Assembly: GCA_049514515.1 (NCBI GenBank)
Contig: JBEKUZ010000004.1
Location: 15,321-79,320, forward strand
Length of the DNA: 64,000 nt
Direction: 5' to 3'
Source: Thermodesulfobacteriota bacterium
Lineage (GTDB): Bacteria > Desulfobacterota > BSN033 > UBA1163
Shown here: positions 1 through 64,000 of the stretch, piece after piece
Position numbering within the stretch: the stretch's first letter is position 1
How the letters are laid out: each line of letters starts with the position of its first letter
Notes under the pieces: generated by a model
What the model saw: the letters and a program-made list of their open reading frames with translations, nothing else
Databases searched by the model: none
What the model was told of the DNA's origin: nothing
Position numbers and translations under genes: made by a program

Positions 1-264
1 TTTCCCGGAAGCCATAAAAGTTGAGATACATCAGAGGACACTCCTTAATACTTCCACATCATTGGCCAGTCATTCTGCCCTGTGAACGCCTCCATCCGTA
101 GAATAGCAGATTCCATGACGAATGTAAAATACTCCTCGCTTATCTGGAGAGGCTATTCATAATTTTTCCTTTTTATCATGTCAACAGAAACCTTCCTTTT
201 TCAATCCCCCGATTCTGTTTTTACCGATTGTTTGAAGGCGATGGATGTGCTAAATTAGAATTCC

Positions 265-1608
265 ATGAAAAAGACCTTTCCCATTCATGGGATTTTTGGA
301 ATCATTCTTCTTCTTCTCTCCGAAATCTTCCTCTTCGAAAAGCTCGATCCGTTCTACAGCTGGTTTTATTCCTTTGCCTGGTGGTCCTACATCCTCATCG
401 TTGATGCAGCCATTTACCGATTGAAAGGGAACTCCCTCATCCTCAATCGTACCAAAGAATTCTTCTTGATGATCCCCTGGTCGATCTTCATCTGGTTGAT
501 CTTTGAAGCGGCCAACCTCTCATTAAAGGATTGGTATTATATCAACCTTCCCCACTTCGTGGTGGAGAGATGGTGTGGTTATGCCATTGCCTATGGGACG
601 GTTCTTCCTGGGTTGTTCGAGACGACGGAATTGTTGGAATCTTTAGGTTTGTTTAAAAAATCTAATATCAAAAAGACGGAGATCTCCGGCGGAGGCCACT
701 CTGTTCTCGTTCTCCTGGGAGCCCTTTGCCTTCTGTCTTCTCTGCTCGTCTCTGAATACTTCTTTCCCCTCATCTGGGTAGGATTCATCTTTCTCTTAGA
801 ACCTTTGAATTACCGGTTTGGCGGAAAATCTCTGCTAAGGGACCTCGAAGAAGGAAGTCCACGGAAAATCTACCTCCTGCTCGTCGCCGGGTTGATCTGC
901 GGCTTTCTCTGGGAGTTCTGGAATTTCTGGGCACTCTCAAAATGGGTTTACACCGTTCCTTTTTTCGAGAATGGGAAAGGGTTCGAAATGCCATTCCTGG
1001 GTTTTCTGGGGTTTCCTCCGTTTGCCGTCCAAGCTTATGTGATGTATAAGTTCATCTCTCTGTTTCGATCCGGAAGGGGATGGGAAGAATCCGCTTATCG
1101 CGTGAATGTGGAGAAAAAGACACGACCGTTGACGACGATCCTGACAGCCATCCTGATCACAAGTTTTTCTGTCCTCATCTTCAGGGCCATTGACTCCTAT
1201 ACTGTTGACTCTTATTATCCCAGGCTTGAGGATGCTTACTGGATTGAACCTCAATATCGCAGGGAACTCCCAAAAGTCGGAATCAGCAGCCTCGACGATC
1301 TCATCTCAAAAACCAGAGGGAAAGACGAGAGGGATGAGCTGGCACTCCGTCTTCTCATTCCGAAGGAAGTACTCGTCCAATGGGTCGAAGAAGCCCGGTT
1401 GGTTCAGTTAAAGGGGCTGGGGGTTGAAAACCTTCGGTTATTGGAAAGAGTGGGCATTGAATCGACCTTCGCTCTTGCAAGGGAAGATCCGGAAAGTCTT
1501 TATCAAAAGCTTGAGCAGGTCACCCAGAAAAAAGGATCTCCTCGAAAGGCAATGATAAGAATATGGGTGAGAGGAGCAAGGGAAGAAGTTAAGAAGTCGG
1601 AGTGGTGA
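265..1608 (+). CDS. Polytopic membrane protein with C-terminal DUF4332/helix-hairpin-helix-like domain
   Basis: Hydrophobic N-terminal two-thirds with several predicted TM helices. C-terminal ~130 aa (DDLISKTRGK...LGVENLRLLERVGIEST...) resembles DUF4332-type HhH modules. ATG at 265. Confidence 0.45.
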   Translation: MKKTFPIHGIFGIILLLLSEIFLFEKLDPFYSWFYSFAWWSYILIVDAAIYRLKGNSLILNRTKEFFLMIPWSIFIWLIFEAANLSLKDWYYINLPHFVVERWCGYAIAYGTVLPGLFETTELLESLGLFKKSNIKKTEISGGGHSVLVLLGALCLLSSLLVSEYFFPLIWVGFIFLLEPLNYRFGGKSLLRDLEEGSPRKIYLLLVAGLICGFLWEFWNFWALSKWVYTVPFFENGKGFEMPFLGFLGFPPFAVQAYVMYKFISLFRSGRGWEESAYRVNVEKKTRPLTTILTAILITSFSVLIFRAIDSYTVDSYYPRLEDAYWIEPQYRRELPKVGISSLDDLISKTRGKDERDELALRLLIPKEVLVQWVEEARLVQLKGLGVENLRLLERVGIESTFALAREDPESLYQKLEQVTQKKGSPRKAMIRIWVRGAREEVKKSEW

Positions 1609-1688
1609 GAGGTAGCGTCGGCATTTATTGCCGACGAAACTACAATTCACGAGTCACGATTCAACGCTCACGAGATGAAGGGCTGACG

Positions 1689-2492
1689 TTATTCTGACAG
1701 CTTAATAAGGACGCCTGTCTTTCTTGCACGGTGAAGCACGGCTTTGAAAAGAATTGCTTCCGCGACAACGTAAAGGCCCGCTAAGCCGAATCCCCATGCT
1801 AACACGTTCTTAAACCCTTCGTTGAATCCATAAAAGGAACGAAAGTATGCCAAGAAATACGTCAGCGGAATGGCTTGGGCTATCTGCGGAAAGGGGAAGG
1901 GGAGGATGAAGACGGGATAATATATCCCGCAGATCAAGGAAATCAAACCGCTGAAAGACCAGGCCGCCACATCCGCCATATAACCAAAAAGGAGAACGAG
2001 GATGCAGACGCTCATGCCCACGGATGCAGCAGTAAGGAAAAGGCCCAAGAGAAAGAGAATGAGAGGACCAATGCCCGGTCGCAAAAGATCGAACCCAAAG
2101 GCAAGACTGCTGAAAATCGAAAGCAATAAAAATACGAAGAAGGATCGAATCACGCCGATTAGCCAGGAACCCAATATGAGCTGAAAGGATTGCACGGGGG
2201 CGATGAAAGTATGTTTGAGGGATTTCGACCAGAGATCATACAGGAGGACATAGGCCACGTCAATCTGACAGACCTGAATCACACTCATGGAGATGACGCC
2301 CACTAGGATGAACCCCGTTTTGTTGGGATCCAGCTCCAGAAAGCTCGTCAAAAGCCCTACGGAAAAGAACCCAACGACAGGCCAGAAAAGGATCTCGAAG
2401 ATCGTAAAGACATTCCGCTTCGCGATGATCCAATTCTTAAACACGAAGGCCCATATCTGGATCAATCTCCGGTGCAAAGTCAATGAAGACAT
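1689..2492 (-). CDS. ABC-2 family transporter permease
   Basis: Six predicted TM segments with an ABC-2 permease pattern. The ORF-track start (2597) overlaps the NUDIX gene, so the internal Met (MSSLTLHRR...) at about 2492 is the more likely start. Confidence 0.65.
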   Translation of the reverse strand: MSSLTLHRRLIQIWAFVFKNWIIAKRNVFTIFEILFWPVVGFFSVGLLTSFLELDPNKTGFILVGVISMSVIQVCQIDVAYVLLYDLWSKSLKHTFIAPVQSFQLILGSWLIGVIRSFFVFLLLSIFSSLAFGFDLLRPGIGPLILFLLGLFLTAASVGMSVCILVLLFGYMADVAAWSFSGLISLICGIYYPVFILPFPFPQIAQAIPLTYFLAYFRSFYGFNEGFKNVLAWGFGLAGLYVVAEAILFKAVLHRARKTGVLIKLSE

Positions 2493-2533
2493 GGTCCAAA
2501 GTCCAACCAACCGTATTTGAAATTCTGATCGTT

Positions 2534-3028
2534 CTATCGGCGCCCGCTGCGCCTTTCCAGCCAATCGCGCACAGCATGACCGGTTCCAAACGGCCACGGC
2601 TTTAGTTTATCAATGGGGATCGATTTGACTTCCGCCAATTCATCTCCCAATTTTATCTCCCCGGCTGCAGAGAGGTGATAGGCGATGATCAATTGGTTCC
2701 TCTCAAAAAAAGAATAAACCCCCACCAGCTCTTTGATCTCGGAATTGAGCCCTAATTCTTCTTTCACTTCCCTCTTGACGGCTGTTTCCGGCGTTTCCCC
2801 TCTTTCCAAAAATCCTGTGATGAGTCCGAACATCTTTCCGGGCCATTCCTTATTCCGCGCAAGAACAACTTGGCCGTCCATTTCGACGATGGCTGCGACG
2901 ACTGGTATGGGATTATCCCAGAACACGTAACCGCAGTCACTCGATGCGCAACAAAGAACCTCTTTCCCGTCCATAGTGCTCATCGTCAAACTTTTCCCAC
3001 ACAGCGGACAATACTTGAATTCATCCAT
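2534..3028 (-). CDS. NUDIX hydrolase with N-terminal zinc-ribbon (NudC-like)
   Basis: CPLCG...CCASSDCGY zinc ribbon followed by a Nudix box (GFLERGETPETAVKREVKEELGL). Confidence 0.75.
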   Translation of the reverse strand: MDEFKYCPLCGKSLTMSTMDGKEVLCCASSDCGYVFWDNPIPVVAAIVEMDGQVVLARNKEWPGKMFGLITGFLERGETPETAVKREVKEELGLNSEIKELVGVYSFFERNQLIIAYHLSAAGEIKLGDELAEVKSIPIDKLKPWPFGTGHAVRDWLERRSGRR

Positions 3029-3091
3029 AACATCCCCATTCTCAAAAAAGTGGACTTCGCAAAACTCGCGTCGTATGTGTCTAAGGAATGC

Positions 3092-4645
3092 TTACGGCAA
3101 TACCATCTCAATGAGATGAGGCCCCGGCTCGGTAAATGCATTGCTCAGTTCCTGGGCGAGGTCTTCTGCAGTGCTGACAGTAACCCCCGGAATTCCAAAC
3201 CCTTGAGCAATTCTTGCCCAATTGATCGGGGGCTTCGTTAGTTCTGTCAGGGCTTGAGCATTCGGGCCAGGCGATGTGTTGCCCGCATGGACCAATTCCA
3301 CCTGAAGGATGCGGTAGCTCCGGTTGGAGCAAATCAAGGTGGTCACGTTTAATCCTTCACGGGCCTGCGTCCACAGGGCCTGCACTGTGTACATCGCACT
3401 TCCATCCGCCTCCAGGTTGATCACCGGCCGATCGGGACAAGCGATGGCAGCACCCGTCGCACAGGGAATGCCCAGCCCGAGCGCCCCGCCCGTCAAGGTC
3501 ATGAAGCTGTAGGCCGGCAGCCACGGAGGCGGAGCAAAATAGAGATACCCCGATGTGGCGGATTCATCGATAATGACCGCGTTTTCCGGCTGCATTGCCG
3601 CCAAAGTAAGACAAGCCTTTTCGGCCGTAAGCTTACCATCTGGTATTGCTTGCCGCTCTTGTCCCGCAAGGAGATTGTCGCCAATGGGAAGATGTGAAGG
3701 TGCGCCCAACGCGTCGGCAAGGTTTTCAAGAGCACCCACGACATTCTGCCGATCCGTACAAAGTGTCATTCTCTCTTGCTCATCAGTCAAAATTCGACTC
3801 CTAAAGCCGGGATACCCAAAGAAGGCAACCGGTTCCGGGGCTCCCGCGAATAGTACTACCTGGTATCGCGAAATCACGGCTGTCGCCTGCCCTGGAAAAT
3901 ATGGAAGCCGCTCCACGATGGGCAGCCCCGCGCCACGCTCCATGTATCCGGGAAATGTTTGAGTAAGGAGATCGCATCCTATCGCCTTCTGAATACGGAC
4001 CGCTGCATCCAGACCAGGCCTTCGCAGCGCCCTCCCTCCGAGCATAAGTGCCACTTTGCGAGAGCCACGTAACCGAGAGGCAATCGCCTTAATGGCATGG
4101 GAGTCAAGAGAATCAAATGGTCCGTCAGATGTCTTCACATTAGAGGAGCCACATTCGGCCAGTTGATAATCGTGAGGCACGATCAGCGTTGCCACCTGAC
4201 CCAGCCGAGTGGCCGTAATCGCCTCCAAGACATCCGCCCCAATCTCGGGAGCAGATTTGCTGGTTCGCCACCACCCTGAGACCGTCCTGGCAAGGCTCTC
4301 AATATCCATGGCGAGCGGCGGGTCCGCATCCCGGTGCCACGTGGCATGCTCGCCGACCACGGTCAGCACCGGCGATTTGGCACGCCGTGCGTTATGCAGG
4401 TTCGATATGCCGTTGGCGAGACCAGGACCCAGATGGAGCAGCACCATTGCCGGTTTATCCAGCATCCGTCCGTAACCGTCCGCAGCGCCGGTACAGACGC
4501 CCTCGAAGAGCCCCAGGAAAGCCTTGATGCCCGACGTTTTGTCGAGCGATGTAACAATCGGCAATTCAGTCGTTCCGGCGTTTGCAAAGCAAACCTCCAC
4601 ACCCGCTTCGATCGCAGTCTTTATAAGAAGCTCAGCACCGTTCAT
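3092..4645 (-). CDS. Thiamine-pyrophosphate-dependent enzyme (acetolactate synthase large subunit/IlvB-like family)
   Basis: N-terminal TPP-enzyme Pyr domain (MNGAELLIKTAIEAGVEVCFANAGTTELPI...). C-terminal TPP-binding GDGS/A...N motif region. True start is the ATG at 4645, preceded by GGAGGAGA; the ORF-track start at 4666 is GTG. Local GC ~60% versus ~48-50% in the neighbours. Confidence 0.8.
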   Translation of the reverse strand: MNGAELLIKTAIEAGVEVCFANAGTTELPIVTSLDKTSGIKAFLGLFEGVCTGAADGYGRMLDKPAMVLLHLGPGLANGISNLHNARRAKSPVLTVVGEHATWHRDADPPLAMDIESLARTVSGWWRTSKSAPEIGADVLEAITATRLGQVATLIVPHDYQLAECGSSNVKTSDGPFDSLDSHAIKAIASRLRGSRKVALMLGGRALRRPGLDAAVRIQKAIGCDLLTQTFPGYMERGAGLPIVERLPYFPGQATAVISRYQVVLFAGAPEPVAFFGYPGFRSRILTDEQERMTLCTDRQNVVGALENLADALGAPSHLPIGDNLLAGQERQAIPDGKLTAEKACLTLAAMQPENAVIIDESATSGYLYFAPPPWLPAYSFMTLTGGALGLGIPCATGAAIACPDRPVINLEADGSAMYTVQALWTQAREGLNVTTLICSNRSYRILQVELVHAGNTSPGPNAQALTELTKPPINWARIAQGFGIPGVTVSTAEDLAQELSNAFTEPGPHLIEMVLP

Positions 4646-4654
4646 GATTAATCT

Positions 4655-4712
4655 CCTCCCCCTCACCGCCTCCCTCTCCCCAGCGGGGCGAGGGGAAGGG
4701 TGAGGGCTTCAT
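4655..4712. repeat. GC-rich palindromic mini-element (CCCTCACC-GCC-TCCCTCTCCCC / GGGGCGAGGGGAAGGGTGAGGG)
   Basis: Near-perfect palindrome filling the 43-bp gap between the ABC ATPase stop and the TPP-enzyme start. Same family as the copy at 16483-16552. Confidence 0.7.
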
Positions 4713-5680
4713 CGCCGATCGGGATCAGGGTTTTCTTCACCCTTTGCAAACTCAATGAAGACATCCTCCAAATCGGTTTGTCCTAAGGTGACCTTTTTGA
4801 TCTCGACACCGCTCTGGGAAAGCAAGGCAATCAGGCTTCCCATTCTTCTTTCCCCATCATCTACTACGATCTCACATAGGGAGTTGGAAATCGTAAAATT
4901 AATCACACCGTCAGCACGGAGCAATTCGTCTTCTTGGATCCTCCCTTTAAATTCAACCTTTAACCGATCGCCGATCCGAACCATTCGTTTTAGGGCCTCC
5001 GAAGTTCCAATGGTAACGATCCTCCCTTCTTTCAGGAAGGCGATGCGACCGCAGAGATTTTCTGCCTCCTTCATATTATGAGTGGTGAGAAGGATGGTTA
5101 TCCCCTTTTGCCTATGAATTGAGAGAATCTCTTCTCGAATTCGTATGGAGACATCGGGGTCGAGGCCCACCGTGGGTTCATCAAGGAAGAGAACTTCCGG
5201 ATCGTTAATAAGGGATTTCGCAAGGGAGAGTCGCTGTTTGATCCCGGTGGACAGTTCGTCAAAAGGGATATTTTGGTATTCCCTCAGGTTGAAAAGATTG
5301 ATCAAAGTGTCAACCTTTGTCTCACGCTCTCTCCCTGTGAGGCCGTAGAGCATGCCGTAGTAGTGAAGGTTTTCCTTTACGGTCAAACTCCATAAGAAAT
5401 TGGCATTTCCGCTTACTATGTTCACCCTCTTCCTGATTTCATGTTCATCGTGGAGTCCGTCCATACCGAGGATTTGAACCTTGCCGCGGTCAGGGAGGAG
5501 TAAAGTGCAGAGAATCGACAATAGAGTGGTCTTACCAGCACCATTGGGACCCAGGATACCAAAGATCTCCCTTTCTTCGATCCGAAGGTCGACCCCTTTC
5601 AGGGCTTCCTTCTCCCGCTTCTTCCACCAGCCTGACCGGAAGGTCTTGAATATTCCCTCTGCTTCAATCGCTAACGCCAT
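4709..5680 (-). CDS. ABC transporter ATP-binding protein (ABC-2/drug-exporter type)
   Basis: Walker A GPNGAGKTT, ABC signature LSTGIKQRLSLA, Walker B LFLDEPTVGLD. Confidence 0.88.
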   Translation of the reverse strand: MALAIEAEGIFKTFRSGWWKKREKEALKGVDLRIEEREIFGILGPNGAGKTTLLSILCTLLLPDRGKVQILGMDGLHDEHEIRKRVNIVSGNANFLWSLTVKENLHYYGMLYGLTGRERETKVDTLINLFNLREYQNIPFDELSTGIKQRLSLAKSLINDPEVLFLDEPTVGLDPDVSIRIREEILSIHRQKGITILLTTHNMKEAENLCGRIAFLKEGRIVTIGTSEALKRMVRIGDRLKVEFKGRIQEDELLRADGVINFTISNSLCEIVVDDGERRMGSLIALLSQSGVEIKKVTLGQTDLEDVFIEFAKGEENPDPDRR

Positions 5681-5717
5681 TATACGTGTCCGTGATTCGT
5701 GACTGGTGTCCGTGGAA
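5681..5717. promoter_or_regulatory. CACGGACACG/CACGAATCACG motif abutting the ABC ATPase start codon
   Basis: On the minus strand ...CACGGACACCAGTCACGAATCACGGACACGTATA sits immediately before the ATG. Related copies at 27095-27124 and 53252-53300. Confidence 0.45.
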
Positions 5718-5955
5718 TCTTACTTCGGGTTCTCACTCCGCAATCCGCACTCTAAATTCCGCAATTTTAAAAGTATATTATGGATTTAGTGATTTGCCAA
5801 GGGGTTTTCAGATGCGGTTTTAATAAAATTGAAGACAACTGAAAGGAAATAAACACAGGGTGGCTAAAAAAACGATTTCTTTTTCTTTGAAGCTTGCCGA
5901 ATAGCCGCGATGATCCATTCTTTCAAGAATGACTTTCAGTATTAGTCGTCCCTCC

Positions 5956-6393
5956 TCATTCTGGCATCGTCCATAGAAACAAGCCGGTCGTCTCATCAAA
6001 ATCCCTCTGTAACACCGGCCCATCAAAGACTTCCAGCATGAACTCACATGCAAAAACTACTGTTCCCGACGCGAGATGGCCCCCGTAAGCATTTGCTTTC
6101 TTGTCCGCCAGTGTGATGTGTGCATGGACAAAGGGACTGTTATCCTTGAGTGAGACGTTGCCCACGAGCTTAGTGATTTCAAGCGGCTGATCTATTACAA
6201 AGAATTGATACTCATGCGTTTCCTGGTTGTAGAATGCAAGGCGGGCCCTCTGAACTGCACCCAGCGCCTCGAAACGCGCAAGCTGAATATTTTCCCTTTG
6301 GCAAATATCAGTGATTTCTTCCAACAAGTCACCCCCATGACTTAATTTTCCAATGAATACTTCCCTGGGCTTAACCTTTTTCATAATTGCCAT
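5956..6393 (-). CDS. DUF296/PPC-domain DNA-binding protein
   Basis: ~145 aa, sequence pattern typical of the PPC (DUF296) fold. Confidence 0.5.
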   Translation of the reverse strand: MAIMKKVKPREVFIGKLSHGGDLLEEITDICQRENIQLARFEALGAVQRARLAFYNQETHEYQFFVIDQPLEITKLVGNVSLKDNSPFVHAHITLADKKANAYGGHLASGTVVFACEFMLEVFDGPVLQRDFDETTGLFLWTMPE

Positions 6394-6481
6394 ATCTGCC
6401 CTCGCCTTATATTCTATGCTGAACGCTTTAGGTCAACGGAGGCTGTAACCCGTCACCTAAAGGCAGCGACCAGTCCGGTGC

Positions 6482-6670
6482 TTATCTTATGAAAGGGATT
6501 CCGAGATCCTTGCAGATCTTCCGGGCGAGCTTGTCGTTGATCTCGGCGTGACGGGGGACGGAAGAGCGTCGGTTCTGCTGCGGGTTGCCCCACCATGAAT
6601 GACTCCCGCCTTCGCGAATGAATACACAGCCTTGCTCATGCAGGTGCTTGAGCAACTCCGTGCGCTTCAT
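6482..6670 (-). CDS. hicA: HicA-family toxin (mRNA interferase)
   Basis: 62 aa. HicA/YcfA-like signature (LLKHLHEQGCVFIREGGSHSWWGNP). 4-nt ATGA overlap with the upstream hicB-like gene. Confidence 0.75.
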   Translation of the reverse strand: MKRTELLKHLHEQGCVFIREGGSHSWWGNPQQNRRSSVPRHAEINDKLARKICKDLGIPFIR

Positions 6671-6879
6671 AGGGTAACCGGTTCCTCGGTATAATCGGGA
6701 GCCGCGGCCTGAATTGCTTCCTGACGGTTGAATTCGAGGGCCTCAGCGAGTGTGGTACGCAAGCTGTCGAGCAGTTTCTCCCGTGTTCTTTCCTGGCAGT
6801 TCACCCCAGGCACTTCCTCAATCCATCCAATCCACCATCCGCCATCCTGTTTTGTAACTGCCGTATAAGTATTTGCCAC
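6667..6879 (-). CDS. hicB: HicB-family antitoxin (UPF0150)
   Basis: 70 aa. HicB N-terminal RNase-H-like fold pattern (GGWWIGWIEEVPGVNCQERTREKLLDSL). Translationally coupled to hicA. Confidence 0.7.
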   Translation of the reverse strand: MANTYTAVTKQDGGWWIGWIEEVPGVNCQERTREKLLDSLRTTLAEALEFNRQEAIQAAAPDYTEEPVTL

Positions 6880-7024
6880 GTTCTGTCACCTCAACTCCAT
6901 AATACCATTTCTCATTTTCGTTGTCCATGTACACAACAACCCTCTAGAAAAACCCTCTCACTACAATCTGGGAGCGGCTTTCAGGGATCTCTTTCACCTC
7001 TCCCCAGCGCGAGGCCGTAGTATT

Positions 7025-7102
7025 CAGAGCATCCTGAAAGCTGTCATGCTTTCCAACTCACTGGTTTTGCGTGAGATCGACTTTTTCTACAGGCTCAATG
7101 CC
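7025..7102 (+). repeat. ~78-bp dispersed direct repeat, copy 1
   Basis: CAGAGCATCCTGAAAGCTGTCATGCTTTCCAACTCACTGGTTTTGCGTGAGATCGACTTTTTCTACAGGCTCAATGCC. About 80% identical to 11311-11390, same orientation. Confidence 0.8.
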
Positions 7103-7123
7103 GGACAGCTCCTTATGGGTTTT

Positions 7124-8869
7124 TCAATCATTCATCTGATATTCTCCGTTCAGAGGAAATACATATTTCTCCCAGACACGGCTAACCTGCACGTCATCCC
7201 CCACGGTCCTGATCAGCATAATCTCCCGGCAAAAGTCCCTTTGATCCGCTTTGGTCGTATTCATGCCGTAGATCTGCAGGGCAAATGAGGCGAAGTCCCT
7301 GACCATGAAATCGAATATCTGGTTGAGGATGTCCTTATCCAGATTTTCAATGCCGGACTGTTCAAGAATCAATTGACCATAGACCACAATAGAAAACATC
7401 TCACCAAGGGGTAACGAGAAGGAAGAATCCATATCCTGCTTCTGATCCGGATAAGCTTTGTTCAAGAACTCCTTGAAGAGTTCGATCTGCTTGATGAAAA
7501 CCGCCACATTCGGCAGATCTTTATACGAATCGAAAGTGGATTGATAGTCGTGAAACCGGACATTACCCAGGCCTTTGGCCGGTCCCTGGTTGAACAGGAA
7601 CAAATCGTCTTTGGTCGAAAGGTCGGGTTGCATCGGAGGATGATCGACAGGATTGAAAAAATAATTCTTCATGAACTTGCGGATAAGCTGAATGTTGACA
7701 TGCACAGTGCCTTCAAGCTTGGACGGACCTCGAATTTCGCTGGTGCCCGTGAAGAAGTAGGTGTCCTTCTCAAAACCCTTGGCGGCAATGACATCCCATA
7801 GCAGATTGATAACTTCTTCGGCCTGAAGGGTGACCTTCATCTTGCTCGTGGGATTGTAAAGGAGATAACGCCGGTCTTTTTCATTGGCATTCCGGAAATA
7901 GTCGGTGGCCCGGCGCTGGTAGAGCTTCATCCCTACCAGGCGGAGCCAGGCGTCCATAAAATTTTTTCTCACATGGGGCATATCGGTAACACGGCGGTCA
8001 TAGAGGATACGGTTGGAGGCATGGGTGATGGCCTCGTAAAAACAATGCTCAGCCACCCCGATGGAAGCCGGGCCGATATTGAATTTCCCGATATTGACCG
8101 TATTCAGAGCGGTATCCCAAGCCGCCGAACCCCGCGAGAGGAGGTCTTCTTCCCTGATGGGGTAATCATGAAGGGCGAAGTTGGACACATATTGCTGATG
8201 GGAAATGACGTTCTTTTTCAACTCGTAGGCTTTATGGCGGTAATTGGTGACGAAAAAGGCATAGTCATCTGTGCCGTCCTTTATTTTGCCCATGGTCGAA
8301 ACCATCTCAGCCTCGTTCCCGTTTCCGATATAGTATTTCTCTCCATTGGCAACCCAGGTGCCGTCTCCTTTTGGTGTGAGTGTCGTATCCGCACTGTAGA
8401 TGTCGGCGCCGTGAGCTCTTTCAGACAGGCCGAAAGCAAAGATCGCCCCTCCCCTGAGAAGCTTGGCCGCTTTCTGCTTGGCCTTCTCATTCTTACTCAT
8501 CCAGATGGGGCCCAAGCCGAGGATGGTCACCTGGAAGCAATACCAGTAACCCAGGCCATAAAAGGCCAGGAGTTCGCTGTAGGCGTTGTTGCGGGCCGTA
8601 TCCCAACGGCAATCCGGATCACCGTCACTATAGATCTTGGGTGTAAGCAACTTGGAAAAGATCCGTTCTTTTTTGATAAAATCGACAAACTCCTTGTACC
8701 AGACCTTCTTATTGAAATCATCGAGGAGCCTGGCCTTTCCCATGCTCTCGAAGAATTGGATTGTCTTTGTCATAATGGTCCGCGAATTTTCATCGACCAT
8801 GAGGCCTGTGTATTTTTTAGGTTGAAGCAGGAAGTTCATTTTTCGCTCCTCTCCTGATCCATTGGTCAT
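7124..8869 (-). CDS. Acyl-CoA dehydrogenase family protein (long, ~580 aa)
   Basis: ACAD middle and C-terminal signatures (AFGLSERAHGADIYS..., GNGNEAEM...). Length class resembles AidB/large ACADs. Confidence 0.75.
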   Translation of the reverse strand: MTNGSGEERKMNFLLQPKKYTGLMVDENSRTIMTKTIQFFESMGKARLLDDFNKKVWYKEFVDFIKKERIFSKLLTPKIYSDGDPDCRWDTARNNAYSELLAFYGLGYWYCFQVTILGLGPIWMSKNEKAKQKAAKLLRGGAIFAFGLSERAHGADIYSADTTLTPKGDGTWVANGEKYYIGNGNEAEMVSTMGKIKDGTDDYAFFVTNYRHKAYELKKNVISHQQYVSNFALHDYPIREEDLLSRGSAAWDTALNTVNIGKFNIGPASIGVAEHCFYEAITHASNRILYDRRVTDMPHVRKNFMDAWLRLVGMKLYQRRATDYFRNANEKDRRYLLYNPTSKMKVTLQAEEVINLLWDVIAAKGFEKDTYFFTGTSEIRGPSKLEGTVHVNIQLIRKFMKNYFFNPVDHPPMQPDLSTKDDLFLFNQGPAKGLGNVRFHDYQSTFDSYKDLPNVAVFIKQIELFKEFLNKAYPDQKQDMDSSFSLPLGEMFSIVVYGQLILEQSGIENLDKDILNQIFDFMVRDFASFALQIYGMNTTKADQRDFCREIMLIRTVGDDVQVSRVWEKYVFPLNGEYQMND

Positions 8870-9111
8870 TTTCTAAAGATAGGGCAATTAATGGTCCAAG
8901 GAAAAAACCTGGCAGGATTTGGTCTCAGCTTTTGGCAAGGTCCTGTTGATTGCAGAAGTCTGGCCCTCTCCACTCCGGCAGTCTTTTTTGCCGTGTCCGA
9001 CTTAAGCACCTTGTTATAAGTCTGATGTTTCAGTAAGAAATGATATCTTACTTGCCTTCGCCAGGTCTCCAACTTTGAGCCAATAAATTAATTTTCTCAA
9101 CTCTGAATTTT

Positions 9112-9300
9112 CTAATTGCTAGTAACGTAGCCCTTTTCGCGAATGTCTTCATCATCCAGATAATGAGATAGATTTGAGTGCACATTCTCTAAGTTATCTA
9201 TTGAGAGTGCCTCGATTTTCTTTCGAGCAACTGAAGCATGTAGCTCTCCATTTGATAGACCCTCTAGGATGGAGACGAGTTCTTCGATTTTTGATTTCAT
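9112..9300 (-). CDS. Small hypothetical protein (62 aa)
   Basis: ORF only. Sigma-54-like promoter TGGCGT-N5-TTGC about 50 nt upstream on the minus strand. Confidence 0.3.
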   Translation of the reverse strand: MKSKIEELVSILEGLSNGELHASVARKKIEALSIDNLENVHSNLSHYLDDEDIREKGYVTSN

Positions 9301-9483
9301 GTTTTGTTCTTTATAACGACTCGCTTAACCTGCGCGCGCAACCTGCCGCCCGCAAACCTAACGCCAATGCCGAATCTTGCAGGGTCTGGTCTCAGCTTTT
9401 GATAAAGTCCTCCTTTTGAGATCTGATCCTCATCACTCTTCCCTATGATGAGGTCGGCGGACTGTCGGGCATCCGTTGATTCG

Positions 9484-9702
9484 TTACGCCGCCACTGTGT
9501 GAACGTCGGATGGAAGTCTGCTAAGAATCAATTCCTTTAATTGAATCTTCTTGCTGGCGTTATCAATATCAATACCCACCAAATTGCCTTCGGCATCATA
9601 ATCAAGCACGACACCTTCAGAAATCTCCTTGCTCTCGACGCTCGTTTTCTCCGAGAGATCGATATACAGGGAATCGGTCTCCGGGTAATAGTTGAGTTTC
9701 AT
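9484..9702 (-). CDS. DUF2283-family protein (putative antitoxin partner)
   Basis: 72 aa (MKLNYYPETDSLYIDLSE...EGVVLDYDAEGNLVGIDI) typical of DUF2283. 4-nt overlap with the upstream DUF4258 gene. Confidence 0.6.
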   Translation of the reverse strand: MKLNYYPETDSLYIDLSEKTSVESKEISEGVVLDYDAEGNLVGIDIDNASKKIQLKELILSRLPSDVHTVAA

Positions 9703-9941
9703 AGCTTGTACCTCCTGTCAAAAAAAGCATTGTGAATCGTTTTTTTATCTTCCAAAGTCACTACTCGTAAGACACGGCCTTCAAGTTCATCGATTATACC
9801 CCAAAATCGAAAACGCTTAGGTTCCTGAGGTTCGATCTTGAGCGGGTTCTCAATGACGCGAATACACCATTCCCTCTTGAGATATGGACGTTTCCTCAAA
9901 ACCTCTTTATCAAAATATTCTGTAAATCTATATTCAGCCAT
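9699..9941 (-). CDS. DUF4258-family protein (putative toxin partner)
   Basis: 80 aa. The DUF4258/DUF2283 pairing is a recurrent two-gene TA-like module. Confidence 0.55.
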   Translation of the reverse strand: MAEYRFTEYFDKEVLRKRPYLKREWCIRVIENPLKIEPQEPKRFRFWGIIDELEGRVLRVVTLEDKKTIHNAFFDRRYKL

Positions 9942-10249
9942 TAAACAATTAAATTATACCATGTTTCCCAGCGTTTTTTAGAAAAATTTAGGGCAATTTG
10001 CGGGGGGAGTCAAGAAGAAAATCTGGGGACGTCTGTCTAACCTCTAAAGAAATAACGGCAAAACATTGCAGGTGAAAATTATAGGGAGGTAGTTTCGGTT
10101 AGCCCTCGGCAGCTCGAACCTCTTAGAGATATATTTCTGCGGTTAAAAACGCAGTTCTAGGCAATAAATCAGCGTCATTTCTTTGAGATTCAGTTATAAG
10201 TATCAAACACTTACCTTGGTCCAACCCACACACGCGCATCAGCCTGTAG

Positions 10250-11200
10250 TTAGACGACCAGCATTCCAAGAGATGCAATAAGCAAGGCCGAAACAAATTC
10301 TTGGAGCGTATTCGTAACATTTAACAAGTCGATGGATGCCTTCTCTGGTTTGCCAGTATGAAGTATTTGGCTGCGTAAATCGTAACAGTAGATGAAAAAG
10401 CGTTCCGCTGACATTCCCCCGTAATCGCGACTTCCCAATAAGCGCTTCACGAGCTTTCTGCCACTTTGCCTTATTGATTCGTATTTCAGCCACTGTAGGC
10501 TACCCATGAATGACTCTTTTGTTTCTGCCAACATGGCAGAGCGCCGTACCAATTCTGACATATTCTCTACGATAGCTTTGTCCAATTCGGAGCGTTCAGC
10601 AAGCTCAAGTACAGCCTCAATCGACGTCACTAGAGTGATAAGCCTACTCCGGAGGGATACATCAAAGGATGAGGCACAATACAGCTCAAACGCCAATAAT
10701 TGTTTCTCAGTCAGAACGGGGTGCTGGCCAAATGTTTCAGAAAATTGGCCAACGAAGGTAGTTGGATCTTTACCAAGCGTGAACTGGGCGTTCATACGAA
10801 CAAACACCATACCATCTTTGTGTTCGTATATGTCTACACCGTGTACGTCATTCCGAACGGGACGTTTATACATTTCTTCAAACATCTTTATTCCGGTACT
10901 TGTTACGACGCCCCGCAACCGCCCATCACCGAAATCAATCCCGACTCTCTGTCGAACCGCCCAAGCCAAGAGAGCTGCTTTTACCCGTTCAACTGCCTCT
11001 TTCGCCTGTTCAACGGAAGAATACGGGCCGCCTATAACAGCTGCATCTGGGAAATCTTTTATTGGATTTCCTATTCCACCTGACCGGATTCGCAGCTTTT
11101 TACCATCTGCTTCTTCGAAGATCACTTGCTCTTCTGTGTCGATGTTGATACGAGTATCTTGCGAAAGGTGAAATCTAACTCGGAAATCAAAATTAGGCAT
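10250..11200 (-). CDS. Uncharacterised protein (316 aa), C-terminal R-x4-H HEPN-like motif
   Basis: No family recognised. C-terminal ...YDLRSQILHTGKP contains Rx4H. Last gene of the repeat-bracketed segment. Confidence 0.5.
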   Translation of the reverse strand: MPNFDFRVRFHLSQDTRINIDTEEQVIFEEADGKKLRIRSGGIGNPIKDFPDAAVIGGPYSSVEQAKEAVERVKAALLAWAVRQRVGIDFGDGRLRGVVTSTGIKMFEEMYKRPVRNDVHGVDIYEHKDGMVFVRMNAQFTLGKDPTTFVGQFSETFGQHPVLTEKQLLAFELYCASSFDVSLRSRLITLVTSIEAVLELAERSELDKAIVENMSELVRRSAMLAETKESFMGSLQWLKYESIRQSGRKLVKRLLGSRDYGGMSAERFFIYCYDLRSQILHTGKPEKASIDLLNVTNTLQEFVSALLIASLGMLVV

Positions 11201-11310
11201 ATTTACTTACCGTTCGCCTAACGAGCCTGTGGGAAAAACCCCTCACTGCGCTTAGGGGGTGGTTTTCGGGGGTCTCTTGACCCCTCCTCAGCATGAGACC
11301 GTCGCATACA

Positions 11311-11390
11311 GAGCATGCTGAGAGGTCGCATTTTCTTCCACTCGTTGGTTTCGCGCGAGATTGACTTTTTCTACAGCCTCAACGCTAAGG
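11311..11390 (+). repeat. ~78-bp dispersed direct repeat, copy 2
   Basis: CAGAGCATGCTGAGAGGTCGCATTTTCTTCCACTCGTTGGTTTCGCGCGAGATTGACTTTTTCTACAGCCTCAACGCT. Matches 7025-7102. Confidence 0.8.
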
Positions 11391-11441
11391 CTCACCGGGA
11401 GCCGGATTTATCGGCGATCCGGTAGCGCCTTGTTAGGTGCT

Positions 11442-11876
11442 TTATTTTTTTCCCATAGAGAGAAATATCTCTAGTGGAAGTCTTGCCCACTGGCTCTTAT
11501 GCATAGGCTCTAATGGTTCCAATTGTTGCAGCGATTTTAATGGCGTTAACTTCTGCAATCCCTTTAGACGTTCAAGTTTTGTAAGCTTATTAACAGCGCC
11601 TTCGATAAAACCAACCGCATAGCCCTCGTGATCCCAGATTATACCTTTTTTAAACCAGCCAAGATGCTTCCCGTTAAACCCATAAATGGATTCTCCGTCT
11701 AGATACGCGACTGGCTCGCCCTTCCATAGATAAATATTCATCTCATCTTCCGTATCAATATACGCGACCGCTTCACCAGCGTCGTCAAATAATGAAATTT
11801 CACGGGCATACCCAATGGCAGGGACCAATAAAAGGATGACCAGAAAGGTTGCTAACAATCTCGTGACTTTCATTGT
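11442..11876 (-). CDS. Secreted hypothetical protein with internal Y-x-D/G repeats
   Basis: Start moved to MKVTRLLATFLVILLLVPAIGYA (signal peptide) with AAGGAGA 6 nt upstream. The ORF-track start at 11987 is unsupported. Repeats AVAYIDTEDE / PVAYLDGES / YAVGFIEG. Confidence 0.5.
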   Translation of the reverse strand, partial: TMKVTRLLATFLVILLLVPAIGYAREISLFDDAGEAVAYIDTEDEMNIYLWKGEPVAYLDGESIYGFNGKHLGWFKKGIIWDHEGYAVGFIEGAVNKLTKLERLKGLQKLTPLKSLQQLEPLEPMHKSQWARLPLEIFLSMGKK

Positions 11877-11983
11877 CGTCTCCTTTGCACCTAACGGAAA
11901 GCTCAGCCAGAGGCAGGCGCCGTTTCCTGCCGATTGGCTGCAGCGCCGGGTTAGAGCTTTCATGGACACTGTCGAGAGATTCC

Positions 11984-12856
11984 TCATGGGGATGTGTCCA
12001 CGGCCCCTATCAACTCAGGTTTCACAAAGGCTTCGAGGTCTGCCAAGAAATCCTCGACCCCGTTGCCGCGCCTTGAGAAGCACTTTGCGATAGGCATTCC
12101 AGTTCGAGCCTTCGCTATGCGCCGCCTCATCTTTTCGACACGCTCCGCCCAGGGGCCGTCGAGAAGAACATAATCGCAGCAATTCACCGACATGGCTGCG
12201 TGCTGAAGGTCAATAGCGTCGTTTTCGGAGATCGGTGCTTTGCAGTCCAGAACATAGCCGCGTATCAGCTCCCCCAAAATCACTTTTGTTCTTGGTCGCC
12301 TGTCATCTGGAACTGCATTGCGAGCTTTGCGGACGTAGCTTGGTTCTAGGCGGATACTTTCTATCCGCTTGATAATCTCCACAGCAACACGATCAGTCGA
12401 TTTAACAAGTTCGGTCCCATACTCGTAAGCCACCGAAATGAAGCCGCGCATAGTGAACCCAAAGGGGGCATTTTGCGCACGCTCACAGAAGAACTTGAGT
12501 GTCGGAAGATCAGCGGACGGCCAAAACCGCCTCTGGTTGTTGGAATCAGCTCGTTCCTGCTCTAGGACCTTGTCTAGGGCGAAATCTGTGAAGAAAACGT
12601 TCGGTAACAACCTCTCGATGAAAGCTTCGGTGTCGCGGCAATGACGAGCATCCGTAGCGCGGACGAACTCGACCAACGAAAGATTAGACAGAAGGAGGGT
12701 TCCTCCCTTCGACATGAGGGCTTTCACAAACCGATCTTGGATACCCGGGTCGTCAGAGAATACTCGAATTGCCCAGTGATCAAAATAGACAGTTGGTGGG
12801 TCAAAGCTCTGCCTCGCGTGAACACCGTCGGACGCTACTAAAAACTCAATGGGCAT
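11984..12856 (-). CDS. Uncharacterised protein (290 aa)
   Basis: No recognisable family. Possible PIN-like pattern, very uncertain. First gene of a three-gene minus-strand operon. Confidence 0.45.
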   Translation of the reverse strand: MPIEFLVASDGVHARQSFDPPTVYFDHWAIRVFSDDPGIQDRFVKALMSKGGTLLLSNLSLVEFVRATDARHCRDTEAFIERLLPNVFFTDFALDKVLEQERADSNNQRRFWPSADLPTLKFFCERAQNAPFGFTMRGFISVAYEYGTELVKSTDRVAVEIIKRIESIRLEPSYVRKARNAVPDDRRPRTKVILGELIRGYVLDCKAPISENDAIDLQHAAMSVNCCDYVLLDGPWAERVEKMRRRIAKARTGMPIAKCFSRRGNGVEDFLADLEAFVKPELIGAVDTSP

Positions 12857-13118
12857 TTGACGGATCCTTGATGTATCATTCTATGGCTCTAACAATTAAT
12901 AGACGAAGTTCCGATTTGTTTCCAATCGGTCCTCCTAAGTCTACCTTATTACCACTTTTTACACATGGTGTCTATAAGTCAATCGATTGTATTCCGGATA
13001 ATAAAGGAGCACTCTCCGCGGGAGAAGTCCCGTGGATCAAAAGCCGTCATAATAAATTCCAAGATATTGAATTGTCCCAACAACTAATGCAAACGCGTTT
13101 AATCACTTTACATGTAGC

Positions 13119-13159
13119 GCAAGGCTTTAGCCTTGCTTAAAGCAACCCTAAAGGGTTGC
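13119..13159. promoter_or_regulatory. Twin 7-4-7 palindromes GCAAGGC-TTTA-GCCTTGC / GCAACCC-TAAA-GGGTTGC upstream of uvrA
   Basis: Two adjacent perfect palindromes with the shared frame GCAA-N3-TWWA-N3-TTGC, about 70-110 bp upstream of the uvrA start. Candidate operator (for example an SOS-type repressor). Confidence 0.35.
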
Positions 13160-13228
13160 CCTACAAAATATTTAATGCGTTTGTATTAGTTTGAAGAAAT
13201 GGTGGACTTATGTATTATAATTAATTCG

Positions 13229-16042
13229 ATGGAAAAGTTTATAGAGATTATCGGGGCCAAGTCCCACAACCTCAAGAATATCAACTGCAAAATTCCCAGG
13301 GGAAAGATTACCGTCATCACAGGCGTCTCGGGGTCGGGCAAATCAACCCTCGCTTTCGACACACTCTTCGCAGAAGGCCAGAGACGTTACATTGAATCCC
13401 TCTCCACTTATGCCCGGCAATTCTTAGAGAAGATGGACCGGCCTGATGTCGAAGCCATCCATGGAATCCCTCCTGCCATCGCCATCGAACAGAAAAACAG
13501 CGTCAAGAATGCTCGCTCCACGGTTGGAACAGCCTCTGAGATATATGATTACCTCAGGCTTCTCTTTGCTAAGATCGGTGAAGTCTTCTGCCCGGACTGC
13601 CACGTCAAAGTCTCAGGCGATACCGTGGAGGGTGTCGTAGAACAGATCTTGAGTCAATTTAAAGGAGTAAAGATTTTCATCCTCAGCCCGGTCTCTCTGG
13701 ACGATAGCCAGGAAAGAGAGCTTAAGGTAAAAGATCTCATCAAAAATGGATATTACCGAATTTGCGAGAAAGGCCAAATTCTTGATCTCACCAGCCTCTC
13801 TGCTTCAGAATTTCAACAAAGGTTTTCCCCCTCTTCCTCCCCTCTCCCACAAGGGGAGAGGGTGATGGAGAAGAAAGCTCTCTCCGTCCTCATTGACAGG
13901 CTTGTCTTAGAAGAGAAGGAAAGATCAAGGCTATCTGAAGCCATTCAGAAAGGGTTTCAAGTAGGGAATGGTAAAATTGAAGTGCTCACTGAACAGGGTA
14001 AGAGAATGACCTTCAACAGGAGCTTCTCCTGTAATCGCTGCGGACGAAATTTTTCAGAGCCCGAGCCTCTTCTCTTCTCGTTTAACAGCCCTCTCGGCGC
14101 CTGCCGCGCCTGCCAGGGTTTCGGCAGGATCATTGGGATCGATTGGCAGAAGGTGATCCCGGATCCGAAAAAGACATTGAAAGAAAAACCCTTTGCTCCC
14201 TGGAACACGCCGGCTTATGAAGACCTTTATGAATATCTATGGACGGCCTGCCGGAGGCACAAGATTCCAACCCAAAAACCCTTTGAAGAACTTCTCCCTC
14301 AACAGAAAGAGATTTTAGTCAACGGAAAAGGGGAGTTCATCGGCTTAAAAGGATTCTTTGAATGGATGGAAGGAAAGCGGTACAAAGTTCACTACCGGGT
14401 TTTTCTGAGTAAATACCGGGCCTATACCCCCTGCCCCACCTGTCACAATACCCGACTAAAAGAAGAAGCACTCTATGTGTTACTGGCGGGGAAAAATATT
14501 GCCGAGCTTTGCGACATGCCTATCTCCGACCTCCAGATGTTCTTCAAGAATCTGCCGATCAAAGACTTTCAAAAGAAGGTTGGAGAGCGCCTGCTTAAAG
14601 AGATTAACGACCGAATCGGATTCATGGTGGATGTCGGATTGGGATACTTAACCCTTTCCCGTCAAACCAGAACTCTCTCCAGCGGCGAATATCAGCGCAT
14701 CACATTGGCGAGGTCGCTCGGCTCCGCTCTGACTGAAACTCTCTATGTCTTGGATGAGCCGAGCATTGGCCTGCACGCAAGGGATACCCATCGCCTCCTT
14801 CGGTCCCTCCGGAAATTACGAGAAGGAGGAAATACAGTGGTCGTAGTGGAACACGATCCGGATGTGATACGAGCAGCCGATGAGGTCATTGACCTTGGCC
14901 CCGGGGCCGGAAGATCGGGAGGCTCTATGGTTTTTCAAGGAGGGCTGGAATCCCTTCTGCAAAACCAGGATTCCATTACAGCCCGCTACTTGCGAGACGG
15001 AACGGCCTCTGATCCAATCAGGTCTCTTAGAAAACCGCAAGGGTGGATTTCCATCCACAATGCACGGGAGCACAACCTTAAAGGAATCGATGTGAGAATC
15101 CCGTTGGGCGTAATGGTTTGCATCACGGGCGTCTCCGGAGCCGGAAAGACCACCTTGGTTCACAACATTCTATACTCAGGAGCAAAGGGCAATGGGAGCT
15201 CAGGCTTTGAAAAGGGAGCCTTCGACTCCATCAAAGGTCTCGATCAGATCCATGATCTCATCCTGGTCGATCAATCGCCCATTGGGAAAAGTCTTCGCTC
15301 AAACTCAGCCACCTATATCAAGGTATTCAGCGAGATTCGGGATCTTTTCGCCCAGACCCGGGAGGCCAAGCGATATGGATTCAAACCCCGCCATTTCTCT
15401 TTCAATACAGAAGGGGGCCGATGTGAAACCTGCCAGGGCGCGGGGTTTCAAGTTCTGGACATGCAATTCTTAGAAGATGTCATCATCACCTGTGAAACGT
15501 GTGAAGGGAAGAGATTCCGGCCTGAGATTCTGAAAGTGAAGTACCGAGATAAGAATATTTCAGAAGTGCTAAATATGACCGTTGATGATGCAATCGCCTT
15601 CTTCGAAAGCCATCACCGAATTCTGCAAAAACTTCAAACCCTGAAAGACGTGGGCTTAGGCTATCTCACCCTCGGCCAATCCACCAATACGCTGAGCGGG
15701 GGAGAATCCCAGCGTCTGAAACTGGCTCAGCATATCGGCCAAAGCCATGAGGGGAAGAGTCTCTTCATCTTTGACGAACCCACCACAGGACTCCACATGG
15801 CCGATGTCGAACTCCTTCTGATGACCTTTGAGAAACTTCTTTCCCAAGGCCATTCGATCATCGTGATTGAACACAACCTCGACCTCATCCGACGTGCAGA
15901 TTATATCATTGATTTGGGCCCTGAAGGAGGGGAAGAAGGAGGAAGGATCGTGGCCGAGGGCGATCTCAAAAAGATCATGGCCTCGCCGCAATCCTACACA
16001 GGGCAGTTCCTAAAACAACGCCTGAACGAAACAAAGGTTTAG
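13229..16042 (+). CDS. uvrA: Excinuclease ABC subunit A (UvrA)
   Basis: MEKFIEIIGAKSHNLKNI...GVSGSGKSTLAFDTLFAEGQRRYIESLSTYARQF. Two ABC ATPase modules, zinc-finger cysteines. Start trimmed to 13229 by alignment to the canonical UvrA N-terminus. Confidence 0.95.
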   Translation: MEKFIEIIGAKSHNLKNINCKIPRGKITVITGVSGSGKSTLAFDTLFAEGQRRYIESLSTYARQFLEKMDRPDVEAIHGIPPAIAIEQKNSVKNARSTVGTASEIYDYLRLLFAKIGEVFCPDCHVKVSGDTVEGVVEQILSQFKGVKIFILSPVSLDDSQERELKVKDLIKNGYYRICEKGQILDLTSLSASEFQQRFSPSSSPLPQGERVMEKKALSVLIDRLVLEEKERSRLSEAIQKGFQVGNGKIEVLTEQGKRMTFNRSFSCNRCGRNFSEPEPLLFSFNSPLGACRACQGFGRIIGIDWQKVIPDPKKTLKEKPFAPWNTPAYEDLYEYLWTACRRHKIPTQKPFEELLPQQKEILVNGKGEFIGLKGFFEWMEGKRYKVHYRVFLSKYRAYTPCPTCHNTRLKEEALYVLLAGKNIAELCDMPISDLQMFFKNLPIKDFQKKVGERLLKEINDRIGFMVDVGLGYLTLSRQTRTLSSGEYQRITLARSLGSALTETLYVLDEPSIGLHARDTHRLLRSLRKLREGGNTVVVVEHDPDVIRAADEVIDLGPGAGRSGGSMVFQGGLESLLQNQDSITARYLRDGTASDPIRSLRKPQGWISIHNAREHNLKGIDVRIPLGVMVCITGVSGAGKTTLVHNILYSGAKGNGSSGFEKGAFDSIKGLDQIHDLILVDQSPIGKSLRSNSATYIKVFSEIRDLFAQTREAKRYGFKPRHFSFNTEGGRCETCQGAGFQVLDMQFLEDVIITCETCEGKRFRPEILKVKYRDKNISEVLNMTVDDAIAFFESHHRILQKLQTLKDVGLGYLTLGQSTNTLSGGESQRLKLAQHIGQSHEGKSLFIFDEPTTGLHMADVELLLMTFEKLLSQGHSIIVIEHNLDLIRRADYIIDLGPEGGEEGGRIVAEGDLKKIMASPQSYTGQFLKQRLNETKV
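13826..13865. repeat. Palindromic mini-element inserted in-frame in uvrA (TCCCCTCTCCC-ACAA-GGGGAGAGGG)
   Basis: Encodes SPSSSPLPQGERV inside the UvrA variable region. Same core as the intergenic copies at 4655 and 16483. Confidence 0.7.
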
Positions 16043-16107
16043 GTTTAGGTTTAGGCTAAGATTAAGATTAAAACCTGAGATCCCTCAATCTTAACCTCAG
16101 CCTCAAC

Positions 16108-16368
16108 CTAAATCTCTGTTCTCTGTTTGATGCAGCTGAGCATCTGTTCGAGGCGATTCCGCTCAAATCCGACCATCACCTCGTTGCATGCAGTAATCAC
16201 CGGTACGCTTCGCGCACCAGAAATCTTCACCATCTCGTCCAATGCTGCCCGGTCTTTGGTCACATCGTACTCTGTAAATTTGTAGCCCTTTTGCGAAAGA
16301 AACTCTTTCGCCATCTTGCAATAGGGTCACGTCGGTGTCGAATAAACTTTGATTTCGTCTTCTGCCAT
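16108..16368 (-). CDS. Glutaredoxin-like selenoprotein (UGA-encoded Sec in a U-P-Y-C active site)
   Basis: The track ORF 16108-16314 starts at MAKEF. Extending upstream in frame gives MAEDEIKVYSTPT-TGA-PYCKMAKEFL..., i.e. a Grx/NrdH CPYC motif with the first Cys replaced by an in-frame TGA (16327-16329). GGAGG RBS 8 nt before the ATG at 16368. SECIS-like hairpin follows the UGA. Confidence 0.75.
16285..16326 (-). promoter_or_regulatory. SECIS-like stem-loop immediately 3' of the in-frame UGA
   Basis: mRNA UGA-CCCUAUUGC-AAGAUG-GCGAAAG-AGUUU-CUUUCGC-AAAAGGG. 7-bp upper stem with a 5-nt G/U-containing loop, plus a lower stem CCCUAUUGC/GCAAAAGGG, at the spacing of bacterial SECIS elements. Confidence 0.5.
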
Positions 16369-16482
16369 AGGGATTCCTCCTCGTTCATATATTATTCACC
16401 GCTTCTTCTTTATTTTTACACATATCCCCTTTGAATTGTCAACGAATGTTTTTTCCCGAGCTTTTCCTTTTATCGGGTTCAC

Positions 16483-16552
16483 CCTCACCCCGCCCTCTCC
16501 CCTCAAGGGAGAGGGAAGTGGAAGGTGGTTCCACCCTCACCCCGCCCGCTGC
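16483..16552. repeat. GC-rich palindromic mini-element (CACCCTCACCCCGCC-CTCTCCCCTCAAGGGAGAGGG...CACCCTCACCCCGCC)
   Basis: Palindrome CCCTCTCCCCTCAAGGGAGAGGG flanked by 15-bp direct repeats. Homologous to 4655-4712. It generates the spurious N-terminal extension of ORF 16431. Confidence 0.7.
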
Positions 16553-16661
16553 CTCAGGCCTGACCCGTACTATTCATCTCGAATTTCTCTATCATTGGCA
16601 CGAAAGGTGTCTAATATTATATCGCAATTTTCAGATTTCCTTTACAGAATTTTGGGCTATA

Positions 16662-17384
16662 ATGTCTCTCATGAATTTTTCGGGAAACAAATCGGCCGCC
16701 GTTAGAAGGTCGAAGTCTAAAGATCTCCAGAATGCAGCAGAGGACTTCCGTTATCTCCTGAACCGACGATACCCCAGGAAAGCTGCGCTTGAACTCGTCG
16801 GGAATCGATTCGGACTGACTTTCGATGAACGGCATCTTCTTCACCGAGGAGTTTTCTCAAGTGCCGATTCTAAATCCAGAAGGAAAAGAATTGTCCCTAT
16901 CACTGGTATCCGGAACAAAGACTTGGCCATCGATGGTCACAATGTCTTGATTACCATTGAAGCTGCCCTCTCCGGCCGTGCTCTGGTTCTTGCAGATGAC
17001 GGGTTTATCAGAGACATCTCCGGCCTCTCAGGAAGTTTTAGGAAATCGAAGGTAACAGAAACAGCCATCCAATTGGTTCTCAACGTCTCAAAGAAGTGGA
17101 AACCCCGTAAAACCCTCTTCCTTTTCGATGCACCGATCAGCATGAGCGGTAAATTGGCCCGGGAGATCAGGGATCGACTGAATCAAGCGAACCTTCCAGG
17201 AGATGCCGTGGCAGTGAAGGTACCGGAGAAGATTCTGATTGGGTTCCCTGGAGTAATCGCTTCGAGTGACACGGCAATCATTGACCGATCTGAGAAGGTG
17301 TTGGATTTGGCCGGCTATATCATAACGAAGAAAATTGGCTTAAAATCTTTTCTGCAATGGAAGAGAAGACCGCTGGTTGACTGA
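16662..17384 (+). CDS. Conserved hypothetical protein (~240 aa)
   Basis: Start moved to MSLMNF (16662). The upstream part of the track ORF is made of repeat-element sequence. No confident family assignment. Confidence 0.45.
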   Translation: MSLMNFSGNKSAAVRRSKSKDLQNAAEDFRYLLNRRYPRKAALELVGNRFGLTFDERHLLHRGVFSSADSKSRRKRIVPITGIRNKDLAIDGHNVLITIEAALSGRALVLADDGFIRDISGLSGSFRKSKVTETAIQLVLNVSKKWKPRKTLFLFDAPISMSGKLAREIRDRLNQANLPGDAVAVKVPEKILIGFPGVIASSDTAIIDRSEKVLDLAGYIITKKIGLKSFLQWKRRPLVD

Positions 17385-17414
17385 CATCCCTGACTCTAAA
17401 GGGAGACACCGCGT

Positions 17415-18608
17415 TTGGAAAGCGCTGAAAAAATGGAAAGCTATCGATGGATCATCCTGATCATCGTCTATTTATCCATCCTCGCTTTTACGTTCATCTT
17501 CCAATCCATCCCTCCCCTTCTTCCATTGATCACCTCTGATCTGCATCTAACTTACGCCCAATCCGGTCTCGTGATGAGCCTCTTTTCCCTCCCAGGCATC
17601 TTCGTCTCGCTTTTAGGTGGATTTGTTTCAGACCGGTATGGGATGAGGTCTTTAGGAGCAGGCTGTTTCCTATTAATGATCGGCGGAACCTTGCTAGTGG
17701 GATTAGGAATGAATCTGCACATCCTATGGATAGGAAGAATGATCGCTGGGATCGGTGGTTTCACCCTCTCCGTTTTCCTCCCCAAGCTGCTCTCTCAATG
17801 GTTTCGTCACAAGGAATTAGGTCTTGCCATGGGCATTTACAACACCGGCGTTCCCCTTGGCTCGGTGATCTGCTTTGGGCTCTTTGGAGAAATGGGAAGC
17901 CGATGGGGATGGCATGTTCCTATTTTATTGACCGGGCTGTTTCTGTTTATCACGTTCATTCTCTTCTTGAGCCTTTACCGATTGCCCCCTTCGCCAGTGG
18001 CGAGGGAAGGTAGACCGCTCAGCATTTATAGGTCGGTAATAGAGACGGGATGGCCCATCTGGTGGGTGGGCCTTTCCTGGCTCTGGTACAATGCTGCTTT
18101 CACCTCCTTTGCCACTTTCGCGCCCAACCTGTTTTTGCAAAAGGGCTATACAATTGAAGAGAGCGGTCTCCTCATCGGAATTCCTCTTTTAGGTTCTCTC
18201 TTCCTAAGCACCCCCATCGGACATCTGGTGGACCGGTTTAAACATCAGGAATGGTTTATTGGATTAGGAGCCGCTGCATTGGCCGTTCTGGCACTATTCT
18301 TCAATTTTAGCTCTCTGTTTCTGCTTCTCGTCATCCTGATGGGAATCTTCTCCGCAATGATTCCCGCTCCTACTTATTCCCTTCCTCCGGAAATGTTAAA
18401 GGCAGAAAATGTTGGGTTGGGATTCGGGGTCATCTCCACCTGTTCAAGCACCGGCTTATTTATTGCACCCTATCTGGTTGGAAAAGCCAAGGACTTAACA
18501 GGCTCCTACCATTGGAGTTTCATCTTGATCTCGGTCTTCTTCTTTCTCATCGCAATCTTCATCTTCCTTGCTCACCGCTCCCGGAAGAGAAAAGAAAGCC
18601 TTGATTAG
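17415..18608 (+). CDS. MFS transporter
   Basis: 12 predicted TM helices. The MFS motif region GxLxDRxGxR is present as GFVSDRYGMRSL. TTG at 17415 with AAGGGAGA RBS; alternative ATG at 17433. Confidence 0.8.
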   Translation: MESAEKMESYRWIILIIVYLSILAFTFIFQSIPPLLPLITSDLHLTYAQSGLVMSLFSLPGIFVSLLGGFVSDRYGMRSLGAGCFLLMIGGTLLVGLGMNLHILWIGRMIAGIGGFTLSVFLPKLLSQWFRHKELGLAMGIYNTGVPLGSVICFGLFGEMGSRWGWHVPILLTGLFLFITFILFLSLYRLPPSPVAREGRPLSIYRSVIETGWPIWWVGLSWLWYNAAFTSFATFAPNLFLQKGYTIEESGLLIGIPLLGSLFLSTPIGHLVDRFKHQEWFIGLGAAALAVLALFFNFSSLFLLLVILMGIFSAMIPAPTYSLPPEMLKAENVGLGFGVISTCSSTGLFIAPYLVGKAKDLTGSYHWSFILISVFFFLIAIFIFLAHRSRKRKESLD

Positions 18609-18741
18609 CGGTGCCATCAGAGGATCCCAATTTTTTTTGGAAAACTCCGCGGGAACCCTTGACAAGCCAAAACCCTTAGCTTATGAAGAAACGTGTTTCT
18701 GGATGCCGTATACAAAGGTTTGACTGAAAAAGGAGGACGTT

Positions 18742-19428
18742 ATGGAAGTCGGTTTAGGCGGTCTTAAGACCAGCAAAAAGAAATCCCTACGGGAAGAAGT
18801 CTACCAATCATTAAGAAAATCTATTCTCCACGGAAAATTGAAGGGCGGGCAGCGTCTCATTGAGGAGCAATTGGCCGATCAGGTAGGAATCAGCCGTACC
18901 CCTGTCAGAGAGGCTTTCTACAAACTGGAGAGGGAAGAATTAGTCACGCGACTTCCCAAAGGGGGCTTTGCAGTGAGGGAATTCACCAAAGAGGACGTGG
19001 AGGAAATCTTTGGGATTCGGAGTGCCCTCGAAAGTTATGCTGCTTATTTGGCCACCGTTCATATGGCTCCGGATAAGATTTCTATCCTGGAGAGAAAATT
19101 GAAGGAATCGGAAGATGCCTTAGAGAAAGGAGACGATGATAAGGCCCTCCAGCTTCACAACGATTTTTACGATCTCCTCTATAAATCCTGCAGGAGCAGA
19201 AAACTCGCGGAGATGATTAATAACTTCCGCGATTATTTTTATCGGTATCGGTCCGCTCTGCTCCGTACGGAAAATGGAGTGAGCCACACCAATCAATACC
19301 ATCGTCAGATGTTGGAAGCGATGAAGAAGAAGAATCCAAGGCTGGCAGAAAGGCTCGTCCGAATGCATTTGGCGAGAGCAAAGGACCTTGTTCTGAAGGA
19401 AATCGAAGAGGGAAGAATCGTCGCCTGA
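18742..19428 (+). CDS. GntR-family transcriptional regulator (FadR-type FCD C-terminal domain)
   Basis: wHTH region LIEEQLADQVGISRTPVREAFYKLEREELV, then an all-helical FCD domain. AGGAGG RBS. TTGACA-N17-TATGAA promoter at 18648-18682. Confidence 0.85.
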   Translation: MEVGLGGLKTSKKKSLREEVYQSLRKSILHGKLKGGQRLIEEQLADQVGISRTPVREAFYKLEREELVTRLPKGGFAVREFTKEDVEEIFGIRSALESYAAYLATVHMAPDKISILERKLKESEDALEKGDDDKALQLHNDFYDLLYKSCRSRKLAEMINNFRDYFYRYRSALLRTENGVSHTNQYHRQMLEAMKKKNPRLAERLVRMHLARAKDLVLKEIEEGRIVA

Positions 19429-19753
19429 AGCGGGACAGGCTACTTTTTCAGTCATCTATTACCCATCATAAGTCGTTGCCGGACCTAAGAAAAACCAGCC
19501 TGTCTCATCTTTCCCCTCTTTTACAAAAATGTCAATTTCTAAGTAAATTTTTCATAATTTGTCCGTCTTTCTCCACTAATGTCCTCTCAAGTGCATTTAC
19601 ATACCTTACCTCCCATAATCTAGACATTCCTTAAAATACAGTGGGTTACAAAAAAATCGGTATCTTCGTGAAGAATTTGGAGCATCTTGGAACAAAACTT
19701 GCTTTTTTGCTAATCCTTAGGAAAATCTATACCCATAGTTAGGCTATACCATC

Positions 19754-22231
19754 ATGGCAAAAGACCCAAACAGAGTCATTTCCGAGCTACATAAAGGAAG
19801 ATATATACCCATCCAAAACATAAAGAGAAAGAAAATAGCTACCCATTTAGCAGATCGGAAAACAACTCGACCCCTCAAAAACTCGGCCATTACCATGCCC
19901 TTACTTGCTAAACAGATGGAGGAGGCACTGCGTCGGAGTGAGGAGAAATACCGAACCATCATTGAGAACATGCAGGAGGGTTATTATGAGCTTGACCTTG
20001 CCGGTCGTTTTACCTTTGTTAATGACGCGCTTTGCAAACATCTCGGATATACCAAAGAGGAATTGGTCGGGACGCGCGCCCGACAGTATCAAGATGAAAC
20101 AACCACTAAGAAAATGCATCAGATATTCACCGAACTCTACAGAACAGGGGAACCGGTTAAGGCATTAGAGTCGGAATATATCAGAAAAGACGGCACCAAA
20201 GGGACTTACGAACTGTCGGTATCTCTTCTACGGGATGCACAAGGCAAACCCATCGGATTCCGGGGTGTTTCTCGGGACATCACCGAGCGCAAGCAGACGG
20301 AGGAGGCACTGCGAAGAAGTGAGGAGAAATACCGAACCATTCTTAAAAACATGGAAGAGGGTTATTACGAAGTAGACCTTGCCGGTAATTTCACCTTTGT
20401 CAATGATGTCATCTCCAGACATCTCGGGTATACCAAAGAGGAATTGATCGGGATGAACTACCGGAAGTATGCGAGCGAGGAAACCTCTAAAGAGTTGTAT
20501 CAGCACTTTAGCGAACTCTACCGAACAGGCCAACCGATTAAGCCATTCGCGGTGGAATATATCAGGAGAGACAGAACCAAACTGATTTCTGAAATTTCGG
20601 TATCTCTTATAAGAGACCTCGAAGGGAAGCCGATCGGGTTTCGTGGAATCTCGCGCGATATCACCGAGCGCAAACAAGCAGAGGAGACATTGCGGAGAAG
20701 CGAGGAGAGATACCGAACCATTATCGAGAACCTCCAGGACGGCTATTTTGAGAACGACCTTGCCGGTAATTTAACCTTTGTGAACGATATCATCTGCCGA
20801 AATCTCAGATATACCAGAGAGGAACTAATCGGGATGAATTACCGGCAGTATACGGACGAGGAAGACCGTAAAAAGGTGCTTCAACTTTATGGCGAACTGT
20901 ACAGAACAGGGCAGCCTGTTAAGTCATTGGAAGTAAAACATGTCAGAAAAGATGGGGCCAAACTGTTTGCCGAGATCTCGTCATCTCTTATACGGGATTC
21001 GGAAGGAAAACCGATCGGGTTTCGAGGCATCTCGCATAACATCACCGAGCGCAAGCAGGCAGAAGAGGAGAAGTTATCTCTTCAAGAGCAGCTTCGGCAG
21101 GCGCAGAAAATGGAGGCCGTTGGCCAGTTGGCAGGGGGGGTGGCTCACGACTTTAACAACCTCCTGACCGTTATCAAGGGCTACAGCCAACTTTCCCTCT
21201 TCGACCTTAAAGAAGATAACCCCCTTTGGGGAAACATCCAAGAGATTGAAAAAGCCAGTCAACGGGCAACGGATCTAACTCGCCAACTTTTAGCCTTCAG
21301 CCGTCGTCAGATCTTGGACCTCAAAGTGGTCGATCTCAACGTCCTCCTAGAAGATCTGGAAAAGATGCTGCGCCGGATCATCGGCGAGGACATTACATTG
21401 GCCACTCTTCTATCCGAAGGTTTAGGAAAGGTCAAAGTAGATCCGGGTCAGATCGAGCAAGTGATCCTCAATTTAGCCGTAAACGCCAGGGATGCAATGC
21501 CCTCCGGCGGGAAACTCACCATCGAAACGGCGAATGTGGAGTTGGACGAAGAGTATGCCCATGCCCATGTCAATGTGGCCCCGGGTCGATATGTGAGGCT
21601 TTCCGTCAGCGATACGGGGGTTGGGATGACACCGGAGGTGAAAGAAAAGGTCTTCGAGCCCTTCTTTACGACTAAAGAAAAAGGAAAGGGGACCGGATTG
21701 GGCCTCTCCATGGTTTACGGAATTGTCAAGCAGAGCAATGGGAATATCTGGCTTTATAGTGAACCGGGGCGTGGGACCACCTTCAGGATTTATTTTCCAA
21801 GGGCGGAGGAAGAGGCAGATGGTCTTCATAAGGAAGAAGTAACGGATGTCTTTCCGAGGGGTAGTGAGACAATCCTTCTGGTGGAGGACGACGAATTGGT
21901 GCGAAACCTGGCAACCCGACTTTTAGAGCAGCAGGGCTACAGGGTCTTGAAGGCAACCAACGGCCAAGAGGCGCTGCGCGTCGCGAAGGAACATGTCGGA
22001 GAAACGATCCACCTCCTGCTGTCTGACATTGTGATGCCTCAGATGGGTGGAAAAGAGTTGTCCGATTGGCTTAAAATCTCGCGGCCCAACGTCAAGGTCC
22101 TTTATACCTCGGGTTATGCGGACGATGCGATTGTCCACCACGGTGTGCTGGACCCGGGGACCCATTTCTTGCAGAAACCTTTCTCTCTCAAAACGTTATC
22201 ACACAAGGTACGCGAAGTATTGGATGAGTAA
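19754..22231 (+). CDS. Hybrid sensor histidine kinase with multiple PAS domains and C-terminal receiver domain
   Basis: Repeated PAS units (EEALRRSEEKYRTI...GYTKEEL...YRTGQP...), HisKA (VAHDFNNLLTVIKGY), HATPase_c (GTGLGLSMVYGIV), REC (ILLVEDDELVRNL...LLSDIVMPQMGG). Confidence 0.9.
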   Translation: MAKDPNRVISELHKGRYIPIQNIKRKKIATHLADRKTTRPLKNSAITMPLLAKQMEEALRRSEEKYRTIIENMQEGYYELDLAGRFTFVNDALCKHLGYTKEELVGTRARQYQDETTTKKMHQIFTELYRTGEPVKALESEYIRKDGTKGTYELSVSLLRDAQGKPIGFRGVSRDITERKQTEEALRRSEEKYRTILKNMEEGYYEVDLAGNFTFVNDVISRHLGYTKEELIGMNYRKYASEETSKELYQHFSELYRTGQPIKPFAVEYIRRDRTKLISEISVSLIRDLEGKPIGFRGISRDITERKQAEETLRRSEERYRTIIENLQDGYFENDLAGNLTFVNDIICRNLRYTREELIGMNYRQYTDEEDRKKVLQLYGELYRTGQPVKSLEVKHVRKDGAKLFAEISSSLIRDSEGKPIGFRGISHNITERKQAEEEKLSLQEQLRQAQKMEAVGQLAGGVAHDFNNLLTVIKGYSQLSLFDLKEDNPLWGNIQEIEKASQRATDLTRQLLAFSRRQILDLKVVDLNVLLEDLEKMLRRIIGEDITLATLLSEGLGKVKVDPGQIEQVILNLAVNARDAMPSGGKLTIETANVELDEEYAHAHVNVAPGRYVRLSVSDTGVGMTPEVKEKVFEPFFTTKEKGKGTGLGLSMVYGIVKQSNGNIWLYSEPGRGTTFRIYFPRAEEEADGLHKEEVTDVFPRGSETILLVEDDELVRNLATRLLEQQGYRVLKATNGQEALRVAKEHVGETIHLLLSDIVMPQMGGKELSDWLKISRPNVKVLYTSGYADDAIVHHGVLDPGTHFLQKPFSLKTLSHKVREVLDE
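19918..21051 (+). repeat. Three tandem 378-bp repeats encoding PAS modules
   Basis: Units at 19918-20295, 20296-20673 and 20674-21051, each starting GAGGAGGCACTGCG.AG.AG.GAGGAGA.ATACCGAACCAT and ending ATCACCGAGCGCAAGCAG.C. Roughly 75-80% nucleotide identity. Confidence 0.85.
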
Positions 22232-22284
22232 GCCGGGATGAGGAGAGAGGCGAAGATTAATTTGGAACAGATTGGAGCCATTCA

Positions 22285-22473
22285 ATGAAAGAGATTATGA
22301 CACCCCGTGAGGCAGCCGAATATCTGAGCGTTCATGTTCGAACGATCTACCGTTTGGCTAAGAACGGGGATATCCCCGGTCGCAAGGTAGGTGGGAGCTG
22401 GAGGTTCAAAAAGGATGCCCTGGATGAATGGCTCTCATGGAGAGAAGCCCCCTTTTCGTACGGCAAAAGATAG
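22285..22473 (+). CDS. Excisionase-family helix-turn-helix DNA-binding protein
   Basis: MTPREAAEYLSVHVRTIYRLAKNGDIPGRKVGGSWRF, a typical Xis/MerR-like HTH (TIGR01764-type). Confidence 0.6.
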   Translation: MKEIMTPREAAEYLSVHVRTIYRLAKNGDIPGRKVGGSWRFKKDALDEWLSWREAPFSYGKR

Positions 22474-22636
22474 AATGAGAGGATTCAAGGGAGCAAGTGA
22501 AGTGATTAAGAATGGTAAGGAATTAATGGCCTGGCAGAAAGTGTATCAACAAAAGACGTGTGACCCCGTAAACCCTCGCCTGCTTGCAGGCGAGCCCGAG
22601 ACTTTTGCGGGGACTTCTTAGGAGAAGGACTTAAGA

Positions 22637-24190
22637 GTGGAAAGTCGAATCTTAATCGTGGATGACGAAAAAGAGATCAGGGGTTTTCTCAGCAAGGCCC
22701 TCACCCGTCTTGGAGGGTTTCAGGTGGAACTTGCGGAGTCGGGAGAAGATGCGCTTCAAAAAATGGAGAAAGACCCTTTTGACCTGGTTTTGACGGATCT
22801 GAAAATGCCAAAGATGGACGGACTCCAATTGATCTCAGAGATCGCCAAATCAAAACCGGAAACCCTCACGATGATGATGACGGGTCATGGAACCATTGAC
22901 TCCGCATTGACGGCGATGAAACGGGGAGCGAGTGATTATCTCATGAAGCCCCTCAACCTCGATGAGCTGATCGTCCGCATCCGAAAGGTCTTGGAGGAGA
23001 AACAACGCTTTGTCAGGCTGAGGGACTTCGCCGATCAATTGGAAAAGGCCAACCAGGAGTTGAGAAGGATTGACGGCATGAAGTCCGAGTTTGTCTCGGT
23101 CGCTTCTCATGAGTTAAGGACCCCGCTCGCTGCCATTAAGAATGCAGTCCAATTGGTCCTGAAGGGGACTGCCGGGAAGATTAATGAAAATCAAGAGAAG
23201 TTTCTTTCCATGGCGGAGAGAAATATCAATCGCCTGACCAATATCCTCAACGATCTTCTAAACCTCTCGAGGATTGAGTCTGGAAAGATTGAAATGAAGT
23301 TTGAGAATATTGGATTGAAAGAGATTGTCGAACTGACCGCATCCTCCCTCAAGCCCCACGCCGACGGGAAATCGATAAAAATTGACGTGGAAATCAATGA
23401 AGCCCTCCCGACGATCTATGCAGATCCGGAAAAAATAGAACAGATTCTCACGAACCTTATCGGCAACGCAATTAAATTCACGCCGGAGGGAGGAAGAATT
23501 CTCATTGCTGCCCAACCCCTCGCCCACGACGGAAAGGATAGTTATGGCGACAGGGTCGCTGTCTCCGTGAAAGACACAGGGATTGGGATTCCGTCCGAAC
23601 ATTTCGATGCTATCTTCGAAAAATTCCACCAGGTAGAAAGCTCGCTTCAACGGTCGGTGAGCGGAACAGGATTGGGCCTGGCGATCACAAAAGGGTTGGT
23701 GGAAGCTCATCAAGGAAAAATCTGGGTGGAAAGCGAATTGGGGAAAGGAAGCACATTTACATTCACCTTACCCATCTCGGAAGGCGAGAGAAGGGACCCT
23801 TATTTCCGTCTCATCCTGGATAAGGAGTTTCAGCGGGCCCTGGAAAATGATGCTCCTCTCACCCTCTTTCTGATCGAGGTCCTGGATGAACAGGGAGAGG
23901 TCAAAGAGACATTATTAAACCAATTGGAAGAGAGGGTTAAGCAGTGTCTTTGTCGGAAGGCAGATATCTTATTGAGGCGGGAGAAAGAGAAAATATTGGC
24001 CGCTTTATGCGAGGCAGACCTCAAAGGGGCTCAGATCATCCGGCAGCGGATTGAGGAAGGAATTCAAAAGACCCCTGTTGGAGGTCAGGAAGCCGCTGCC
24101 GTCATCAAAGTGGGGACGGCCACTTACCCTGAAGAGGCCGTTTCAAAGGCCGAACTCTTCAGGCTCGCAAAACAAAGATTGGGAGGTTGA
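22637..24190 (+). CDS. Response-regulator/histidine-kinase hybrid (REC-HisKA-HATPase) with C-terminal degenerate GGDEF-like domain
   Basis: GTG start. REC ([11 protein letters not shown]...DLKMPKMDG), HisKA ([11 protein letters not shown]), HATPase ([13 protein letters not shown]). C-terminal ~170 aa has the GGDEF fold pattern but lacks the GG(D/E)EF motif. Confidence 0.8.
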
Positions 24191-24193
24191 AAG

Positions 24194-24565
24194 ATGAATC
24201 CAAAAAAAATTTTGATTGTCGATGACGAAGTCGACCTGGTGGAAACCGTCCGTTTCCCCTTGGAGATCGAGGGATATCATGTCCTGGTTGCTTACAACGG
24301 CGAAGATGCCTTGAGTCAGGCTCGCAAAGAAAGCCCGGACCTGATCCTCCTGGACCTCATGCTTCCAAAATTGGATGGGTATAAGGTATGCCGACTATTG
24401 AAATTTGACGAAAGATATAAGCACATCCCCATCCTCATGTTGACCGCCAAGACTCAGGAAAAGGATAAAGTCATCGGAATGGAGACAGGGGCGAACGAGT
24501 ATATCACCAAACCCTTTGATATGGACTATTTGTTGAAGAAGGTGAAGGAGTATTTGAGTAAATGA
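24194..24565 (+). CDS. Single-domain response regulator (CheY-like receiver)
   Basis: ILIVDDEVDLVE...DLILLDLMLPKLDG...K. GGAGG RBS. Confidence 0.85.
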   Translation: MNPKKILIVDDEVDLVETVRFPLEIEGYHVLVAYNGEDALSQARKESPDLILLDLMLPKLDGYKVCRLLKFDERYKHIPILMLTAKTQEKDKVIGMETGANEYITKPFDMDYLLKKVKEYLSK

Positions 24566-24647
24566 AGTTCAAAGTTCAGAGTTCGGAGATTTGGGTCAAT
24601 GGCCCCGAACTCCGAACTACTTACTCCGAACTTTAGTTGGTGAGAAC

Positions 24648-25865
24648 ATGCCGACTTTTAAGTATCGTGTGAGGGACAGATTAGGGAAGGCCATGACCGG
24701 GACGATCGAGGCTCAGACCGTCGAGGTGGCAGGGAATCACCTTTACCAGAGGGGATACTTCCCCATCGCCATTGAAAAGGAGTCGGCTTCGGCCTCCCTC
24801 GATTTGTCGGACTTCTGGAAACGATTCAACAAAGTGAAGCCGGAGGAAATAATCGTCTTCAGTCAGCAGCTTTCCACTTTATATAAAGCAGGATTACCCT
24901 TGCTTACAGGGTTAAAAGGTCTGAGAGACCAGACATTGAATCAACGGTTTAAAAAAGTACTGGAAGAAATCGATCTCCAGGTGGAAGGAGGAAATACACT
25001 TTTTGGGGCTATGTCCAAGCACCCGGATGTCTTTTCTGCGGTTTATCTCAATATGATCCGGGCCGGTGAAGCTTCAGGAAGGCTGGGCGAATCGCTCGAC
25101 CGTTACGCTGCCCTTGCCGATCGAGAATTGAGGAGTCGCCAAAAAGTAAACGAGGCAACCCGTTATCCTAAGATTGTCGTCGTTTCAGTAATCATCGCAT
25201 TTGTCGTCTTGCTCTCTTTTGTCATCCCGCGGTTTGCCCAGGTTTTTTCCCAATTTAACACACCCCTGCCCTTGCCCACCCGGATAATGATCGGGGTTAA
25301 TAACCTGTTTCATGATTTTTGGTATCTTATTTTACCCGTATTTGTGTTCATACCGATCCTGCTGAGACGCTATATTCATACGGAGAAAGGAAAGATCTTC
25401 TGGGATAGCCTCAAGACAAGAATTCCTGGAATCGGCCATCTCTTCGTCATCTCTGCCCTCTCACGGTTTGCTCATACCTTTGTCATGCTAAACAAGAGTG
25501 GTATTCCTATCCTTCAGACTCTCGAAGTCTCTTCCACTACCATCAACAACGTTGTTATTTCTCAATCGATTCGAGAAATCAGCCAACAGGTAAGAGAAGG
25601 AGGAAGCCTGGCGGATTCGATGAGCAAGAGTGGAAGGTTTACCCCTCTCGTTATCCAGATGGTAGGGGTGGGGGAGACGACAGGAACATTGGATGAGATG
25701 CTGGTGAGAATAACGGAATACTATGATATCGAGCTGGAAAACGCGATCAAAAAGATGACTACTTACATTGAACCTGCTTTGACGTTGTTTATGGGTGTTG
25801 TGGTTTTGCTTCTGGCACTGGCCGTGTTCTTGCCATGGTGGAATATGGCCAAACTATTCAGATAA
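24648..25865 (+). CDS. pilC: Type IV pilus/T2SS platform protein PilC/GspF family (MshG-like)
   Basis: Two GspF repeats, three TM segments. The start MPTFKYRV matches PilC N-termini. Confidence 0.9.
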   Translation: MPTFKYRVRDRLGKAMTGTIEAQTVEVAGNHLYQRGYFPIAIEKESASASLDLSDFWKRFNKVKPEEIIVFSQQLSTLYKAGLPLLTGLKGLRDQTLNQRFKKVLEEIDLQVEGGNTLFGAMSKHPDVFSAVYLNMIRAGEASGRLGESLDRYAALADRELRSRQKVNEATRYPKIVVVSVIIAFVVLLSFVIPRFAQVFSQFNTPLPLPTRIMIGVNNLFHDFWYLILPVFVFIPILLRRYIHTEKGKIFWDSLKTRIPGIGHLFVISALSRFAHTFVMLNKSGIPILQTLEVSSTTINNVVISQSIREISQQVREGGSLADSMSKSGRFTPLVIQMVGVGETTGTLDEMLVRITEYYDIELENAIKKMTTYIEPALTLFMGVVVLLLALAVFLPWWNMAKLFR

Positions 25866-26320
25866 GGTCCGAGGAAAGATGTTTAAGAAGATGCAAATTA
25901 ATCCTGCAACAGTAACCACAGCGAAGATCGTCATTCCCGCCCCGATTTTCACCGGGATAAACTCCAACGGGAATCCAGACGTCGTCCCTGCGAAAGCAGG
26001 GAACCAGTTTTCAAATACTGGATTCCCCCGTGTCAAACACGGGGCAGGCTTAATCAAACCGGGAATAACAGAACGGCTAGGTCTTATATTGCCGTACATA
26101 AAAAATGATTTGGCAGCAGTGGCCTTCGATTTGCGCCGGATTTTATTGCCTCTGACCATTTGGTCATGCCATGCGTGGGTGGCCCCTACGTTCAGGTTGT
26201 ACCATGGTTTGGCAGCCGCACTTCACCCACAGGATGAGGCGCTAAAACCAAAATTCTTGAACGCAAATCCGAGATCCCAACCCAAGTTCGGGATGACAAA
26301 AAGAGAAGAAACGGACAGTC

Positions 26321-26425
26321 ATGTCATGCTGAACCCTGAAGGTGTCATGCCGAACTCTGAATGTGTTATGCCGAACGCCCAAAGTGTCATGCCGAACGCC
26401 CAAAGTGTCATGCCGAACTTGTTTC
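26321..26425 (+). repeat. Tandem 21-bp repeat array (GTGTCATGCCGAACGCCCAAA x about 5)
   Basis: Units at 26342, 26363, 26384 and 26405, with a degenerate copy at about 26321. Ends in the palindrome ATGCCGAA-cttg-TTCGGCAT. Lies about 100 bp upstream of the first pseudopilin gene. Confidence 0.8.
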
Positions 26426-26529
26426 GGCATCTCTCCAGGGCAGGCTTGTTTCAGCATTTGGTTCATTCTTTTCCCGCTGTCAGCAGACGCAGTATTAATA
26501 AACCTTCGGACCCTCGACCCCTTGAACCC

Positions 26530-26967
26530 GTGAACTCTTCGGGGTTCACCGTAATCGAACTCATCGTGGTCATAGTCATCATCGGAATTTTGGCTGCTAC
26601 TGTGCTGCCCAGGATCAATTTTGGCTCCGTCTCCTCTCAAACCTCCGTGGCCGGAGCAGCGAATATGGTCCGCTCCGACATCCGATATACCCAAGAATGC
26701 GCGATGGCCAGTCGGGTTTCTAAAGCTATCAGCTTCACGTCGGGCCAATCTTCATATACCTTCCCGGCGACCAACCCTTCTACCAGCAGTCTTGATCCTA
26801 CGGGACGACTTCAAGGAGCAGCGATTGGCACTACAGTCCAATTTACTTTTAATTCTCTTGGGGAACCAAGTACATCCTCCGTAGGGGTTTGGACAGTGAG
26901 TGTCTCTGACGGGGTAACGACAATACCAATTACTATAACCCAATATACAGGAGAGGTGGCTTATTGA
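26530..26967 (+). CDS. Prepilin-type N-terminal cleavage/methylation-domain protein (minor pilin/pseudopilin)
   Basis: GTG start giving (M)NSSG|FTVIELIVVIVIIGILAA. The track ORF from 25795 is rejected as a single protein. No clear RBS, so the start is uncertain. Confidence 0.55.
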   Translation: MNSSGFTVIELIVVIVIIGILAATVLPRINFGSVSSQTSVAGAANMVRSDIRYTQECAMASRVSKAISFTSGQSSYTFPATNPSTSSLDPTGRLQGAAIGTTVQFTFNSLGEPSTSSVGVWTVSVSDGVTTIPITITQYTGEVAY

Positions 26968-27094
26968 TTGCGGATATCGGAATGCGGATTTCAAAATAAA
27001 AATCAGTTTGTTTGATGCAAACAGGTAAGGATGGTTATGAAAAAGAAAGATCTAAATGAGAGAACAAGAAGCTTCATCCACTGTTTGTCGTACT

Positions 27095-27124
27095 GCGGAC
27101 ACGGAACACGGACACGGTCACGTT
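27095..27124 (+). promoter_or_regulatory. CACGGACACG motif copy immediately upstream of the pseudopilin start
   Basis: GCGGACACGGAACACGGACACGGTCACGTTATTTT-ATG. Related to 5681-5717 (reverse complement) and 53252-53300. Confidence 0.45.
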
Positions 27125-27129
27125 ATTTT

Positions 27130-27516
27130 ATGAATAGAAGGGGCTTCACACTTATTGAAATTATCGTCTTGATCGTGATGGCGGGTATCCTCATCTCCGC
27201 TATTGTCGTCCCTTTTACAACCGGCATTCGAACAAGTAATAAGCCTGAAATGGTAGCGACAGCCATGTACCTTGCGCACCAGAAGATGGAAGAATTGATG
27301 AAATTTAATTATTGCCAGGCACCCGATTTAACTCCTGGTACATATACACTGCCGGCGCCACCTATTGCTGGCTACACGTGGCAATGGGTGATTTCCTATG
27401 TGACCAATACTTTCGCTGCCTCAGGGTCGGATGTCGGTTATAAAATGATTCAGGTCACTGTAAAAGACCCACAAGGCAGTACTTATAATGTCTATTCGGT
27501 TATTACAAGATTTTAA
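27130..27516 (+). CDS. Prepilin-type minor pilin/pseudopilin
   Basis: MNRRG|FTLIEIIVLIVMAGILI. The start is trimmed from the track ORF (27031). Confidence 0.7.
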   Translation: MNRRGFTLIEIIVLIVMAGILISAIVVPFTTGIRTSNKPEMVATAMYLAHQKMEELMKFNYCQAPDLTPGTYTLPAPPIAGYTWQWVISYVTNTFAASGSDVGYKMIQVTVKDPQGSTYNVYSVITRF

Positions 27517-27540
27517 TAACGAGGGAAGAAACGCCAAGGC

Positions 27541-28128
27541 ATGACTAATTATCCCGAAATCCAAAATCCAAAATCCCCCTCACCCTCTCCCTCCCCCTCC
27601 AGGGGGGAGGGTTGGGGAGGCGATAGGGGTTTCACCCTAATAGAAATCATCGTTGTGATTGTCATTTTGTCTATTGTCTCGGTCATCACTATTAAGTTCT
27701 TGGTTGATAGTTTGAGAGTCTATACGATGACAGTCAATCAAAAGAGTCTTTTCGACGAAGGGAAATTAGCATTGGAACAGATGTGCAGAGGTATCCGGGA
27801 TGCAAATAGCATTACAGGAGTTACTGCCACTTCGATAACTTTTGTGAGAGACAATGCAACAGCTAACGATGCTGTAGGAGAAACAATTAGTTATCAACTC
27901 AACGCAGGTGTAGTCCAAAAAGTGAAAGCCGGCAACGGCTACGCAATGGCCAGAAACGCTACTACATTTGCCGTGACGAATGCTACAAATGAGATCCTTC
28001 TACAATTAACACTTCAATTGGCAAGCGGAGAGAATGTAACCCTGCAGACAAAGATTTATCCCAAAAACCTTGCAAAAAGTCTAACTTATAAGAGCTTCTA
28101 CTCAAACTGGATGGAGGCATACCAGTAG
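27541..28128 (+). CDS. Prepilin-type minor pilin/pseudopilin with extended leader
   Basis: ...RG|FTLIEIIVVIVILSIV. The 29-aa leader contains SPSPSPSPSRGEGWGG encoded by a palindromic mini-element (27574-27625). Confidence 0.7.
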   Translation: MTNYPEIQNPKSPSPSPSPSRGEGWGGDRGFTLIEIIVVIVILSIVSVITIKFLVDSLRVYTMTVNQKSLFDEGKLALEQMCRGIRDANSITGVTATSITFVRDNATANDAVGETISYQLNAGVVQKVKAGNGYAMARNATTFAVTNATNEILLQLTLQLASGENVTLQTKIYPKNLAKSLTYKSFYSNWMEAYQ

Positions 28129-29835
28129 GTGAAAAAGCTAAATTTAACCAACTTTCTATTTGGGGGCTACCATCCAAAATCGATGAAAATTGAAAATCCC
28201 CCTTCATCCCCCTTTGTTAAAGGGGGAATAACTACCCCTCCCTTTAGCAAAGGGAGGTTGGGAGGGATTTTCTTTCTAACAAATATCAAAGGAATCTCGG
28301 TGATCTTTCTGGTGATTGCCATGCTGCTGATGGTGACGATCGGATACGTTTTCTCTTATTTGATCCCCACAAAACAGAAATCCGTGGTCTTCCCTATCCA
28401 GTCCACCCAGGCTTTCTTCATCGCTCAATCCGGAGTCGAATTCGCTGTTCGCTATGCCAAGGATCAAAGTTGGACAACAAAGGCACAACTCGCCGGATTG
28501 ACCGGTATGACAAGGACTTTTGGAGCAGGAAGCTTTACTTTGACTTATACTAACACCGCTCCCAATCTTGATACCCTGACTTCTGTTGGATATGTCCCCG
28601 CCGGCACTGAAAGAAGGAGGATTGTTGTCTCCAATTTAACCAGTTTCTTGAACTACTTCGCCTACCATAAGACAATTACGGTACAGGCGGGGCAGGTAAG
28701 TGCTGGCCCCCTTACTAATTTTCCCATGCTTGTAAGTGTCACAGACCCTAATCTCGCAACCGTCGCAAGCGGCGGACATGTCGCGAGCTATAATGCCGGT
28801 ACCAACGATCCTTGGGACATTATCTTCGAAGGTCTGGACGACACCACTTGTGGGGGGGCCGGGACCTCACCCTGTAAGTTAAACCACGAAATTGAAGCCT
28901 ATGCTCCAGCGACGGGGACACTTGTTGCATGGGTCAGGGTTCCTTCTATTAATAACGGCACAGTCATTTACATGTATTATGGAAATGGCTGTATGACAGC
29001 TTCCACGCAGAGTGCGACAGGGGTCTGGGATGCTACCTACAAGGGGGTTTGGCATCTCAGTCAGAGTCCTACTGGCACAGCTCCCCAGATGAAAGATTCC
29101 ACGTCGAACGGATACAATGGGACGGCGAATGGAGGGTTTGTCGCCGGCGACCAACAAACAGCCAAGATCGATGGAGGTCTTGACTTCGAAAGCGCACATA
29201 ACGACTATGTACAGATAGCAGCGGCGGCCCTCGGCACCACTTCTGTAACTGTTTCTGCCTGGATTAAAGTCACGAGCTTCACCGAATATACATTCGGCGG
29301 TACCACTAACCCAAGCTTAGGTGCGGTTGTTTTCAGCACAAGGGACCTGGACGCGAACGTTTCCCCGACGCTTCTGGTATCAGCGGCAAGTAATGGTGGT
29401 GGATTTGGGGGCCCAACCTCCCTTGTGTTCTGTGACGACACTGCCAACGTTGCAGTAGGAGCAAAGGGCGCCACGACAATCGCAACTGGTACGTGGTACT
29501 ACGCTGTCGGTACGTTCAGCTATAACGCCGGCACTGCGACATATTTAGGCAACTGGAATGTGTACCGGAACGGCGTGCAGGACAACGCCGCGGCAAATAA
29601 CTTCGATTACGCGGGCACGGCCACCGTCCCCTTCAGTGGCGCATCGTGGATACTCGGAAATGACCCTCAGTGGACGACGGCGAACACAGATAGTAACGTC
29701 ATTCTCGACGAAGTTCGTGTATCAAACATCGCGCGTTCCGCCGGCTGGATCTTGACCGAATACAACAACCAGAGCACCCCCGGTAACCTGGGCGCCCCCG
29801 GTTTTTATGGCGTAGGGGCCGAGCAAAATAATTGA
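28129..29835 (+). CDS. Large pilus-associated protein: PilX-like N-terminal TM region + LamG/DUF2341-like jelly-roll C-terminal domain (MshQ-like)
   Basis: TM helix followed by AFFIAQSGVEFAVRYA (PilX_N-like). C-terminal lectin/LamG-like Gly/Thr/Asn-rich beta region. N-terminal 45 aa carry two copies of the CCCCCTTT..AAAGGGGG mini-hairpin. Confidence 0.55.
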   Translation: MKKLNLTNFLFGGYHPKSMKIENPPSSPFVKGGITTPPFSKGRLGGIFFLTNIKGISVIFLVIAMLLMVTIGYVFSYLIPTKQKSVVFPIQSTQAFFIAQSGVEFAVRYAKDQSWTTKAQLAGLTGMTRTFGAGSFTLTYTNTAPNLDTLTSVGYVPAGTERRRIVVSNLTSFLNYFAYHKTITVQAGQVSAGPLTNFPMLVSVTDPNLATVASGGHVASYNAGTNDPWDIIFEGLDDTTCGGAGTSPCKLNHEIEAYAPATGTLVAWVRVPSINNGTVIYMYYGNGCMTASTQSATGVWDATYKGVWHLSQSPTGTAPQMKDSTSNGYNGTANGGFVAGDQQTAKIDGGLDFESAHNDYVQIAAAALGTTSVTVSAWIKVTSFTEYTFGGTTNPSLGAVVFSTRDLDANVSPTLLVSAASNGGGFGGPTSLVFCDDTANVAVGAKGATTIATGTWYYAVGTFSYNAGTATYLGNWNVYRNGVQDNAAANNFDYAGTATVPFSGASWILGNDPQWTTANTDSNVILDEVRVSNIARSAGWILTEYNNQSTPGNLGAPGFYGVGAEQNN

Positions 29836-29861
29836 GGAGGAGGCTCCTTAAGGAGTTATAT

Positions 29862-31700
29862 ATGCCAGAAACAATCGGTTTGGATATTGGTTCTCATTCG
29901 ATTAAGTTAATTGGTCTCAAGACGACTTCCAAGGGACCTTTCTTGACATGTTTAGGGATGAAAGAAATTCCCCCTAACACTGACAAAGAGGATGTGAACG
30001 CTCTTTCCGGGATCCTCAGGGCCCTTATTACGGAAGTTGGTCTTAAAACGAAAAAGGTGAATTTAACTGTTTCAGGTTCAGGAGTTCAGGTCAAGCGAAT
30101 CTCCGTTCCTTCTCTCCCCAAAGCCGAATTAAAAGAGGCTGTTCGTTGGGAGATGAAGAATTACATCCCCTTCCCTGTTGAAACAGCGGAAATTGATTTC
30201 CACACCTTAAATGAATATGTTGAAGATAACGTTAAGAGATTAAATCTGATCGTTGTGGCTTGCCCGAAACAACTCATTGACCGCACTCTCTCCATCGCCG
30301 AGAATGCTGGGCTTCAACCGAATCATCTCGATGTAGCCCCCTTTTCCCTTTGGAATACTCTTTTGGTTTGGGATCAACTTAGGAAAGAAGAAACCATTGC
30401 TTTGATTGACCTTGGAGCTGAAAAAACCGGCATTTATCTTTTCAAGGATGGAATTTTGCAGTTCGCTCGAGAAGTCACTCCTGCCGGGACAGACATTACC
30501 AAAGCCGTTATGGAGGGAATCGGTTCTGAAGGAAAAACCAATGTCGTTTTTGAGCGAGCGGAAGAGATAAAGCAAGAAATGGGAATCCCTTCGGAGGCTT
30601 ACCAGGAGAAAGGTGGCGATAAATCCTTATCGAAAATGTCTTTTCTCGTCAGACCTGTGTTTGAGAGACTATCAGCAGAGATAGGACGATCTCTTGACTA
30701 TTACAGGAGCCAATTTAATGAAGAACGGATTGATAAGCTGCTCCTGACCGGCGGAGGCGCCAACCTGAAGAATTTGGTTTCCTATCTCGCAAGCGAGGTT
30801 CGATTGCCCGTGGAGCATTTTAATCCGCTTAGCGATATCCTTTTCGATCCAAGAAGGATCGGCACTCAATTTCTTAACCAGATGGGTTCGCTTTTCGCCG
30901 TCGCGATAGGCGTAGCCCTCCCTGAACCCAAACGAATCGAGTTGCTCCCGGTTGTAGAACCATTTTTATCGAAGGCTCAATTAGTGAAGTCCTTTCCTGT
31001 CCTGGCCCCTGGAATCGCATTGCTTGTCTTTTTAGGAGTCGCCTTATATATGAACGCACAGGTGAACGCAATAAGAAGAGAAATAGATATGAAGAAGGCG
31101 AAGCTGGCGGTTCTGGATGCCCGTCAGGAAAAACTAAAAATGTTAAAAGAGAAAGATATCCAGCTCAAGGAAAAGCTTTCTCAATTCCCATCTTCAATGA
31201 TCGTTCCCGTTCCCTATCGAGACATCTTGAGAGAGGTGAGTCAAATTATCCCGGACAACGTCACCTTGACTCTTCTTGCAGTTCAAAATAAGGGGAAACC
31301 TCTGACGAAAGGAACTCCGCCCCCAAAGCCACAGGAAGGAGAATCCCCCAAAGGCGTGGGGAGAGAACTTCATATAACAGGTGTCGTTTTCGGAAGCGAT
31401 CTTCGCTGCCTCACAGCCTTAGCCCAGATCATCGAGCGGCTCGAGAAAACACCCTTGTTTAATAATACAAGACTGGTTTCAGCCGATGAGAACAAACTCT
31501 ATACTCAATCAGGAGCAGAATTTGGCATCGTCTGCGACATCAATCCTAATAATCCCCCCTCTCTCCCCGACACCTCCTTCTCCCCCCTTTACAAAAGGGG
31601 GGGAGGGGGGATTACTGACACCTCTTCCTCCCTTTACAAAGGCGGGGAAGGGGGAATTACTAAAAGGGAGATAACAGAATTAAGAAAGGAAAAACAATAG
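29862..31700 (+). CDS. PilM-PilN fusion protein (MshI-like)
   Basis: N-terminal actin-like PilM ATPase fold (IGLDIGSHSIKLIGL...). After about residue 350 there is a TM helix plus a PilN-like coiled-coil periplasmic domain. C-terminal tail encoded by a duplicated ~48-bp palindromic unit. Confidence 0.85.
   Translation: MPETIGLDIGSHSIKLIGLKTTSKGPFLTCLGMKEIPPNTDKEDVNALSGILRALITEVGLKTKKVNLTVSGSGVQVKRISVPSLPKAELKEAVRWEMKNYIPFPVETAEIDFHTLNEYVEDNVKRLNLIVVACPKQLIDRTLSIAENAGLQPNHLDVAPFSLWNTLLVWDQLRKEETIALIDLGAEKTGIYLFKDGILQFAREVTPAGTDITKAVMEGIGSEGKTNVVFERAEEIKQEMGIPSEAYQEKGGDKSLSKMSFLVRPVFERLSAEIGRSLDYYRSQFNEERIDKLLLTGGGANLKNLVSYLASEVRLPVEHFNPLSDILFDPRRIGTQFLNQMGSLFAVAIGVALPEPKRIELLPVVEPFLSKAQLVKSFPVLAPGIALLVFLGVALYMNAQVNAIRREIDMKKAKLAVLDARQEKLKMLKEKDIQLKEKLSQFPSSMIVPVPYRDILREVSQIIPDNVTLTLLAVQNKGKPLTKGTPPPKPQEGESPKGVGRELHITGVVFGSDLRCLTALAQIIERLEKTPLFNNTRLVSADENKLYTQSGAEFGIVCDINPNNPPSLPDTSFSPLYKRGGGGITDTSSSLYKGGEGGITKREITELRKEKQ
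31553..31672. repeat. Tandem pair of ~48-bp GC-rich hairpin units (…CCCCCCCTTTACAAAAGGGGGGG…)
   Basis: GACACCTCCTTCTCCCCCCCTTTACAAAAGGGGGGGAGGGGGGATTACT followed by GACACCTCTTCCTCCCTTTACAAAGGCGGGGAAGGGGGAATTACT. In-frame at the C-terminus of the PilM-N fusion gene. Confidence 0.75.
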
Positions 31701-31703
31701 ACC

Positions 31704-32270
31704 ATGGTACTGAAAAGCAGAGAAAAAATATTGATCATCTTGGCCGTCATTGCTATTGCCTTTTGGGCCTTCGTCACCTTTTACTACGCGCCGCAGAGTC
31801 GCAAAATGAAGGCGTTGGAGGCAGACCTCAAAGCGGCTGATCTCAGATCTGAAGAATCCCAGCTGGTGACGAAAGGGGTAGAAACGTTAGAGGCCGAAAT
31901 CCTTCGTCAGGAGGATGCGCTAAAAAGACTAAGCGAACGAACCCTGAGAGGCGAAGAATTCAGAACCTTCCTAAGACACTTAGCCAGGGAAAGCGACTCC
32001 CCTGAGATGAAGGTGATCTCTCTGATCCCTCAAGAAGAAAATCTTCCGCCTCCCGAGGGGCAGAAGGAACGTCCTGCTCCTCAATACAGGAGGGTAACTG
32101 TTCAGATGGTTCTTCACTCAACCTTTGGGAAGCTGGAGACCTATTTAAAAGGGATTGAACAACTTCCTTTTCTCATCAATGTGGACAATATCCAGATGGA
32201 AAGGATCGAAGAGGTTCAGCCCTTTTCAAAGGTCACCATAGGGTTAAGTATGTATGTTACTTCACAATAG
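31704..32270 (+). CDS. pilO: Type IV pilus assembly protein PilO (MshJ-like)
   Basis: N-terminal TM helix, coiled coil, ~190 aa, directly downstream of the pilM-N fusion. Confidence 0.7.
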   Translation: MVLKSREKILIILAVIAIAFWAFVTFYYAPQSRKMKALEADLKAADLRSEESQLVTKGVETLEAEILRQEDALKRLSERTLRGEEFRTFLRHLARESDSPEMKVISLIPQEENLPPPEGQKERPAPQYRRVTVQMVLHSTFGKLETYLKGIEQLPFLINVDNIQMERIEEVQPFSKVTIGLSMYVTSQ

Positions 32271-32365
32271 AAGATCGGGCGGCCTCGGAGGGCCGCCCCT
32301 ACAGACGTTAGAACCAAGTAGGGGAGTCCCTCTGCGGGCTCCCAACCCTTGAAGGAGAAAATTCC

Positions 32366-32971
32366 GTGAGACAACATCGAAAAATAATTATGGCTACGGT
32401 CTTCATCACCTTTTTCATTTTTGCCGGAATCGACCTGCTGCACCCGATCCGGGCAAACGGACAGGCCAAAGAGAGGACAATTTCCCCTCAAGAAAGTAGG
32501 AGGGATCCATTCCTCCTCCCTTCGGACGTCCATCTCCTTTCGAAGATCGGATTGTCTCCAGGAATGAAGGGAGTTTTCCCAAAAACGGAAACGGATGCGC
32601 CGGTCAAGGCCATTTTAATCGGCGACCGCATTCGATTGGCATTGATCGATCATCATATTGTTACCGTAGGAGATTCGATCCATGGCGAAAAGGTTTTAGA
32701 GATTAAAACAGACCGAGTCATTTTAGGAAAAGGAGAGCAAAAGAAAACCCTTCTTTTGCCTCAAAGCCCCGTTCCATTAACCGTTGAAGAGAAACCCCAC
32801 CTTTCTCCTCCCCCGCAAAAGGGGGAGCGAACCCCGTTAGAAATTCCAGTCGGTGCGACTCGAAACCGAGCGGTGAGCCAAACCCCGCCGGAGGGACCTC
32901 ATCCCGCAGCAGAGCAGGGGGCTATCCTTTCTAACGAGGTGAAGGAGGGAGTTAAAGGAGATGAACGATGA
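32366..32971 (+). CDS. PilP-like pilus assembly protein (MshK-like)
   Basis: N-terminal TM/signal anchor, RDPF motif, beta-rich C-terminal region. GTG start with AAGGAGA RBS. In-frame mini-hairpin at 32798-32832. Confidence 0.55.
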   Translation: MRQHRKIIMATVFITFFIFAGIDLLHPIRANGQAKERTISPQESRRDPFLLPSDVHLLSKIGLSPGMKGVFPKTETDAPVKAILIGDRIRLALIDHHIVTVGDSIHGEKVLEIKTDRVILGKGEQKKTLLLPQSPVPLTVEEKPHLSPPPQKGERTPLEIPVGATRNRAVSQTPPEGPHPAAEQGAILSNEVKEGVKGDER

Positions 32972-34689
32972 AAACGAAGACCCTCTTTATGCTCTATCTC
33001 ATTCCATTGCTGGTCCTGGGATGCGCTACTCTCCCGAATAAGGAGCGTGCCAAGTTACCTCCCCAAAAGGCGGAGGCTGTAAGACCTCAACCTCCTCCTG
33101 AAGAAAAATTGAAAGAACTGATGATCCCCCAAATGGAGGAGGCGAAAAAGGTGCCCGAAAAGCTCTTCTCCATCTACGCGAGGGATTCGAGTATCCAGGA
33201 TGTCCTTCTGGCCTTTTCAAAGGAGAGCGACCTCAACATTGTCATCGATCCCCAGTTGAGCGGCAAAGTAACCGTGGATTTAAAGCGCGTCACCTTAAAA
33301 GAAGCCTTGGATACCGTTCTCTCTCCGCTCGGCTGGACTTATCGAACCGATGGAAAATTCATCAAAGTATTAAGGCCTGAGGTCGAGACCCGTTTCTTCA
33401 CACTGAATTATATGGCCACGAAACGGAGCGGAAAAAGGGAGGTCTATGCCACCACCAGCACAACGCAAGCCCAACAAACGAGTACGAGCACTACCATTTC
33501 GGGCATTTCAGGCGTTTCAGGCCTTCCGGATCAGCAGACTACCTACAATCCAGTGGCAGGGGCAAGAACCGGGTATACTGGCGTCGTCAGTGAGGATGAC
33601 GTGGATTTGTGGAAGGAAATTCGAAAAGGATTAGAGGCTCTCATCTTTGGATTCGTTGAAGAGAAGGGAAAAGAGGGGACTTCTTCCGAGAAAGAAAAAG
33701 TGACCTGGACCAGAGTGGACGAAACAGGGAAGAGGTTGGCGATCAACAAATCGACAGGGGTGATCATGGTTACCGATTACCCTGTCAATTTGAATAGGGT
33801 CGCCTGCTACATTGAGACTGTAGAGGCAAGTTCCCAGAGGCAGGTCAGCATCGAGGCAAAAATCATGGAGGTAACTCTCTCCGATAGTCACCAAGAAGGG
33901 ATTAACTGGAAAGTGATCGAAGGGCTTCCTAGTTCCACTAACTTAGCTTGGGGACTTACAGATAAAACAGGGAAGACCGGGTTTCCAGGTGGAACGAGTG
34001 GTTTCCTTAACAGTACCGGGACAGGGGGGACAACAACGACGACAACCAGCCAGATTCTCACCCCCGGTATTTTTAAAGTCATGCCTTACGGAGGCCTTTT
34101 CGCGCTCGGTGCGGCAGGGTCGCAAGTAGCCCTCTCAGATATCATGCAGGCGATCGCACAACAGGGGGATGTGAAGGTTCTCTCCAGTCCGACCATCTCA
34201 ACTCTCAATAATCAGAAAGCGATTATCCGAGTTGGAAATCAGAGTGTCTTCTTTATTACCGGGGCGGTGGCTACACAAACGACTGTGACCCAGTTCATTC
34301 AACCCATGACCATTGATATTGGGATCATCCTGGATGTGACTCCCCAAATTGCCGAAGATGGCACCATCATCATGAACATTCATCCCAGTATCACCGCCCA
34401 GACCGGGAGTGTGACGGCACCCGATGGAAAGTCAACTTTTCCCCTCCTGAGCGTGAGGGAGACCGACACAACAGTGAGGGTCAGAGACGGCCAGACGATT
34501 ATCATTGGTGGCCTGATGCAGGAGCAGACTGAGGAGGATTATACCGGCGTTCCTGTCTTGCAGTCCCTTCCGGTAATGGGCCCTCTGTTCCGATTCAAGA
34601 GCCGAACAAAAACGAAATCGGAACTGGTGATCATGATCACCCCTACCCTTCAACTGGGTAAAAAGGTGGAAGACTTCGCAAAACAATAA
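32968..34689 (+). CDS. pilQ: Type IV pilus secretin (PilQ/MshL family)
   Basis: Lipoprotein signal (LLVLGC). C-terminal secretin domain (VLSSPTISTLNNQKAIIRVG...VPVLQSLPVMGPLFRFKS). Confidence 0.9.
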   Translation: MKTKTLFMLYLIPLLVLGCATLPNKERAKLPPQKAEAVRPQPPPEEKLKELMIPQMEEAKKVPEKLFSIYARDSSIQDVLLAFSKESDLNIVIDPQLSGKVTVDLKRVTLKEALDTVLSPLGWTYRTDGKFIKVLRPEVETRFFTLNYMATKRSGKREVYATTSTTQAQQTSTSTTISGISGVSGLPDQQTTYNPVAGARTGYTGVVSEDDVDLWKEIRKGLEALIFGFVEEKGKEGTSSEKEKVTWTRVDETGKRLAINKSTGVIMVTDYPVNLNRVACYIETVEASSQRQVSIEAKIMEVTLSDSHQEGINWKVIEGLPSSTNLAWGLTDKTGKTGFPGGTSGFLNSTGTGGTTTTTTSQILTPGIFKVMPYGGLFALGAAGSQVALSDIMQAIAQQGDVKVLSSPTISTLNNQKAIIRVGNQSVFFITGAVATQTTVTQFIQPMTIDIGIILDVTPQIAEDGTIIMNIHPSITAQTGSVTAPDGKSTFPLLSVRETDTTVRVRDGQTIIIGGLMQEQTEEDYTGVPVLQSLPVMGPLFRFKSRTKTKSELVIMITPTLQLGKKVEDFAKQ

Positions 34690-34694
34690 GAGGC

Positions 34695-34760
34695 AAGGGG
34701 TCGAGGGGTCGAACCACCCAAACTTGAACCCTGGAATCCTTAGAATCCTCGAACCCTTTT
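34695..34760. repeat. GGGGTCGAGGGGTCGAACC...CTTGAACCCTGGAATCC repeat-family copy
   Basis: Shares CTTGAACCC / GGAATCCT / GGGGTCGAG blocks with 26500-26545 and 59636-59780. Confidence 0.6.
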
Positions 34761-34770
34761 GGAGAAAACC

Positions 34771-35880
34771 ATGTACCAAAGATTTTATAGTCTGAGAGAA
34801 AAACCATTTGTCCTGACCCCTGACCCTCAATTTCTCTTCTTAAGCGAGGGCCATCGTACCGCGATCGAATCTCTTCTTTACGGGATTCGGCAGAAGGAAG
34901 GGTTTATGGTCATTACCGGAGATATCGGAACCGGGAAGACAACCATCTGCCGGGCCCTCTTGGAGAGATTGGATAAAAACGTGAAGACGGCGGTCATCTT
35001 CAATTCCTTCCTCACCGAAGAAGAATTGTTGGAAGCGATTCTCCGCGATTTCGGATTCTCTTCAAAGGGAAGGACCAAGAAGGAGCGGATCGATGCGCTG
35101 AACAAAATACTCATCTACTTCTTGTCCCACGGAAAGAATGCCGTCCTGATCATCGACGAGGCCCAGAATTTATCCATCCCTGTCCTGGAGCAGATTCGCA
35201 TGCTCTCCAATTTGGAGACGGAAAAGGAGAAATTGTTTCAGATCATATTATTTGGCCAGTTAGAGCTGGACCAAAAACTCCGGTCCGCCGAATTGAAACA
35301 ATTGAACCAACGGATCGCCATCCGGCATTACCTCCAGCCCCTCACCCAAACGGAAATGGAGTCTTATATTTACCAGCGTCTAATGATGGCAGGCTCTCAG
35401 GGGAGCATAACCTTTTCAAGATCTGCTCTCCACGAGATCTACAGATTTTCGAGAGGGGCGCCCAGGCTGATCAACCTTCTCTGCGATCGAGCCCTATTGG
35501 CCGGTTTCATCCAACAGACCCATTATTTCGACAAAGAAATTATCAAGCTGGCGAAGGACAGCCTTTTGGGAGAGGAAGCAGTCCCAAAGCCATTCTATTC
35601 TTTTCCCTTGCCAAGAAATTTAAGCTCGTTACGCATCCCGTTCTTGACGATTTTCCTTTTCTTAATGGCGGGTATGATCTCAACAAGCCAAGGCCATTTT
35701 CCTTCGCATCAAGATGCAAAGAATGCTATTGGGGGAAGAGTTCAAGGCATCTATTCTCGGATATCGGAATCTATTCCTCCTTCTATTCCTGCCCTTCCAC
35801 TGGATAAGGAACGGTTTCAAAATTCTGCAAAAGAGCCTTTCGAGAATCCAGAAAGGGCATCCCAGGAGGTTTCAAAATGA
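34771..35880 (+). CDS. ExeA/GspA-like AAA ATPase (MshM-like)
   Basis: Walker A GDIGTGKTT. IDEAQNL Walker B/sensor region. Overlaps the next gene by ATGA. Confidence 0.85.
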   Translation: MYQRFYSLREKPFVLTPDPQFLFLSEGHRTAIESLLYGIRQKEGFMVITGDIGTGKTTICRALLERLDKNVKTAVIFNSFLTEEELLEAILRDFGFSSKGRTKKERIDALNKILIYFLSHGKNAVLIIDEAQNLSIPVLEQIRMLSNLETEKEKLFQIILFGQLELDQKLRSAELKQLNQRIAIRHYLQPLTQTEMESYIYQRLMMAGSQGSITFSRSALHEIYRFSRGAPRLINLLCDRALLAGFIQQTHYFDKEIIKLAKDSLLGEEAVPKPFYSFPLPRNLSSLRIPFLTIFLFLMAGMISTSQGHFPSHQDAKNAIGGRVQGIYSRISESIPPSIPALPLDKERFQNSAKEPFENPERASQEVSK

Positions 35881-37127
35881 GCCTGATCATCGATGCCCTC
35901 AAAAGGGCACAACAGCTTCGATTGAGCGGGGCCGAGGAGTCTCCAACCTTGAACTATCCATACCCGAAGAGAAAAACGGGGAGGAGGTCTAAAAAACAAT
36001 GGATTCCCGTCGGCGCGGGTCTCATCGGCCTCTGTATCGTTCTACTCGTTCTTTTGCGACCTGCCTCTTCACCCTTGGCCACCCAAACCAATCGAGCCAT
36101 CGTTCCCGTGGAGAGGGAGCCTTCTGTTTCTGTAGCGGAGAAGATGCCTTCAGAGCCTCCGAAGGAAGTGGTGGGTGCGGCAAAGGATGAAGAACCGCTG
36201 TCTGCTGGATCTTCAGCCAAAGGCGATCGCCCGCAGGCGAGCCAGACCCTGAAGCCCGTCAACAGCAGGACTGAATCGGGGAAGGCAATAAATCCCGGCC
36301 ACGGTGGGAGTGGTTCGGGGCAAGCACGCCCTCAGGTATCCCTCAACGCTGGGGCGCCCCTCAGCGAGCACCCCTCTTATCCCCAAGAAGAGAAGAAGTC
36401 AGTTGAAACGGCGACATCTTCCACTGGAAAAAAGGGAGGACCGTTGAAAAAACAGGCACCCCCTCCTCTCGCCGCTCAGAAAGAAAATAAGCCCCTTAAG
36501 TCTATCGGGGTAGAACAGGAAGGCGGAAAGGCCGGCGCATTGGCCTCGGATGTCCTCACTCATTTCAATTCAGGGGTGACTTTCTATAACCAGAGAGAAT
36601 TTTCAAGAGCAATCCAGGCCTACCAGAAGGTTATCGAGCTGGATCCGACCTATGTCGAGGCCTATAACAATCTGGGGATCATCTATCAAACGATCGGGGA
36701 TGTGGACAGGGCCTTCGGAGCTTACCAGAAAGCAACGGAGATCAATCCAAGGTATGATAAAGGATATAATAATCTTGGGATCCTCCTTTTGCTCAAGGGC
36801 CGTGACGAAGAGGCGCTGGAGGATTTCCAAAAAGCTCTGGCCATCAATCCTAAGAATATCGAAAGTTTTATTAACCTCGGGACCCTTTTTAAGAAAAAAG
36901 GCCAGTGGGATGAGGCGATTGAGTCGTATCAGAAGGCTCTGGCGATTGATCGCCTCCACAGGGAGACGCACTACAATATGGCGCTGCTTTATGAACAAAT
37001 GGAGAAGTTAGAATTGGCGATCAGCCATTATCAACAATTTATCCGGCTCTCCTCGAGATCCGATCCGGAATTGGTCTCGCGGGTGCAAAGACATTTAAAC
37101 GATTTAATGAAGGCGAAAAATAGGTAA
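35877..37127 (+). CDS. TPR-repeat protein (MshN-like)
   Basis: N-terminal TM anchor, Pro/Ser-rich linker, then about 5 TPR repeats (AYNNLGIIYQ..., GYNNLGILLL...). Confidence 0.75.
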   Translation: MSLIIDALKRAQQLRLSGAEESPTLNYPYPKRKTGRRSKKQWIPVGAGLIGLCIVLLVLLRPASSPLATQTNRAIVPVEREPSVSVAEKMPSEPPKEVVGAAKDEEPLSAGSSAKGDRPQASQTLKPVNSRTESGKAINPGHGGSGSGQARPQVSLNAGAPLSEHPSYPQEEKKSVETATSSTGKKGGPLKKQAPPPLAAQKENKPLKSIGVEQEGGKAGALASDVLTHFNSGVTFYNQREFSRAIQAYQKVIELDPTYVEAYNNLGIIYQTIGDVDRAFGAYQKATEINPRYDKGYNNLGILLLLKGRDEEALEDFQKALAINPKNIESFINLGTLFKKKGQWDEAIESYQKALAIDRLHRETHYNMALLYEQMEKLELAISHYQQFIRLSSRSDPELVSRVQRHLNDLMKAKNR

Positions 37128-37210
37128 CGCATGAAAATCAGAAATCCCCCGGTAGGCAGGGGAGGATTGGGAAGTAGATTTTCTGGGTAATTGATCTTTG
37201 GAGGTATTCT

Positions 37211-38938
37211 ATGGCCGAGGAGAAAAAAAGTTTTGGAGATTTTCTGGTGAGATTGGGGGTCCTCAGCGCTGATCAGTTGAGAACAGCCTCCCAGGAACAG
37301 AAACAGAGAGGCGAACGCCTGGAACAGACCATCGTCCGGCTGGGTTATGCTAAAGAAGAGGTGATCCTGCAGGGCTTGGCCGATTATTTTAATCTCCCCT
37401 ATGTCGATCTCGACACCTATCTAATTGATGAGAATATCGTAAAAACCATCCCCGAAGACCTGGCGCGGCGCCATACATTAATCCCTCTCTTTAAGATCGG
37501 AAACACGTTGACGGTCGCCATGCCCGATCCCCTTAATCTCCTTGCATTGGATGAGGTGAGGAACAAGGTGAAGAACGACGTGGAGATAGCCATCGGCACC
37601 GAAAAAAAGATTAAAAAAGCGATTGAACAACACTACGGAGCCGCAGCCACGGTCTTTGAAAGTACCCTCCAGCAAATGGCACAGGGCAGCGTAGGCGGGC
37701 TGCCCCAGGAATCTACAGACTACAGAAAAACGCATGACCTCATTGCCAAAGACGTTCGGCCAGGAGCGATGGAAGATGCTTCTGCTGCCCGGGTGCTCGA
37801 TTTGGTCATGATTCAAGCCATTCGAGATCGGGCCAGCGATATTCATTTCGAACCCGACGAAAAGAACCTACGGGTCCGGTTACGAATTGACGGCTTTTTA
37901 TATGAATCTCTAACCCTCCCTAAGCCAATCCAGCCGGCCATCACTTCGAGGATTAAAATCCTGGCTGAGATGGATATTGCGGAGACGAGGCTTCCCCAGG
38001 ACGGAAATTTCAATGTCAAAATGGAGAAACGGGGTTTTGAAATCCGGGTCTCAACGTTTCCTACGATCTACGGTGAAAACGTGGTGCTTCGAATTCTTGA
38101 CCAGACCAGCCCCCTTTTCAAGCTGGATGATTTGGGGTTTTCCGGAGAGATGCTAAAACAATTCAAGCAACTGGTTCGAAAAACGAACGGGATCATCCTG
38201 GTCACCGGACCGACAGGCAGTGGGAAAACAACCACCCTCTACGGCCTCTTAAACATGATCAATTCGAAGGATAAAAACATTATCACCATAGAGGACCCTG
38301 TGGAGTACCGGTTGGCTCTGATCAGACAGACACAGATCAATCCCAAAGCAGGAATTAGCTTTGCCACGGGATTGAGGTCTATTCTCAGGCAGGACCCTGA
38401 TATCATCATGATCGGAGAGATCAGGGACCTGGAGACCTCAGAGATTGCGATGCAGGCAGCCCTGACAGGCCATCTGGTATTGAGCACGCTACATACGAAT
38501 GACGCGCCAGAGGCGATCTCCCGACTGATGGATATCGGCGTGGAGCCCTACCTCATCTCATCCTGTGTCATCGGGGTTTTAGCACAACGTCTGGTCCGGA
38601 CCATCTGTCCGGATTGCAAGGCGTCTTATCAGATTGACACGAAGGGCACGAGTGATCTTGGCGCTGACGTCTCGAAATCAAAAGGACCGTTAACCCTCTA
38701 TCGGGGGAAGGGCTGCAAAAATTGCAAACAGTCCGGATTCCGGGGAAGAACCGGGATCTTCGAGCTTCTCTTGGTCAATGACGAGATTAAGAAGCTTATT
38801 TCCGAAAGAGCTTCGGTCCAGGTGATTCGAGAGGTAGCGAAGAAGACGGCAGGAATGGTTCCCTTGAGAGAGGACGGCCTGGAAAAGGTTCTAAAAGGAA
38901 TTACCACCCTTAAAGAAGTGGATCGGGTGGCTTACTAA
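37211..38938 (+). CDS. pilB: Type IV pilus assembly ATPase PilB/GspE family (MshE-like)
   Basis: N-terminal T2SSE_N domain, Walker A GPTGSGKTTT, Asp/His boxes, C-terminal tetracysteine motif (CPDC...CKNC). Confidence 0.95.
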   Translation: MAEEKKSFGDFLVRLGVLSADQLRTASQEQKQRGERLEQTIVRLGYAKEEVILQGLADYFNLPYVDLDTYLIDENIVKTIPEDLARRHTLIPLFKIGNTLTVAMPDPLNLLALDEVRNKVKNDVEIAIGTEKKIKKAIEQHYGAAATVFESTLQQMAQGSVGGLPQESTDYRKTHDLIAKDVRPGAMEDASAARVLDLVMIQAIRDRASDIHFEPDEKNLRVRLRIDGFLYESLTLPKPIQPAITSRIKILAEMDIAETRLPQDGNFNVKMEKRGFEIRVSTFPTIYGENVVLRILDQTSPLFKLDDLGFSGEMLKQFKQLVRKTNGIILVTGPTGSGKTTTLYGLLNMINSKDKNIITIEDPVEYRLALIRQTQINPKAGISFATGLRSILRQDPDIIMIGEIRDLETSEIAMQAALTGHLVLSTLHTNDAPEAISRLMDIGVEPYLISSCVIGVLAQRLVRTICPDCKASYQIDTKGTSDLGADVSKSKGPLTLYRGKGCKNCKQSGFRGRTGIFELLLVNDEIKKLISERASVQVIREVAKKTAGMVPLREDGLEKVLKGITTLKEVDRVAY

Positions 38939-41570
38939 CGACGGCCCTTTTGCGTCGCCCGACCCATCCCAGACCAACACAACCTAAAATTCCCAGGATG
39001 GTTGCTCCAATACCCAACTTAAAACTCAAGGGATCATAAACAAATTCTACCTGATGTGTCCCGACACTCAGAGGAATTGCTCTGAATGTATAATCGGCCC
39101 TATATATTTTGGTTTCTTTCCCATCCACGAAAGCCTTCCACCCCGGATAGTAAGTATCGCTCAATACCAGCAGGCAATCTTTGGGAGCCTTCACCTGAAG
39201 GTCTAACCGGTTATTGCTCTCCGTCAAGATTTGGGCCTTCTGAGGGAGCCCACTGAGCGGCTCCCCTACATCATTCGTTCTTCGTAGGGGCGGCCCTCTG
39301 CGGCCGCTCTGGCTTGGGGTGGCTTCTTCCCCCTTTGCAAAAGGAACGGCGTGGGAACTTATCCATTTGGGTTCTTCTTCAAGAAAAACCTCCTGACCCG
39401 GACGAAATTCATTCTGGAGCATCATCAAAAGCATTTTTTGTAAGTCCATCACTTTGAAGTCTTTTACAAGCCATGCTCTCGGAAGAGGGCTGCGATTTTT
39501 ATATAGCTTTATGGTATTCTCTTTAAGGAGATCTTCCCTCTTTCCCTGAAGCCCTTCAAGGTTTGCATAAATCAACTCAAATTTATGGTTTTTCTCAAGA
39601 AGAGTAACAGAGGTAATATATTTCACACCGTAAAGATCTATGAGTTGCGTTGCTGAAATAGAAGGAGTACTGACAAAAATTCTATAAAGATCATCCGTTC
39701 GTTTTACTCGAATGACGTCAGCTCCCCAAAGGTCATGTAACTGATACAGGAGATTCATAGAAGGATAATGTTTTTCCTTCAATGTATTAAGAAATGAAGG
39801 GTCTCCAACCAAAATTGTAGCGTCTTGCGAAATAGTTTTGGCAGTTGAAAATACTCTAAAAAAGCCTTTGTCCGAAGAAATTGTTTTCAATATTTCAGTC
39901 TTTTGAAAATAGTCCGACGCTTTTTCTTTCCAGTAGTAGCCCATATTACCAAACAGGTCTGTTATCAGGAAAAGGATCAATAGAAGTTTTGTCCAACCCT
40001 TCCATTTCTTCTCGTAGCCGGTCCTTAGCAAGAGAAAGAAAAGAGCCAAGTAGAAGAAAAATCTTTTCGTATGGAAAAGGTTTGCAGAGAGATAATTGAA
40101 TTGCGGAAAATCAATCTCTCTTAGTTTCAAATATTGTTCAATACTTCTATGGCCTAAAGCCAGAAATAAAAGGAGTAGACCACTGATGAGAGAAAGCGTT
40201 GTGAGAAGGTTTTTAATTCTCTTCCCTCCACCCTCTTTTGAGAGATCGAACAACCGCTGAAACCCCATGCCTGCTGTAACAGAGAGGAGGAGAATAAAAA
40301 TATAGAGAAATTTTGCAGGATACCGGATTCCATTGAAAAATGGAATGTACTTAAAAACAAAAGGGTAGAGAGGATTGTAAGCGCCTAACGATAGAAAGAT
40401 CGAGAAGATCATGAGAATGAGAAAGAGCATCTTGTTGTCTTGGTGCGCTTCCGTTCGATCCTTTTCTTCAGAGGATAAGGTGCGGCGATGGGGCATGAGA
40501 AAGAAGATCAAGCTCAGTATAAAGGGAAGTCCTCCCGTATAGAGCGTTTTGAACCAGCATTGAACGGTCCAATATTTTTTCATATCTAAAAAATATCCAT
40601 AGGCATCGGGAAGAAAGAATAGAAGAATATCCTTGGGCGCAAAACTCCATGTGGTTGCTTCTTGATAGGAAATTCCATTTCCCCTGATAGAGTGATGAAA
40701 CAATTCGACAAAAGGGAATAATTGAACTGCGGAGAGAAACAAAAAGAGAATGGAAATAACCAAGAGACTTCTTATTCGTCCCCAATAAATGGGGGCGCTA
40801 CGGACGAATTTGGAAATGGAAAGGCTAAAAGGGGATTTGTGGCGTCGGGGTTTATCCCCGACAGAGTTGGCATATGGAAAGGGGGAGAAAATCACCATGA
40901 TTAAGAGAACAAAAAAATTACCATAGACAATTTCTATCCCTCCGCCCAAAAAAGAAATAGTGATCAGAATAGCCGTAAAAATCTCATTTTTTAAACCCCG
41001 TCCGTTGATCGCCCTTCTGAAAAACATCATGATCAAAGGCGTCCAGATACTCGAAAGGAGAATGGTCAGCAAACTATGGACGGAAAGGAGATACCCGCTG
41101 AGCATAAATGTCAGGCCCGAGATAAGGGAACCTGTTGCATTTATCTTAAAGTCTCTAAGGAGAAGGTAGGTGAATAATCCGCCCAAGAAGAAATGAAGAA
41201 TGATGATGGCATTAAAGGCCACATCGAAGGGGAGAAGAAAAAAAAGACCATTTAAGGGATAAAGGAGGGCATGCTGGGGGTTAGCAAAGAAGGGTTGGCC
41301 GGAGAATTGATAGGGATTCCATAAAGGGAAACTTCCATGCTTGATGCTTTCGACCCAGAAGAATCGCGGTGGAATGAAATAAGGACCTAAATCCCTTTCT
41401 ATGAGCAGAAACCTTTTCTCAAGGAGGTCATAAAAAAAGAACAGGGATAAAAAGAAAAGGGCCAGAACAGCCAAGAAATCCGGTGATCTGACCCATCCTA
41501 TTTTTTCTCTAATCTTTTCAATCACAAGGAGGCTGGTTTTACTGTATTCCTTCCTTATAAATCTCAACAA
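38910..41570 (-). CDS. YfhO-family polytopic membrane protein (GT-C-like putative glycosyltransferase)
   Basis: N-terminal region with GPYF...LWNPYQFSGQPFFANPQ..LYP, typical of YfhO. More than 12 TM helices plus a C-terminal periplasmic domain. The track start at 41570 is TTG without an SD, so the exact start is uncertain. Confidence 0.65.
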   Translation of the reverse strand: MLRFIRKEYSKTSLLVIEKIREKIGWVRSPDFLAVLALFFLSLFFFYDLLEKRFLLIERDLGPYFIPPRFFWVESIKHGSFPLWNPYQFSGQPFFANPQHALLYPLNGLFFLLPFDVAFNAIIILHFFLGGLFTYLLLRDFKINATGSLISGLTFMLSGYLLSVHSLLTILLSSIWTPLIMMFFRRAINGRGLKNEIFTAILITISFLGGGIEIVYGNFFVLLIMVIFSPFPYANSVGDKPRRHKSPFSLSISKFVRSAPIYWGRIRSLLVISILFLFLSAVQLFPFVELFHHSIRGNGISYQEATTWSFAPKDILLFFLPDAYGYFLDMKKYWTVQCWFKTLYTGGLPFILSLIFFLMPHRRTLSSEEKDRTEAHQDNKMLFLILMIFSIFLSLGAYNPLYPFVFKYIPFFNGIRYPAKFLYIFILLLSVTAGMGFQRLFDLSKEGGGKRIKNLLTTLSLISGLLLLFLALGHRSIEQYLKLREIDFPQFNYLSANLFHTKRFFFYLALFFLLLRTGYEKKWKGWTKLLLILFLITDLFGNMGYYWKEKASDYFQKTEILKTISSDKGFFRVFSTAKTISQDATILVGDPSFLNTLKEKHYPSMNLLYQLHDLWGADVIRVKRTDDLYRIFVSTPSISATQLIDLYGVKYITSVTLLEKNHKFELIYANLEGLQGKREDLLKENTIKLYKNRSPLPRAWLVKDFKVMDLQKMLLMMLQNEFRPGQEVFLEEEPKWISSHAVPFAKGEEATPSQSGRRGPPLRRTNDVGEPLSGLPQKAQILTESNNRLDLQVKAPKDCLLVLSDTYYPGWKAFVDGKETKIYRADYTFRAIPLSVGTHQVEFVYDPLSFKLGIGATILGILGCVGLGWVGRRKRAVVSKPPDPLL

Positions 41571-41618
41571 TCAATTCAAGACCGTCGTGTTACCATGTGC
41601 TACAACAATAGAACACCT

Positions 41619-41664
41619 CCAATAAACACCCTTTCCTTCTCTCCGTTGAGAGAAAGGAAAGGGT
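41619..41664 (-). terminator. Intrinsic terminator after pilin gene 1
   Basis: Minus strand: CACCCTTTCCTTTCTCTC-aacgg-AGAGAAGGAAAGGGTG followed by TTTATT. Confidence 0.6.
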
Positions 41665-41703
41665 GAGGAGAACATTTTGGATATAAGTTTGCCTATCCCT
41701 CTA

Positions 41704-42075
41704 TTACCACGTAGTATGTGCCGGACAGGTAATATTGGGGGGGGTAGCTGCATCTATTGAAAAACTATACGTAGCCGCTCCCACGGTTATAGTCAGATAG
41801 GTAGCATCTGAGCCAGCAACTTGAACTCCCTGCACTCCGGCAGAACCAACAATGCCCGTCCAATCCTCCGTAGTGGTTGTAACGTTCAATACGCGAGCTG
41901 CATACAATAGGGTATTCGCGGCTCTAAGGCCTCCTAATACCCCCCTTGCCGTGCCATCTTGAGCTTGAGTTGTCAAATCGACATATCTTGGGATGGCAAC
42001 TGCCGCAAGAATCCCGATGATCACAATAATTACGATTAACTCAATTAACGTGAAGCCCCTCTGATGTCTTAGCAT
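41704..42075 (-). CDS. Type IVa major pilin (MshA/PilA-like), copy 1
   Basis: MLRHQRG|FTLIELIVIIVIIGILAAVAIP. AAGGAG RBS. The start is trimmed to match the 7-aa leader of copy 2. Confidence 0.85.
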   Translation of the reverse strand: MLRHQRGFTLIELIVIIVIIGILAAVAIPRYVDLTTQAQDGTARGVLGGLRAANTLLYAARVLNVTTTTEDWTGIVGSAGVQGVQVAGSDATYLTITVGAATYSFSIDAATPPNITCPAHTTW

Positions 42076-42169
42076 ACATGCTCCTTTCCAAATCTTCAAG
42101 ATAAAACCCTTCCTGTAACGGAATTTTCTCTAAAATGAACTGCAGTCGTAAGCAACAACAGAGCACCTG

Positions 42170-42216
42170 CAATAAACACACCCTTTCTTTCTCTCCGTTA
42201 AGGGAAAGGAAAGGGT
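42170..42216 (-). terminator. Intrinsic terminator after pilin gene 2 (duplicate of the 41619-41664 terminator)
   Basis: Same long GC-rich hairpin plus TGTGTTTATT on the minus strand. Confidence 0.6.
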
Positions 42217-42255
42217 GAGGAGAACATTTTGGATATAAGTTTGCCTATCCCTCTA

Positions 42256-42627
42256 TTACCACGTAGTATGTGCCGGACAAGTAATAATGGGGGGAGTACC
42301 CGTATCCATTGAAAAACTATACGTAACCGCTCCCACGGTTATAGTTAGATACTGAGTACCTGAACCAGAAACTTGAACTCCCTGCAATCCGGCAGAACCA
42401 ACAATGCCCGTCCAATCCTGCGTAGTGGTTGTAACGTTCAATATGCGAGCTGCATATAACAGGGCATTCGCGCTTCTAAGGCCTCCTAATATCCCCCTTG
42501 CTGTGCCATCTTGAGCTTGAGTTGTCAAATCGACATATCTTGGGATGGCAACTGCCGCAAGAATCCCGATGATCACAATGATGACGATCAACTCAATTAA
42601 TGTGAAGCCCTTCCGATTTTTAAGCAT
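42256..42627 (-). CDS. Type IVa major pilin (MshA/PilA-like), copy 2
   Basis: MLKNRKG|FTLIELIVIIVIIGILAAVAIP. About 85% identical to copy 1. GGAGGAG RBS. Confidence 0.85.
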   Translation of the reverse strand: MLKNRKGFTLIELIVIIVIIGILAAVAIPRYVDLTTQAQDGTARGILGGLRSANALLYAARILNVTTTTQDWTGIVGSAGLQGVQVSGSGTQYLTITVGAVTYSFSMDTGTPPIITCPAHTTW

Positions 42628-42722
42628 ATTTTCTCCTCCTTGTCGAGAATTTATTGGTATTCACTCCATTTTGCACAATTTAATATCAGCTTGGAAATTC
42701 CTTGTCAAGTGAATTAGTTAAC

Positions 42723-42739
42723 AGCAATATTTATGCCAG
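42723..42739 (-). promoter_or_regulatory. Sigma-54-type (-24/-12) promoter candidate for the pilin genes
   Basis: Minus strand CTGGCAT-AAATA-TTGCT matches TGGCAY-N5-TTGCW, about 85-100 nt upstream of the pilin-2 ATG. A sigma-70-like TTGACA-N17-TATTAA lies just upstream as an alternative. Confidence 0.5.
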
Positions 42740-42897
42740 TCGAATCCAAAATTGGCAAAATCATTATACTAATAAAAAAATAAATGATTTCAAATAGTTA
42801 GTTGATGGCGGGTAGTTATTTTGAATTTAACAAGGATCAGCTTGCTAAGAAAAATGGACAAATTTTGCATGTTGGACAAAAATTGTTCGTTTTTTTG

Positions 42898-44041
42898 GTA
42901 ATTATTTACTTGACACACAAGAATTTTTATGCTACATTAATCTTAACAAATACTTGAAAGGAATATCTCATGGAAACAACAATTCAATTCCCAAAAACCT
43001 TACAGGAAGCAATCGCCTACTTTTCTGATTCTGACCGATGTTTTGAATATGCGGTAAAACTTAGATGGCCGAATGGAAAAATCACTTGCCCCCGTTGCGG
43101 ATCGGATAAACACTCTTTCATTTCAACACGTCGCCTTTGGTGGTGCAAGGGTTGCAAACAACAATTCACCATGAAAGTAAATACCATCTTCGAGGATAGC
43201 CCTCTTGGTATGGATAAATGGATGACTGCCCTTTGGTTGTTAGTGAATTGTAAAAATGGAATCAGTAGTTGCGAAGTCGCCCGTGATCTTGGAGTTACAC
43301 AAAAGACTGCATGGTTTATGTTACATAGACTACGCCTTGCTATGCAGACCGGATCATTCTCTAAACTTGGCGGAGAAGTTGAGGTTGACGAAACATTTAT
43401 TGGTGGCAAGGCCAGAAACATGCATCCCCAAAAGAAGAGCCTTAGAGTTACCGGAAGAGGGGGGAAGGATAAAGTCCCCGTTATGGGAATCTTGGAGCGT
43501 GGCGGAGAGGTTAGGACAGCCATCGTCCCAAGCCGGAAGAAGAAAGTTCTTCAAAACGAAATCAAGAAGCATGTTAAGGCAGGAAGCGCACTTTATAGTG
43601 ATGCCTTGCGGTCTTATGATGGGCTTGATTCAGAATTTGCTCACAAAGTCATTGACCACGCCGTTGCATACGTTGACGGTAAAGTCCATACAAACGGCCT
43701 TGAAAACTTCTGGAGTCTTTTGAAACGTAGCTTGAAGGGGACCTATGTCAGTGTAGAACCTTTTCATCTCTTCCGTTACTTGGATGAACAGAGTTTTCGT
43801 TTTAACAATCGGAAAGAAATGAATGATTCGGAAAGATTTGAAGAAGTGATGAGCCAAGTTTTAAATCGTCGCGTTACCTTTAATCAACTCACTGGCAAAG
43901 AAATTTCTACGACGCAACTCAATTAACCACAAACGTCAAGGACGGGGCAAGCGAAAGAAAAACTAACTCTTTCGCCTATGCCCTGTCTTACATTTTTTCT
44001 CTGCTTCTTTAATTTCGGACTTTGGTACCTTAAATAATTTC
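42898..44041 (+). mobile_element. IS1595-family insertion sequence (single transposase ORF). The ends are approximate.
   Basis: A DDE transposase with an N-terminal zinc ribbon fills the interval. Imperfect terminal inverted repeats GTAATTATTTAC (left) / GAAATTATTTAA (right, reverse complement). Transposase terminator hairpin at 43943-43995. No clean target-site duplication recognised. Confidence 0.5.
42970..43926 (+). CDS. IS1595-family transposase
   Basis: N-terminal zinc ribbon (CPRCGS...CKGC) + DDE domain (...VEVDETFIGG...YSDALRSYDGL...HAVAYVDGKVHTNGLENFWSLLKR). Confidence 0.9.
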   Translation: METTIQFPKTLQEAIAYFSDSDRCFEYAVKLRWPNGKITCPRCGSDKHSFISTRRLWWCKGCKQQFTMKVNTIFEDSPLGMDKWMTALWLLVNCKNGISSCEVARDLGVTQKTAWFMLHRLRLAMQTGSFSKLGGEVEVDETFIGGKARNMHPQKKSLRVTGRGGKDKVPVMGILERGGEVRTAIVPSRKKKVLQNEIKKHVKAGSALYSDALRSYDGLDSEFAHKVIDHAVAYVDGKVHTNGLENFWSLLKRSLKGTYVSVEPFHLFRYLDEQSFRFNNRKEMNDSERFEEVMSQVLNRRVTFNQLTGKEISTTQLN

Positions 44042-44103
44042 TTTAATGTGTTCTCAAAGTTCGTCTTTGCTTTGTTGCCTTCAATCATTTTAGGTTTCAT
44101 AAC

Positions 44104-45030
44104 TCACTCCGATAATTTAATTGAAAGACCTTCAAGAAATTCCTTTGTCCTCTCCATAATGCTAAGCGCTGGTTCTTCATCGTAGCTTTCCCTTGCATGG
44201 GCAACAAATATACGGTAACCGTTTTTAAAATGTCTAAATTGAGAAGCGGCTTCTGAACAAAATTTCAGTTCTTCGTCTCTTGCTGTACTTCTGGGAAGTT
44301 GTTGCTGTGTTTCTATTTTTTTTTCAATCTCTTTTATGAGAGCATTCCATTCAGCAAGATTAATCTCAAAAGGGAAAATCACGTTTAAATGTTGAGCCAA
44401 TGCCCGCAAACCTATTTCTGCTGCTCGCATTGAATGAAATACAGAAGCAGTATATTCACCAACAGTAAAAGAGTTCCCCGCATGTTGCAATTCCCTTAAC
44501 GCTTTTGGGAAAAAAGATATAAAACGCTCATTGAAATCTGATCGTTCGTAATATTTAGCTCGATGGGATGGAACAAAAAAGAATAGATGTTGACTCATTT
44601 CGACCTTAACTGCTTTTATTAATATCTCTAAAGTTTCTGAATTGCTTGGCGGAATGTCAAGTGCATCTTTTAATAAAGTTGAAGCGATTTTAAGATGCAT
44701 ATTATCACAATGGGTTTTTAATTTATTCAATAATTTTATAAAATCTATTTTCTCTTGATCTGTCAAAACCATTTCTTTATCTAACTCGCCAATATGGAGA
44801 CAAATTCCAATATCGTTGATCGTTTCTCCCATTTCTATGTATTCACTTGCTGCAAATTTAAGCATGTCTTCTAAACTCCAAAGTCGGAAAGGATTTTTGA
44901 CCCATGGCAATAGATGATCGTCCGAATCATTATCGCTTAATGAGGTTTGTGTGTCAAGTATAAATGGTTGGGGAAGATCAGGAGATTTTCGACGAGAAGA
45001 AAAAAATTCTTGCATTTGGCATACCTCCAT
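44104..45030 (-). CDS. Uncharacterised protein, possible HEPN-like (R-x4-H) domain
   Basis: Low-GC (~35%) gene. ...MRAAEIGLRALAQHLNV contains Rx4H. No confident family. Confidence 0.4.
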   Translation of the reverse strand: MEVCQMQEFFSSRRKSPDLPQPFILDTQTSLSDNDSDDHLLPWVKNPFRLWSLEDMLKFAASEYIEMGETINDIGICLHIGELDKEMVLTDQEKIDFIKLLNKLKTHCDNMHLKIASTLLKDALDIPPSNSETLEILIKAVKVEMSQHLFFFVPSHRAKYYERSDFNERFISFFPKALRELQHAGNSFTVGEYTASVFHSMRAAEIGLRALAQHLNVIFPFEINLAEWNALIKEIEKKIETQQQLPRSTARDEELKFCSEAASQFRHFKNGYRIFVAHARESYDEEPALSIMERTKEFLEGLSIKLSE

Positions 45031-45130
45031 GCTAAGATTTGGTTAGTACGGCCAAATGCGTTAGTTCTAAGGAAATCGGACTGCCATCCGATCTTCTTAT
45101 TCCTTCCGACGAGCGTTAATCCATAATAGC

Positions 45131-45787
45131 ATGGAGGACGCTCGGATGCAAGTCTTATTGTCTTTTAAACAACAAAAAATACTTAGAGCAATTAAAATCG
45201 TGTTCCCAAAAGTCAAAAATACGTGGCAATATTTTGAATCCCCTGGATATGTAGGGGTATTCGGTGCCATGACTTTATTTTATTTATCAGTAACACAGGG
45301 GCATATATACGTTGGATTATCTATCATAATTCTTGGAATATTTTTTGGATTTCTGGCTTCTTATAATTCAGGTAGACATAAATCAACTGACTTGGTTGAT
45401 GAATATGAAGAAAGATTTTTTATAAGAATGAAAGCAGAAAGGAAACATGCCGCCCAATACTTATTGGGAGAAATAAAAAACAATGCTTGCCTAAAATGGG
45501 TTCTTGATTACCTTGAAGCTCCAATAGCAGAAAAAGTTGTTAAAGAGCAAATTGATACTATGCAAGTTTACAGTTATTTCCGGCACTGGATCGAGTTGTA
45601 TTGGCAAGCAAGCCAAAAAGACATTCAGATATACCGCAAGAATGATCCTGGCGCGTGGCCAACATTAGGTAAGCTCTATAATATTATGATCACTCTTGAG
45701 AAAAAAGAATTAGGAGAACGATACGTCGGTTGGAATGAAGAACGTGTTGAGGAAGCATTAAAAGACGAAGCAAGTCTTGTGCTATAG
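45131..45787 (+). CDS. Uncharacterised membrane protein (2 predicted TM helices)
   Basis: Low-GC gene divergent from the gene at 44104-45030. TM hairpin GYVGVFGAMTLFYLSV...LSIIILGIFFGFLASY. Confidence 0.4.
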   Translation: MEDARMQVLLSFKQQKILRAIKIVFPKVKNTWQYFESPGYVGVFGAMTLFYLSVTQGHIYVGLSIIILGIFFGFLASYNSGRHKSTDLVDEYEERFFIRMKAERKHAAQYLLGEIKNNACLKWVLDYLEAPIAEKVVKEQIDTMQVYSYFRHWIELYWQASQKDIQIYRKNDPGAWPTLGKLYNIMITLEKKELGERYVGWNEERVEEALKDEASLVL

Positions 45788-45845
45788 TTCCATTTTGTCC
45801 AGTCTCAACCTCTGTGTGTCAAATATATAATTACCGTTTTTTTCA

Positions 45846-46922
45846 TTATCGGCGAGGACTTTCTCCCCTTATCTTTATTAATTCTGCTACAATGCTGACA
45901 GCGATTTCCTCAGGGGTTTCGGAGTTGATGTCAAGTCCGATGGGTGCGTGAACTCGTTCCAGCGTCTCTTTGGAGATTCCTTTTTTCTTCAAACTCTGAT
46001 AAAGAGTCTTAATCTTCTTCTTCGACCCTATCATTCCGATATACCGCGCGTTTGTCTTGATTGCCTGTTCCAGCACGAAGCCATCATAAAGATGACCTCG
46101 GGTGACGATGACAATATATGAGGAATCATCAACATCGAGTCGGTCGAAGCACTTCTCAAATTCTGACACGACGACTTCGTCCACTTCTGGGAAACGCTCT
46201 CGATTGGCAAACATCTCCCGGTCATCGATGACCATCACCCTGAAATGGACTTTCTTGACAAGAGGAGCCAACTGTTCAGAAATATGGCCTCCCCCAAAAA
46301 TATAGACCGTCGGCTCACAAAAAACGGGTTCCAGCAGGACTTCCACCTTTCTCTGTTCAGAATTTAAGACTGACATCTTCGGCCTTTTCTCTTTTAATAA
46401 TATCTTACCTTCACTCAAAAGCTTTTTCCGTAATTCCACTCCGCCAAATAAAGAACCGAACTTCTCTCCGGAAGTCTTCATCAATATCTTCGGGCCTTCT
46501 CTTTTTGGAAAATCAGCATCCACCGAGACCAGCGTAGCCAAAATAGCTGACCCGCCCTTCTGTCTTATCTTTGCCGCCTCCTGGTAGATGCTTAAGAAAT
46601 CTTCTTCAAGGGGTTCCAAAAAGATGTCAATATTTCCCCCGCAGATCAGCCCACCTTCTGCCAATTGCTCAGACGTAAGGTCGAAATGGAGAATTCGCCC
46701 CTTCCCTGTCTCCATCACTTTTTGAGCTTCTTGCCAAACCTCTGCCTCAACGCATCCTCCCCCAATAGAGCCGACAGAAGTTCCGTCTCCTTTAACCAAA
46801 TATTTCGCGCCCACTGCCCTGGGGGCAGAGCCTATCCGGTTGACCAGAGTAGCAAGTGCACACTTTTCTTTGTTCTCAAGGGCTCTCACTATATCAACGT
46901 ATATGTCCTGCACGATCCTCAT
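45846..46922 (-). CDS. xdhC: XdhC/CoxI-family molybdenum-hydroxylase accessory protein
   Basis: XdhC_CoxI N-terminal domain + XdhC Rossmann C-terminal domain (VYIFGGGHISEQLAPL). Confidence 0.85.
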   Translation of the reverse strand: MRIVQDIYVDIVRALENKEKCALATLVNRIGSAPRAVGAKYLVKGDGTSVGSIGGGCVEAEVWQEAQKVMETGKGRILHFDLTSEQLAEGGLICGGNIDIFLEPLEEDFLSIYQEAAKIRQKGGSAILATLVSVDADFPKREGPKILMKTSGEKFGSLFGGVELRKKLLSEGKILLKEKRPKMSVLNSEQRKVEVLLEPVFCEPTVYIFGGGHISEQLAPLVKKVHFRVMVIDDREMFANRERFPEVDEVVVSEFEKCFDRLDVDDSSYIVIVTRGHLYDGFVLEQAIKTNARYIGMIGSKKKIKTLYQSLKKKGISKETLERVHAPIGLDINSETPEEIAVSIVAELIKIRGESPRR

Positions 46923-47039
46923 CCCTCACTAAACTCTTAGGAAATAAGAGACCTCCTTATGATTTCATCCCATTCCGGTATGTTGGAGTGCACTCACCCC
47001 TATGTGCTACGGTGATATTTTCCGTAATGGGCTTCATTT

Positions 47040-47618
47040 TTAAGGCCTCTTTCCTTTTGTGGCTGGTTTCTGCTCCGTCCGTGGAGGCATTTTTTCCACA
47101 TCCTTTGAATGGGCAAGAGGAAGAAGGTAGAGTTTGTAAAAAATTGGGTCACCCCACAATTTGATTTCGGGTGCCAAATCCCCTACTAGAGCGGAGAAGG
47201 GAGGAAAATTGTTATAGGCATTAAAATTCTCCGAGACGTCTTTTAAACATTTATAAAGCTTGACCGAGGCGCCGAGATGAGCGGGTTTCTCCTTCAACAA
47301 CTTAATCTGTTGAATTCCCGTTTCGATCGATGCTTGGTCTTCCTCCAGCTTTGATATCCAAAATTTTCCCTCCTGATATAGAACCTCCGTCTCCCCCGTC
47401 TGAACGGCCTGCATCAGCTTTGTGCGAATCCCTTGAGCCCGCTTCATCACTTCATCCAGTTGATTGAGCAGCTCCATTTTGTCTTTCTTGGAAAGTTCGA
47501 CGGTCTTGGATGAGGCTTTTGACAAAAAATACTGCAGAGTATCGTCTTCTGCAAAGCCCATGCTGGTGAAGCCAAAGGACAAAAGAATTGCCGTGAGAAA
47601 GAATTTGCCACGTCTCAT
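47040..47618 (-). CDS. Secreted hypothetical protein (signal peptide, coiled-coil)
   Basis: MRRGKFFLTAILLSFGFTSMGFA signal peptide. No family recognised. Confidence 0.45.
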   Translation of the reverse strand: MRRGKFFLTAILLSFGFTSMGFAEDDTLQYFLSKASSKTVELSKKDKMELLNQLDEVMKRAQGIRTKLMQAVQTGETEVLYQEGKFWISKLEEDQASIETGIQQIKLLKEKPAHLGASVKLYKCLKDVSENFNAYNNFPPFSALVGDLAPEIKLWGDPIFYKLYLLPLAHSKDVEKMPPRTEQKPATKGKRP

Positions 47619-47728
47619 CTTATCCCTCCATTAACCTCTCGTCCATCCCCTCTCCTCTGCCTGGAAGGCAGGGAAAACAGCCCACCCGTTTGGGCAATGG
47701 TCACGGTGACGAGGCCCGTTTCGGACAA

Positions 47729-47876
47729 TGAACGATGGACAACGAACAAATAAACAAAAAAATAATAAGCTGTTCATCGTTTATCGTTTCATGTTCATCG
47801 TCCCTAACAACATGGGCATCCTCACCCTTGCCCGCGGACAGAACCTGTTTTCAATGAAATCGTTCACGATGAACTT
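47729..47876. promoter_or_regulatory. Array of TGTTCATCG / CGATGAACA motif repeats (3' of yqeC, 5' of the secreted-protein gene)
   Basis: ATGAACGATGGACAACGAACA; GCTGTTCATCGTTTATCGTTTCATGTTCATCGT (about 10-bp periodicity); palindrome GTTCACGATGAAC at 47862-47874; GTCACGGTGAC at 47708-47718. Confidence 0.55.
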
Positions 47877-48695
47877 CTATGGAAAGATCACCTCTACCAC
47901 AGGGGGCTCACTATTCAACTGTCCCAAGACGATCTTTTCGATCTTCTGGTGCTTTTTGTCAAGAACTTTCTGCGCGATATTCCTTGCCTTTGCTACGCCA
48001 TCTGGAAGGTCCACTTTGTTAAGGAAGGCGACGACCCTAGACGAAGAAGGAGCTCCTTTAAAGATGCCCTCGGAATGAGTCATTAAAATAGCCATGGCCT
48101 CATCCGTCAGCCTTTCTCCAACAGGAATCCCTGTTATCTTTGAAACCCTTTCCGGCTGAAAAACATTTTCATCGCTTAATTCTTTCCCCATCCCATCTGT
48201 CCCCAAAATGGCCACGACTAAACTCGTCGCCGTTGGGATCACGGGCTCATTCTCCCTCGGCGCTTTCACCGGTCGGCCCGCCGCGCCATCCGCTTCTACA
48301 ATAACCACATCCGTTTCACGTAAACGCCAAAGTGCACCCACTAATTTTTGAGAAATCCCCTTCAATTTCCCTGATTCAAGCCTCTCCCGAGCAACCGTGA
48401 TATGAGCGTATCGATCGAGATGGCGCCGCACAAAATCCTTAATCTTCCCTTCATCCGGATCGACAAACAGAGAACCCGTTTCTCCTAAAGCGGGCTCCGC
48501 TATCTTCGTGGTCGTAGTGGTAACCACCTTCATCCCGCGGAGAAGCAGCTCTTTGGCAAGGCGAAACATGAGTGTGGTCTTTCCCCCTGCCCCGACCAAG
48601 CTGACCACGTCCCTTGCCTTGATCCCCAAGGCTTCGGTCAGAGAATCAACCATGCCTTCCTCTTTGGGGTCTCCTTCACAAGCTCTCCGTGACAA
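47877..48695 (-). CDS. yqeC: YqeC-family selenium-dependent molybdenum hydroxylase accessory protein (P-loop)
   Basis: P-loop LVGAGGKTTLM. Length and pattern fit the TIGR03172 family. Confidence 0.7.
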   Translation of the reverse strand: MSRRACEGDPKEEGMVDSLTEALGIKARDVVSLVGAGGKTTLMFRLAKELLLRGMKVVTTTTTKIAEPALGETGSLFVDPDEGKIKDFVRRHLDRYAHITVARERLESGKLKGISQKLVGALWRLRETDVVIVEADGAAGRPVKAPRENEPVIPTATSLVVAILGTDGMGKELSDENVFQPERVSKITGIPVGERLTDEAMAILMTHSEGIFKGAPSSSRVVAFLNKVDLPDGVAKARNIAQKVLDKKHQKIEKIVLGQLNSEPPVVEVIFP

Positions 48696-48725
48696 ACACG
48701 TGACGGACGATAAATGATGAACAGT

Positions 48726-48810
48726 GCGTCTTCTCTTTTGTTCACTGCCTATAGTCTATTGCCCACGGTTCATTGTTCATCGCCCATTGTTCATGGTTGA
48801 TCGTTCGAAA
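48726..48810. promoter_or_regulatory. Second array of GTTCATCG-type repeats upstream of yqeC
   Basis: CGATAAATGATGAACAGTG; TTGTTCACTG; CGGTTCATTGTTCATCGCCCATTGTTCATGGTTGATCGTTCG; also CGTGACAAACACGTGAC. Confidence 0.55.
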
Positions 48811-48842
48811 CGTCCCTCGTCACCCGATCCCGAACACCATCT

Positions 48843-49688
48843 TCATCGATTGAACCTGTATAAAACGGCTTCCAGCACTCCTCCGCCAATGGCTCTTGCT
48901 TTATCTGAGATAGTAAAGCAGGACTCCTTTTTGCCCCTCGGATCGATATCGCCTACCTTCATCCCTTTCTTTACTTCCACCCCTTCTCGAAGAAGCCCTC
49001 TCAAAACACCGCTGATTCTGGCGATGACCGGAAAATCGTCTACCACCGCCACCACGGATCCCATTTCCAGTCTATCTCCAATTGATTTTTGTGGATGGAA
49101 AATCCCCTTTTTCATTGTTCGAAGAACCCTTCCCATCGTATATCCGCCGATCTCCCCCGGAATGCCCGTGTCAGGTTCTGCTGTCCCATTCAAGATCATC
49201 CTGCCCAGCTGCTGTCCGCGATTCGTTTCGATGACGATGTGAACATCTCTTCCTGCCGTAAACCCTGGACCAAGACCGATCACCAAAGGCGCATCGTGAA
49301 CCTGAGTACCTAAATTCTGCTTAGCCATGATGGCGTCCACCAGGACATCGGGTTTCAAAAAACTTTTTGTCCTCTTCCCATCAGGGTCCACAAGAATTGG
49401 GACGTCCGCTTTCTGCCACACGGATACAACTTCCTCCGGCCTGGAAATAAGTCGGGCACGAACGCCTTCCACTTCTTTCTTGCCTTCATAGATCGCCTCG
49501 CTGAAGGCTACCTCTCTTCTTACAGCCAGGGGATGGGGGATCTCTGTCAGGCAGATCTTAAAATGGGACCGGTAAAGCCGGTGGGCAACCCCGCTGGCGA
49601 CCTCCCCGGCCCCTCGAATCAAAACGACTAACTCACCCACGCTCTTTTTTGATTTCGTCTGAATTCCCTTCTTCATTCTCTCACTCAA
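48843..49688 (-). CDS. yqeB: YqeB-family selenium-dependent molybdenum hydroxylase system protein
   Basis: N-terminal Rossmann-like GAGEVASGVAHRL. Length (~280 aa) and pattern fit TIGR03309/EF2563-type. 4-nt overlap with mocA. Confidence 0.6.
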   Translation of the reverse strand: MSERMKKGIQTKSKKSVGELVVLIRGAGEVASGVAHRLYRSHFKICLTEIPHPLAVRREVAFSEAIYEGKKEVEGVRARLISRPEEVVSVWQKADVPILVDPDGKRTKSFLKPDVLVDAIMAKQNLGTQVHDAPLVIGLGPGFTAGRDVHIVIETNRGQQLGRMILNGTAEPDTGIPGEIGGYTMGRVLRTMKKGIFHPQKSIGDRLEMGSVVAVVDDFPVIARISGVLRGLLREGVEVKKGMKVGDIDPRGKKESCFTISDKARAIGGGVLEAVLYRFNR

Positions 49689-50281
49689 TCCTTGCTTCTT
49701 CCTTCTCGCCCTTTTTTATAATCTTGCCACGTATCCACATCCTTTACAACGCCTATCGATTTTACGCGAATCGCTCGTACGTCTTGAGGATGCCTCTCCA
49801 TGATGGGCCTGCCTCCCACATCTCCCTCCAAATTCAATAACTCCTTCCTGTATCTCCTATGGAAAATAACAGGATGCCCTTGTCTACCCTGAAAGGAGGG
49901 AACGATGATTCCACCTTTTCCTTTTTGAAAGGCATGGATCAAAACATTGATCGTCGGCGTCTTGAGAAAAGGCTGATCCCCCAAAGCGATGAGGATCCCG
50001 TCACTTTTGGAGCGGACGGCCATAAGACCTCTACGGATGGAAGTACTCATGCCCCTGTACGAATAGGGATTGATGACGGCTCTCGCTTTTCGACTGCGAA
50101 ATAGATTTTTCGCCCCCTTCTTTCGAACGCCAAGGACGATGACTAGCTCCCGGACTTCAGATCGCAACAGAGTTTCAAAGCAATGCTCCAGGACGGTCTT
50201 CCTTCCCCAAGGCAGGGATAATTTATCGACGCCCATTCTTTTCGACTTACCGGCTCCGAGGAGAATGGCTGAAATCATCAT
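49685..50281 (-). CDS. mocA: Molybdenum cofactor cytidylyl/guanylyl-transferase (MocA/MobA-like NTP transferase)
   Basis: ILLGAGKSKRMGVDKLSLPW...LGDQP: MobA-like NTP_transf_3 signature. Confidence 0.8.
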   Translation of the reverse strand: MMISAILLGAGKSKRMGVDKLSLPWGRKTVLEHCFETLLRSEVRELVIVLGVRKKGAKNLFRSRKARAVINPYSYRGMSTSIRRGLMAVRSKSDGILIALGDQPFLKTPTINVLIHAFQKGKGGIIVPSFQGRQGHPVIFHRRYRKELLNLEGDVGGRPIMERHPQDVRAIRVKSIGVVKDVDTWQDYKKGREGRSKD

Positions 50282-50645
50282 CTTCTTCTATTTGTTAACT
50301 CTTACAAATTTAATCCGTATCCTCAATTTCTGTCAAGGTTTTGAGGCAGAATATCGGCTCTTAACTCTATCGGACGCTTGCAAAAAAAACGGACAAGCTT
50401 TCCGCTGAATCCTTTGAGAAGGAGGAATCTGAGGGCCGATTCCAATATTGCCTTCGCTGTTGTGGATTCAAGAGTTTTAAGGGGATACCCGATTGGTAGG
50501 GAAAGCAGAATTCTCGAAAAGTGTGATATCTACGATGGTGTCGTCTGTTATCTTCAGACCCTGCCAATGAAAATGCCTGGTCCTCGGCGTGTCGAAATAA
50601 CCGAGTGGAGAAAATCTTCAATCCCGGTACGTGAAAAAAGAAATC

Positions 50646-50690
50646 CCCCCAGGTCTTCCTTTACAGGCTGAGGTGGGGGGATTAACAAAC
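50646..50690 (-). terminator. Intrinsic terminator after the bacterioferritin gene
   Basis: Minus strand: AATCCCCCCACCTC-agcctgtaaaggaag-ACCTGGGGGGATT followed by TCTTTTTTC. Confidence 0.65.
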
Positions 50691-50691
50691 C

Positions 50692-51147
50692 CTACACTTC
50701 TTCCAGCATCGTGGTGAAGAGATCGTGATGCTCCTCTTCATCCTCAAGGATCTCTTTGAACATAAAAGCCGTCGTAACATCCCCTTCTTTTTGAGCCAGC
50801 TCAATAATCCCCCGATACATCTCGATCGCTTCTACCTCTGCCCTTACATCGAGTTCGAGGAACTCTTTCAAACTCTCCCCCACCTTGATGGGTGATGGTT
50901 TAGTGGTTGGGGTTCCCTCAAGATACCAAAGTCTCTCAGCAATCTTCTCGGCATGTTTCATCTCCACAATGGCCGTCTGTTGGAATTTATCCTGGACCGC
51001 AACGCCCTTCACCCCCACCACCTGCACATGCTGCCACATGTACTGGATGCTAACTTGAATCTCCCTGGCAATGGCGTCATTTAACATTCCTTTCAGCTTG
51101 TCACTCGCCTTGACGACAGGTTTTAACGAAATTGCCATATCCTTCAC
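50692..51147 (-). CDS. bfr: Bacterioferritin / ferritin-like diiron protein
   Basis: Ferritin-like four-helix pattern with E...EXXH metal ligands (EMKHAEKI...EEEHHDL). Confidence 0.75.
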   Translation of the reverse strand: MKDMAISLKPVVKASDKLKGMLNDAIAREIQVSIQYMWQHVQVVGVKGVAVQDKFQQTAIVEMKHAEKIAERLWYLEGTPTTKPSPIKVGESLKEFLELDVRAEVEAIEMYRGIIELAQKEGDVTTAFMFKEILEDEEEHHDLFTTMLEEV

Positions 51148-51365
51148 CTCCTCTCTGAATTTGGATTAGTCATCCTTCATTTTCTGTTCCAATTCTCTAC
51201 CAAGCCCCTTTCGAAAGAAATAAGGTGAAGTACGTATTTTTCGATGAAAAGCACGGTATTTTTGAAAAGGGCTTAACGATTTGCACACAGGCTGCCCTTT
51301 CCAATCGCTGAATCTTAAGCATCAGATTGACATATTGATTTGGTTATGCTATCGCTAAGCCAAAG

Positions 51366-52517
51366 ATGGGAACTAAATTTCCAAAAATCATCCTCCTGTC
51401 CTTCTTCCTAATCCCCATCCTGACTTTACAGCCTACTTTTGCCCCGGCTGCCCTCATCACAGATGTGAGGTCTTGGTCTGCCACGGATCACACCCGAGTG
51501 GTCATCGACCTCACGGAACCCGTCCAATATGAGAGCACTTCACAGGAAAATCCTCCTCAATTTCAGCTGGAGTTGAAAGGGGTCTACTTCTATACTCCCA
51601 AGAGAGAGTTGGAAGTGAAAGATCCGTTTCTTAGCACGATTAGTCTAACGGATCTTGGCGATGGAAGAGTCAGAATTATTTTTCAGCAAAAAAAGACCTT
51701 GAACACCAATGTTTTCCTTCTAAAGCCTTACCAAGATAAACCCCACCGTCTTGTCATTGACCTTATCGATGTATCGCTGGAGAAAAAGGAAATAGAAGAG
51801 AGGCAGAAGCAAAAAGAGATCAGACCCAAAGGGACCAAGATCGTTGTCATTGATCCGGGTCACGGCGGGGAAGATCCGGGAGCCATCGGTCCGAAAAAGA
51901 CGATGGAAAAGGATATCGTTTTAAAGGTAGGAGCGAAATTGCTTCAACTCCTTAATCGAGACAAGGAAATTCAGGCATTCCTTACCCGAAAAGGAGATTA
52001 TTTTATTCCTTTGGGCGGTAGAAGTAAGATGGCAACGGATTACGGTGCCGACCTATTTATCAGCCTCCATACAGACGCAAGTTTCAACCCGCAGGCCAGA
52101 GGATCCTCTGTCTATTGTCTCTCCCTCGCGGGAGCCACGGATCAAGCAGCTAAGATCCTCGCTGACAAAGAGAATTTGTCAAACTTTTTGGGCGGTGTTA
52201 CCTCAAAACCTATTACCAACGGAAAAGATAAGGTGGAGCCGATTTTGGTGGACCTCGCGCAGAACGATACGATGAGGGAAAGCTTTGTATTCGCTGAGAC
52301 TGTTCTCCAGGACCTTAAGGCTGTCAACCTACTAAAATACTCTTCCTACCGGCAGGCCAACTTCATTGTTTTGAGAGCCCCGAGGATCCCTTCTGTGCTG
52401 ATCGAGATGGCTTACATCACGAATAAGGAAGACGAACGCTTGCTCAAGAGCAGCGACTTTCAAGAAAAAATAGCGAAAGCCCTCGCCGTCTCTATTAAAA
52501 AATACTTCAGACCCTAA
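51366..52517 (+). CDS. amiC: N-acetylmuramoyl-L-alanine amidase with N-terminal AMIN domain (AmiC-like)
   Basis: Signal peptide, AMIN domain, Amidase_3 catalytic domain (VIDPGHGGEDPGAIG...LFISLHTDA). Confidence 0.9.
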   Translation: MGTKFPKIILLSFFLIPILTLQPTFAPAALITDVRSWSATDHTRVVIDLTEPVQYESTSQENPPQFQLELKGVYFYTPKRELEVKDPFLSTISLTDLGDGRVRIIFQQKKTLNTNVFLLKPYQDKPHRLVIDLIDVSLEKKEIEERQKQKEIRPKGTKIVVIDPGHGGEDPGAIGPKKTMEKDIVLKVGAKLLQLLNRDKEIQAFLTRKGDYFIPLGGRSKMATDYGADLFISLHTDASFNPQARGSSVYCLSLAGATDQAAKILADKENLSNFLGGVTSKPITNGKDKVEPILVDLAQNDTMRESFVFAETVLQDLKAVNLLKYSSYRQANFIVLRAPRIPSVLIEMAYITNKEDERLLKSSDFQEKIAKALAVSIKKYFRP

Positions 52518-52804
52518 CGCCTTCGGCTGCTCCTATTGACGTCTGCTAGCCGGACAGCCCGTTATCGCGTTGACAGATCGACCGTCTTCTAAGGATCCGT
52601 AAAGGAGTGCTGCGAGCTTGAGGAAGTGTAGAATTCAGATGGACTCTTTAGAAAAGTAGGTGCAACCATAGATTTCGTGATTTTTTTCAAAGATCTCCCA
52701 AAAAATATTTGACAAGCTCTACCATTATCGTATATATAAAAACTAGCCACGAAGGCGATGCTCCTACGAAAGGCGCGGCCAGAAGTGGCTTTTTTATTGA
52801 TGGA

Positions 52805-53239
52805 ATGAGCGTGGAAAAGAGGAAGAAGTCCATCGCAGTGATCGACGGTCAGGGTGGGGGGATCGGAAGTGCCGTCATCAAGCGCCTGCAGGAAAAGGTT
52901 GCCGGAGAGGCTGAAATCATCGCTTTAGGAACAAATGCAATGGCAACGGGAGCGATGCTGAAAGCGGGCGCCAACAAAGGCGCTTCCGGAGAGAATGCCA
53001 TTGTCCAAACCGTAAAAACCGTGGATATCATCATCGGGACTGCCGGCATCGTGTTGGCCAATTCAATGATGGGGGAGTTGACCCCAACAATGGCAGAGGC
53101 CATTGCTTCGTCACTTGCGATGAAATTTCTGCTCCCGCTAAAAATGCAGGACGTTGAAATCGTTGGTGCGCCGAAGGAACCCCTTCCCCATTTGATTGAT
53201 CAACTGATCAGACGGATCCAAGAATTGGTTGGAACTTGA
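52805..53239 (+). CDS. DUF3842-family protein
   Basis: MSVEKRKKSIAVIDGQGGGIGSAVIKRL. The start is trimmed because a TTGACA-N16/17-TATATA promoter (52707-52742) lies inside the track ORF. Confidence 0.5.
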   Translation: MSVEKRKKSIAVIDGQGGGIGSAVIKRLQEKVAGEAEIIALGTNAMATGAMLKAGANKGASGENAIVQTVKTVDIIIGTAGIVLANSMMGELTPTMAEAIASSLAMKFLLPLKMQDVEIVGAPKEPLPHLIDQLIRRIQELVGT

Positions 53240-53251
53240 AGGGAAAAGCTC

Positions 53252-53300
53252 CGACACGAATCACGCCTGCCTACCCGTAGGCAGGGACACGGACACGTAA
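53252..53300 (+). promoter_or_regulatory. CACGAATCACG–hairpin–GACACGGACACGT motif upstream of the cooT-like gene
   Basis: GACACGAATCACG-CCTGCCTACCCGTAGGCAGG-GACACGGACACGTAAAT, followed by an AGGAGG RBS and the ATG at 53316. Confidence 0.45.
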
Positions 53301-53315
53301 ATTTAGGAGGAAAAA

Positions 53316-53504
53316 ATGTGTGAGGCCAATGCCTATCTAGTAAAAGAAGGAAGGGAAGAATTGGTGCTAGAAGACATCTCCATCCTTCGGCCGGAAAAAG
53401 ATGAACTCTATCTTCAAAATATCTTTGGTGAACAAAAACGGATCAAGGCCCGAATCAAAGAGATGAACCTGATCGATCATCGCATCGTTTTGGAACAAGG
53501 CTAA
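53316..53504 (+). CDS. CooT-like small nickel-binding protein
   Basis: 62 aa starting MCEANAYL (N-terminal Cys2). Size and pattern resemble the CooT family. Confidence 0.55.
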   Translation: MCEANAYLVKEGREELVLEDISILRPEKDELYLQNIFGEQKRIKARIKEMNLIDHRIVLEQG

Positions 53505-53712
53505 ATCGATCCGTTGCCGTGACTCGTCAATCGTGACGGGATGAAGTCTGAATGGGCTGAGAAACAACGATTTACGAATCGCAAAACACGCATTGCGAAT
53601 GAAGAGGCCACGAAAGCCTTTACATCTACAGAAGTAGAAAAAGTCTTCGTGGTCTTTTTATTTTGATCCCCTCCCCAAAGAGGGGGTAAGGGGATCAAAA
53701 AGGAGAAAATAT

Positions 53713-54387
53713 ACGCACATACCGGATGGATTCCTGAGCAATACGCTCAATGCGGCCACTTTTGTCATCTCTGCAGGCGCCTGTGCTTATGGAGTGAGAC
53801 GGGTAAACCGTAACTTTGGAGAGCGAGAAGTTCCCCTGATGGGCGTGACGGCTGCCTTCATTTTCGCCGCTCAGATGATCAATTTTCCTGTGGCCGGAGG
53901 AACCAGCGGCCATTTCCTGGGAGCGGTTTTTTCCTCGGTGCTCCTAGGCCCCTGGGCAAGCCTCATCATTATGACCATCGTCCTCGTTGTCCAATGCCTC
54001 GGATTTGCTGACGGAGGGTTAACCGCTATCGGTTCCAATATCTTCAACATGGGTGTGATGGGAGCATTGGGAGGCTACGGCGTTTTCATCTCTCTTTACG
54101 TCTTGTTCCGGAAAAGCCGAAAGGGATTTTTTATTGCACTTGCTATTGCGTCATGGTGCTCGATTATGATGGGGGCCTGCGCAGCGGCAATTGAATTGGC
54201 GATCTCAGGAACTTCTCCCTTGAAAGTGGCGTTGCCTGCCATGGCAGGTACTCACGCGCTCATCGGCATCGGCGAGGCGATCATCACCACGACGGCAGTT
54301 TCCCTCATTTTAAAAACGAGGCCAGACCTGGTGGGAGCTTACACCCGCCCTCGCATCGACCACAAGAGATCGCTTCATAAATCATGA
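53713..54387 (+). CDS. CbiM/NikM-family ECF-type metal (Ni/Co) transporter substrate-capture subunit
   Basis: Conserved N-terminus (T)HIPDGFLS plus 6-7 TM helices. No in-frame ATG upstream of His: the codon before HIPDGF is ACG, 7 nt after AAGGAGA. The track ORF starts at an internal GTG (53794). Confidence 0.65.
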   Translation, partial: THIPDGFLSNTLNAATFVISAGACAYGVRRVNRNFGEREVPLMGVTAAFIFAAQMINFPVAGGTSGHFLGAVFSSVLLGPWASLIIMTIVLVVQCLGFADGGLTAIGSNIFNMGVMGALGGYGVFISLYVLFRKSRKGFFIALAIASWCSIMMGACAAAIELAISGTSPLKVALPAMAGTHALIGIGEAIITTTAVSLILKTRPDLVGAYTRPRIDHKRSLHKS

Positions 54388-54479
54388 TCCAAGGGTGATA
54401 GGGGTGGAACAACCCAAGGGTCTCTCGTGATTTATGACAGAATCTCCGAGGGGACAGGGCGACCAGGCAGGAGGATTTC

Positions 54480-54776
54480 ATGAAAAGACGGCTTGACGGA
54501 TATGTATGGGTTGGATTGGGAGTCGCCCTTCTCCTGGCCCTCTTTCTCTCACCCTTTGCCTCCACTTCTCCTGAGAGTCTTGAAAAAATCGCAGAAGCAA
54601 AGAGATTATCAGAAAGAGGAGGGGGTTGGAAATTCTGGGAATATGCACCTTTTTCCGATTATACACTTCCGTGGATTAAGAATGCGAAAGTGTCCACCGC
54701 TCTTTCGGGGCTGGTCGGAACCCTTGCTATCTTCTTCATCACGATCGGTATTGCAAAAGTGATTAGAAAACGATAG
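54480..54776 (+). CDS. PDGLE-domain membrane protein (NikL/CbiN-like partner of NikM/CbiM)
   Basis: 98 aa, two TM helices flanking an SPESLEKIAE (PDGLE-like) segment. Confidence 0.55.
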   Translation: MKRRLDGYVWVGLGVALLLALFLSPFASTSPESLEKIAEAKRLSERGGGWKFWEYAPFSDYTLPWIKNAKVSTALSGLVGTLAIFFITIGIAKVIRKR

Positions 54777-54796
54777 AGGACTTGTTCTCAAGGGGA

Positions 54797-55432
54797 TTAT
54801 TTAAAATTTTTCTCGCCGGTTCGGATCTCGATATTCAGCATATTTTCTCGAGGAGGCAGAACGCAGACGAATTTTTCGTTATACGCGCAAGAGGGATTAT
54901 AGGCCATATTGAAGTCCAAGACCATCTTATAATCTGTCAGGACTTCGGCATCGAGATACCTTCCACCTTCATAAGTCTCTTCTCCGTTCGTCTTATCTTT
55001 AAAAGGAACGAAAAGATAATCGCTCAAAATGGATTTGTAAATTTCAATAGCATATTGCTTCCCATCCAGCGTAAAATGGAATTTCCCGTAGCTAAGATAA
55101 CGCTTGTTTGTCCCTTTGTTCGTTAGGAAGGTGGCATAATATTTCGGGTTATTGATATTGAAAACGAAGCGCTCGATCTTGCCAGAAAAGATATACCCGG
55201 GGTTGAAAGGATAGTATTTTAACCCCTTAAAGTTTCTTTTGTCATGAGGAAGAAGCGGAGAACGCTGATGGTCTCTAAAAAAGGCATCTCGTTCTTTTCT
55301 CCACTCGAGAACCCGTTGCTCTTCGAGTTTCATTTCTTCCTGGGTCCCTCCGCCTACCGCAACAGGAATTCCTTGAATCAGAGTGAAAATTCCGATCATC
55401 CATAGAATAGAAATGATTTTCCTTTTCTTCAT
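54797..55432 (-). CDS. DUF1684-family protein
   Basis: YYPFNPGY...YGKFHF...ETYEGGRYLD...DFNMAYNPSCAYNEKFVCVLPPREN. Start set at MKKRKIISILWMIGIF (signal peptide). Confidence 0.7.
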   Translation of the reverse strand: MKKRKIISILWMIGIFTLIQGIPVAVGGGTQEEMKLEEQRVLEWRKERDAFFRDHQRSPLLPHDKRNFKGLKYYPFNPGYIFSGKIERFVFNINNPKYYATFLTNKGTNKRYLSYGKFHFTLDGKQYAIEIYKSILSDYLFVPFKDKTNGEETYEGGRYLDAEVLTDYKMVLDFNMAYNPSCAYNEKFVCVLPPRENMLNIEIRTGEKNFK

Positions 55433-55496
55433 GCCGAGCCACCAAAACCTCCCGTATCTTAACAAATAGGATACCCAGGCGCAAATCATCTATCAT

Positions 55497-55556
55497 CTTG
55501 ACAGGGTGAACGGCATTCAGTATATTGGCGTTATACGCAATAAAGAATAACGGAGC
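55497..55556 (+). promoter_or_regulatory. Sigma-70-type promoter (TTGACA-N17-TATATT) followed by the inverted repeat CGTTATACG-N9-ATAACG (candidate ModE box)
   Basis: Palindrome CGTTATACGCAATAAAGAATAACG at 55533-55556, just downstream of the -10 and upstream of modE and modABC. Confidence 0.45.
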
Positions 55557-55565
55557 GGGTAAACC

Positions 55566-55901
55566 ATGAAGATCGGTTATAAAGTCTGGCTTGACAATCA
55601 TGGGAAGGCCTTTGGAGATGGCCCTTATGAGCTTTTGAGGCGAGTGGAAAAACTGCTGTCCCTTCACCAAGCGGCCAATCAAATGGGTATGTCCTACAGC
55701 AAGGCATGGCGCTTAATCCAGACCCTGGAAGAAAGGCTTGGCTTTGCTCTTCTGGAGCGGAAGGTCGGCGGCCCATCCGGAGGAGGGTCCCGGGTCACCT
55801 CCCAGGGAAAAGATCTCATGAGCCGATATGAGCGATTTCGGAAGGACGTGGAAAAGGGACTGCTGAAAATCTATGATAAACATTTTGGGCCGCGGAAATA
55901 A
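55566..55901 (+). CDS. modE: ModE-like molybdate-responsive regulator, N-terminal wHTH domain only
   Basis: LSLHQAANQMGMSYSKAWRLIQTLEERLGFALLERKVGGPSGGGSRVT, as in the ModE N-domain. Confidence 0.7.
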   Translation: MKIGYKVWLDNHGKAFGDGPYELLRRVEKLLSLHQAANQMGMSYSKAWRLIQTLEERLGFALLERKVGGPSGGGSRVTSQGKDLMSRYERFRKDVEKGLLKIYDKHFGPRK

Positions 55902-56682
55902 AAGGACGGCAAGGAATTCCTTGATCACCCTCCTTCTCGCTGTCTCGGTGATCCATAGTGCTCAATCCTTGTTTGCCGAGCCAGCAAAAGAGATTACCGT
56001 CTCCGCTGCGATTAGCCTCAAAGACGCATTTGTAGAGATCGGGAAGATCTTTAAAGAGAGGCACCCAGGAGTGAAGCTGGTCTTTAATTTTGCCGCCTCA
56101 GGGGATCTTGCAAGGCAGATTGAGGCCGGCGCCCCCGTCGACCTATTCGCCTCTGCGGCACAAAATGACATGGACGATATTGACCGCAAAGGCCTCCTTG
56201 TGGCCAATTCGAGGGCTAATTTTGCGAGCAATAAAATGGTCTTGGTAAAACCCGCTCGTTCAAGAATCCCCGTAAACTCATTTCAAGACCTCCAAAAAAA
56301 TGAGATAAAAAGGGTGGTCATCGGAAATCCCAAAACGGTTCCGGCAGGGAGATATGCGGAAGGGATTTTAAGATATTTTAGTTTATGGGATGTGGTCAAG
56401 GAAAAACTTGTCTTTGCTGAACACGTCAGACAGGTTTTGGACTATGTTGATAGGAATGAAGTCGATGCAGCCATTCTCTATTCAACAGACGCCTTCCTCA
56501 GAGATAAGCAAGTTAAGACGGTCGCCGTGGCACCGGACGGGAGCCATCAGCCTATTATCTATTCTATTGCTACCGTCAAGGGGACCAAGAATGAGAATTT
56601 AGCGAAATCATTTATTTCTCTTATCCTGTCTGAAGAGGGGAAAAAGGTTCTTCAGAAATTTGGATTCGGGATATTAAAATAA
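55873..56682 (+). CDS. modA: Molybdate/tungstate ABC transporter substrate-binding protein
   Basis: Signal peptide. ModA-type motifs (AAISLKDAF...FNFAASGDLARQIEAGAPVDLFASA). Confidence 0.85.
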   Translation: MINILGRGNKRTARNSLITLLLAVSVIHSAQSLFAEPAKEITVSAAISLKDAFVEIGKIFKERHPGVKLVFNFAASGDLARQIEAGAPVDLFASAAQNDMDDIDRKGLLVANSRANFASNKMVLVKPARSRIPVNSFQDLQKNEIKRVVIGNPKTVPAGRYAEGILRYFSLWDVVKEKLVFAEHVRQVLDYVDRNEVDAAILYSTDAFLRDKQVKTVAVAPDGSHQPIIYSIATVKGTKNENLAKSFISLILSEEGKKVLQKFGFGILK

Positions 56683-56688
56683 AAAGCC

Positions 56689-57354
56689 ATGGAAAGCACC
56701 CTCTTATTCTCTCTGAGACTTTCCGTACAGGTGGCATTGGCCGCAACGTTCCTGATTGTGATGGTAGGCGTTACGGCCGCGTATCTCCTTGCGAGCAAGA
56801 ACTTCAAGGGAAAGGAGTTTATTGATATACTCTTCACCCTCCCTCTGGTACTGCCGCCCACGGTGACCGGCTATTATCTGATTATACTCTTCGGGAGAAA
56901 TGGTCTGATCGGTAGATTTGTTTACGACTGGACAGGATGGGGGATCATGTTTACCTGGTACGCAGCCGTCCTTGCCTCCTTTGTGGTAGCTCTGCCGCTG
57001 ATGATCAGGACCACAAGAGCCGCTATCGAATCCGTAGACAAGAGTCTCATCAACGCGTCGCTCACCTTGGGCCATTCGGAATTTGAAACGGCCCTCCGGG
57101 TCGTGCTTCCTCTTGCAAAAAAGGGCATCCTTGCCGGAACGGTCCTTTCCTTTGCCAGGGCGATGGGAGAATTTGGTGCCACCCTGATGGTTGCAGGAAA
57201 TATCCCTGGAAAAACAAACACCATGCCCCTTGCGATTTATACCTCCGCGAGCAGTGGGGATTGGTCAAAGGCCAATGTCATGGTCATTTTCTTTTCTCTC
57301 CTATCAGGGCTATTTCTTTATATCGCAAACCAATTTACCAAAAGGACGATCTAA
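56689..57354 (+). CDS. modB: Molybdate ABC transporter permease
   Basis: BPD_transp_1 EAA-like loop. 5-6 TM helices. Confidence 0.88.
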   Translation: MESTLLFSLRLSVQVALAATFLIVMVGVTAAYLLASKNFKGKEFIDILFTLPLVLPPTVTGYYLIILFGRNGLIGRFVYDWTGWGIMFTWYAAVLASFVVALPLMIRTTRAAIESVDKSLINASLTLGHSEFETALRVVLPLAKKGILAGTVLSFARAMGEFGATLMVAGNIPGKTNTMPLAIYTSASSGDWSKANVMVIFFSLLSGLFLYIANQFTKRTI

Positions 57355-58064
57355 TGGGATTATCAGTAAAATTGTTGAAAAAAGTCAAAGGATTTACCCT
57401 TGACGTGGAATGGAAGATAGGGAATGAGCTCGCCATTCTTTTTGGTTATTCGGGGTCGGGGAAATCCTTAACCCTTCAATGCGTCGCCGGTCTTATGGAA
57501 CCTGACGAAGGGTTCATTCGCTCCAACGGGGACCTCTTTTTCGATAGCACCTTGGAAATAGATGTGCCTCCTCAAAAACGATCCTTCGGATATGTCTTCC
57601 AGGATCGTGTTCTTTTCCCCCATATGACCGTGAGAGGAAACATAGCCTACGGGCTCAAGGGACTGCGTCATTCCGACATAAAGGATAAAGTGGGCCAAAT
57701 GATGAACCTGTTTCACCTCCAGGGGTTGGAAGACAAGTTCCCTTCGGAAATCTCCGGAGGTCAAAAACAGAGAGTCGCGCTTGCGAGAGCCCTCATCCGG
57801 AGACCCAAAGCGCTCCTTTTAGATGAACCCTTTTCAGCGCTCGATGGCCCGATACGGCTGGAAATGAGACGGCTCCTGAAGGATATCAGAAATGATTTTG
57901 ATATCCCAGTGGTCCTCGTGACGCATGATGTGATCGAAGCTTATGCCATGGCCGACAAAATCATTGTCTATTCAGAAGGGAGAGTCGTTAAGACAGGTTC
58001 GCCATCCGAAATCTTTTATCTCCCGGTAGGCTCAGAGGTGGAACCACTTCGGGATAGAATTTGA
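57354..58064 (+). CDS. modC: Molybdate ABC transporter ATP-binding protein
   Basis: Walker A GYSGSGKS. Signature ISGGQKQRVALARAL. Start at MGLSVKLL overlaps the modB stop (TAATG). Confidence 0.85.
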   Translation: MGLSVKLLKKVKGFTLDVEWKIGNELAILFGYSGSGKSLTLQCVAGLMEPDEGFIRSNGDLFFDSTLEIDVPPQKRSFGYVFQDRVLFPHMTVRGNIAYGLKGLRHSDIKDKVGQMMNLFHLQGLEDKFPSEISGGQKQRVALARALIRRPKALLLDEPFSALDGPIRLEMRRLLKDIRNDFDIPVVLVTHDVIEAYAMADKIIVYSEGRVVKTGSPSEIFYLPVGSEVEPLRDRI

Positions 58065-58459
58065 AACCTCCCAACGAAAGGGGGAGCCTCGAGGGGTGGC
58101 GGGGAAAGCATTACTGCCCCACTGTCTTATTACGACGCGGCCTCTGCTCAATCTCCTCTCCCCGTCTGTTTTCGGCTTATGGTGTGCACATGTTTGTTAC
58201 CCGTTGTGCACAAATGCCCCTTCTCCCAGACCCATCGGTTGCCATCCAGAATTAAAATGAAGACAAATGCGGCCAGGGCCAAATAAATCGAAATACGGTT
58301 GCTTGTATCCGGCACTAGTATTGCCCGCCATAGGAATGTCAGGTTTTCCGGCCCCCCGTCAGGACGGAACAGGGCACTTGCTGGCTAAAGGACGGCGGTT
58401 GCAATCCTCTTATTTCATTCGAACTTCTGGCATAGAGGTCTTCGTTTAGGGGGAAAGCC

Positions 58460-58849
58460 ATGGACATTCCGATGGAGCCAAAAACATTTGGCCTTCTGGT
58501 AGCCATCCTGTTTTCCCTTGTCTCTCTTCTTGTCAATCTCCTTCAGCGCCGTTACGCAAAGAGCCGTTTCGGGCGTACCCTGAGAAAGGAAGAGTCCGTC
58601 GTGAAATTCCTGGGAGCAATAGATAAAAATCTCGGTAAACTGGAAGTCAGTTGCACCCTCGAACTGCAAGGGGTAAGCTCCCCCCAGGAAGTGGGGAAAA
58701 AGATCCATGTGGTACGGAATGAGATTCAATCAGCTATTGCTAACATAGAGGAACATCTTCGCTCCTTTCGTCAGTACCGGCGAAAAGAAAAAAAACGGGG
58801 AAAACAGAGAAAAGGGTTGGAGAAATCATACCAGAGATCGTCAGGATGA
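58460..58849 (+). CDS. Hypothetical small membrane protein with basic C-terminus
   Basis: N-terminal TM helix, Lys/Arg-rich tail, GGGGGAAAG upstream of the ATG. Confidence 0.4.
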   Translation: MDIPMEPKTFGLLVAILFSLVSLLVNLLQRRYAKSRFGRTLRKEESVVKFLGAIDKNLGKLEVSCTLELQGVSSPQEVGKKIHVVRNEIQSAIANIEEHLRSFRQYRRKEKKRGKQRKGLEKSYQRSSG

Positions 58850-58957
58850 GGGGCTTCATGATAAACGTGACCTTGCCCTATCGCTGCGCAATTCTGGGGA
58901 CCGTTGTCGGTCGTTCATGCACCATTTCGGCCGGGGAGGTAGATTTTCTAAATAGGA

Positions 58958-59623
58958 CTATCCCGACTGCCCTTCGCCTTCAATTCGAATCTCGATAGAT
59001 TCGGACGTTTGACATCCTCTCAGAGCTGAAAGCATCCCTTTGATCGTCTTGCTTAAGAAATCTCTGACGAAAGGGGTCATGGGAATTGGCCTTCCATCCA
59101 CCCTTAGAAAGATCTCCTTCTCTTTCTTCGATTTCAGGATGTCTTTCTCGATAAAGTTGGCTAAACCCCTCATATCTTCAAGGTCGAAGCAGGGAACGCC
59201 CACACGAAATTTTTGGTTCGAAACGATAGCAATGAGGTTATCTTTCTTTGCGCAGAGGAGTTTCTTGTGTTTCTCCTTCCGAAAAATCTCAATCTTAGGC
59301 TGAACATCTCTTTTGTATCCTTCAGAGAGGATAAGGTCCACATCCTGAATCCATTTCCTGCGGATCTCATCCAGGGTTAAATCCTTTTCCACATCCCGAA
59401 TCAGGGCGAGCTTTTGCGGCGACGAGATGACGACGGTGTGTGCCCCTGCTTGCTTATGTCGCCAGCTATCTTTCCCTTCTCGATCCACTTCAAACCCGTG
59501 CATGTCGTGCTTGACCGTTGCAACCCGGTAACCCCGCCGGGTCAACTCGGGGACCAATTTTTCAATCAGCGTGGTTTTTCCGCTGTCCGATTTTCCAACG
59601 ATAGAAATGATGGGGATCATCAT
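58958..59623 (-). CDS. mobB: Molybdopterin-guanine dinucleotide biosynthesis adapter protein MobB (with C-terminal extension)
   Basis: IISIVGKSDSGKTTLIEKLVPELTRRGYRVATVKH... P-loop MobB fold. About 60 extra C-terminal residues. Confidence 0.8.
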   Translation of the reverse strand: MMIPIISIVGKSDSGKTTLIEKLVPELTRRGYRVATVKHDMHGFEVDREGKDSWRHKQAGAHTVVISSPQKLALIRDVEKDLTLDEIRRKWIQDVDLILSEGYKRDVQPKIEIFRKEKHKKLLCAKKDNLIAIVSNQKFRVGVPCFDLEDMRGLANFIEKDILKSKKEKEIFLRVDGRPIPMTPFVRDFLSKTIKGMLSALRGCQTSESIEIRIEGEGQSG

Positions 59624-59635
59624 AACCCCTCTAAA

Positions 59636-59780
59636 AGGATTCGAGGATTCAAGGGTCCAAGGGGTCGAGTGTCAACATTGAATTCATTTTTACAATGGCT
59701 AAACATTGATCCACTCCGTCCATCCCTTAGTGTCACTGGAATCCTTGAACCCTAGCCCCCCTTGAACTCTTCAAAGGGTA
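59636..59780. repeat. Composite inverted-repeat element of the GGAATCCTTGAACCC / GGGGTCGAG family
   Basis: GGATTCGAGGATTCAAGGGTCCAAGGGGTCGAG ... GGAATCCTTGAACCCTAGCCCCCTTGAACTCTTC. The two arms are in inverted orientation. Related to 26500-26545 and 34695-34760. Confidence 0.6.
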
Positions 59781-60991
59781 TTATCGAGCAACTGGACTTT
59801 GACCTTCTCCCCTGCTCTCACGATCTCCCGGTCCTCGGGGATGACGATCAAGCCATTTGCCTTAACCATGGATCTTAGAATTCCAGACCCCTGCTCTCCG
59901 GTGGTGGTGACGACGTATTGATCCTTTTCAAGAGAGACGAACCCTCTGACGAAATAACGCCTTCCGATGATCTTCTTTATCTCCTCTTTTAGCGTGGCCT
60001 CGACCAGGGGCCGGAAAATGTGACGGCAGCCCATCATCTTCAAAAGAGAAGGTCTCACAAACTGCTCAAAAGAAATCATGGATGAGACGGGGTTGCCGGG
60101 AAGACCGAACACGGGCTTTTCTCCAATCCTCCCAAAAGCCAAGGGTTGCCCGGGCCTCATGGCCACTTTCCAAAATACCATCTCCATACCCAACTGTTTC
60201 ATGACATCCTTGACGAAATCATAATCACCCACCGAAACCCCGGCTGAAGAGATGAGGACATCTGCTCGGATTCCCTGGCGAAGTTTCTCCTCGATCTCCT
60301 CTTTCCGATCCCTGGCAATACCCAGTTGAAGGGGGATGGCCCCACAATCTTTCACCTGGGCCCCTAAGGTGTACGAATTACTTGAGATGATTTTGACCCC
60401 ATCCAAATCCCCATCCACATCGACTAACTCGTCTCCGGTGCAGAGAATGGCGACCAGCGGCTTCTGATAGACAGAGACAAAAGAGCGTCCTACGGAAGCA
60501 AGCATTCCCACCTCGGCAGGACGCACAATATCTCCTCCGGAGATCACACGATCTCCTTGTTTCACATCCTCGCCGGACTCCCGGATGTTTTCACCAATAC
60601 CAGTCGCTTTGAAGATTAACACGGATCCATCTTCCTTCTTCGTCACCTCAACGGGTACAACCGTATCTGCTCCTTTTGGAATGGGAGCGCCCGTCATAAT
60701 TCGGACGGCCTTTCCCCTCTCGACGGTCTTGGTTGAAACAAAACCTGCGGGAAGATCTTCGATCACGACTAATCGCACAGGATGATCTTGCGAGGCCTGC
60801 CGAACATCCTCTGATCTCAGGGCATACCCATCCATTGCTGAATTATCCAAGGGGGGGATATTTCTCTTGGCGAAGATGTCTTCCGCGATCACCCTTCCTA
60901 AAGCATCTAAAAGGGATACCTTTTCGAATCCTAAGGGCTGGACGTGAGAAAGAATCTTATCTAAGGCTTCATCAACCGGGATCATACGCAA
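59771..60991 (-). CDS. moeA: Molybdopterin molybdotransferase MoeA
   Basis: MoeA N-terminal, MoCF_biosynth (GGVSVGDYD) and C-terminal domains. Confidence 0.9.
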   Translation of the reverse strand: MRMIPVDEALDKILSHVQPLGFEKVSLLDALGRVIAEDIFAKRNIPPLDNSAMDGYALRSEDVRQASQDHPVRLVVIEDLPAGFVSTKTVERGKAVRIMTGAPIPKGADTVVPVEVTKKEDGSVLIFKATGIGENIRESGEDVKQGDRVISGGDIVRPAEVGMLASVGRSFVSVYQKPLVAILCTGDELVDVDGDLDGVKIISSNSYTLGAQVKDCGAIPLQLGIARDRKEEIEEKLRQGIRADVLISSAGVSVGDYDFVKDVMKQLGMEMVFWKVAMRPGQPLAFGRIGEKPVFGLPGNPVSSMISFEQFVRPSLLKMMGCRHIFRPLVEATLKEEIKKIIGRRYFVRGFVSLEKDQYVVTTTGEQGSGILRSMVKANGLIVIPEDREIVRAGEKVKVQLLDNTL

Positions 60992-61343
60992 AATATAACA
61001 TAAAATTTATTCCATGGGAATTCAGGCGGACCTCAGCCTTCCCTCTCTCTTTTGAGGCGGTGTCGCATTTGAACGGAAAAAGATAAAAACGAGACAACCC
61101 CCTGAGGGAGAGGAAATTGCTGATTCGATATACGTGATTGAGGGCCATTGTGAGCGCCACCAAGAACCTGCGGAGTCGCTCCTTATGGGCAAGTGGAAAA
61201 CAGGGTGGAAAGACGAGAAATGCGTAGAAATTATCCAAAAGTCTCTTGGTCTTAACGGTGGGATTTAAGGTGGAGGCTTATCCATTAAAAAGGCTTTCAA
61301 ATTCAATATGTTATACAAATTTGTTCTTCACAATTTCTCCCCT

Positions 61344-61378
61344 TGACAATTTTTCTGCCCCTGTCTTATAATTACTTT
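61344..61378 (+). promoter_or_regulatory. Sigma-70-type promoter TTGACA-N17/18-TATAAT
   Basis: CTTGACAATTTTTCTGCCCCTGTCTTATAATTAC, about 70 bp upstream of the ORF at 61445. Confidence 0.5.
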
Positions 61379-61444
61379 GTAGCTATATTGTGATTACATG
61401 ATCCTTTGCGCGTCTCGTAGATTTGAAACAACCTAATTTAAACG

Positions 61445-61642
61445 ATGCCTCCTAAGAAAGCTCTATTGCCTTACACGCCAACTCAGATGGAAGAACTGAA
61501 TTTTGTTCAGAACAAATCCAAGTTCGAACTCTACGGCGAAGAGATGATTGAGAAGGTTGTCAAACTGAGCGGGAACAGTGGTCGAGTCTATCTTCCTCCG
61601 GAGTGGGTGGGAAAGCATGTCAAGATCATCCGTATCGACTGA
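61445..61642 (+). CDS. Small AbrB/SpoVT-like swapped-hairpin domain protein (DUF2080-like)
   Basis: ...VKLSGNSGRVYLPPEWVGKHVKIIRID. Confidence 0.4.
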   Translation: MPPKKALLPYTPTQMEELNFVQNKSKFELYGEEMIEKVVKLSGNSGRVYLPPEWVGKHVKIIRID

Positions 61643-61649
61643 CCCAGGA

Positions 61650-62090
61650 ATGTTAAAGGGAATCAAAATCCGAAAGATTGGAACTGACAATATCCCTGAG
61701 ATGGTTGCCATCCAAGAAGCCATATTACAGAAAAAGGTTTCCAAAAAGTGGATCCGAATGGTAAAGGCCCGCTTAACAAAACAAGAAGCCGTGGGTTTCG
61801 TTGCCTCCATGGATGATCGAGTTGCCGGATTTATCATCGGAGAGATCAAAGGTGGAAGCTTTGGTTTGGAGCAGAGCGGCTGGATCGAAGTGGTTGGAGT
61901 CCATCCCGGGCACATGGGAGTTGGAATCGGCCGGGTCCTCGCCAAGAAACTCTTCGACTTTTTTGAGAAAAAGGGGATCCGGGACATCTACACCACGGTG
62001 CTCTGGGATGCGGGTGATATGCTTTCCTTCTTCAAGGCGATTGGCTTTGACCGTTCACCATTTATCAATCTCAGGAAACATTTGGATTGA
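61650..62090 (+). CDS. GNAT-family N-acetyltransferase
   Basis: Acetyl-CoA-binding motif VVGVHPGHMGVGIGRVLAKKL. Start set at MLKGIKI. Confidence 0.75.
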   Translation: MLKGIKIRKIGTDNIPEMVAIQEAILQKKVSKKWIRMVKARLTKQEAVGFVASMDDRVAGFIIGEIKGGSFGLEQSGWIEVVGVHPGHMGVGIGRVLAKKLFDFFEKKGIRDIYTTVLWDAGDMLSFFKAIGFDRSPFINLRKHLD

Positions 62091-62342
62091 GGCCTTCTGC
62101 CCTAGCGGGGAGAGAGGGTGCCAAAAACATGAACAACCTGCGCAGTGGAATGCCATGGCTGCCGAGACACCTATCAGCTTGTTGGAAAAATCATTTTTTG
62201 CAGGTTACTCAAAAATGCCCATATGCAAAGCGCCCGAAATCCTGAGGAGTGAGGCGTGCTTGGGTGTACGCCGCAATGACGAAGGATGAGGGCAACGCCG
62301 CAGATGGGCGTTTTTCAGTAACCTGATCGAGGGGCTAAAAAA

Positions 62343-64000
62343 ATGAGGTACTCAGAGACAGGGTATAATTTAGAAATTGATCTATCACGGGGAAACATTG
62401 AGAGGGTAGAAACTGACCCAAGATTAACCGAACTTCATCTTGGGGGTTTGGGTACTAACGCCAAGATATTATGGGATAGGGTTCCCCCTGAAACTGAACC
62501 CTTTTCTCCTGATAATCTGCTCATATTTGGCACTGGTCTTTTAGGCGCCACACCTGCTGCCGGTGCTAATCGTACCATTGTTTCTACCTATTCTCCTCAG
62601 ACTTTGTTAATGGCATATTCAATGATGGGGGGATTTTGGGCGCCAGAATTAAAGTATGCCGGTTATGACAAAGTCATCTTTCGTGGCAAGTCCCCAAATC
62701 TGGTTTATGTGTGGATAAACAATGACAAAGTAGAAATACGTGATGCCTCTCATTTGCGGGGTAAAGGCGCAGGTGAAACTGCAGAACTTATTAAACAGGA
62801 GTTGAAGGAGCCGAACGCCCAGGTGGCTGCTATCGGACTGGCCGGTGAAAACAGGGTCTATACGGCTTCCATCGAGCAGGGCCGCTCCAGTGCCAGCCGG
62901 CTCGGAGTAGGCGCCGTGATGGGAGACAAAGGGATAAAGGCTATAGTTGTTCGTGGAACAAAGGACATCAATGTTGCCCGACCGGCTGAATATATGGAGC
63001 TTTGCAACGAAGTGCTGAAGTACATAAAAGTCCGGGAAGAACATCCAGTTCCGGGGGTCATGACCATTTTACAGGGGCTTGGGTCACCGCAAGAAATGAA
63101 ACACGTCGATGAGGAGTGGCACACCCAGAATTTCATGTGGGGGAATGCCCGCACCCGGAGAAAAGATTTTTGGAACAAGGAAGTCGAAGAGAAGTGGAAG
63201 GAGACTCAAGAAACTGTGCGGACGAGGTTAATCAGTTGCTACAACTGTCCGATGAAATGCGGGGCAATCATTTCCGTCCCAGGAATTTCAACCTACATGA
63301 TGAAATGTTTCTCGAAACTTACTTACACCATGGCGGCTTATTCAGACCTGGATTTTGGTTTTAGAATCGCTCAACGTGCTACGGAGTATGGAGTGGACGG
63401 GTTCTCAACCCCGCAAATTATGGCCTTCGCCTTTGAGCTTAAAGAAGCCGGCATTTTGACTGACGCGGACTTTGCAGGATGCCCATCGGATAACGAGGGG
63501 AAATTTTACTGGTTACTCGACAGAATTGTCCGGCGAGAAGGGATAGGAGACGTGTTGGCCAATGGCACTCATTGGGCGGCCCAACAGATCGGCAAGGGCG
63601 CAGAAGCATATGCTCATAATAACATTAAGAAACACGAGCAGCTGCCTCTCAAGCTGGGAATGCTGAATCCCGTTTATTTCCTTATGTATGCCACCGGCGA
63701 GAAGATAAACATTACCCAGATTGAAGGGCAGTTCCCCCAGTCGCCTTTTCCTACGATGGAGGAGAGAGAAGACTTTTGCAAGGATTGGATCCAGGTTCCT
63801 GATGAAAAGTTTAAGAAGTATCTTCTGGACTGGGAGCTACGCGGAGAACGCTCAAATCCATATTACCCGACTGTTGACATGTCCGTTGATATTGTTGACT
63901 GGCAAGAGATGATGCACTACATTGATGACGCCCTCGGGGTGTGCGCCGGTTTGTCGTCATTTCCGTTAAAGCCTCCCTATCATATCCACAATTACCCGCG
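62343..64000 (+). CDS. aor: Aldehyde:ferredoxin oxidoreductase (tungsten-containing AOR family), 5'-partial view; continues beyond the window
   Basis: Absent from the ORF track because there is no stop in the window. Manual translation is open from the ATG at 62343 to the window end. Canonical AOR N-terminus (MRYSETGYNLEIDLSRGNIERVE...LGGLGTNAKILWDRVPPETEP) and the [4Fe-4S] motif CYNCPMKC. Confidence 0.85.
   Translation, partial: MRYSETGYNLEIDLSRGNIERVETDPRLTELHLGGLGTNAKILWDRVPPETEPFSPDNLLIFGTGLLGATPAAGANRTIVSTYSPQTLLMAYSMMGGFWAPELKYAGYDKVIFRGKSPNLVYVWINNDKVEIRDASHLRGKGAGETAELIKQELKEPNAQVAAIGLAGENRVYTASIEQGRSSASRLGVGAVMGDKGIKAIVVRGTKDINVARPAEYMELCNEVLKYIKVREEHPVPGVMTILQGLGSPQEMKHVDEEWHTQNFMWGNARTRRKDFWNKEVEEKWKETQETVRTRLISCYNCPMKCGAIISVPGISTYMMKCFSKLTYTMAAYSDLDFGFRIAQRATEYGVDGFSTPQIMAFAFELKEAGILTDADFAGCPSDNEGKFYWLLDRIVRREGIGDVLANGTHWAAQQIGKGAEAYAHNNIKKHEQLPLKLGMLNPVYFLMYATGEKINITQIEGQFPQSPFPTMEEREDFCKDWIQVPDEKFKKYLLDWELRGERSNPYYPTVDMSVDIVDWQEMMHYIDDALGVCAGLSSFPLKPPYHIHNYP

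What the first reader, a model, noticed from the sequence alone, without database searches (positions are those of the whole stretch)
41571..42760. Tandem ~530-bp duplication giving two major pilin genes, each with its own strong terminator; sigma-54-type promoter upstream; an IS1595 element directly abuts the promoter region
41571-42099 and 42100-42627 are near-identical (pilin CDS about 85% aa identity; the 3' flanks with the long GC hairpin + T-tract are duplicated too). Only copy 2 has the upstream CTGGCAT-N5-TTGCT (-24/-12) element at 42723-42739; copy 1 would depend on read-through. The IS1595 left end (about 42898) is about 160 bp from this promoter, so the insertion may alter the enhancer region normally used by a PilR-type activator, or pilin expression.
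Basis: seen in the sequence. Interest (0 to 1): 0.5.

Follow-up and report, generated by a model that had tools for sequence, protein, structure and literature searches.

The report
Duplicated pilin genes with dual promoter
An uncultured peat/soil deltaproteobacterium carries two adjacent, slightly diverged copies of its MSHA-type pilus subunit gene. A conserved control region with both sigma-54 and sigma-70 promoter signals lies upstream, and a mobile element has landed just outside it without damaging it, so this is a well-explained, fairly ordinary locus.

Summary
Two 123-aa type IV pilin genes on the minus strand (42627-42256 and 42075-41704) lie in a tandem direct repeat. The period is 552 bp, not about 530. 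About 485 bp is 90.5% identical and the proteins match at 104/123 residues. Each gene is followed by a 39-nt hairpin and a short U-rich tail.

The duplication appears in many independent metagenome assemblies and in three IS-free relatives, so it is not an assembly artefact. Both copies are under purifying selection.

TGGCAT-N5-TTGCT (42738-42723) is the only such site in the 64 kb. It is conserved upstream of the first pilin gene in at least 18 related lineages, together with a palindrome (TGGACAAAAATTGTCCA) about 130-150 bp upstream that looks like an activator-binding enhancer. The locus most likely has tandem sigma-54 and sigma-70 promoters.

The "IS1595" is a 2,939-bp transporter IS (42897-45835) with 23-bp inverted repeats, an 8-bp target duplication and two passenger genes. 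It inserted 3 bp after the xdhC-like stop, at the outer edge of the distal palindrome. Every conserved control element is intact.

No rpoN or activator gene lies in the window.

This is a new member of known kinds, of modest interest.

The parts
42256..42627 (-). Leader MLKNRKG, cleavage G|FTLIE, Glu at mature position 5.
   Evidence: ORF. Pfam N_methyl E = 4.4e-9. NCBIfam prepilin domain. AF2 model pLDDT 86.7 with helix 10-62 and a 3-stranded sheet. PDB profile hit to MshA 9lab_B.
41704..42075 (-). The true start is the ATG at 42075, not the TTG at 42099.
   Evidence: (gene callers place a 123-aa product here).
42153..42637 (-). Repeat unit A: Shine-Dalgarno, pilin CDS, 3' UTR hairpin and tail.
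   Evidence: blastn self-hit, 485 nt at 90.5% identity. The repeat finder families D1/D2, spacing 550-552.
41603..42085 (-). Repeat unit B, the downstream copy of unit A.
42170..42217 (-). Hairpin (42217-42179, dG -19.4 kcal/mol) plus tail UGUUUAUUG after the upstream pilin gene. Probable leaky intrinsic terminator or attenuator.
   Evidence: The same hairpin is present in L006, L091, L008 and L016.
41616..41665 (-). Hairpin (41665-41627, dG -25.6 kcal/mol) plus tail UUUAUUGG after the downstream pilin gene, in front of the YfhO-like gene.
   Evidence: (z = -3.7 against shuffles).
42723..42738 (-). Sigma-54-type -24/-12 element TGGCAT-AAATA-TTGCT. Predicted start site is near 42712.
   Evidence: Unique in the window. 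Conserved upstream of the first pilin gene in 18 (strict) to 23 (relaxed) related loci with diverged flanks.
42680..42708 (-). Sigma-70-type promoter: -35 TTGACA (42708-42703), 17-nt spacer with TG at -15/-14, -10 TATTAA (42685-42680). Predicted start site is near 42673.
   Evidence: Sequence. TTGACA-N16-18-TAnnnH is conserved at -57 to -105 from the ATG in 23 related loci, 98-fold enriched.
42873..42889 (.). Distal palindrome cGAACAATTTTTGTCCA (consensus TGGACAAAAATTGTCCA). Candidate activator-binding enhancer site, starting 151 nt upstream of the -24 TGG.
   Evidence: Only match in the window within 3 mismatches. In relatives, 18 of 21 hits in 463 kb lie 195-271 nt upstream of the first pilin ATG.
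42855..42869 (-). Proximal, weaker repeat tGCAAAATTTGTCCA, about 20 nt from the distal site. Candidate second enhancer site.
   Evidence: Two sites about 21-22 nt apart are seen in L010, L011, L016, L029 and L047.
42769..42800 (-). Conserved AT-rich block TAACTATTTGAAATCATTTATTTTTTT between the enhancer and the -24 element. It matches the IHF consensus weakly (2 mismatches).
   Evidence: Conserved in WIN (the window's own locus in these alignments), L006, L008, L009, L010, L011 and L091, and more loosely in L012, L016, L017 and L031. The IHF consensus is quoted from PMC7962754.
42897..45835 (+). IS1595-family transporter IS, 2,939 bp. It carries the transposase (42970-43926, +), a HEPN-domain protein (44104-45030, -) and a 218-aa protein of no known family (45131-45787, +).
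   Evidence: Absent from L006, L091 and L092 at exactly these borders. Pfam DDE_Tnp_IS1595 E = 8.9e-44 plus Zn ribbon. NCBIfam IS1595 195 bits against a cut-off of 75.
42897..42919 (+). Left terminal inverted repeat GGTAATTATTTACTTGACACACA. It contains the -35 of the transposase promoter.
   Evidence: The same sequence heads IS1595 transposase genes in about 45 unrelated metagenome contigs.
45813..45835 (-). Right terminal inverted repeat GGTAATTATATATTTGACACACA.
42889..42896 (.). 8-bp target-site duplication, pilin side (AAAAAAAC on the minus strand).
45836..45843 (.). 8-bp target-site duplication, xdhC side. It begins after a 2-nt gap from the xdhC-like stop codon (45846-45848).
38910..41525 (-). 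YfhO-family (GT-C type) membrane protein, 871 aa from GTG 41525, directly downstream of the pilin pair. Its synteny with pilin genes is conserved.
   Evidence: Pfam YfhO 70 bits against a cut-off of 28.5. Gene calls. A pilin-like ORF lies immediately upstream of the homologue in all but one (L022, too little upstream sequence) of the 40 close loci scanned, and in 17 of 32 distant homologues.
45846..46922 (-). xdhC-like gene, the native upstream neighbour of the pilin promoter region.
   Evidence: PF02625/PF13478. Synteny in L006, L091 and many other loci.

Best explanation
The two genes are tandem paralogues of the major subunit of an MSHA-like type IV pilus. The organism is an uncultured Thermodesulfobacteriota (Syntrophales-like) bacterium.

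A unit consisting of ribosome-binding site, pilin CDS and 3' hairpin was duplicated before this lineage split from its relatives L006 and L091/L092. Both copies have since been kept by purifying selection, with some gene conversion.

Transcription starts upstream of the first copy only, from a composite control region that is conserved across the clade. It consists of:
- one or two palindromic sites (TGGACAAAAATTGTCCA), inferred to bind an enhancer-binding activator;
- an AT-rich, possibly IHF-bent spacer;
- a sigma-54 -24/-12 promoter;
- a sigma-70 -35/extended -10 promoter 14 nt further downstream.

I infer that the sigma-70 promoter gives basal expression and the sigma-54 promoter gives signal-dependent expression.

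The weaker hairpin after the first gene (-19.4 kcal/mol) lets some transcripts continue into the second pilin gene. The stronger hairpin after the second gene (-25.6 kcal/mol) limits transcription into the YfhO-like gene, which probably modifies the pilin.

The IS1595-family transporter IS inserted at the outer edge of the control region and left it intact. It most likely has little or no effect on pilin expression.

Shown here: the anatomy, the conservation, the IS borders, the empty site and the selection pattern. Inferred: promoter use, the activator's identity, read-through and glycosylation.
For: Duplication and its age:
- Searches show the repeat.
- Two copies are present in L001-L003, L006 and L091/L092.
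- dN/dS between orthologues is 0.29 and 0.18 (window versus L091) and at most 0.08 (window versus L006). Between the paralogues it is 0.53.
- The C-terminal halves of the two L091 copies are 94.3% identical, against 89-91% to their orthologues, which indicates gene conversion.
- Copy number varies from 1 to 4 across about 40 related loci. Paralogues from one genome usually cluster together in the tree.

Pilin identity:
- (some sources name homologues MshA).
- The neighbouring cluster has T2SSF, minor pilins, a PilM-PilN fusion, an MshL-like secretin, AAA_22 and TPR proteins, and an ATPase with the MshEN domain.

Sigma-54 element:
- It is unique in the window.
- All 18 strict hits in relatives are upstream of the first pilin gene.
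- The distant relatives L048 and L049 carry a histidine kinase and a receiver/Sigma54_activat/HTH_8 regulator directly upstream of a -24/-12 site and the pilin.

Enhancer palindrome:
- (about 190-fold enrichment at a near-constant position).
- It is never found in loci without a sigma-54-like element.

Sigma-70 element.

Hairpins.

IS.

Precedents:
- RpoN/PilR-dependent pilA in Geobacter (PMC2725144).
- pilE promoters with both -10/-35 and -12/-24 sequences in Neisseria (PMC6755734).
Against: - There are no transcript data, so neither start site nor read-through is shown.
- No rpoN and no Sigma54_activat gene lies in the 64-kb window or in the 10 kb beyond either end.
- The window's -10 hexamer TATTAA lacks the usually invariant final T, and the simple promoter scanner did not list it.
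- The sigma-54 core is degenerate in L019, L035 and L029 and absent from seven loci. It is therefore dispensable in some lineages.
- The -35-like cTTGACAAaa resembles a half-site of the palindrome, so it could instead be a regulator site.
- The hairpin tails are short and interrupted. Covariation support for the hairpin is minimal, because 2 of 20 pairs show compensatory change and most pairs are invariant.
- A weak conserved TTGCTT-N17-TAGAGA lies in the inter-copy spacer. An internal promoter cannot be excluded.
Confidence: 0.6

Rival explanations
1. Only the sigma-70 promoter is used. The -24/-12 element and the palindromes are an evolutionary relic or are silent, as in pathogenic Neisseria pilE.
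For: - The TTGACA/-10 element is the more widely conserved of the two. It is present in loci that have no sigma-54-like element.
- The sigma-54 core carries -12 mutations in L019 (TTGT) and L035 (TTGG).
- No rpoN or activator gene is found in the window or its flanks.
- Precedent: in N. meningitidis MC58 and N. gonorrhoeae the -12/-24 sequence plays no role in pilin transcription (PMC6755734).
Against: - A silent relic would not keep 16 nt nearly invariant across lineages whose YfhO proteins are only 54-77% identical and whose flanking DNA is randomised.
- It would also not keep a palindrome at a fixed 126-151 nt upstream.
- PilS/PilR-like genes are adjacent in L048 and L049.
- S. aciditrophicus is reported to encode pilS and pilR (10.1101/479683).
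Confidence: 0.2
2. Only the sigma-54 promoter is used. The conserved cTTGACAAaa downstream of it is a regulator-binding half-site related to the upstream palindrome, for example a repressor or activator operator, and not a -35 hexamer.
For: - TTGACAAAA resembles the palindrome half-site TGGACAAAA. In L019 and L030 the upstream palindrome itself reads TTGACAAAAATTG.
- The window's -10 hexamer TATTAA is imperfect.
Against: - The element is followed at 16-18 nt by a TA-rich -10-like hexamer, often preceded by TG, in 23 loci. It keeps a tighter distance to the ATG than to the sigma-54 site.
- It occurs in loci that lack any sigma-54-like element or palindrome, where it is the only promoter-like signal.
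Confidence: 0.08
3. The IS insertion does change pilin expression. It may crowd the distal enhancer site with the IS end and the divergent transposase promoter. It may also cut the promoter off from sequences in or transcription from the xdhC-like gene.
For: - The IS end lies 7 bp from the distal palindrome, and the outermost palindrome base is part of the target duplication.
- The transposase -35 (42910-42915) lies about 20 bp from the palindrome.
- In six relatives the xdhC coding sequence runs right up to the -24 element. Upstream control sequences can therefore lie inside xdhC in this clade.
Against: - All elements conserved in IS-free relatives lie on the pilin side of the IS, in a stretch (42894-40880) that is 97.5% identical to L006.
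- The IS-bearing allele is the one recovered on every window-identical contig returned, from several JGI and ENA samples. It is evidently not strongly counter-selected.
- No outward-facing promoter towards the pilin was found at the IS end.
Confidence: 0.15
4. The downstream pilin copy has its own promoter in the 67-nt unique spacer and does not depend on read-through.
For: A weak TTGCTT-N17-TAGAGA lies at about 42153-42125. It is kept as TTGCCT-N17-TAGAGA in L091.
Against: - The match to consensus is poor, with no -24/-12 site, no TTGACA and no palindrome there.
- In many relatives tandem pilin copies are only about 30-45 nt apart, which implies co-transcription.
Confidence: 0.12
5. The duplication is an assembly artefact.
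For: One contig (L090) breaks 40 nt upstream of a chimeric pilin gene. Its 5' end is of the upstream-copy type from another strain and the rest is identical to the downstream copy. This shows that assemblers struggle here.
Against: - The copies differ at about 9.5% of positions, so they are easily resolved.
- The identical arrangement is seen in independent JGI and ENA assemblies on contigs of 60-109 kb, and in diverged relatives.
- Collapse would remove copies, not create diverged ones.
Confidence: 0.02

Closest known systems
Geobacter sulfurreducens pilA with its RpoN-dependent promoter and PilS/PilR (PMC2725144)
   Same: Both have a major pilin gene in a deltaproteobacterial-type lineage preceded by a -24/-12 promoter that depends on an enhancer-binding activator. 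In the distant relatives L048 and L049 the regulator genes sit directly upstream of the pilin, as they do in Geobacter.
   Different: In the window's clade the activator gene is not adjacent, and xdhC is the upstream neighbour. The pilin is a full-length 116-aa MshA-like protein, not the truncated geopilin. It is duplicated and followed by a YfhO-like gene. A conserved sigma-70 promoter lies downstream of the sigma-54 site.
Neisseria pilE promoter regions carrying both -10/-35 and -12/-24 sequences (PMC6755734)
   Same: Sigma-70-type and sigma-54-type promoter elements lie together upstream of a major pilin gene. Lineages differ in which element is retained or used.
   Different: In pathogenic Neisseria the sigma-54 element is silent because RpoN is defective. 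Here it is under visible sequence constraint together with a candidate enhancer. The two elements lie in tandem, with 7-38 nt of variable spacing in relatives.
Vibrio/Shewanella MSHA pilus locus and the MshA major pilin (PDB 9lab)
   Same: The family profile's best solved match is MshA (E = 2.5e-16). The neighbouring genes encode an MshL-like secretin, an ATPase with the c-di-GMP-binding MshEN domain, and MshM-like and MshN-like proteins.
   Different: The pilin genes lie on the opposite strand, convergent with the assembly operon. The pilin has a single Cys and so no disulfide loop. The NCBIfam MshL score is below its cut-off (224 against 250).
Pilin genes followed by a dedicated glycosyltransferase (P. 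aeruginosa pilA-tfpO and pilA-tfpW; from my own knowledge) and YfhO-type GT-C enzymes (B. subtilis CsbB/YfhO, PMC5836110; Streptococcus PgfM1/M2 in NCBIfam)
   Same: A large polytopic GT-C-type membrane protein is encoded immediately downstream of the major pilin. The pilin has Thr/Ser-rich and Pro/Thr-rich surface segments. In L091 and L092 a GT2 enzyme and a methyltransferase follow the YfhO gene, which recalls the CsbB/YfhO pairing.
   Different: The enzyme belongs to the YfhO family, not to the Wzy_C-type (TfpO/PglL) or arabinosyltransferase-type (TfpW) families. No biochemical link between YfhO proteins and pilins came up in the paper search. Modification of this pilin is untested.
Transporter IS of the IS1595 family (Siguier, Gagnevin and Chandler 2009, as cited in PMC3129680)
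   Same: It has a DDE_Tnp_IS1595 transposase with an N-terminal zinc ribbon, terminal inverted repeats, an 8-bp AT-rich target duplication, and passenger genes unrelated to transposition.
   Different: The passengers here are a HEPN-domain protein and a 218-aa protein of unknown family. A third copy of the IR core lies inside the HEPN ORF (44943-44963). The element has no ISfinder name that I could check.

Membership tests
Type IV pilin (prepilin-peptidase substrate) | Short basic leader ending in Gly, Phe at +1, Glu at +5, about 20 hydrophobic residues (N_methyl motif) | tested here: met
   MLKNRKG|FTLIELIVIIVIIGILAAVAIP and MLRHQRG|FTLIEL... Pfam PF07963 scores 36 and 37 bits against a cut-off of 21.2. 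TIGR02532 matches.
Type IV pilin (prepilin-peptidase substrate) | Long N-terminal alpha-helix packed on an antiparallel beta-sheet | tested here: met
Type IVa pilin | C-terminal disulfide-bonded loop (two Cys) | tested here: not met
   There is one Cys per mature protein, nearly invariant across the family, and an invariant C-terminal Trp.
MSHA-type major pilin (MshA) | Sequence relationship to MshA, and location with msh assembly genes | tested here: inconclusive
   The best solved match is MshA 9lab_B, E = 2.5e-16 over profile positions 3-98. Some JGI records name homologues MshA. The neighbours are MshL-like (224 bits, below the 250 cut-off) and an MshEN-domain ATPase. No MshA-specific curated model was available. 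A role as the major subunit is inferred.
Sigma-54-dependent promoter | GG at -24 and GC at -12 with fixed spacing, matching TGGCAC-N5-TTGCW | tested here: met
   TGGCAT-AAATA-TTGCT at 42738-42723. It is the only match in 64 kb, where 0.13 is expected. It is conserved in 18-23 related loci.
Sigma-54-dependent promoter | Upstream activator (enhancer) sites about 80-150 bp upstream | tested here: met
   The conserved palindrome TGGACAAAAATTGTCCA starts 119-151 nt upstream of the -24 TGG in 16 loci and in the window. Binding by an activator is inferred, not shown.
Sigma-54-dependent promoter | rpoN and a cognate AAA+ activator encoded in the genome | not testable with these tools
   None is in the window or in the 10 kb beyond each end. 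PilS/PilR-like genes are adjacent in the distant relatives L048 and L049.
Sigma-54-dependent promoter | Transcript start about 12 nt downstream of the -12 GC | not testable with these tools
   No transcript data are available.
Sigma-70 promoter | -35 TTGACA, 17 +/- 1 nt spacer, -10 TATAAT with A at position 2 and T at position 6 | tested here: inconclusive
   The window has a perfect -35, a 17-nt spacer and an extended -10 TG. The -10 is TATTAA, which lacks the final T, so the scanner did not list it. Conservation in 23 loci at a fixed distance from the ATG argues for function.
Intrinsic (Rho-independent) terminator | Stable G+C-containing stem-loop immediately followed by a U-tract | tested here: inconclusive
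   The stems are 15-17 bp, with dG -19.4 and -25.6 kcal/mol. The tails are UGUUUAUU and UUUAUUGG, which are short and interrupted. The consensus scanner did not call them. In L016 the same hairpin has no U-tract.
IS1595 family insertion sequence | DDE_Tnp_IS1595 transposase with an N-terminal zinc ribbon | tested here: met
   PF12762 E = 8.9e-44 and PF12760 E = 1.7e-14. NF033547 scores 195 bits against a cut-off of 75.
IS1595 family insertion sequence | Terminal inverted repeats and an 8-bp target-site duplication, with a demonstrable empty site | tested here: met
   The IRs are at 42897-42919 and 45813-45835, 21 of 23 positions complementary. The duplication AAAAAAAC is at 42889-42896 and 45836-45843. 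Empty sites are seen in L006 and L091. That 8 bp is typical for the family rests on my own knowledge.
YfhO family (GT-C fold glycosyltransferase) | Match to the family model above its curated threshold | tested here: met
   PF09586 scores 70 bits against a cut-off of 28.5, but the best stretch covers only the C-terminal part. There are weak hits to PgfM1/M2 and no solved relative by sequence.
YfhO family (GT-C fold glycosyltransferase) | Transfers sugar from a lipid carrier to an extracytoplasmic acceptor (here the pilin) | not testable with these tools
   Only the conserved gene order supports this.

The most novel reading that the evidence does not exclude
The conserved pair of pilin gene(s) followed by a YfhO-family GT-C membrane protein marks a previously undescribed, widespread pilin O-glycosylation system. 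The pair is seen in nearly all of the roughly 40 Thermodesulfobacteriota-type loci and in 17 of 32 distant homologues from Omnitrophota, Planctomycetota, Elusimicrobiota and Nitrospirota. In this reading, the recurrent tandem amplification of the pilin (1-4 copies), separated here by a leaky attenuator and driven by a sigma-54/sigma-70 dual promoter, sets the ratio of pilin variants presented to that enzyme.
Probability: 0.3. Interest if true: 0.55.

Novelty: new member of a known kind. Interest (0 to 1): 0.3.

Why it matters
The finding as given is ordinary. Duplicated major pilin genes, sigma-54 pilin promoters and nearby insertion sequences are all well known, and here the IS turns out to be harmless to the control region.

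The follow-up adds a cleanly defined regulatory architecture, shared by dozens of uncultured Syntrophales-like lineages from peat, soil and groundwater. It consists of an enhancer palindrome, an AT-rich spacer, a sigma-54 promoter and a sigma-70 promoter.

This gives concrete, testable sites for anyone studying pilus expression in syntrophic bacteria, where pili have been linked to interspecies electron transfer (10.1101/479683).

It also yields a natural IS-plus versus IS-minus allele pair for testing enhancer boundaries. It further yields a strong gene-order lead that YfhO-type enzymes act on pilins.

Tried and rejected
- Rfam search of 41300-43000 gave only chance hairpin hits well below threshold, so no known RNA family explains the very conserved 3' UTR.
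- PADLOC gave nothing for the IS passenger proteins.
- Looking up the exact transposase protein returned only this same locus, so it gave no second insertion site of the identical element. The IR pattern scan then showed the wider IS family.
- The hunt for rpoN or an activator gene found nothing. Pfam scans of essentially all large window ORFs, a GAFTGA motif scan of the window and all loci, and 10-kb extensions at both window ends showed none in this organism's available DNA.
- P0002 looked like a single-copy recombinant pilin. Its contig ends 40 nt upstream and its 5' part comes from another strain, so it cannot be told apart from an assembly chimera.
- A Fisher test of the palindrome against a strictly intact sigma-54 core was not significant (p = 0.27). 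Three palindrome-bearing loci have point-mutated cores, and six loci have xdhC coding sequence where the palindrome would lie. The informative fact is that no locus lacking any sigma-54-like element has the palindrome.
- The e-pilin idea was considered and set aside. The mature pilins have 6.9% aromatic residues, below the 9% criterion quoted in 10.1101/479683.
- The assembly-artefact explanation was rejected.


Full report
**1. What is in the sequence**

All features of the finding lie on the minus strand. Their leaders are MLKNRKG|FTLIEL and MLRHQRG|FTLIEL.

The ORF lister extends the downstream gene to a TTG at 42099. Gene callers on identical metagenome contigs place a 123-aa product there instead.

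The true direct repeat is 42637-42153 against 42085-41603. It spans 485 nt at 90.5% identity with a period of 550-552 bp. The proteins are identical at 104 of 123 positions, and the CDSs differ at 35 of 372 nt.

Each gene is followed by a duplicated 3' flank. The first 52 nt after the stop codon are identical between the copies. A 39-nt hairpin then follows:
- 42217-42179 has dG -19.4 kcal/mol and the tail UGUUUAUUG.
- 41665-41627 has dG -25.6 kcal/mol and the tail UUUAUUGG.

The stems are strong but the U-tracts are short and interrupted. The simple terminator scanner did not call them. "Strong terminator" is therefore too confident, and "probable leaky terminator" is fairer.

**2. Is the duplication real, and how old is it?**

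The exact window sequence, with both copies, occurs on contigs of 60-109 kb from independent JGI and ENA assemblies.

Three diverged relatives also have two copies in the same order:
- L006 is about 97% identical to the window.
- L091 and L092 are about 90% identical.

An assembly artefact is therefore excluded. One contig (L090) does break at the repeat and carries a chimeric gene. That shows assemblers can stumble here, but it cannot be read as a real recombinant.

Selection on the two copies:

| Comparison | dN/dS |
|---|---|
| Window vs L091, upstream copy | 0.29 |
| Window vs L091, downstream copy | 0.18 |
| Window vs L006, either copy | at most 0.08 |
| Upstream vs downstream copy, whole CDS | 0.53 |
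| Upstream vs downstream copy, C-terminal half | 0.87 |

Both copies are thus maintained. Their surface-exposed halves have diverged.

In L091 the C-terminal halves of the two copies are more alike (94.3%) than either is to its orthologue (89-91%). This indicates gene conversion.

**3. Wider context**

The YfhO-like gene downstream (38910-41525) was used to fetch 79 loci from species-representative genomes. The closest are MAGs labelled Thermodesulfobacteriota, delta proteobacterium or Syntrophaceae, with up to 77% identity.

In all but one (L022, too little upstream sequence) of the 40 close loci scanned, one to four tandem pilin genes lie directly upstream of the YfhO homologue. In a neighbour-joining tree of 69 pilin copies, paralogues from one genome usually cluster together. 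Tandem amplification, or homogenisation, of this pilin gene therefore recurs in the clade. The window is one instance of it.

The pilin family is large, with more than 5,000 hits, and some sources name members MshA. Its profile's best solved match is the Shewanella MshA major pilin (9lab_B, E = 2.5e-16). The Thermus PilA5 narrow-pilus subunit also matches.

An AlphaFold model (pLDDT 86.7) shows the pilin fold. Mature proteins have a single Cys, so the usual disulfide loop is absent.

On the plus strand, convergent with the pilin genes, lies an MSHA-like assembly cluster at 24591-38938. It encodes:
- a T2SSF platform protein;
- three minor pilins;
- a LamG-domain protein;
- a PilM-PilN fusion;
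- an MshL-like secretin;
- AAA_22 and TPR proteins;
- an ATPase with the c-di-GMP-binding MshEN domain.

Calling these two genes the major subunit genes of that system is a reasonable inference, not a demonstration.

**4. The promoter region**

TGGCATAAATATTGCT (42738-42723) is the only match to TGGCAY-N5-TTGCW in the window, where 0.13 is expected by chance.

In the related loci the strict pattern occurs 18 times in 926 kb counting both strands. All 18 lie on the pilin strand within 320 nt upstream of the first pilin gene. A relaxed pattern adds five more loci. The flanking DNA in these loci is otherwise diverged. This is strong comparative evidence for a functional sigma-54 promoter.

Three further conserved blocks emerged.

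*Palindrome.* The consensus is TGGACAAAAATTGTCCA, often in two copies about 21-22 nt apart. It starts 119-151 nt upstream of the -24 TGG. Within 3 mismatches, 18 of 21 hits in 463 kb of related loci fall 195-271 nt upstream of the first pilin ATG. The window has the distal site at 42873-42889, its only match in 64 kb, and a weaker proximal site at 42855-42869. The palindrome never occurs in the seven loci that lack any sigma-54-like element. I read it as the binding site of an enhancer-binding activator. That is an inference.

*AT-rich block.* It lies at 42769-42800 between the palindromes and the -24 element and is conserved in the closer relatives. Its match to the IHF consensus WATCARNNNNTTR is weak.

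*Sigma-70-type promoter.* Fourteen nt downstream of the sigma-54 element lie cTTGACAa, a 17-nt spacer, and TGaTATTAA (42708-42680). It is conserved in 23 loci at -57 to -105 from the ATG, a 98-fold enrichment. Four of the seven loci with no sigma-54-like element have it, and the printed upstream sequences show the same element in three more (L021, L032, L046) that narrowly miss the strict pattern. L019, L029 and L035, which have point-mutated sigma-54 cores, also show it.

The most economical reading is a tandem dual promoter. Neisseria pilE regions likewise carry both -10/-35 and -12/-24 sequences, and lineages differ in which one is used (PMC6755734). Geobacter pilA is RpoN- and PilR-dependent (PMC2725144).

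In two distant relatives (L048, a Syntrophorhabdus MAG, and L049) a histidine kinase and a receiver/Sigma54_activat/HTH_8 regulator sit directly upstream of a -24/-12 site and the pilin.

For the window's own organism, no rpoN or activator gene lies in the 64 kb or within 10 kb beyond either end. The rest of the genome could not be scanned.

**5. Expression of the second copy**

No -24/-12 site, TTGACA or palindrome precedes the downstream copy. Only a weak TTGCTT-N17-TAGAGA lies in the 67-nt spacer. Both copies have good Shine-Dalgarno sequences.

In many relatives tandem copies are only about 30-45 nt apart, which implies co-transcription.

The hairpin that must be read through is the weaker of the two, at -19.4 against -25.6 kcal/mol. 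I therefore favour partial read-through. That would give more upstream-copy than downstream-copy mRNA, and still less YfhO mRNA.

The basal 11-12 bp of the hairpin are invariant across L006, L091, L008 and L016. Only two apical pairs show compensatory change, so covariation support is thin.

**6. The insertion sequence**

Relative L006 aligns to the window up to 45834 and resumes at 42894, with an 8-bp overlap.

The inserted segment is 42897-45835 (2,939 bp). Its features are:
- 23-nt inverted repeats GGTAATTAT[T/A]TA[C/T]TTGACACACA at both ends;
- a flanking 8-bp duplication, AAAAAAAC on the minus strand, at 42889-42896 and 45836-45843;
- the IS1595-family transposase;
- a HEPN-domain protein and a 218-aa protein of unknown family as passengers.

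It is therefore a transporter IS of the kind described for this family (Siguier et al. 2009, cited in PMC3129680).

The same IR sequence heads IS1595 transposase genes (40-92% identical) in about 45 unrelated metagenome contigs. Three of these have HEPN-like passengers. The ends are thus genuine, and the family is widespread in soil and peat.

The insertion point is 2 nt past the xdhC-like stop codon. It is also at the very edge of the distal palindrome, whose outermost base is the first base of the duplicated target. Every conserved control element lies between the IS end and the pilin gene, and the flanking stretch 42894-40880 is 97.5% identical to L006.

A subtle effect cannot be excluded, because the IS end and the divergent transposase promoter lie within 7-40 bp of the distal site.

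**7. Comparison and verdict**

Each component belongs to a known kind:
- a type IV (MshA-like) pilin;
- tandem paralogues;
- a sigma-54 promoter with enhancer;
- a sigma-70 promoter;
- a terminator-like hairpin;
- an IS1595-family transporter IS.

The new results are comparative:
- the composite control region is shared across many uncultured lineages;
- the IS-plus and IS-minus alleles are defined to the base;
- the pilin-YfhO gene pair is strongly conserved.

That pair extends to 17 of 32 distant YfhO homologues in other phyla. In L091 and L092 it is accompanied by a GT2 enzyme and a methyltransferase. It suggests pilin glycosylation by a YfhO-type GT-C enzyme. A paper search returned no study linking YfhO proteins to pilins.

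I rate the given finding as a new member of known kinds, with interest 0.3.

Noticed in passing
window 38910-41525 (-); loci L008-L086: A YfhO-family GT-C membrane protein is encoded directly downstream of 1-4 pilin genes in all but one of the 40 close loci scanned. The same holds in 17 of 32 distant homologues (26-32% identity) from Omnitrophota, Planctomycetota, Elusimicrobiota and Nitrospirota. In L091 and L092 a methyltransferase and a GT2 enzyme follow it. This suggests a dedicated pilin glycosylation module. The pilins have Thr-rich (NVTTTT) and Pro/Thr-rich segments.
   Followed up: partly
window 42204-42255 and 41652-41703 (-): The first 52 nt after each pilin stop codon are identical between the two copies and nearly so in L091. 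This stretch includes a small GGATA/TATCC hairpin and the motif GGATAGG/CAAAC. It is more conserved than the coding sequence (dS about 0.16). No Rfam family matches. The reason for the constraint is unexplained.
   Followed up: partly
window 44943-44963 (-), inside the HEPN ORF: A third copy of the IS inverted-repeat core (TTTATACTTGACACACAAA) lies 875 bp inside the right end, in the same orientation as the right IR. It may be a relic of an older, shorter element or an internal transposase-binding site.
   Followed up: no
loci L096-L149: The 23-nt IR GGTAATTATNTANTTGACACACA heads IS1595-type transposase genes (40-92% identical to the window's) in about 45 unrelated soil and peat metagenome contigs. 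HEPN-like passenger genes recur in three of them (L108, L131, L140).
   Followed up: partly
loci L013, L020, L023, L026, L040, L044: In these relatives the xdhC-like coding sequence runs right up to the -24 element. By my reading of the frame in L013, its stop codon lies inside TGGCATAA. There is no intergenic room for an enhancer, and no palindrome is found there. Their sigma-54 promoter must be activated differently or from within xdhC.
   Followed up: no
L090:1-640: This contig starts 40 nt upstream of a chimeric pilin gene. Its first 105 nt or so are of the upstream-copy type from another strain, and the rest is identical to the window's downstream copy. It is either an assembly chimera at the repeat or a real single-copy recombinant, and the two cannot be told apart.
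   Followed up: partly
window 19754-24565 (+): Two hybrid histidine kinases and a single-domain response regulator sit immediately upstream of the pilus assembly operon. One kinase has three PAS domains, and the other has a receiver plus a partial GGDEF domain. The assembly ATPase carries the c-di-GMP-binding MshEN domain. This points to c-di-GMP-linked control of assembly, separate from pilin transcription.
   Followed up: no
L091/L092 pilin pair: The C-terminal halves and 3' hairpins of the two pilin copies in the L091 lineage share derived changes (94.3% identical, against 89-91% to their orthologues). This indicates gene conversion between the tandem copies.
   Followed up: yes
window ends; L093/L094 and L095: The window matches NCBI assembly GCA_002311635.1, contig DBZJ01000009.1 (93 kb), and 108-kb JGI and ENA contigs. 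Ten kb beyond the left end lies a second secretion-related pair (T2SSB-domain protein and an AAA_22/PG_binding protein) and a GT2 gene.
   Followed up: no
alignment A2 (pilin family): The family keeps one nearly invariant Cys four to six residues from an invariant C-terminal Trp, and has no second Cys. The window's subgroup has a 6-residue deletion in the Pro/Thr-rich segment that most members carry.
   Followed up: no

Follow-up and report, generated by a model that had tools for sequence, protein, structure and literature searches.

Within the 64-kb window (the whole stretch of DNA that was analyzed), a transposase gene of the IS1595 family (42970-43926, plus strand) and xdhC (45846-46922) flank two divergent open reading frames (ORFs), one encoding a 308-aa protein (44104-45030, minus strand) and the other a 218-aa protein (45131-45787, plus strand). 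The initial annotation had these ORFs and their neighbors right but placed them in an islet beside an IS1595 element, whereas both genes lie inside the insertion sequence (IS), between its terminal inverted repeats (IRs) and within its 8-bp target-site duplication (TSD). The left repeat, IRL (42897-42919, plus strand; GGTAATTATTTACTTGACACACA), matches the right one, IRR (45813-45835, minus strand; reverse complement, GGTAATTATATATTTGACACACA), at 21 of 23 positions, and these are the only two sites of the pattern across 64 kb, against a chance expectation of 0. Directly outside them stand two identical copies of the TSD, GTTTTTTT, the left one (42889-42896) abutting IRL and the right one (45836-45843) starting 2 nt past the xdhC stop codon; the insertion site is AT-rich intergenic DNA just past this gene, of which 8 bp were duplicated. 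From left to right, the element is composed of IRL, the transposase gene (plus strand), a gene for a 45-aa peptide (minus strand), the 308-aa ORF for a HEPN-domain protein (minus strand), a relic IR, the 218-aa gene (plus strand), and IRR. Since the IRs and the TSD enclose the transposase gene, the 45-aa ORF, the HEPN gene, and the 218-aa gene, the islet genes are cargo of the IS, and 42897-45835 is almost certainly one 2,939-bp IS1595-family transporter IS, with passenger genes that do not serve transposition between its IRs. This corrects the annotation from an IS plus an adjacent islet to a single 2.9-kb mobile element with exact boundaries; we infer mobility because the IRs and TSD are intact.

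The 318-aa product of the transposase gene is a DDE enzyme (PF12762, 8.9e-44) with an N-terminal zinc ribbon (PF12760, 1.7e-14) and scores 194.8 bits against NF033547, the NCBIfam model of IS1595 transposases (cutoff, 75); this domain arrangement and IRs flanked by an 8-bp duplication identify the IS1595 family. Duplications of 8 bp are a trait of that family and were also found in ~30 related elements. IRL is similar to its counterparts in related elements (consensus, ~GGyrATaTTATACTTGAC), with GGTAATTAT as its tip and GGCGATATTAT as the tip in clade-A relatives. In ISfinder, the ISNwi1 subgroup of the family is characterized by IR tips of the form GGnnATTAT and a DDEK catalytic signature. 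The tip GGTAATTAT presumably fits these ends, and 2.9 kb falls within what we take to be the size range of passenger-carrying ISNwi1 members (1.75 to 4.75 kb).

The islet DNA is foreign by composition and mobile. The GC dip reported initially is real, with GC contents of 0.356 (44104-45030) and 0.361 (45131-45787) compared to 0.476 for the 64-kb window, and the islet is the lowest-GC 1,700-nt window within it. GC3 values of the two islet ORFs are 0.26 and 0.31, compared to ~0.50 to 0.54 in flanking host genes, and a k-mer scan of tetranucleotide usage confirmed the element as the most atypical stretch of the 64 kb, higher ranks being taken only by windows that overlap it. A relative lacking the islet at the same site, as envisaged at the outset, did not turn up among 24 contigs encoding an identical XdhC: none has an empty insertion site, and 24 of 24 carry the element. 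The empty-site junction is reconstructed as ...AAATTGTTCGTTTTTTTCATTATCGGCGAGG... The interval 42700-46000 contains no Rfam match and no tandem repeats, including tandem direct repeats beside the toxin gene of the kind that mark type III toxin-antitoxin systems.

A HEPN protein with an invariant Rx4H motif

The 308-aa maximal ORF encodes an extra N-terminal 4-helix domain of ~130 aa followed by a C-terminal HEPN domain (aa 176-300; 44131-44505, minus strand). Described earlier as family-less, the protein matches the Pfam HEPN model PF05168 at 28.7 bits (gathering cutoff, 22), with residues 176-300 aligned to positions 7-112 of the 117-position profile; 18 of 33 family members match this model at E values of ≤0.01. 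The modeled domain (pLDDT, 88 to 97) adopts the all-alpha up-down helical bundle of the HEPN superfamily, with corresponding fold matches, and structure prediction bears out the fold that had been suspected. The 308-aa protein is a true member of the HEPN superfamily. The Rx4H motif by which it was first noticed, R209...H214 (LRALAQH), is not conserved, both residues being present in 23 of 254 relatives. The catalytic-type motif is R273-I-F-V-A-H278 (44197-44214, minus strand; translating to RIFVAH), in which R273 and H278 are both kept in 247 of 247 family proteins covering the site. The initial description as a HEPN-like Rx4H protein holds with this other motif, and the lack of Rx4H conservation that would have spoken against it is true of R209/H214 but not of the protein. 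The motif lies between model helices 249-269 and 285-302, and the helix-2 cluster T194/H199/R202/E205 ("TASVFHSMRAAE") is also invariant. Judged from its sequence, the protein is probably an active RNase.

The annotated ORF probably starts too far upstream. Residues 1 to 41 are unconserved, have pLDDT values below 50, and span the relic IR and a predicted promoter. This sigma-70-like promoter (44929-44957, minus strand; TTGACA-17-GATAAT) faces the HEPN gene and is by consensus match the best in the region (11 of 12); the transcription start predicted from it therefore lies near 44922, downstream of the annotated HEPN ATG. The likely true start codon is TTG at 44908-44910 or ATG at 44863-44865, which gives a protein of ~253 to 268 aa. 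The second-best match, again to the consensus only, is a predicted sigma-70-like promoter facing the transposase gene (42910-42938, plus strand; TTGACA-17-TACATT; 10 of 12 plus a TG extension), and promoter matches in the region are in total no more numerous than in shuffled sequence. The -35 box of the transposase promoter lies within IRL and that of the HEPN promoter within the relic, or ghost, IR, whose inner half (44947-44962, minus strand; TATACTTGACACACAA) sits in the 5' extension of the HEPN ORF. It is an exact match to the clade-B inner IR core, with the outer ~8 nt, the IR tip, mismatched. The IR of two-gene relatives such as L009 sits at this very position, just upstream of the HEPN gene, and the ghost IR probably once formed the right end of an ancestral element composed of transposase and HEPN genes.

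Are the passengers decaying, non-functional hitchhikers or chance ORFs in AT-rich DNA? Their region is low in GC, and the probably spurious 5' end of the HEPN ORF would fit such a reading, but HEPN genes have dN/dS values of 0.12 to 0.22, with purifying selection even between copies in one genome, catalytic residues invariant in 247 of 247 proteins, and thousands of intact relatives. The family of the 218-aa protein is tiny, with only 7 relatives among 5.8 billion clusters, but this protein is 42 to 75% identical across five full-length relatives in different contexts (the sixth, P0127, is fragmentary, at 124 aa), and its C-terminal domain is modeled with high pLDDT. Decay or chance is scarcely credible for the passengers as a whole and is effectively refuted for HEPN.

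Other searches returned little. A sequence search against solved structures gave nothing useful, phage records gave no match, and PHROGs gave weak matches only, all function-unknown. NCBIfam and PADLOC-DB v2 have no match for either the HEPN or the 218-aa protein. The defense predictor suggested at the outset was also negative for the HEPN family: across 33 members, PADLOC-DB v2 gave only scattered single matches with E values of >0.006.

Linkage to IS1595-type transposases and exchange of cargo

The HEPN family has ~7,500 representatives at 50% clustering. An IS1595-type transposase gene lies within 3 kb of the HEPN gene in 64 of 90 (71%) non-redundant loci of relatives with at least 1.5 kb beyond the HEPN stop, a figure from loci gathered by HEPN search that does not give the share of transposases carrying HEPN. 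The pairing recurs in dozens of unrelated bacteria from many phyla and spans transposase clades only ~37% identical; in the 26 loci without a transposase, HEPN has no recurrent neighbor. HEPN and transposase genes are tail-to-tail in 55 loci and operon-like, with HEPN first, in 9. In ~30 loci, IR pairs and perfect 8/8 TSDs surround both genes, and one genome contains two copies, 1.2 Mb apart, with 97% identity over their full IR-to-IR length and each with its own TSD. The minimal element, L009, holds nothing besides HEPN and transposase, because it spans 1,853 bp with a gap of 8 nt between the two genes. Among co-directional loci, convincing outer IRs were found in L052 only, where they enclose the HEPN-transposase unit together with a TSD. 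An IR between the two genes, which would leave HEPN outside the IS in co-directional loci, was considered and rejected: their junctions are 3 to 20 nt or overlapping and therefore leave no room for an intervening IR, and the unit in L052 has its IRs and TSD on the outside.

HEPN and transposase divergence are positively correlated (Mantel r = 0.37 to 0.42; 0 of 2,000 permutations as high), and HEPN evolves faster, with within-clade identities of 32 to 36% compared to 56 to 57% for the transposase. Among plasmid records, 482 have transposase matches, and the only HEPN-domain matches are 5 remote, unannotated ones outside IS1595 contexts. Our literature search found no paper linking HEPN with IS1595 and no conserved HEPN-transposase unit of such size or breadth, and curated ISfinder entries may list the ORF as "hypothetical." The recurrence points to a large, apparently undescribed class of RNase-carrying insertion sequences.

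The window transposase falls in clade B of HEPN-carrying elements (mean identity, 57%), and the window HEPN is 51 to 55% identical to clade-C HEPNs compared to 25 to 35% to those of clade B. By sequence comparison, the element is a chimera, with clade-B transposase, IRs, and small peptide and a HEPN closest to clade-C elements. Clade-A transposases 59 to 62% identical to those of HEPN carriers bear other cargo, namely, a hypothetical protein plus a PIN domain in two loci (L162 and L163) and the 218-aa gene in another (L156), and two more of these transposases have no adjacent HEPN (L040 and the second copy in L021). Because related transposases carry PIN RNases instead, the HEPN gene occupies an exchangeable cargo slot.

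The breadth of the linkage could be taken to mean that HEPN is an element-intrinsic accessory factor of IS1595-type elements and not host-directed cargo, either an RNase that adjusts transposition, for instance through processing of the transposase mRNA or of convergent/antisense transcripts, or a factor that aids element retention or spread in analogy to accessory genes such as TnpB of IS200/IS605. The association is ancient, reaching several transposase clades and many phyla, but within a single clade, some transposases are accompanied by PIN or other cargo and some lack an adjacent HEPN, and HEPN is kept without a transposase in 26 of 90 loci. Correlated distances would also result from an element-intrinsic function, but HEPN evolves much faster than the transposase, and clades have exchanged cargo, the 2,939-bp element itself being an example. 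The geometry is fixed, with 3' transcript overlap likely in the 55 tail-to-tail loci and operon-like junctions in the other 9; since both predicted -35 boxes lie inside IR sequence, expression could couple to transposase binding at the ends; and purifying selection persists even between copies of one genome. Yet most IS1595-family elements, as the plasmid records illustrate, have no second gene. Weighing these points, we consider the accessory-factor explanation unlikely. In a more specific form, the lone HEPN would be a novel type of accessory gene dedicated to the IS, an antitoxin-less RNase with an IR-embedded promoter that serves the element, and this has a small but appreciable chance of being correct. 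Such a gene might couple RNA cleavage to transposase expression, punish element loss or silencing, or act against RNA-based control by the host. Were this true, thousands of IS1595-type elements in many bacterial phyla would be two-component transposons, similar in concept to IS200/IS605-TnpB, with clade-specific small basic peptides as a third conserved component of the machinery.

The 45-aa peptide and the 218-aa membrane protein

The gene for the 45-aa Lys-rich peptide (43963-44100, minus strand) starts 3 nt after the HEPN stop. The peptide has no match in Pfam and belongs to a family, collected by iterative HMM search, of IS accessory peptides that we call B-type, with the motif ..EF.RF..L...VLSVPK.E.. 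and a basic tail. B-type peptides occur in 25 of 28 clade-B transposase loci and in 0 of 52 loci of other clades, and in 8 of 8 testable cases they lie within the element as defined by IRs and TSD. The close spacing to HEPN, which suggests translational coupling and recurs in three other loci (L032, L148, and L150), would suit a toxin-antitoxin pair composed of HEPN and a small basic peptide; most clade-A and clade-B elements contain a small peptide gene, and in PIN-carrying elements the gene for an A-type peptide comes directly after the PIN gene or overlaps it. However, peptide type tracks the transposase clade and not HEPN, A-type and B-type peptides have no detectable homology, and peptide strand and position vary, with the clade-A peptide on the transposase strand. 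Moreover, the closest HEPN relatives (L009 and L012) have no such peptide, and L009 leaves only its 8-nt gap. A toxin-antitoxin pair of this kind is quite improbable.

The 218-aa protein (AF2 pLDDT, 81) was correctly described as a small protein with two hydrophobic segments: a hairpin at aa ~39-79 (segments ~39-56 and 59-79; Kyte-Doolittle maximum, 2.33) precedes a soluble, helical C-terminal domain, for which no convincing fold match was found. Relatives of its gene are located inside other IS1595-type elements (L156 and L157) or against an IS1-like transposase gene (L011). Unannotated neighbors of 264 to 308 aa beside these relatives were considered as divergent HEPNs and rejected, as hmmsearch with the family profile gave E values of ≥0.2; they include an IS1-like transposase whose match to PF03400 stays below threshold.

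The initial annotation had joined the HEPN effector and the 218-aa membrane protein into a two-gene abortive-infection system in a foreign islet. The HEPN assignment is real, and the two genes are adjacent, divergent, and alike in low GC (0.36) and low GC3. A 38-nt inverted duplication with 71% complementarity is common to their 5' ends, and both ORFs therefore begin "ME...MQ." The proposed pair does not recur, however: outside its own strain, the 218-aa gene is absent from ~125 of ~125 non-redundant HEPN-family loci, and no HEPN-family gene is present in any of the 4 loci of 218-aa relatives. Each gene is separately an IS passenger, PADLOC has no match for either protein, and the relic IR that separates HEPN from the 218-aa gene marks the latter as a later addition. 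The 218-aa gene is a second, independent IS passenger, located beyond the former element end, and a two-gene system is very unlikely.

Possible roles of the HEPN cargo

What might a lone RNase do inside an insertion sequence? The protein would act as a metal-independent ribonuclease using the invariant R273-x4-H278, probably as a dimer like other HEPN RNases. It appears to work alone, as neither an antitoxin nor a nucleotidyltransferase or membrane protein is conserved as its partner. A toxin that lacks an antitoxin has to be held in check somehow, and we speculate that the variable N-terminal 4-helix domain may be a sensor or gate. Because HEPN is stand-alone and its slot exchangeable, with a PIN RNase module held there in sister elements, we read it as conflict-type cargo that would pay for, or enforce, persistence of the IS in its host and not as a transposition cofactor. 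A toxin- or defense-type role is plausible but tentative, and an abortive-infection-like role of HEPN alone is possible. The reading of the whole, an IS1595 transporter IS with a stand-alone toxin or abortive-infection-like HEPN RNase as exchangeable cargo, is the one we favor, by a modest degree of confidence.

Insertion sequences are usually viewed as one transposase gene between two ends, and the IS accessory genes TnpB and IscB have earlier rewarded study. In the sampled loci, a large uncharacterized HEPN family travels mostly inside IS1595-type elements, and sister elements carry a PIN RNase. If these proteins are toxins or defense effectors, small ISs would be an overlooked vehicle by which conflict genes spread and would give rise to "orphan" HEPN genes in genomes; should they act for the element instead, they would represent a new kind of IS accessory function.

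How does this element compare to known systems? Passenger-carrying ISs, or transporter ISs (tIS), were defined from the IS1595 family (Siguier, Gagnevin & Chandler 2009, Res Microbiol 160:232, cited in PMC3129680). The present element shares with them the zinc-ribbon DDE transposase, short terminal IRs, 8-bp duplication, and non-transposition genes between the IRs; in our literature search, we found no description of the passenger as a HEPN RNase. With HEPN-MNT systems (HepT/MntA, type II/VII toxin-antitoxin), the classical context of PF05168, it has in common the superfamily, the Pfam model, Rx4H, and the helix-2 signature FH..R/Q.AE. In contrast to them, it has an additional N-terminal 4-helix domain of ~130 aa, and neither the element nor the minimal 1.85-kb elements contain an MNT gene, nor does one recur among neighboring genes. 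The survey of HEPN proteins by Anantharaman et al. 2013 (PMC3710099) includes AbiD/F, AbiJ, RloC/PrrC, and RnlA/LsoA among its classes and mentions integrons, but not transposases or IS elements, as carriers. Our protein differs from these single-protein effectors in having no sequence-level or PADLOC match to them, and unlike HEPN Abi proteins and anticodon nucleases, it has no evident restriction-modification or phage context.

The closest parallel in cargo is found in Tn3-family transposons, which carry integral RNase toxin modules (PIN, Gp49, and one HEPN) beside their transposition genes (Lima-Mendez et al. 2020, PMC7157771). Their toxin-antitoxin modules go back to several independent acquisitions and have been exchanged through recombination, and they are proposed to stabilize the transposon or replicon (PMC7157771). 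The toxin of a Tn3-family transposon is always accompanied by its cognate antitoxin (HEPN with MNT) and lies beside the res site, whereas the HEPN gene here has no conserved partner, belongs to a different, two-domain HEPN family, and resides in a small cut-and-paste-type IS without a resolvase. The alternation of HEPN and PIN in IS1595-type elements parallels the diversity of toxins in the Tn3 family.

Boundaries and composition of the element

A 308-aa ORF on the minus strand (44104-45030, the HEPN gene) and a 218-aa ORF on the plus strand (45131-45787, a hydrophobic hairpin protein) make up the islet that the initial annotation placed next to an IS1595 element. Both ORFs and the GC dip are real. 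GC content is 0.34 to 0.38 over 43800-45800, with 0.356 and 0.361 for the two genes versus 0.476 for the whole window, and GC3 is 0.26 and 0.31, respectively, versus ~0.50 to 0.54 for xdhC and the genes beyond it. The islet is the lowest-GC 1,700-nt segment of the 64 kb, and a k-mer scan by tetranucleotide usage marks the islet/element region as the most atypical stretch of the window. Other low-GC stretches (0.30 to 0.39) occur outside the element, at 39400-40400, within the 3' half of a YfhO-like membrane-protein gene, and at 42600-43000, intergenic between a pilin gene and the left terminal inverted repeat (IRL), indicating that GC alone does not delimit the mobile element here.

The two genes lie not beside the insertion sequence (IS) but inside it. 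IRL (23 nt, GGTAATTATTTACTTGACACACA, 42897-42919) pairs with the right repeat, IRR (23 nt, 45813-45835), at 21 of 23 positions, and identical 8-base target-site duplications (TSDs; GTTTTTTT, 42889-42896 and 45836-45843) stand directly outside each repeat. The IR pair encloses the IS1595 transposase gene (42970-43926) and both islet genes, which have the transposase gene on one side and xdhC on the other; a search of the window found no further match to the IR pattern, and none is expected by chance. Together, IRs and TSD are the signature of a single transposition event of a 2,939-bp element, and that the islet genes belong to one IS1595-family element is close to certain. The IR tip, GGTAATTAT, and the element size fit what we take to be the ISNwi1 subgroup and its passenger-carrying members; annotations of related transposases give "IS1595 family" only, with no subgroup.

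The single copy in the window is inserted in AT-rich, intergenic DNA 2 nt past the xdhC stop codon. A check for relatives lacking the islet at this site found the element there in all 23 contigs read that encode the identical HEPN protein and all 24 read that encode the identical XdhC, with no empty site among them. Directly upstream of the insertion site are two nearly identical tandem type IV pilin-like genes (131 and 123 aa, N_methyl motif; 41704-42099 and 42256-42627, both minus strand). The element now stands between these genes and xdhC, and its insertion could affect the region upstream of them.

A HEPN family that moves with IS1595 transposases

PF05168 (Pfam HEPN) matches residues 176 to 300 of the 308-aa protein with 28.7 bits against a gathering cutoff of 22, and also matches 18 of 33 aligned relatives. 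The protein is thus, by its sequence, a genuine HEPN protein, as first proposed, and not family-less. The R-x4-H motif originally cited (R209-x4-H214) is variable, present in 23 of 254 sequences; the true one is R273-IFVA-H278 (44197-44214, minus strand, translated), which is invariant in the family alignment, with both residues in 247/247 retrieved family proteins. A helix-2 cluster (T194, H199, R202, and E205) is likewise invariant and resembles the classical HEPN "FH..Q.AE" signature. The N-terminal four-helix domain (~residues 53 to 148) is far less conserved, and residues 1 to 41 are unconserved with pLDDT of <50. Purifying selection acts on the gene, with dN/dS of 0.22 for two HEPN copies of one genome and 0.12 to 0.14 for more diverged pairs. 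That the islet genes are nonfunctional DNA has next to no probability.

A word-indexed search returned 151 HEPN relatives, and an exhaustive profile search yielded 7,497 representatives at 50% clustering (E ≤ 1e-3), 3,040 of them at E ≤ 1e-30. The sampled set comprised 144 loci, drawn from genomes, metagenomes, and viral contigs; de-duplication, omission of the window's own strain, and a requirement for at least 1.5 kb after the HEPN stop left 90. An IS1595-type transposase lies within 3 kb downstream of HEPN in 64 of these (71%), convergent in 55 and co-directional in 9. The first relative examined for context, which is also the closest (L009; HEPN identity, 52%; Logan SRR14366794 contig, 75-11384), carries HEPN tail-to-tail with the transposase in a minimal 1,853-bp element, whose IR (GGTGATTATC..CTTGACAAA) encloses these two genes only and whose TSD is TATTTTTA. 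A terminal-repeat scan found IR pairs around both genes with a perfect 8/8 TSD in ~30 convergent loci, with an IR consensus of ~GGCGATATTATACTTGACrTAC and element lengths of 1.85 to 3.8 kb. Where the two genes are co-directional, 3 to 20 nt separate the HEPN stop from the transposase start, or the two overlap; these loci look operon-like and leave no space for an intervening IR. Among them, L052 has outer IRs and the TSD TTAATCAA.

Two copies 1.2 Mb apart on one contig (CAVOON010000003.1; L017 and L021) are 97% identical from IR to IR, with unrelated flanks and different TSDs, indicating that HEPN and transposase move as a unit. The copies differ in the HEPN-transposase spacer by an indel or replacement (~5949-6282 in L017 versus 5949-6330 in L021), and 2 kb away from the L021 copy is a third, HEPN-less transposase copy (83% amino acid identity). 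In 26 of the 90 loci, HEPN occurs without a transposase, and no recurrent neighbor was found among them. One keeps a C-terminal transposase remnant and another (L089) a small peptide typical of one transposase clade (A-type; see below), implying that at least some are decayed elements. HEPN is co-mobile with the transposase and has an invariant R-x4-H motif and no conserved partner. PADLOC models matched neither the window proteins nor the HEPN family, and no tandem repeats or Rfam match indicating an RNA partner were found in the element region.

Probable accretion of passenger genes, and small peptides of the IS backbone

The second islet gene has a separate history. Only 7 relatives of the 218-aa protein were found; none of the HEPN loci sampled outside the window's strain has the 218-aa gene, and no locus of its relatives has a HEPN-family gene. 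In L156 (5840-8772), the genes for a homologue of the 218-aa protein, an IS1595 transposase, and an unknown protein of 308 aa stand within an IR pair (..CACTTGACAAA); L157 (423-3043), also an IS1595-type element, has an IR pair around a 277-aa membrane protein, the homologue, and a transposase; and in L011 (3269-4702) the homologue is convergent with an IS1-like transposase across a 3-nt gap. The 218-aa protein is therefore an independent IS passenger and not a HEPN partner. The initial annotation's two-gene abortive-infection system, in which HEPN and this membrane protein form a functional pair, fits their adjacency here and is most improbable, since the genes are never together elsewhere and each is separately IS cargo. 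The 218-aa protein has a hydrophobic hairpin (~residues 39 to 79) followed by a confidently modeled helical domain with no convincing structural or family match.

Probable traces of the joining remain in the window. The 5' extension of the HEPN ORF contains a stretch identical to the inner IR core (TATACTTGACACACAA, 44947-44962, minus strand), with the outer 8 nt, the IR tip, mismatched, and two-gene relatives have their IR exactly there, just upstream of HEPN. In the two highest-ranking sigma-70-like promoter matches of the region, the -35 box is the TTGACA of the IR, although such matches are no more numerous than in shuffled sequence: a putative promoter in IRL faces the transposase gene, and another in the relic IR (TTGACA-17-GATAAT, 11/12, 44929-44957, minus strand) faces HEPN, both by consensus match only. 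Relic and promoter matches suggest an ancestral transposase-HEPN element of ~2.07 kb that ended near 44970. They also make the 308-aa call (303 aa in NCBI/JGI) probably ~40 to 55 codons too long and suggest that the true start is TTG 44908-44910 or ATG 44863-44865, positions at which many homologues start. In this scenario, the former end was later extended by the 218-aa gene and a new functional IRR. Between the 5' ends of the divergent ORFs is a 38-nt inverted duplication (44997-45034/45127-45164), by which both begin "ME...MQ"; it may be the scar of the rearrangement, or, at 71% complementarity, a chance likeness.

HEPN itself also appears to have been exchanged. Four clades are distinguished among the transposases of HEPN elements: A (28), B (13, window included), C (L009 and L012), and D. 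The window's transposase (57% mean identity), IRs, and small peptide are of clade B, whereas its HEPN is 51 to 55% identical to clade-C HEPNs and only 25 to 35% to those of clade B, a discordance that points to cargo exchange between IS lineages.

The small peptide is a 45-aa Lys-rich ORF (MKPKMIEGNKAKTNFENTLKKLFKVPKSEIKEAEKKCKTGHRRKS, 43963-44100, minus strand) that begins, in frame, 3 nt beyond the HEPN stop (TGA GTT ATG). An iterative HMM search of 18,443 small ORF segments from 133 loci gave a family of 26 members, with the motif ..EF.RF..L...VLSVPK.E.. followed by a basic tail and no Pfam match. It occurs in 25 of 28 clade-B-transposase loci and in 0 of 52 of other clades, at varying position and strand, and all 8 cases that could be tested place it within the boundaries set by IRs and TSD. 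Clade A has an unrelated, A-type peptide (basic N terminus, then ..QSERFIETAREIGADE..E.FE+AFKKV; 69 loci, L013 to L151), encoded on the transposase strand downstream of clade-A transposases, for example, in L095 (gap 1187-3570, minus strand) and L014 (5799-5961, minus strand), and also in PIN-carrying plasmid elements (L162, 4774-4959; L163, 3122-3310). It seems to be part of the conserved backbone of the clade-A lineage. Peptide type follows transposase lineage, so the peptide is not an obligate HEPN partner. An antitoxin role, which its place behind HEPN might bring to mind, is very unlikely: the peptides track the transposase clade, and the 8-nt HEPN-transposase gap of L009 (clade C) has no space for such a gene.

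Cargo or cofactor, and related systems

HEPN and transposase divergences are correlated (Mantel r = 0.37, rising to 0.42 when the window is left out; none of 2,000 permutations gave as high a value), as would suit a transposition-linked accessory function intrinsic to the element. The correlation is loose, with the nearest transposase neighbor among the five nearest HEPN neighbors in only 20 of 44 elements, and HEPN evolves much faster (within-clade identity, 32 to 36% versus 56 to 57%). Clade-A transposases can also carry other cargo. In L162 (Roseomonas marmotae p1318-1, 2480-4959) and L163 (Methylobacterium oryzae pMOC1, 757-3310), transposases 59 to 62% identical to those of clade-A HEPN carriers precede same-strand genes for a 266- to 288-aa protein that lacks a Pfam match, a PIN-domain RNase (annotated as VapC), and the A-type peptide. 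The transposases of L156, which carries the 218-aa gene, and L015 share 60% identity, and the second transposase copy of L021 (83%) and the copy in L040 (79%) have no adjacent HEPN. With such swapped or absent cargo, the accessory-function reading is unlikely. The loose correlation, the faster HEPN, the cargo changes, the solo loci, and the negative partner and PADLOC searches lead us to favor a slot in which RNase-type conflict genes can be exchanged, rather than a cofactor that transposition requires.

The occupant of that slot probably has RNase activity. It would be an active, metal-independent enzyme, dimerizing by analogy with other HEPN RNases and perhaps gated by its variable N-terminal domain. 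As a toxin or abortive infection-type effector, it could make the IS beneficial or addictive to its host; this toxin or defense role is a tentative proposal, somewhat short of an even chance.

The concept of transporter ISs, which carry passenger genes, comes from the IS1595 family itself (Siguier et al. 2009, cited in PMC3129680), and the window element is another of this known kind. The nearest published analogue of a HEPN-carrying IS is the Tn3 family, where RNase toxin-antitoxin pairs, PIN toxins and one HEPN-MNT pair, are embedded in the transposition module (PMC7157771); in contrast, the present element has no antitoxin and is a small IS. A comprehensive HEPN survey (PMC3710099) mentions integron-borne HEPN genes but no transposase- or IS-linked family, and our literature search found no paper connecting HEPN with IS1595. 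As far as checked, the large lone-HEPN family in IS1595-type elements, the PIN alternatives, and the clade-specific peptides are undescribed. Though not the proposed two-gene system, the element is well delimited and experimentally tractable, and such elements bear on what accessory genes do for insertion sequences.

Hosts in genome records include Thermodesulfobacteriota, Alpha- and Gammaproteobacteria, Acidobacteriota, Chloroflexota, Verrucomicrobiota, and others. The L009 element sits in a phage-like region, with DnaN-like sliding clamp and DUF5131 genes on one side and a GpA-type large terminase on the other, suggesting that these ISs also ride phages or prophages. A 4.1-kb contig labeled Candidatus Woesearchaeota archaeon and binned to an archaeal MAG (L043, CAYGYN010000038.1) holds an intact HEPN-transposase element, complete with IRs and a perfect TSD (TTTAGAAA), reflecting either cross-domain spread or mis-binning.
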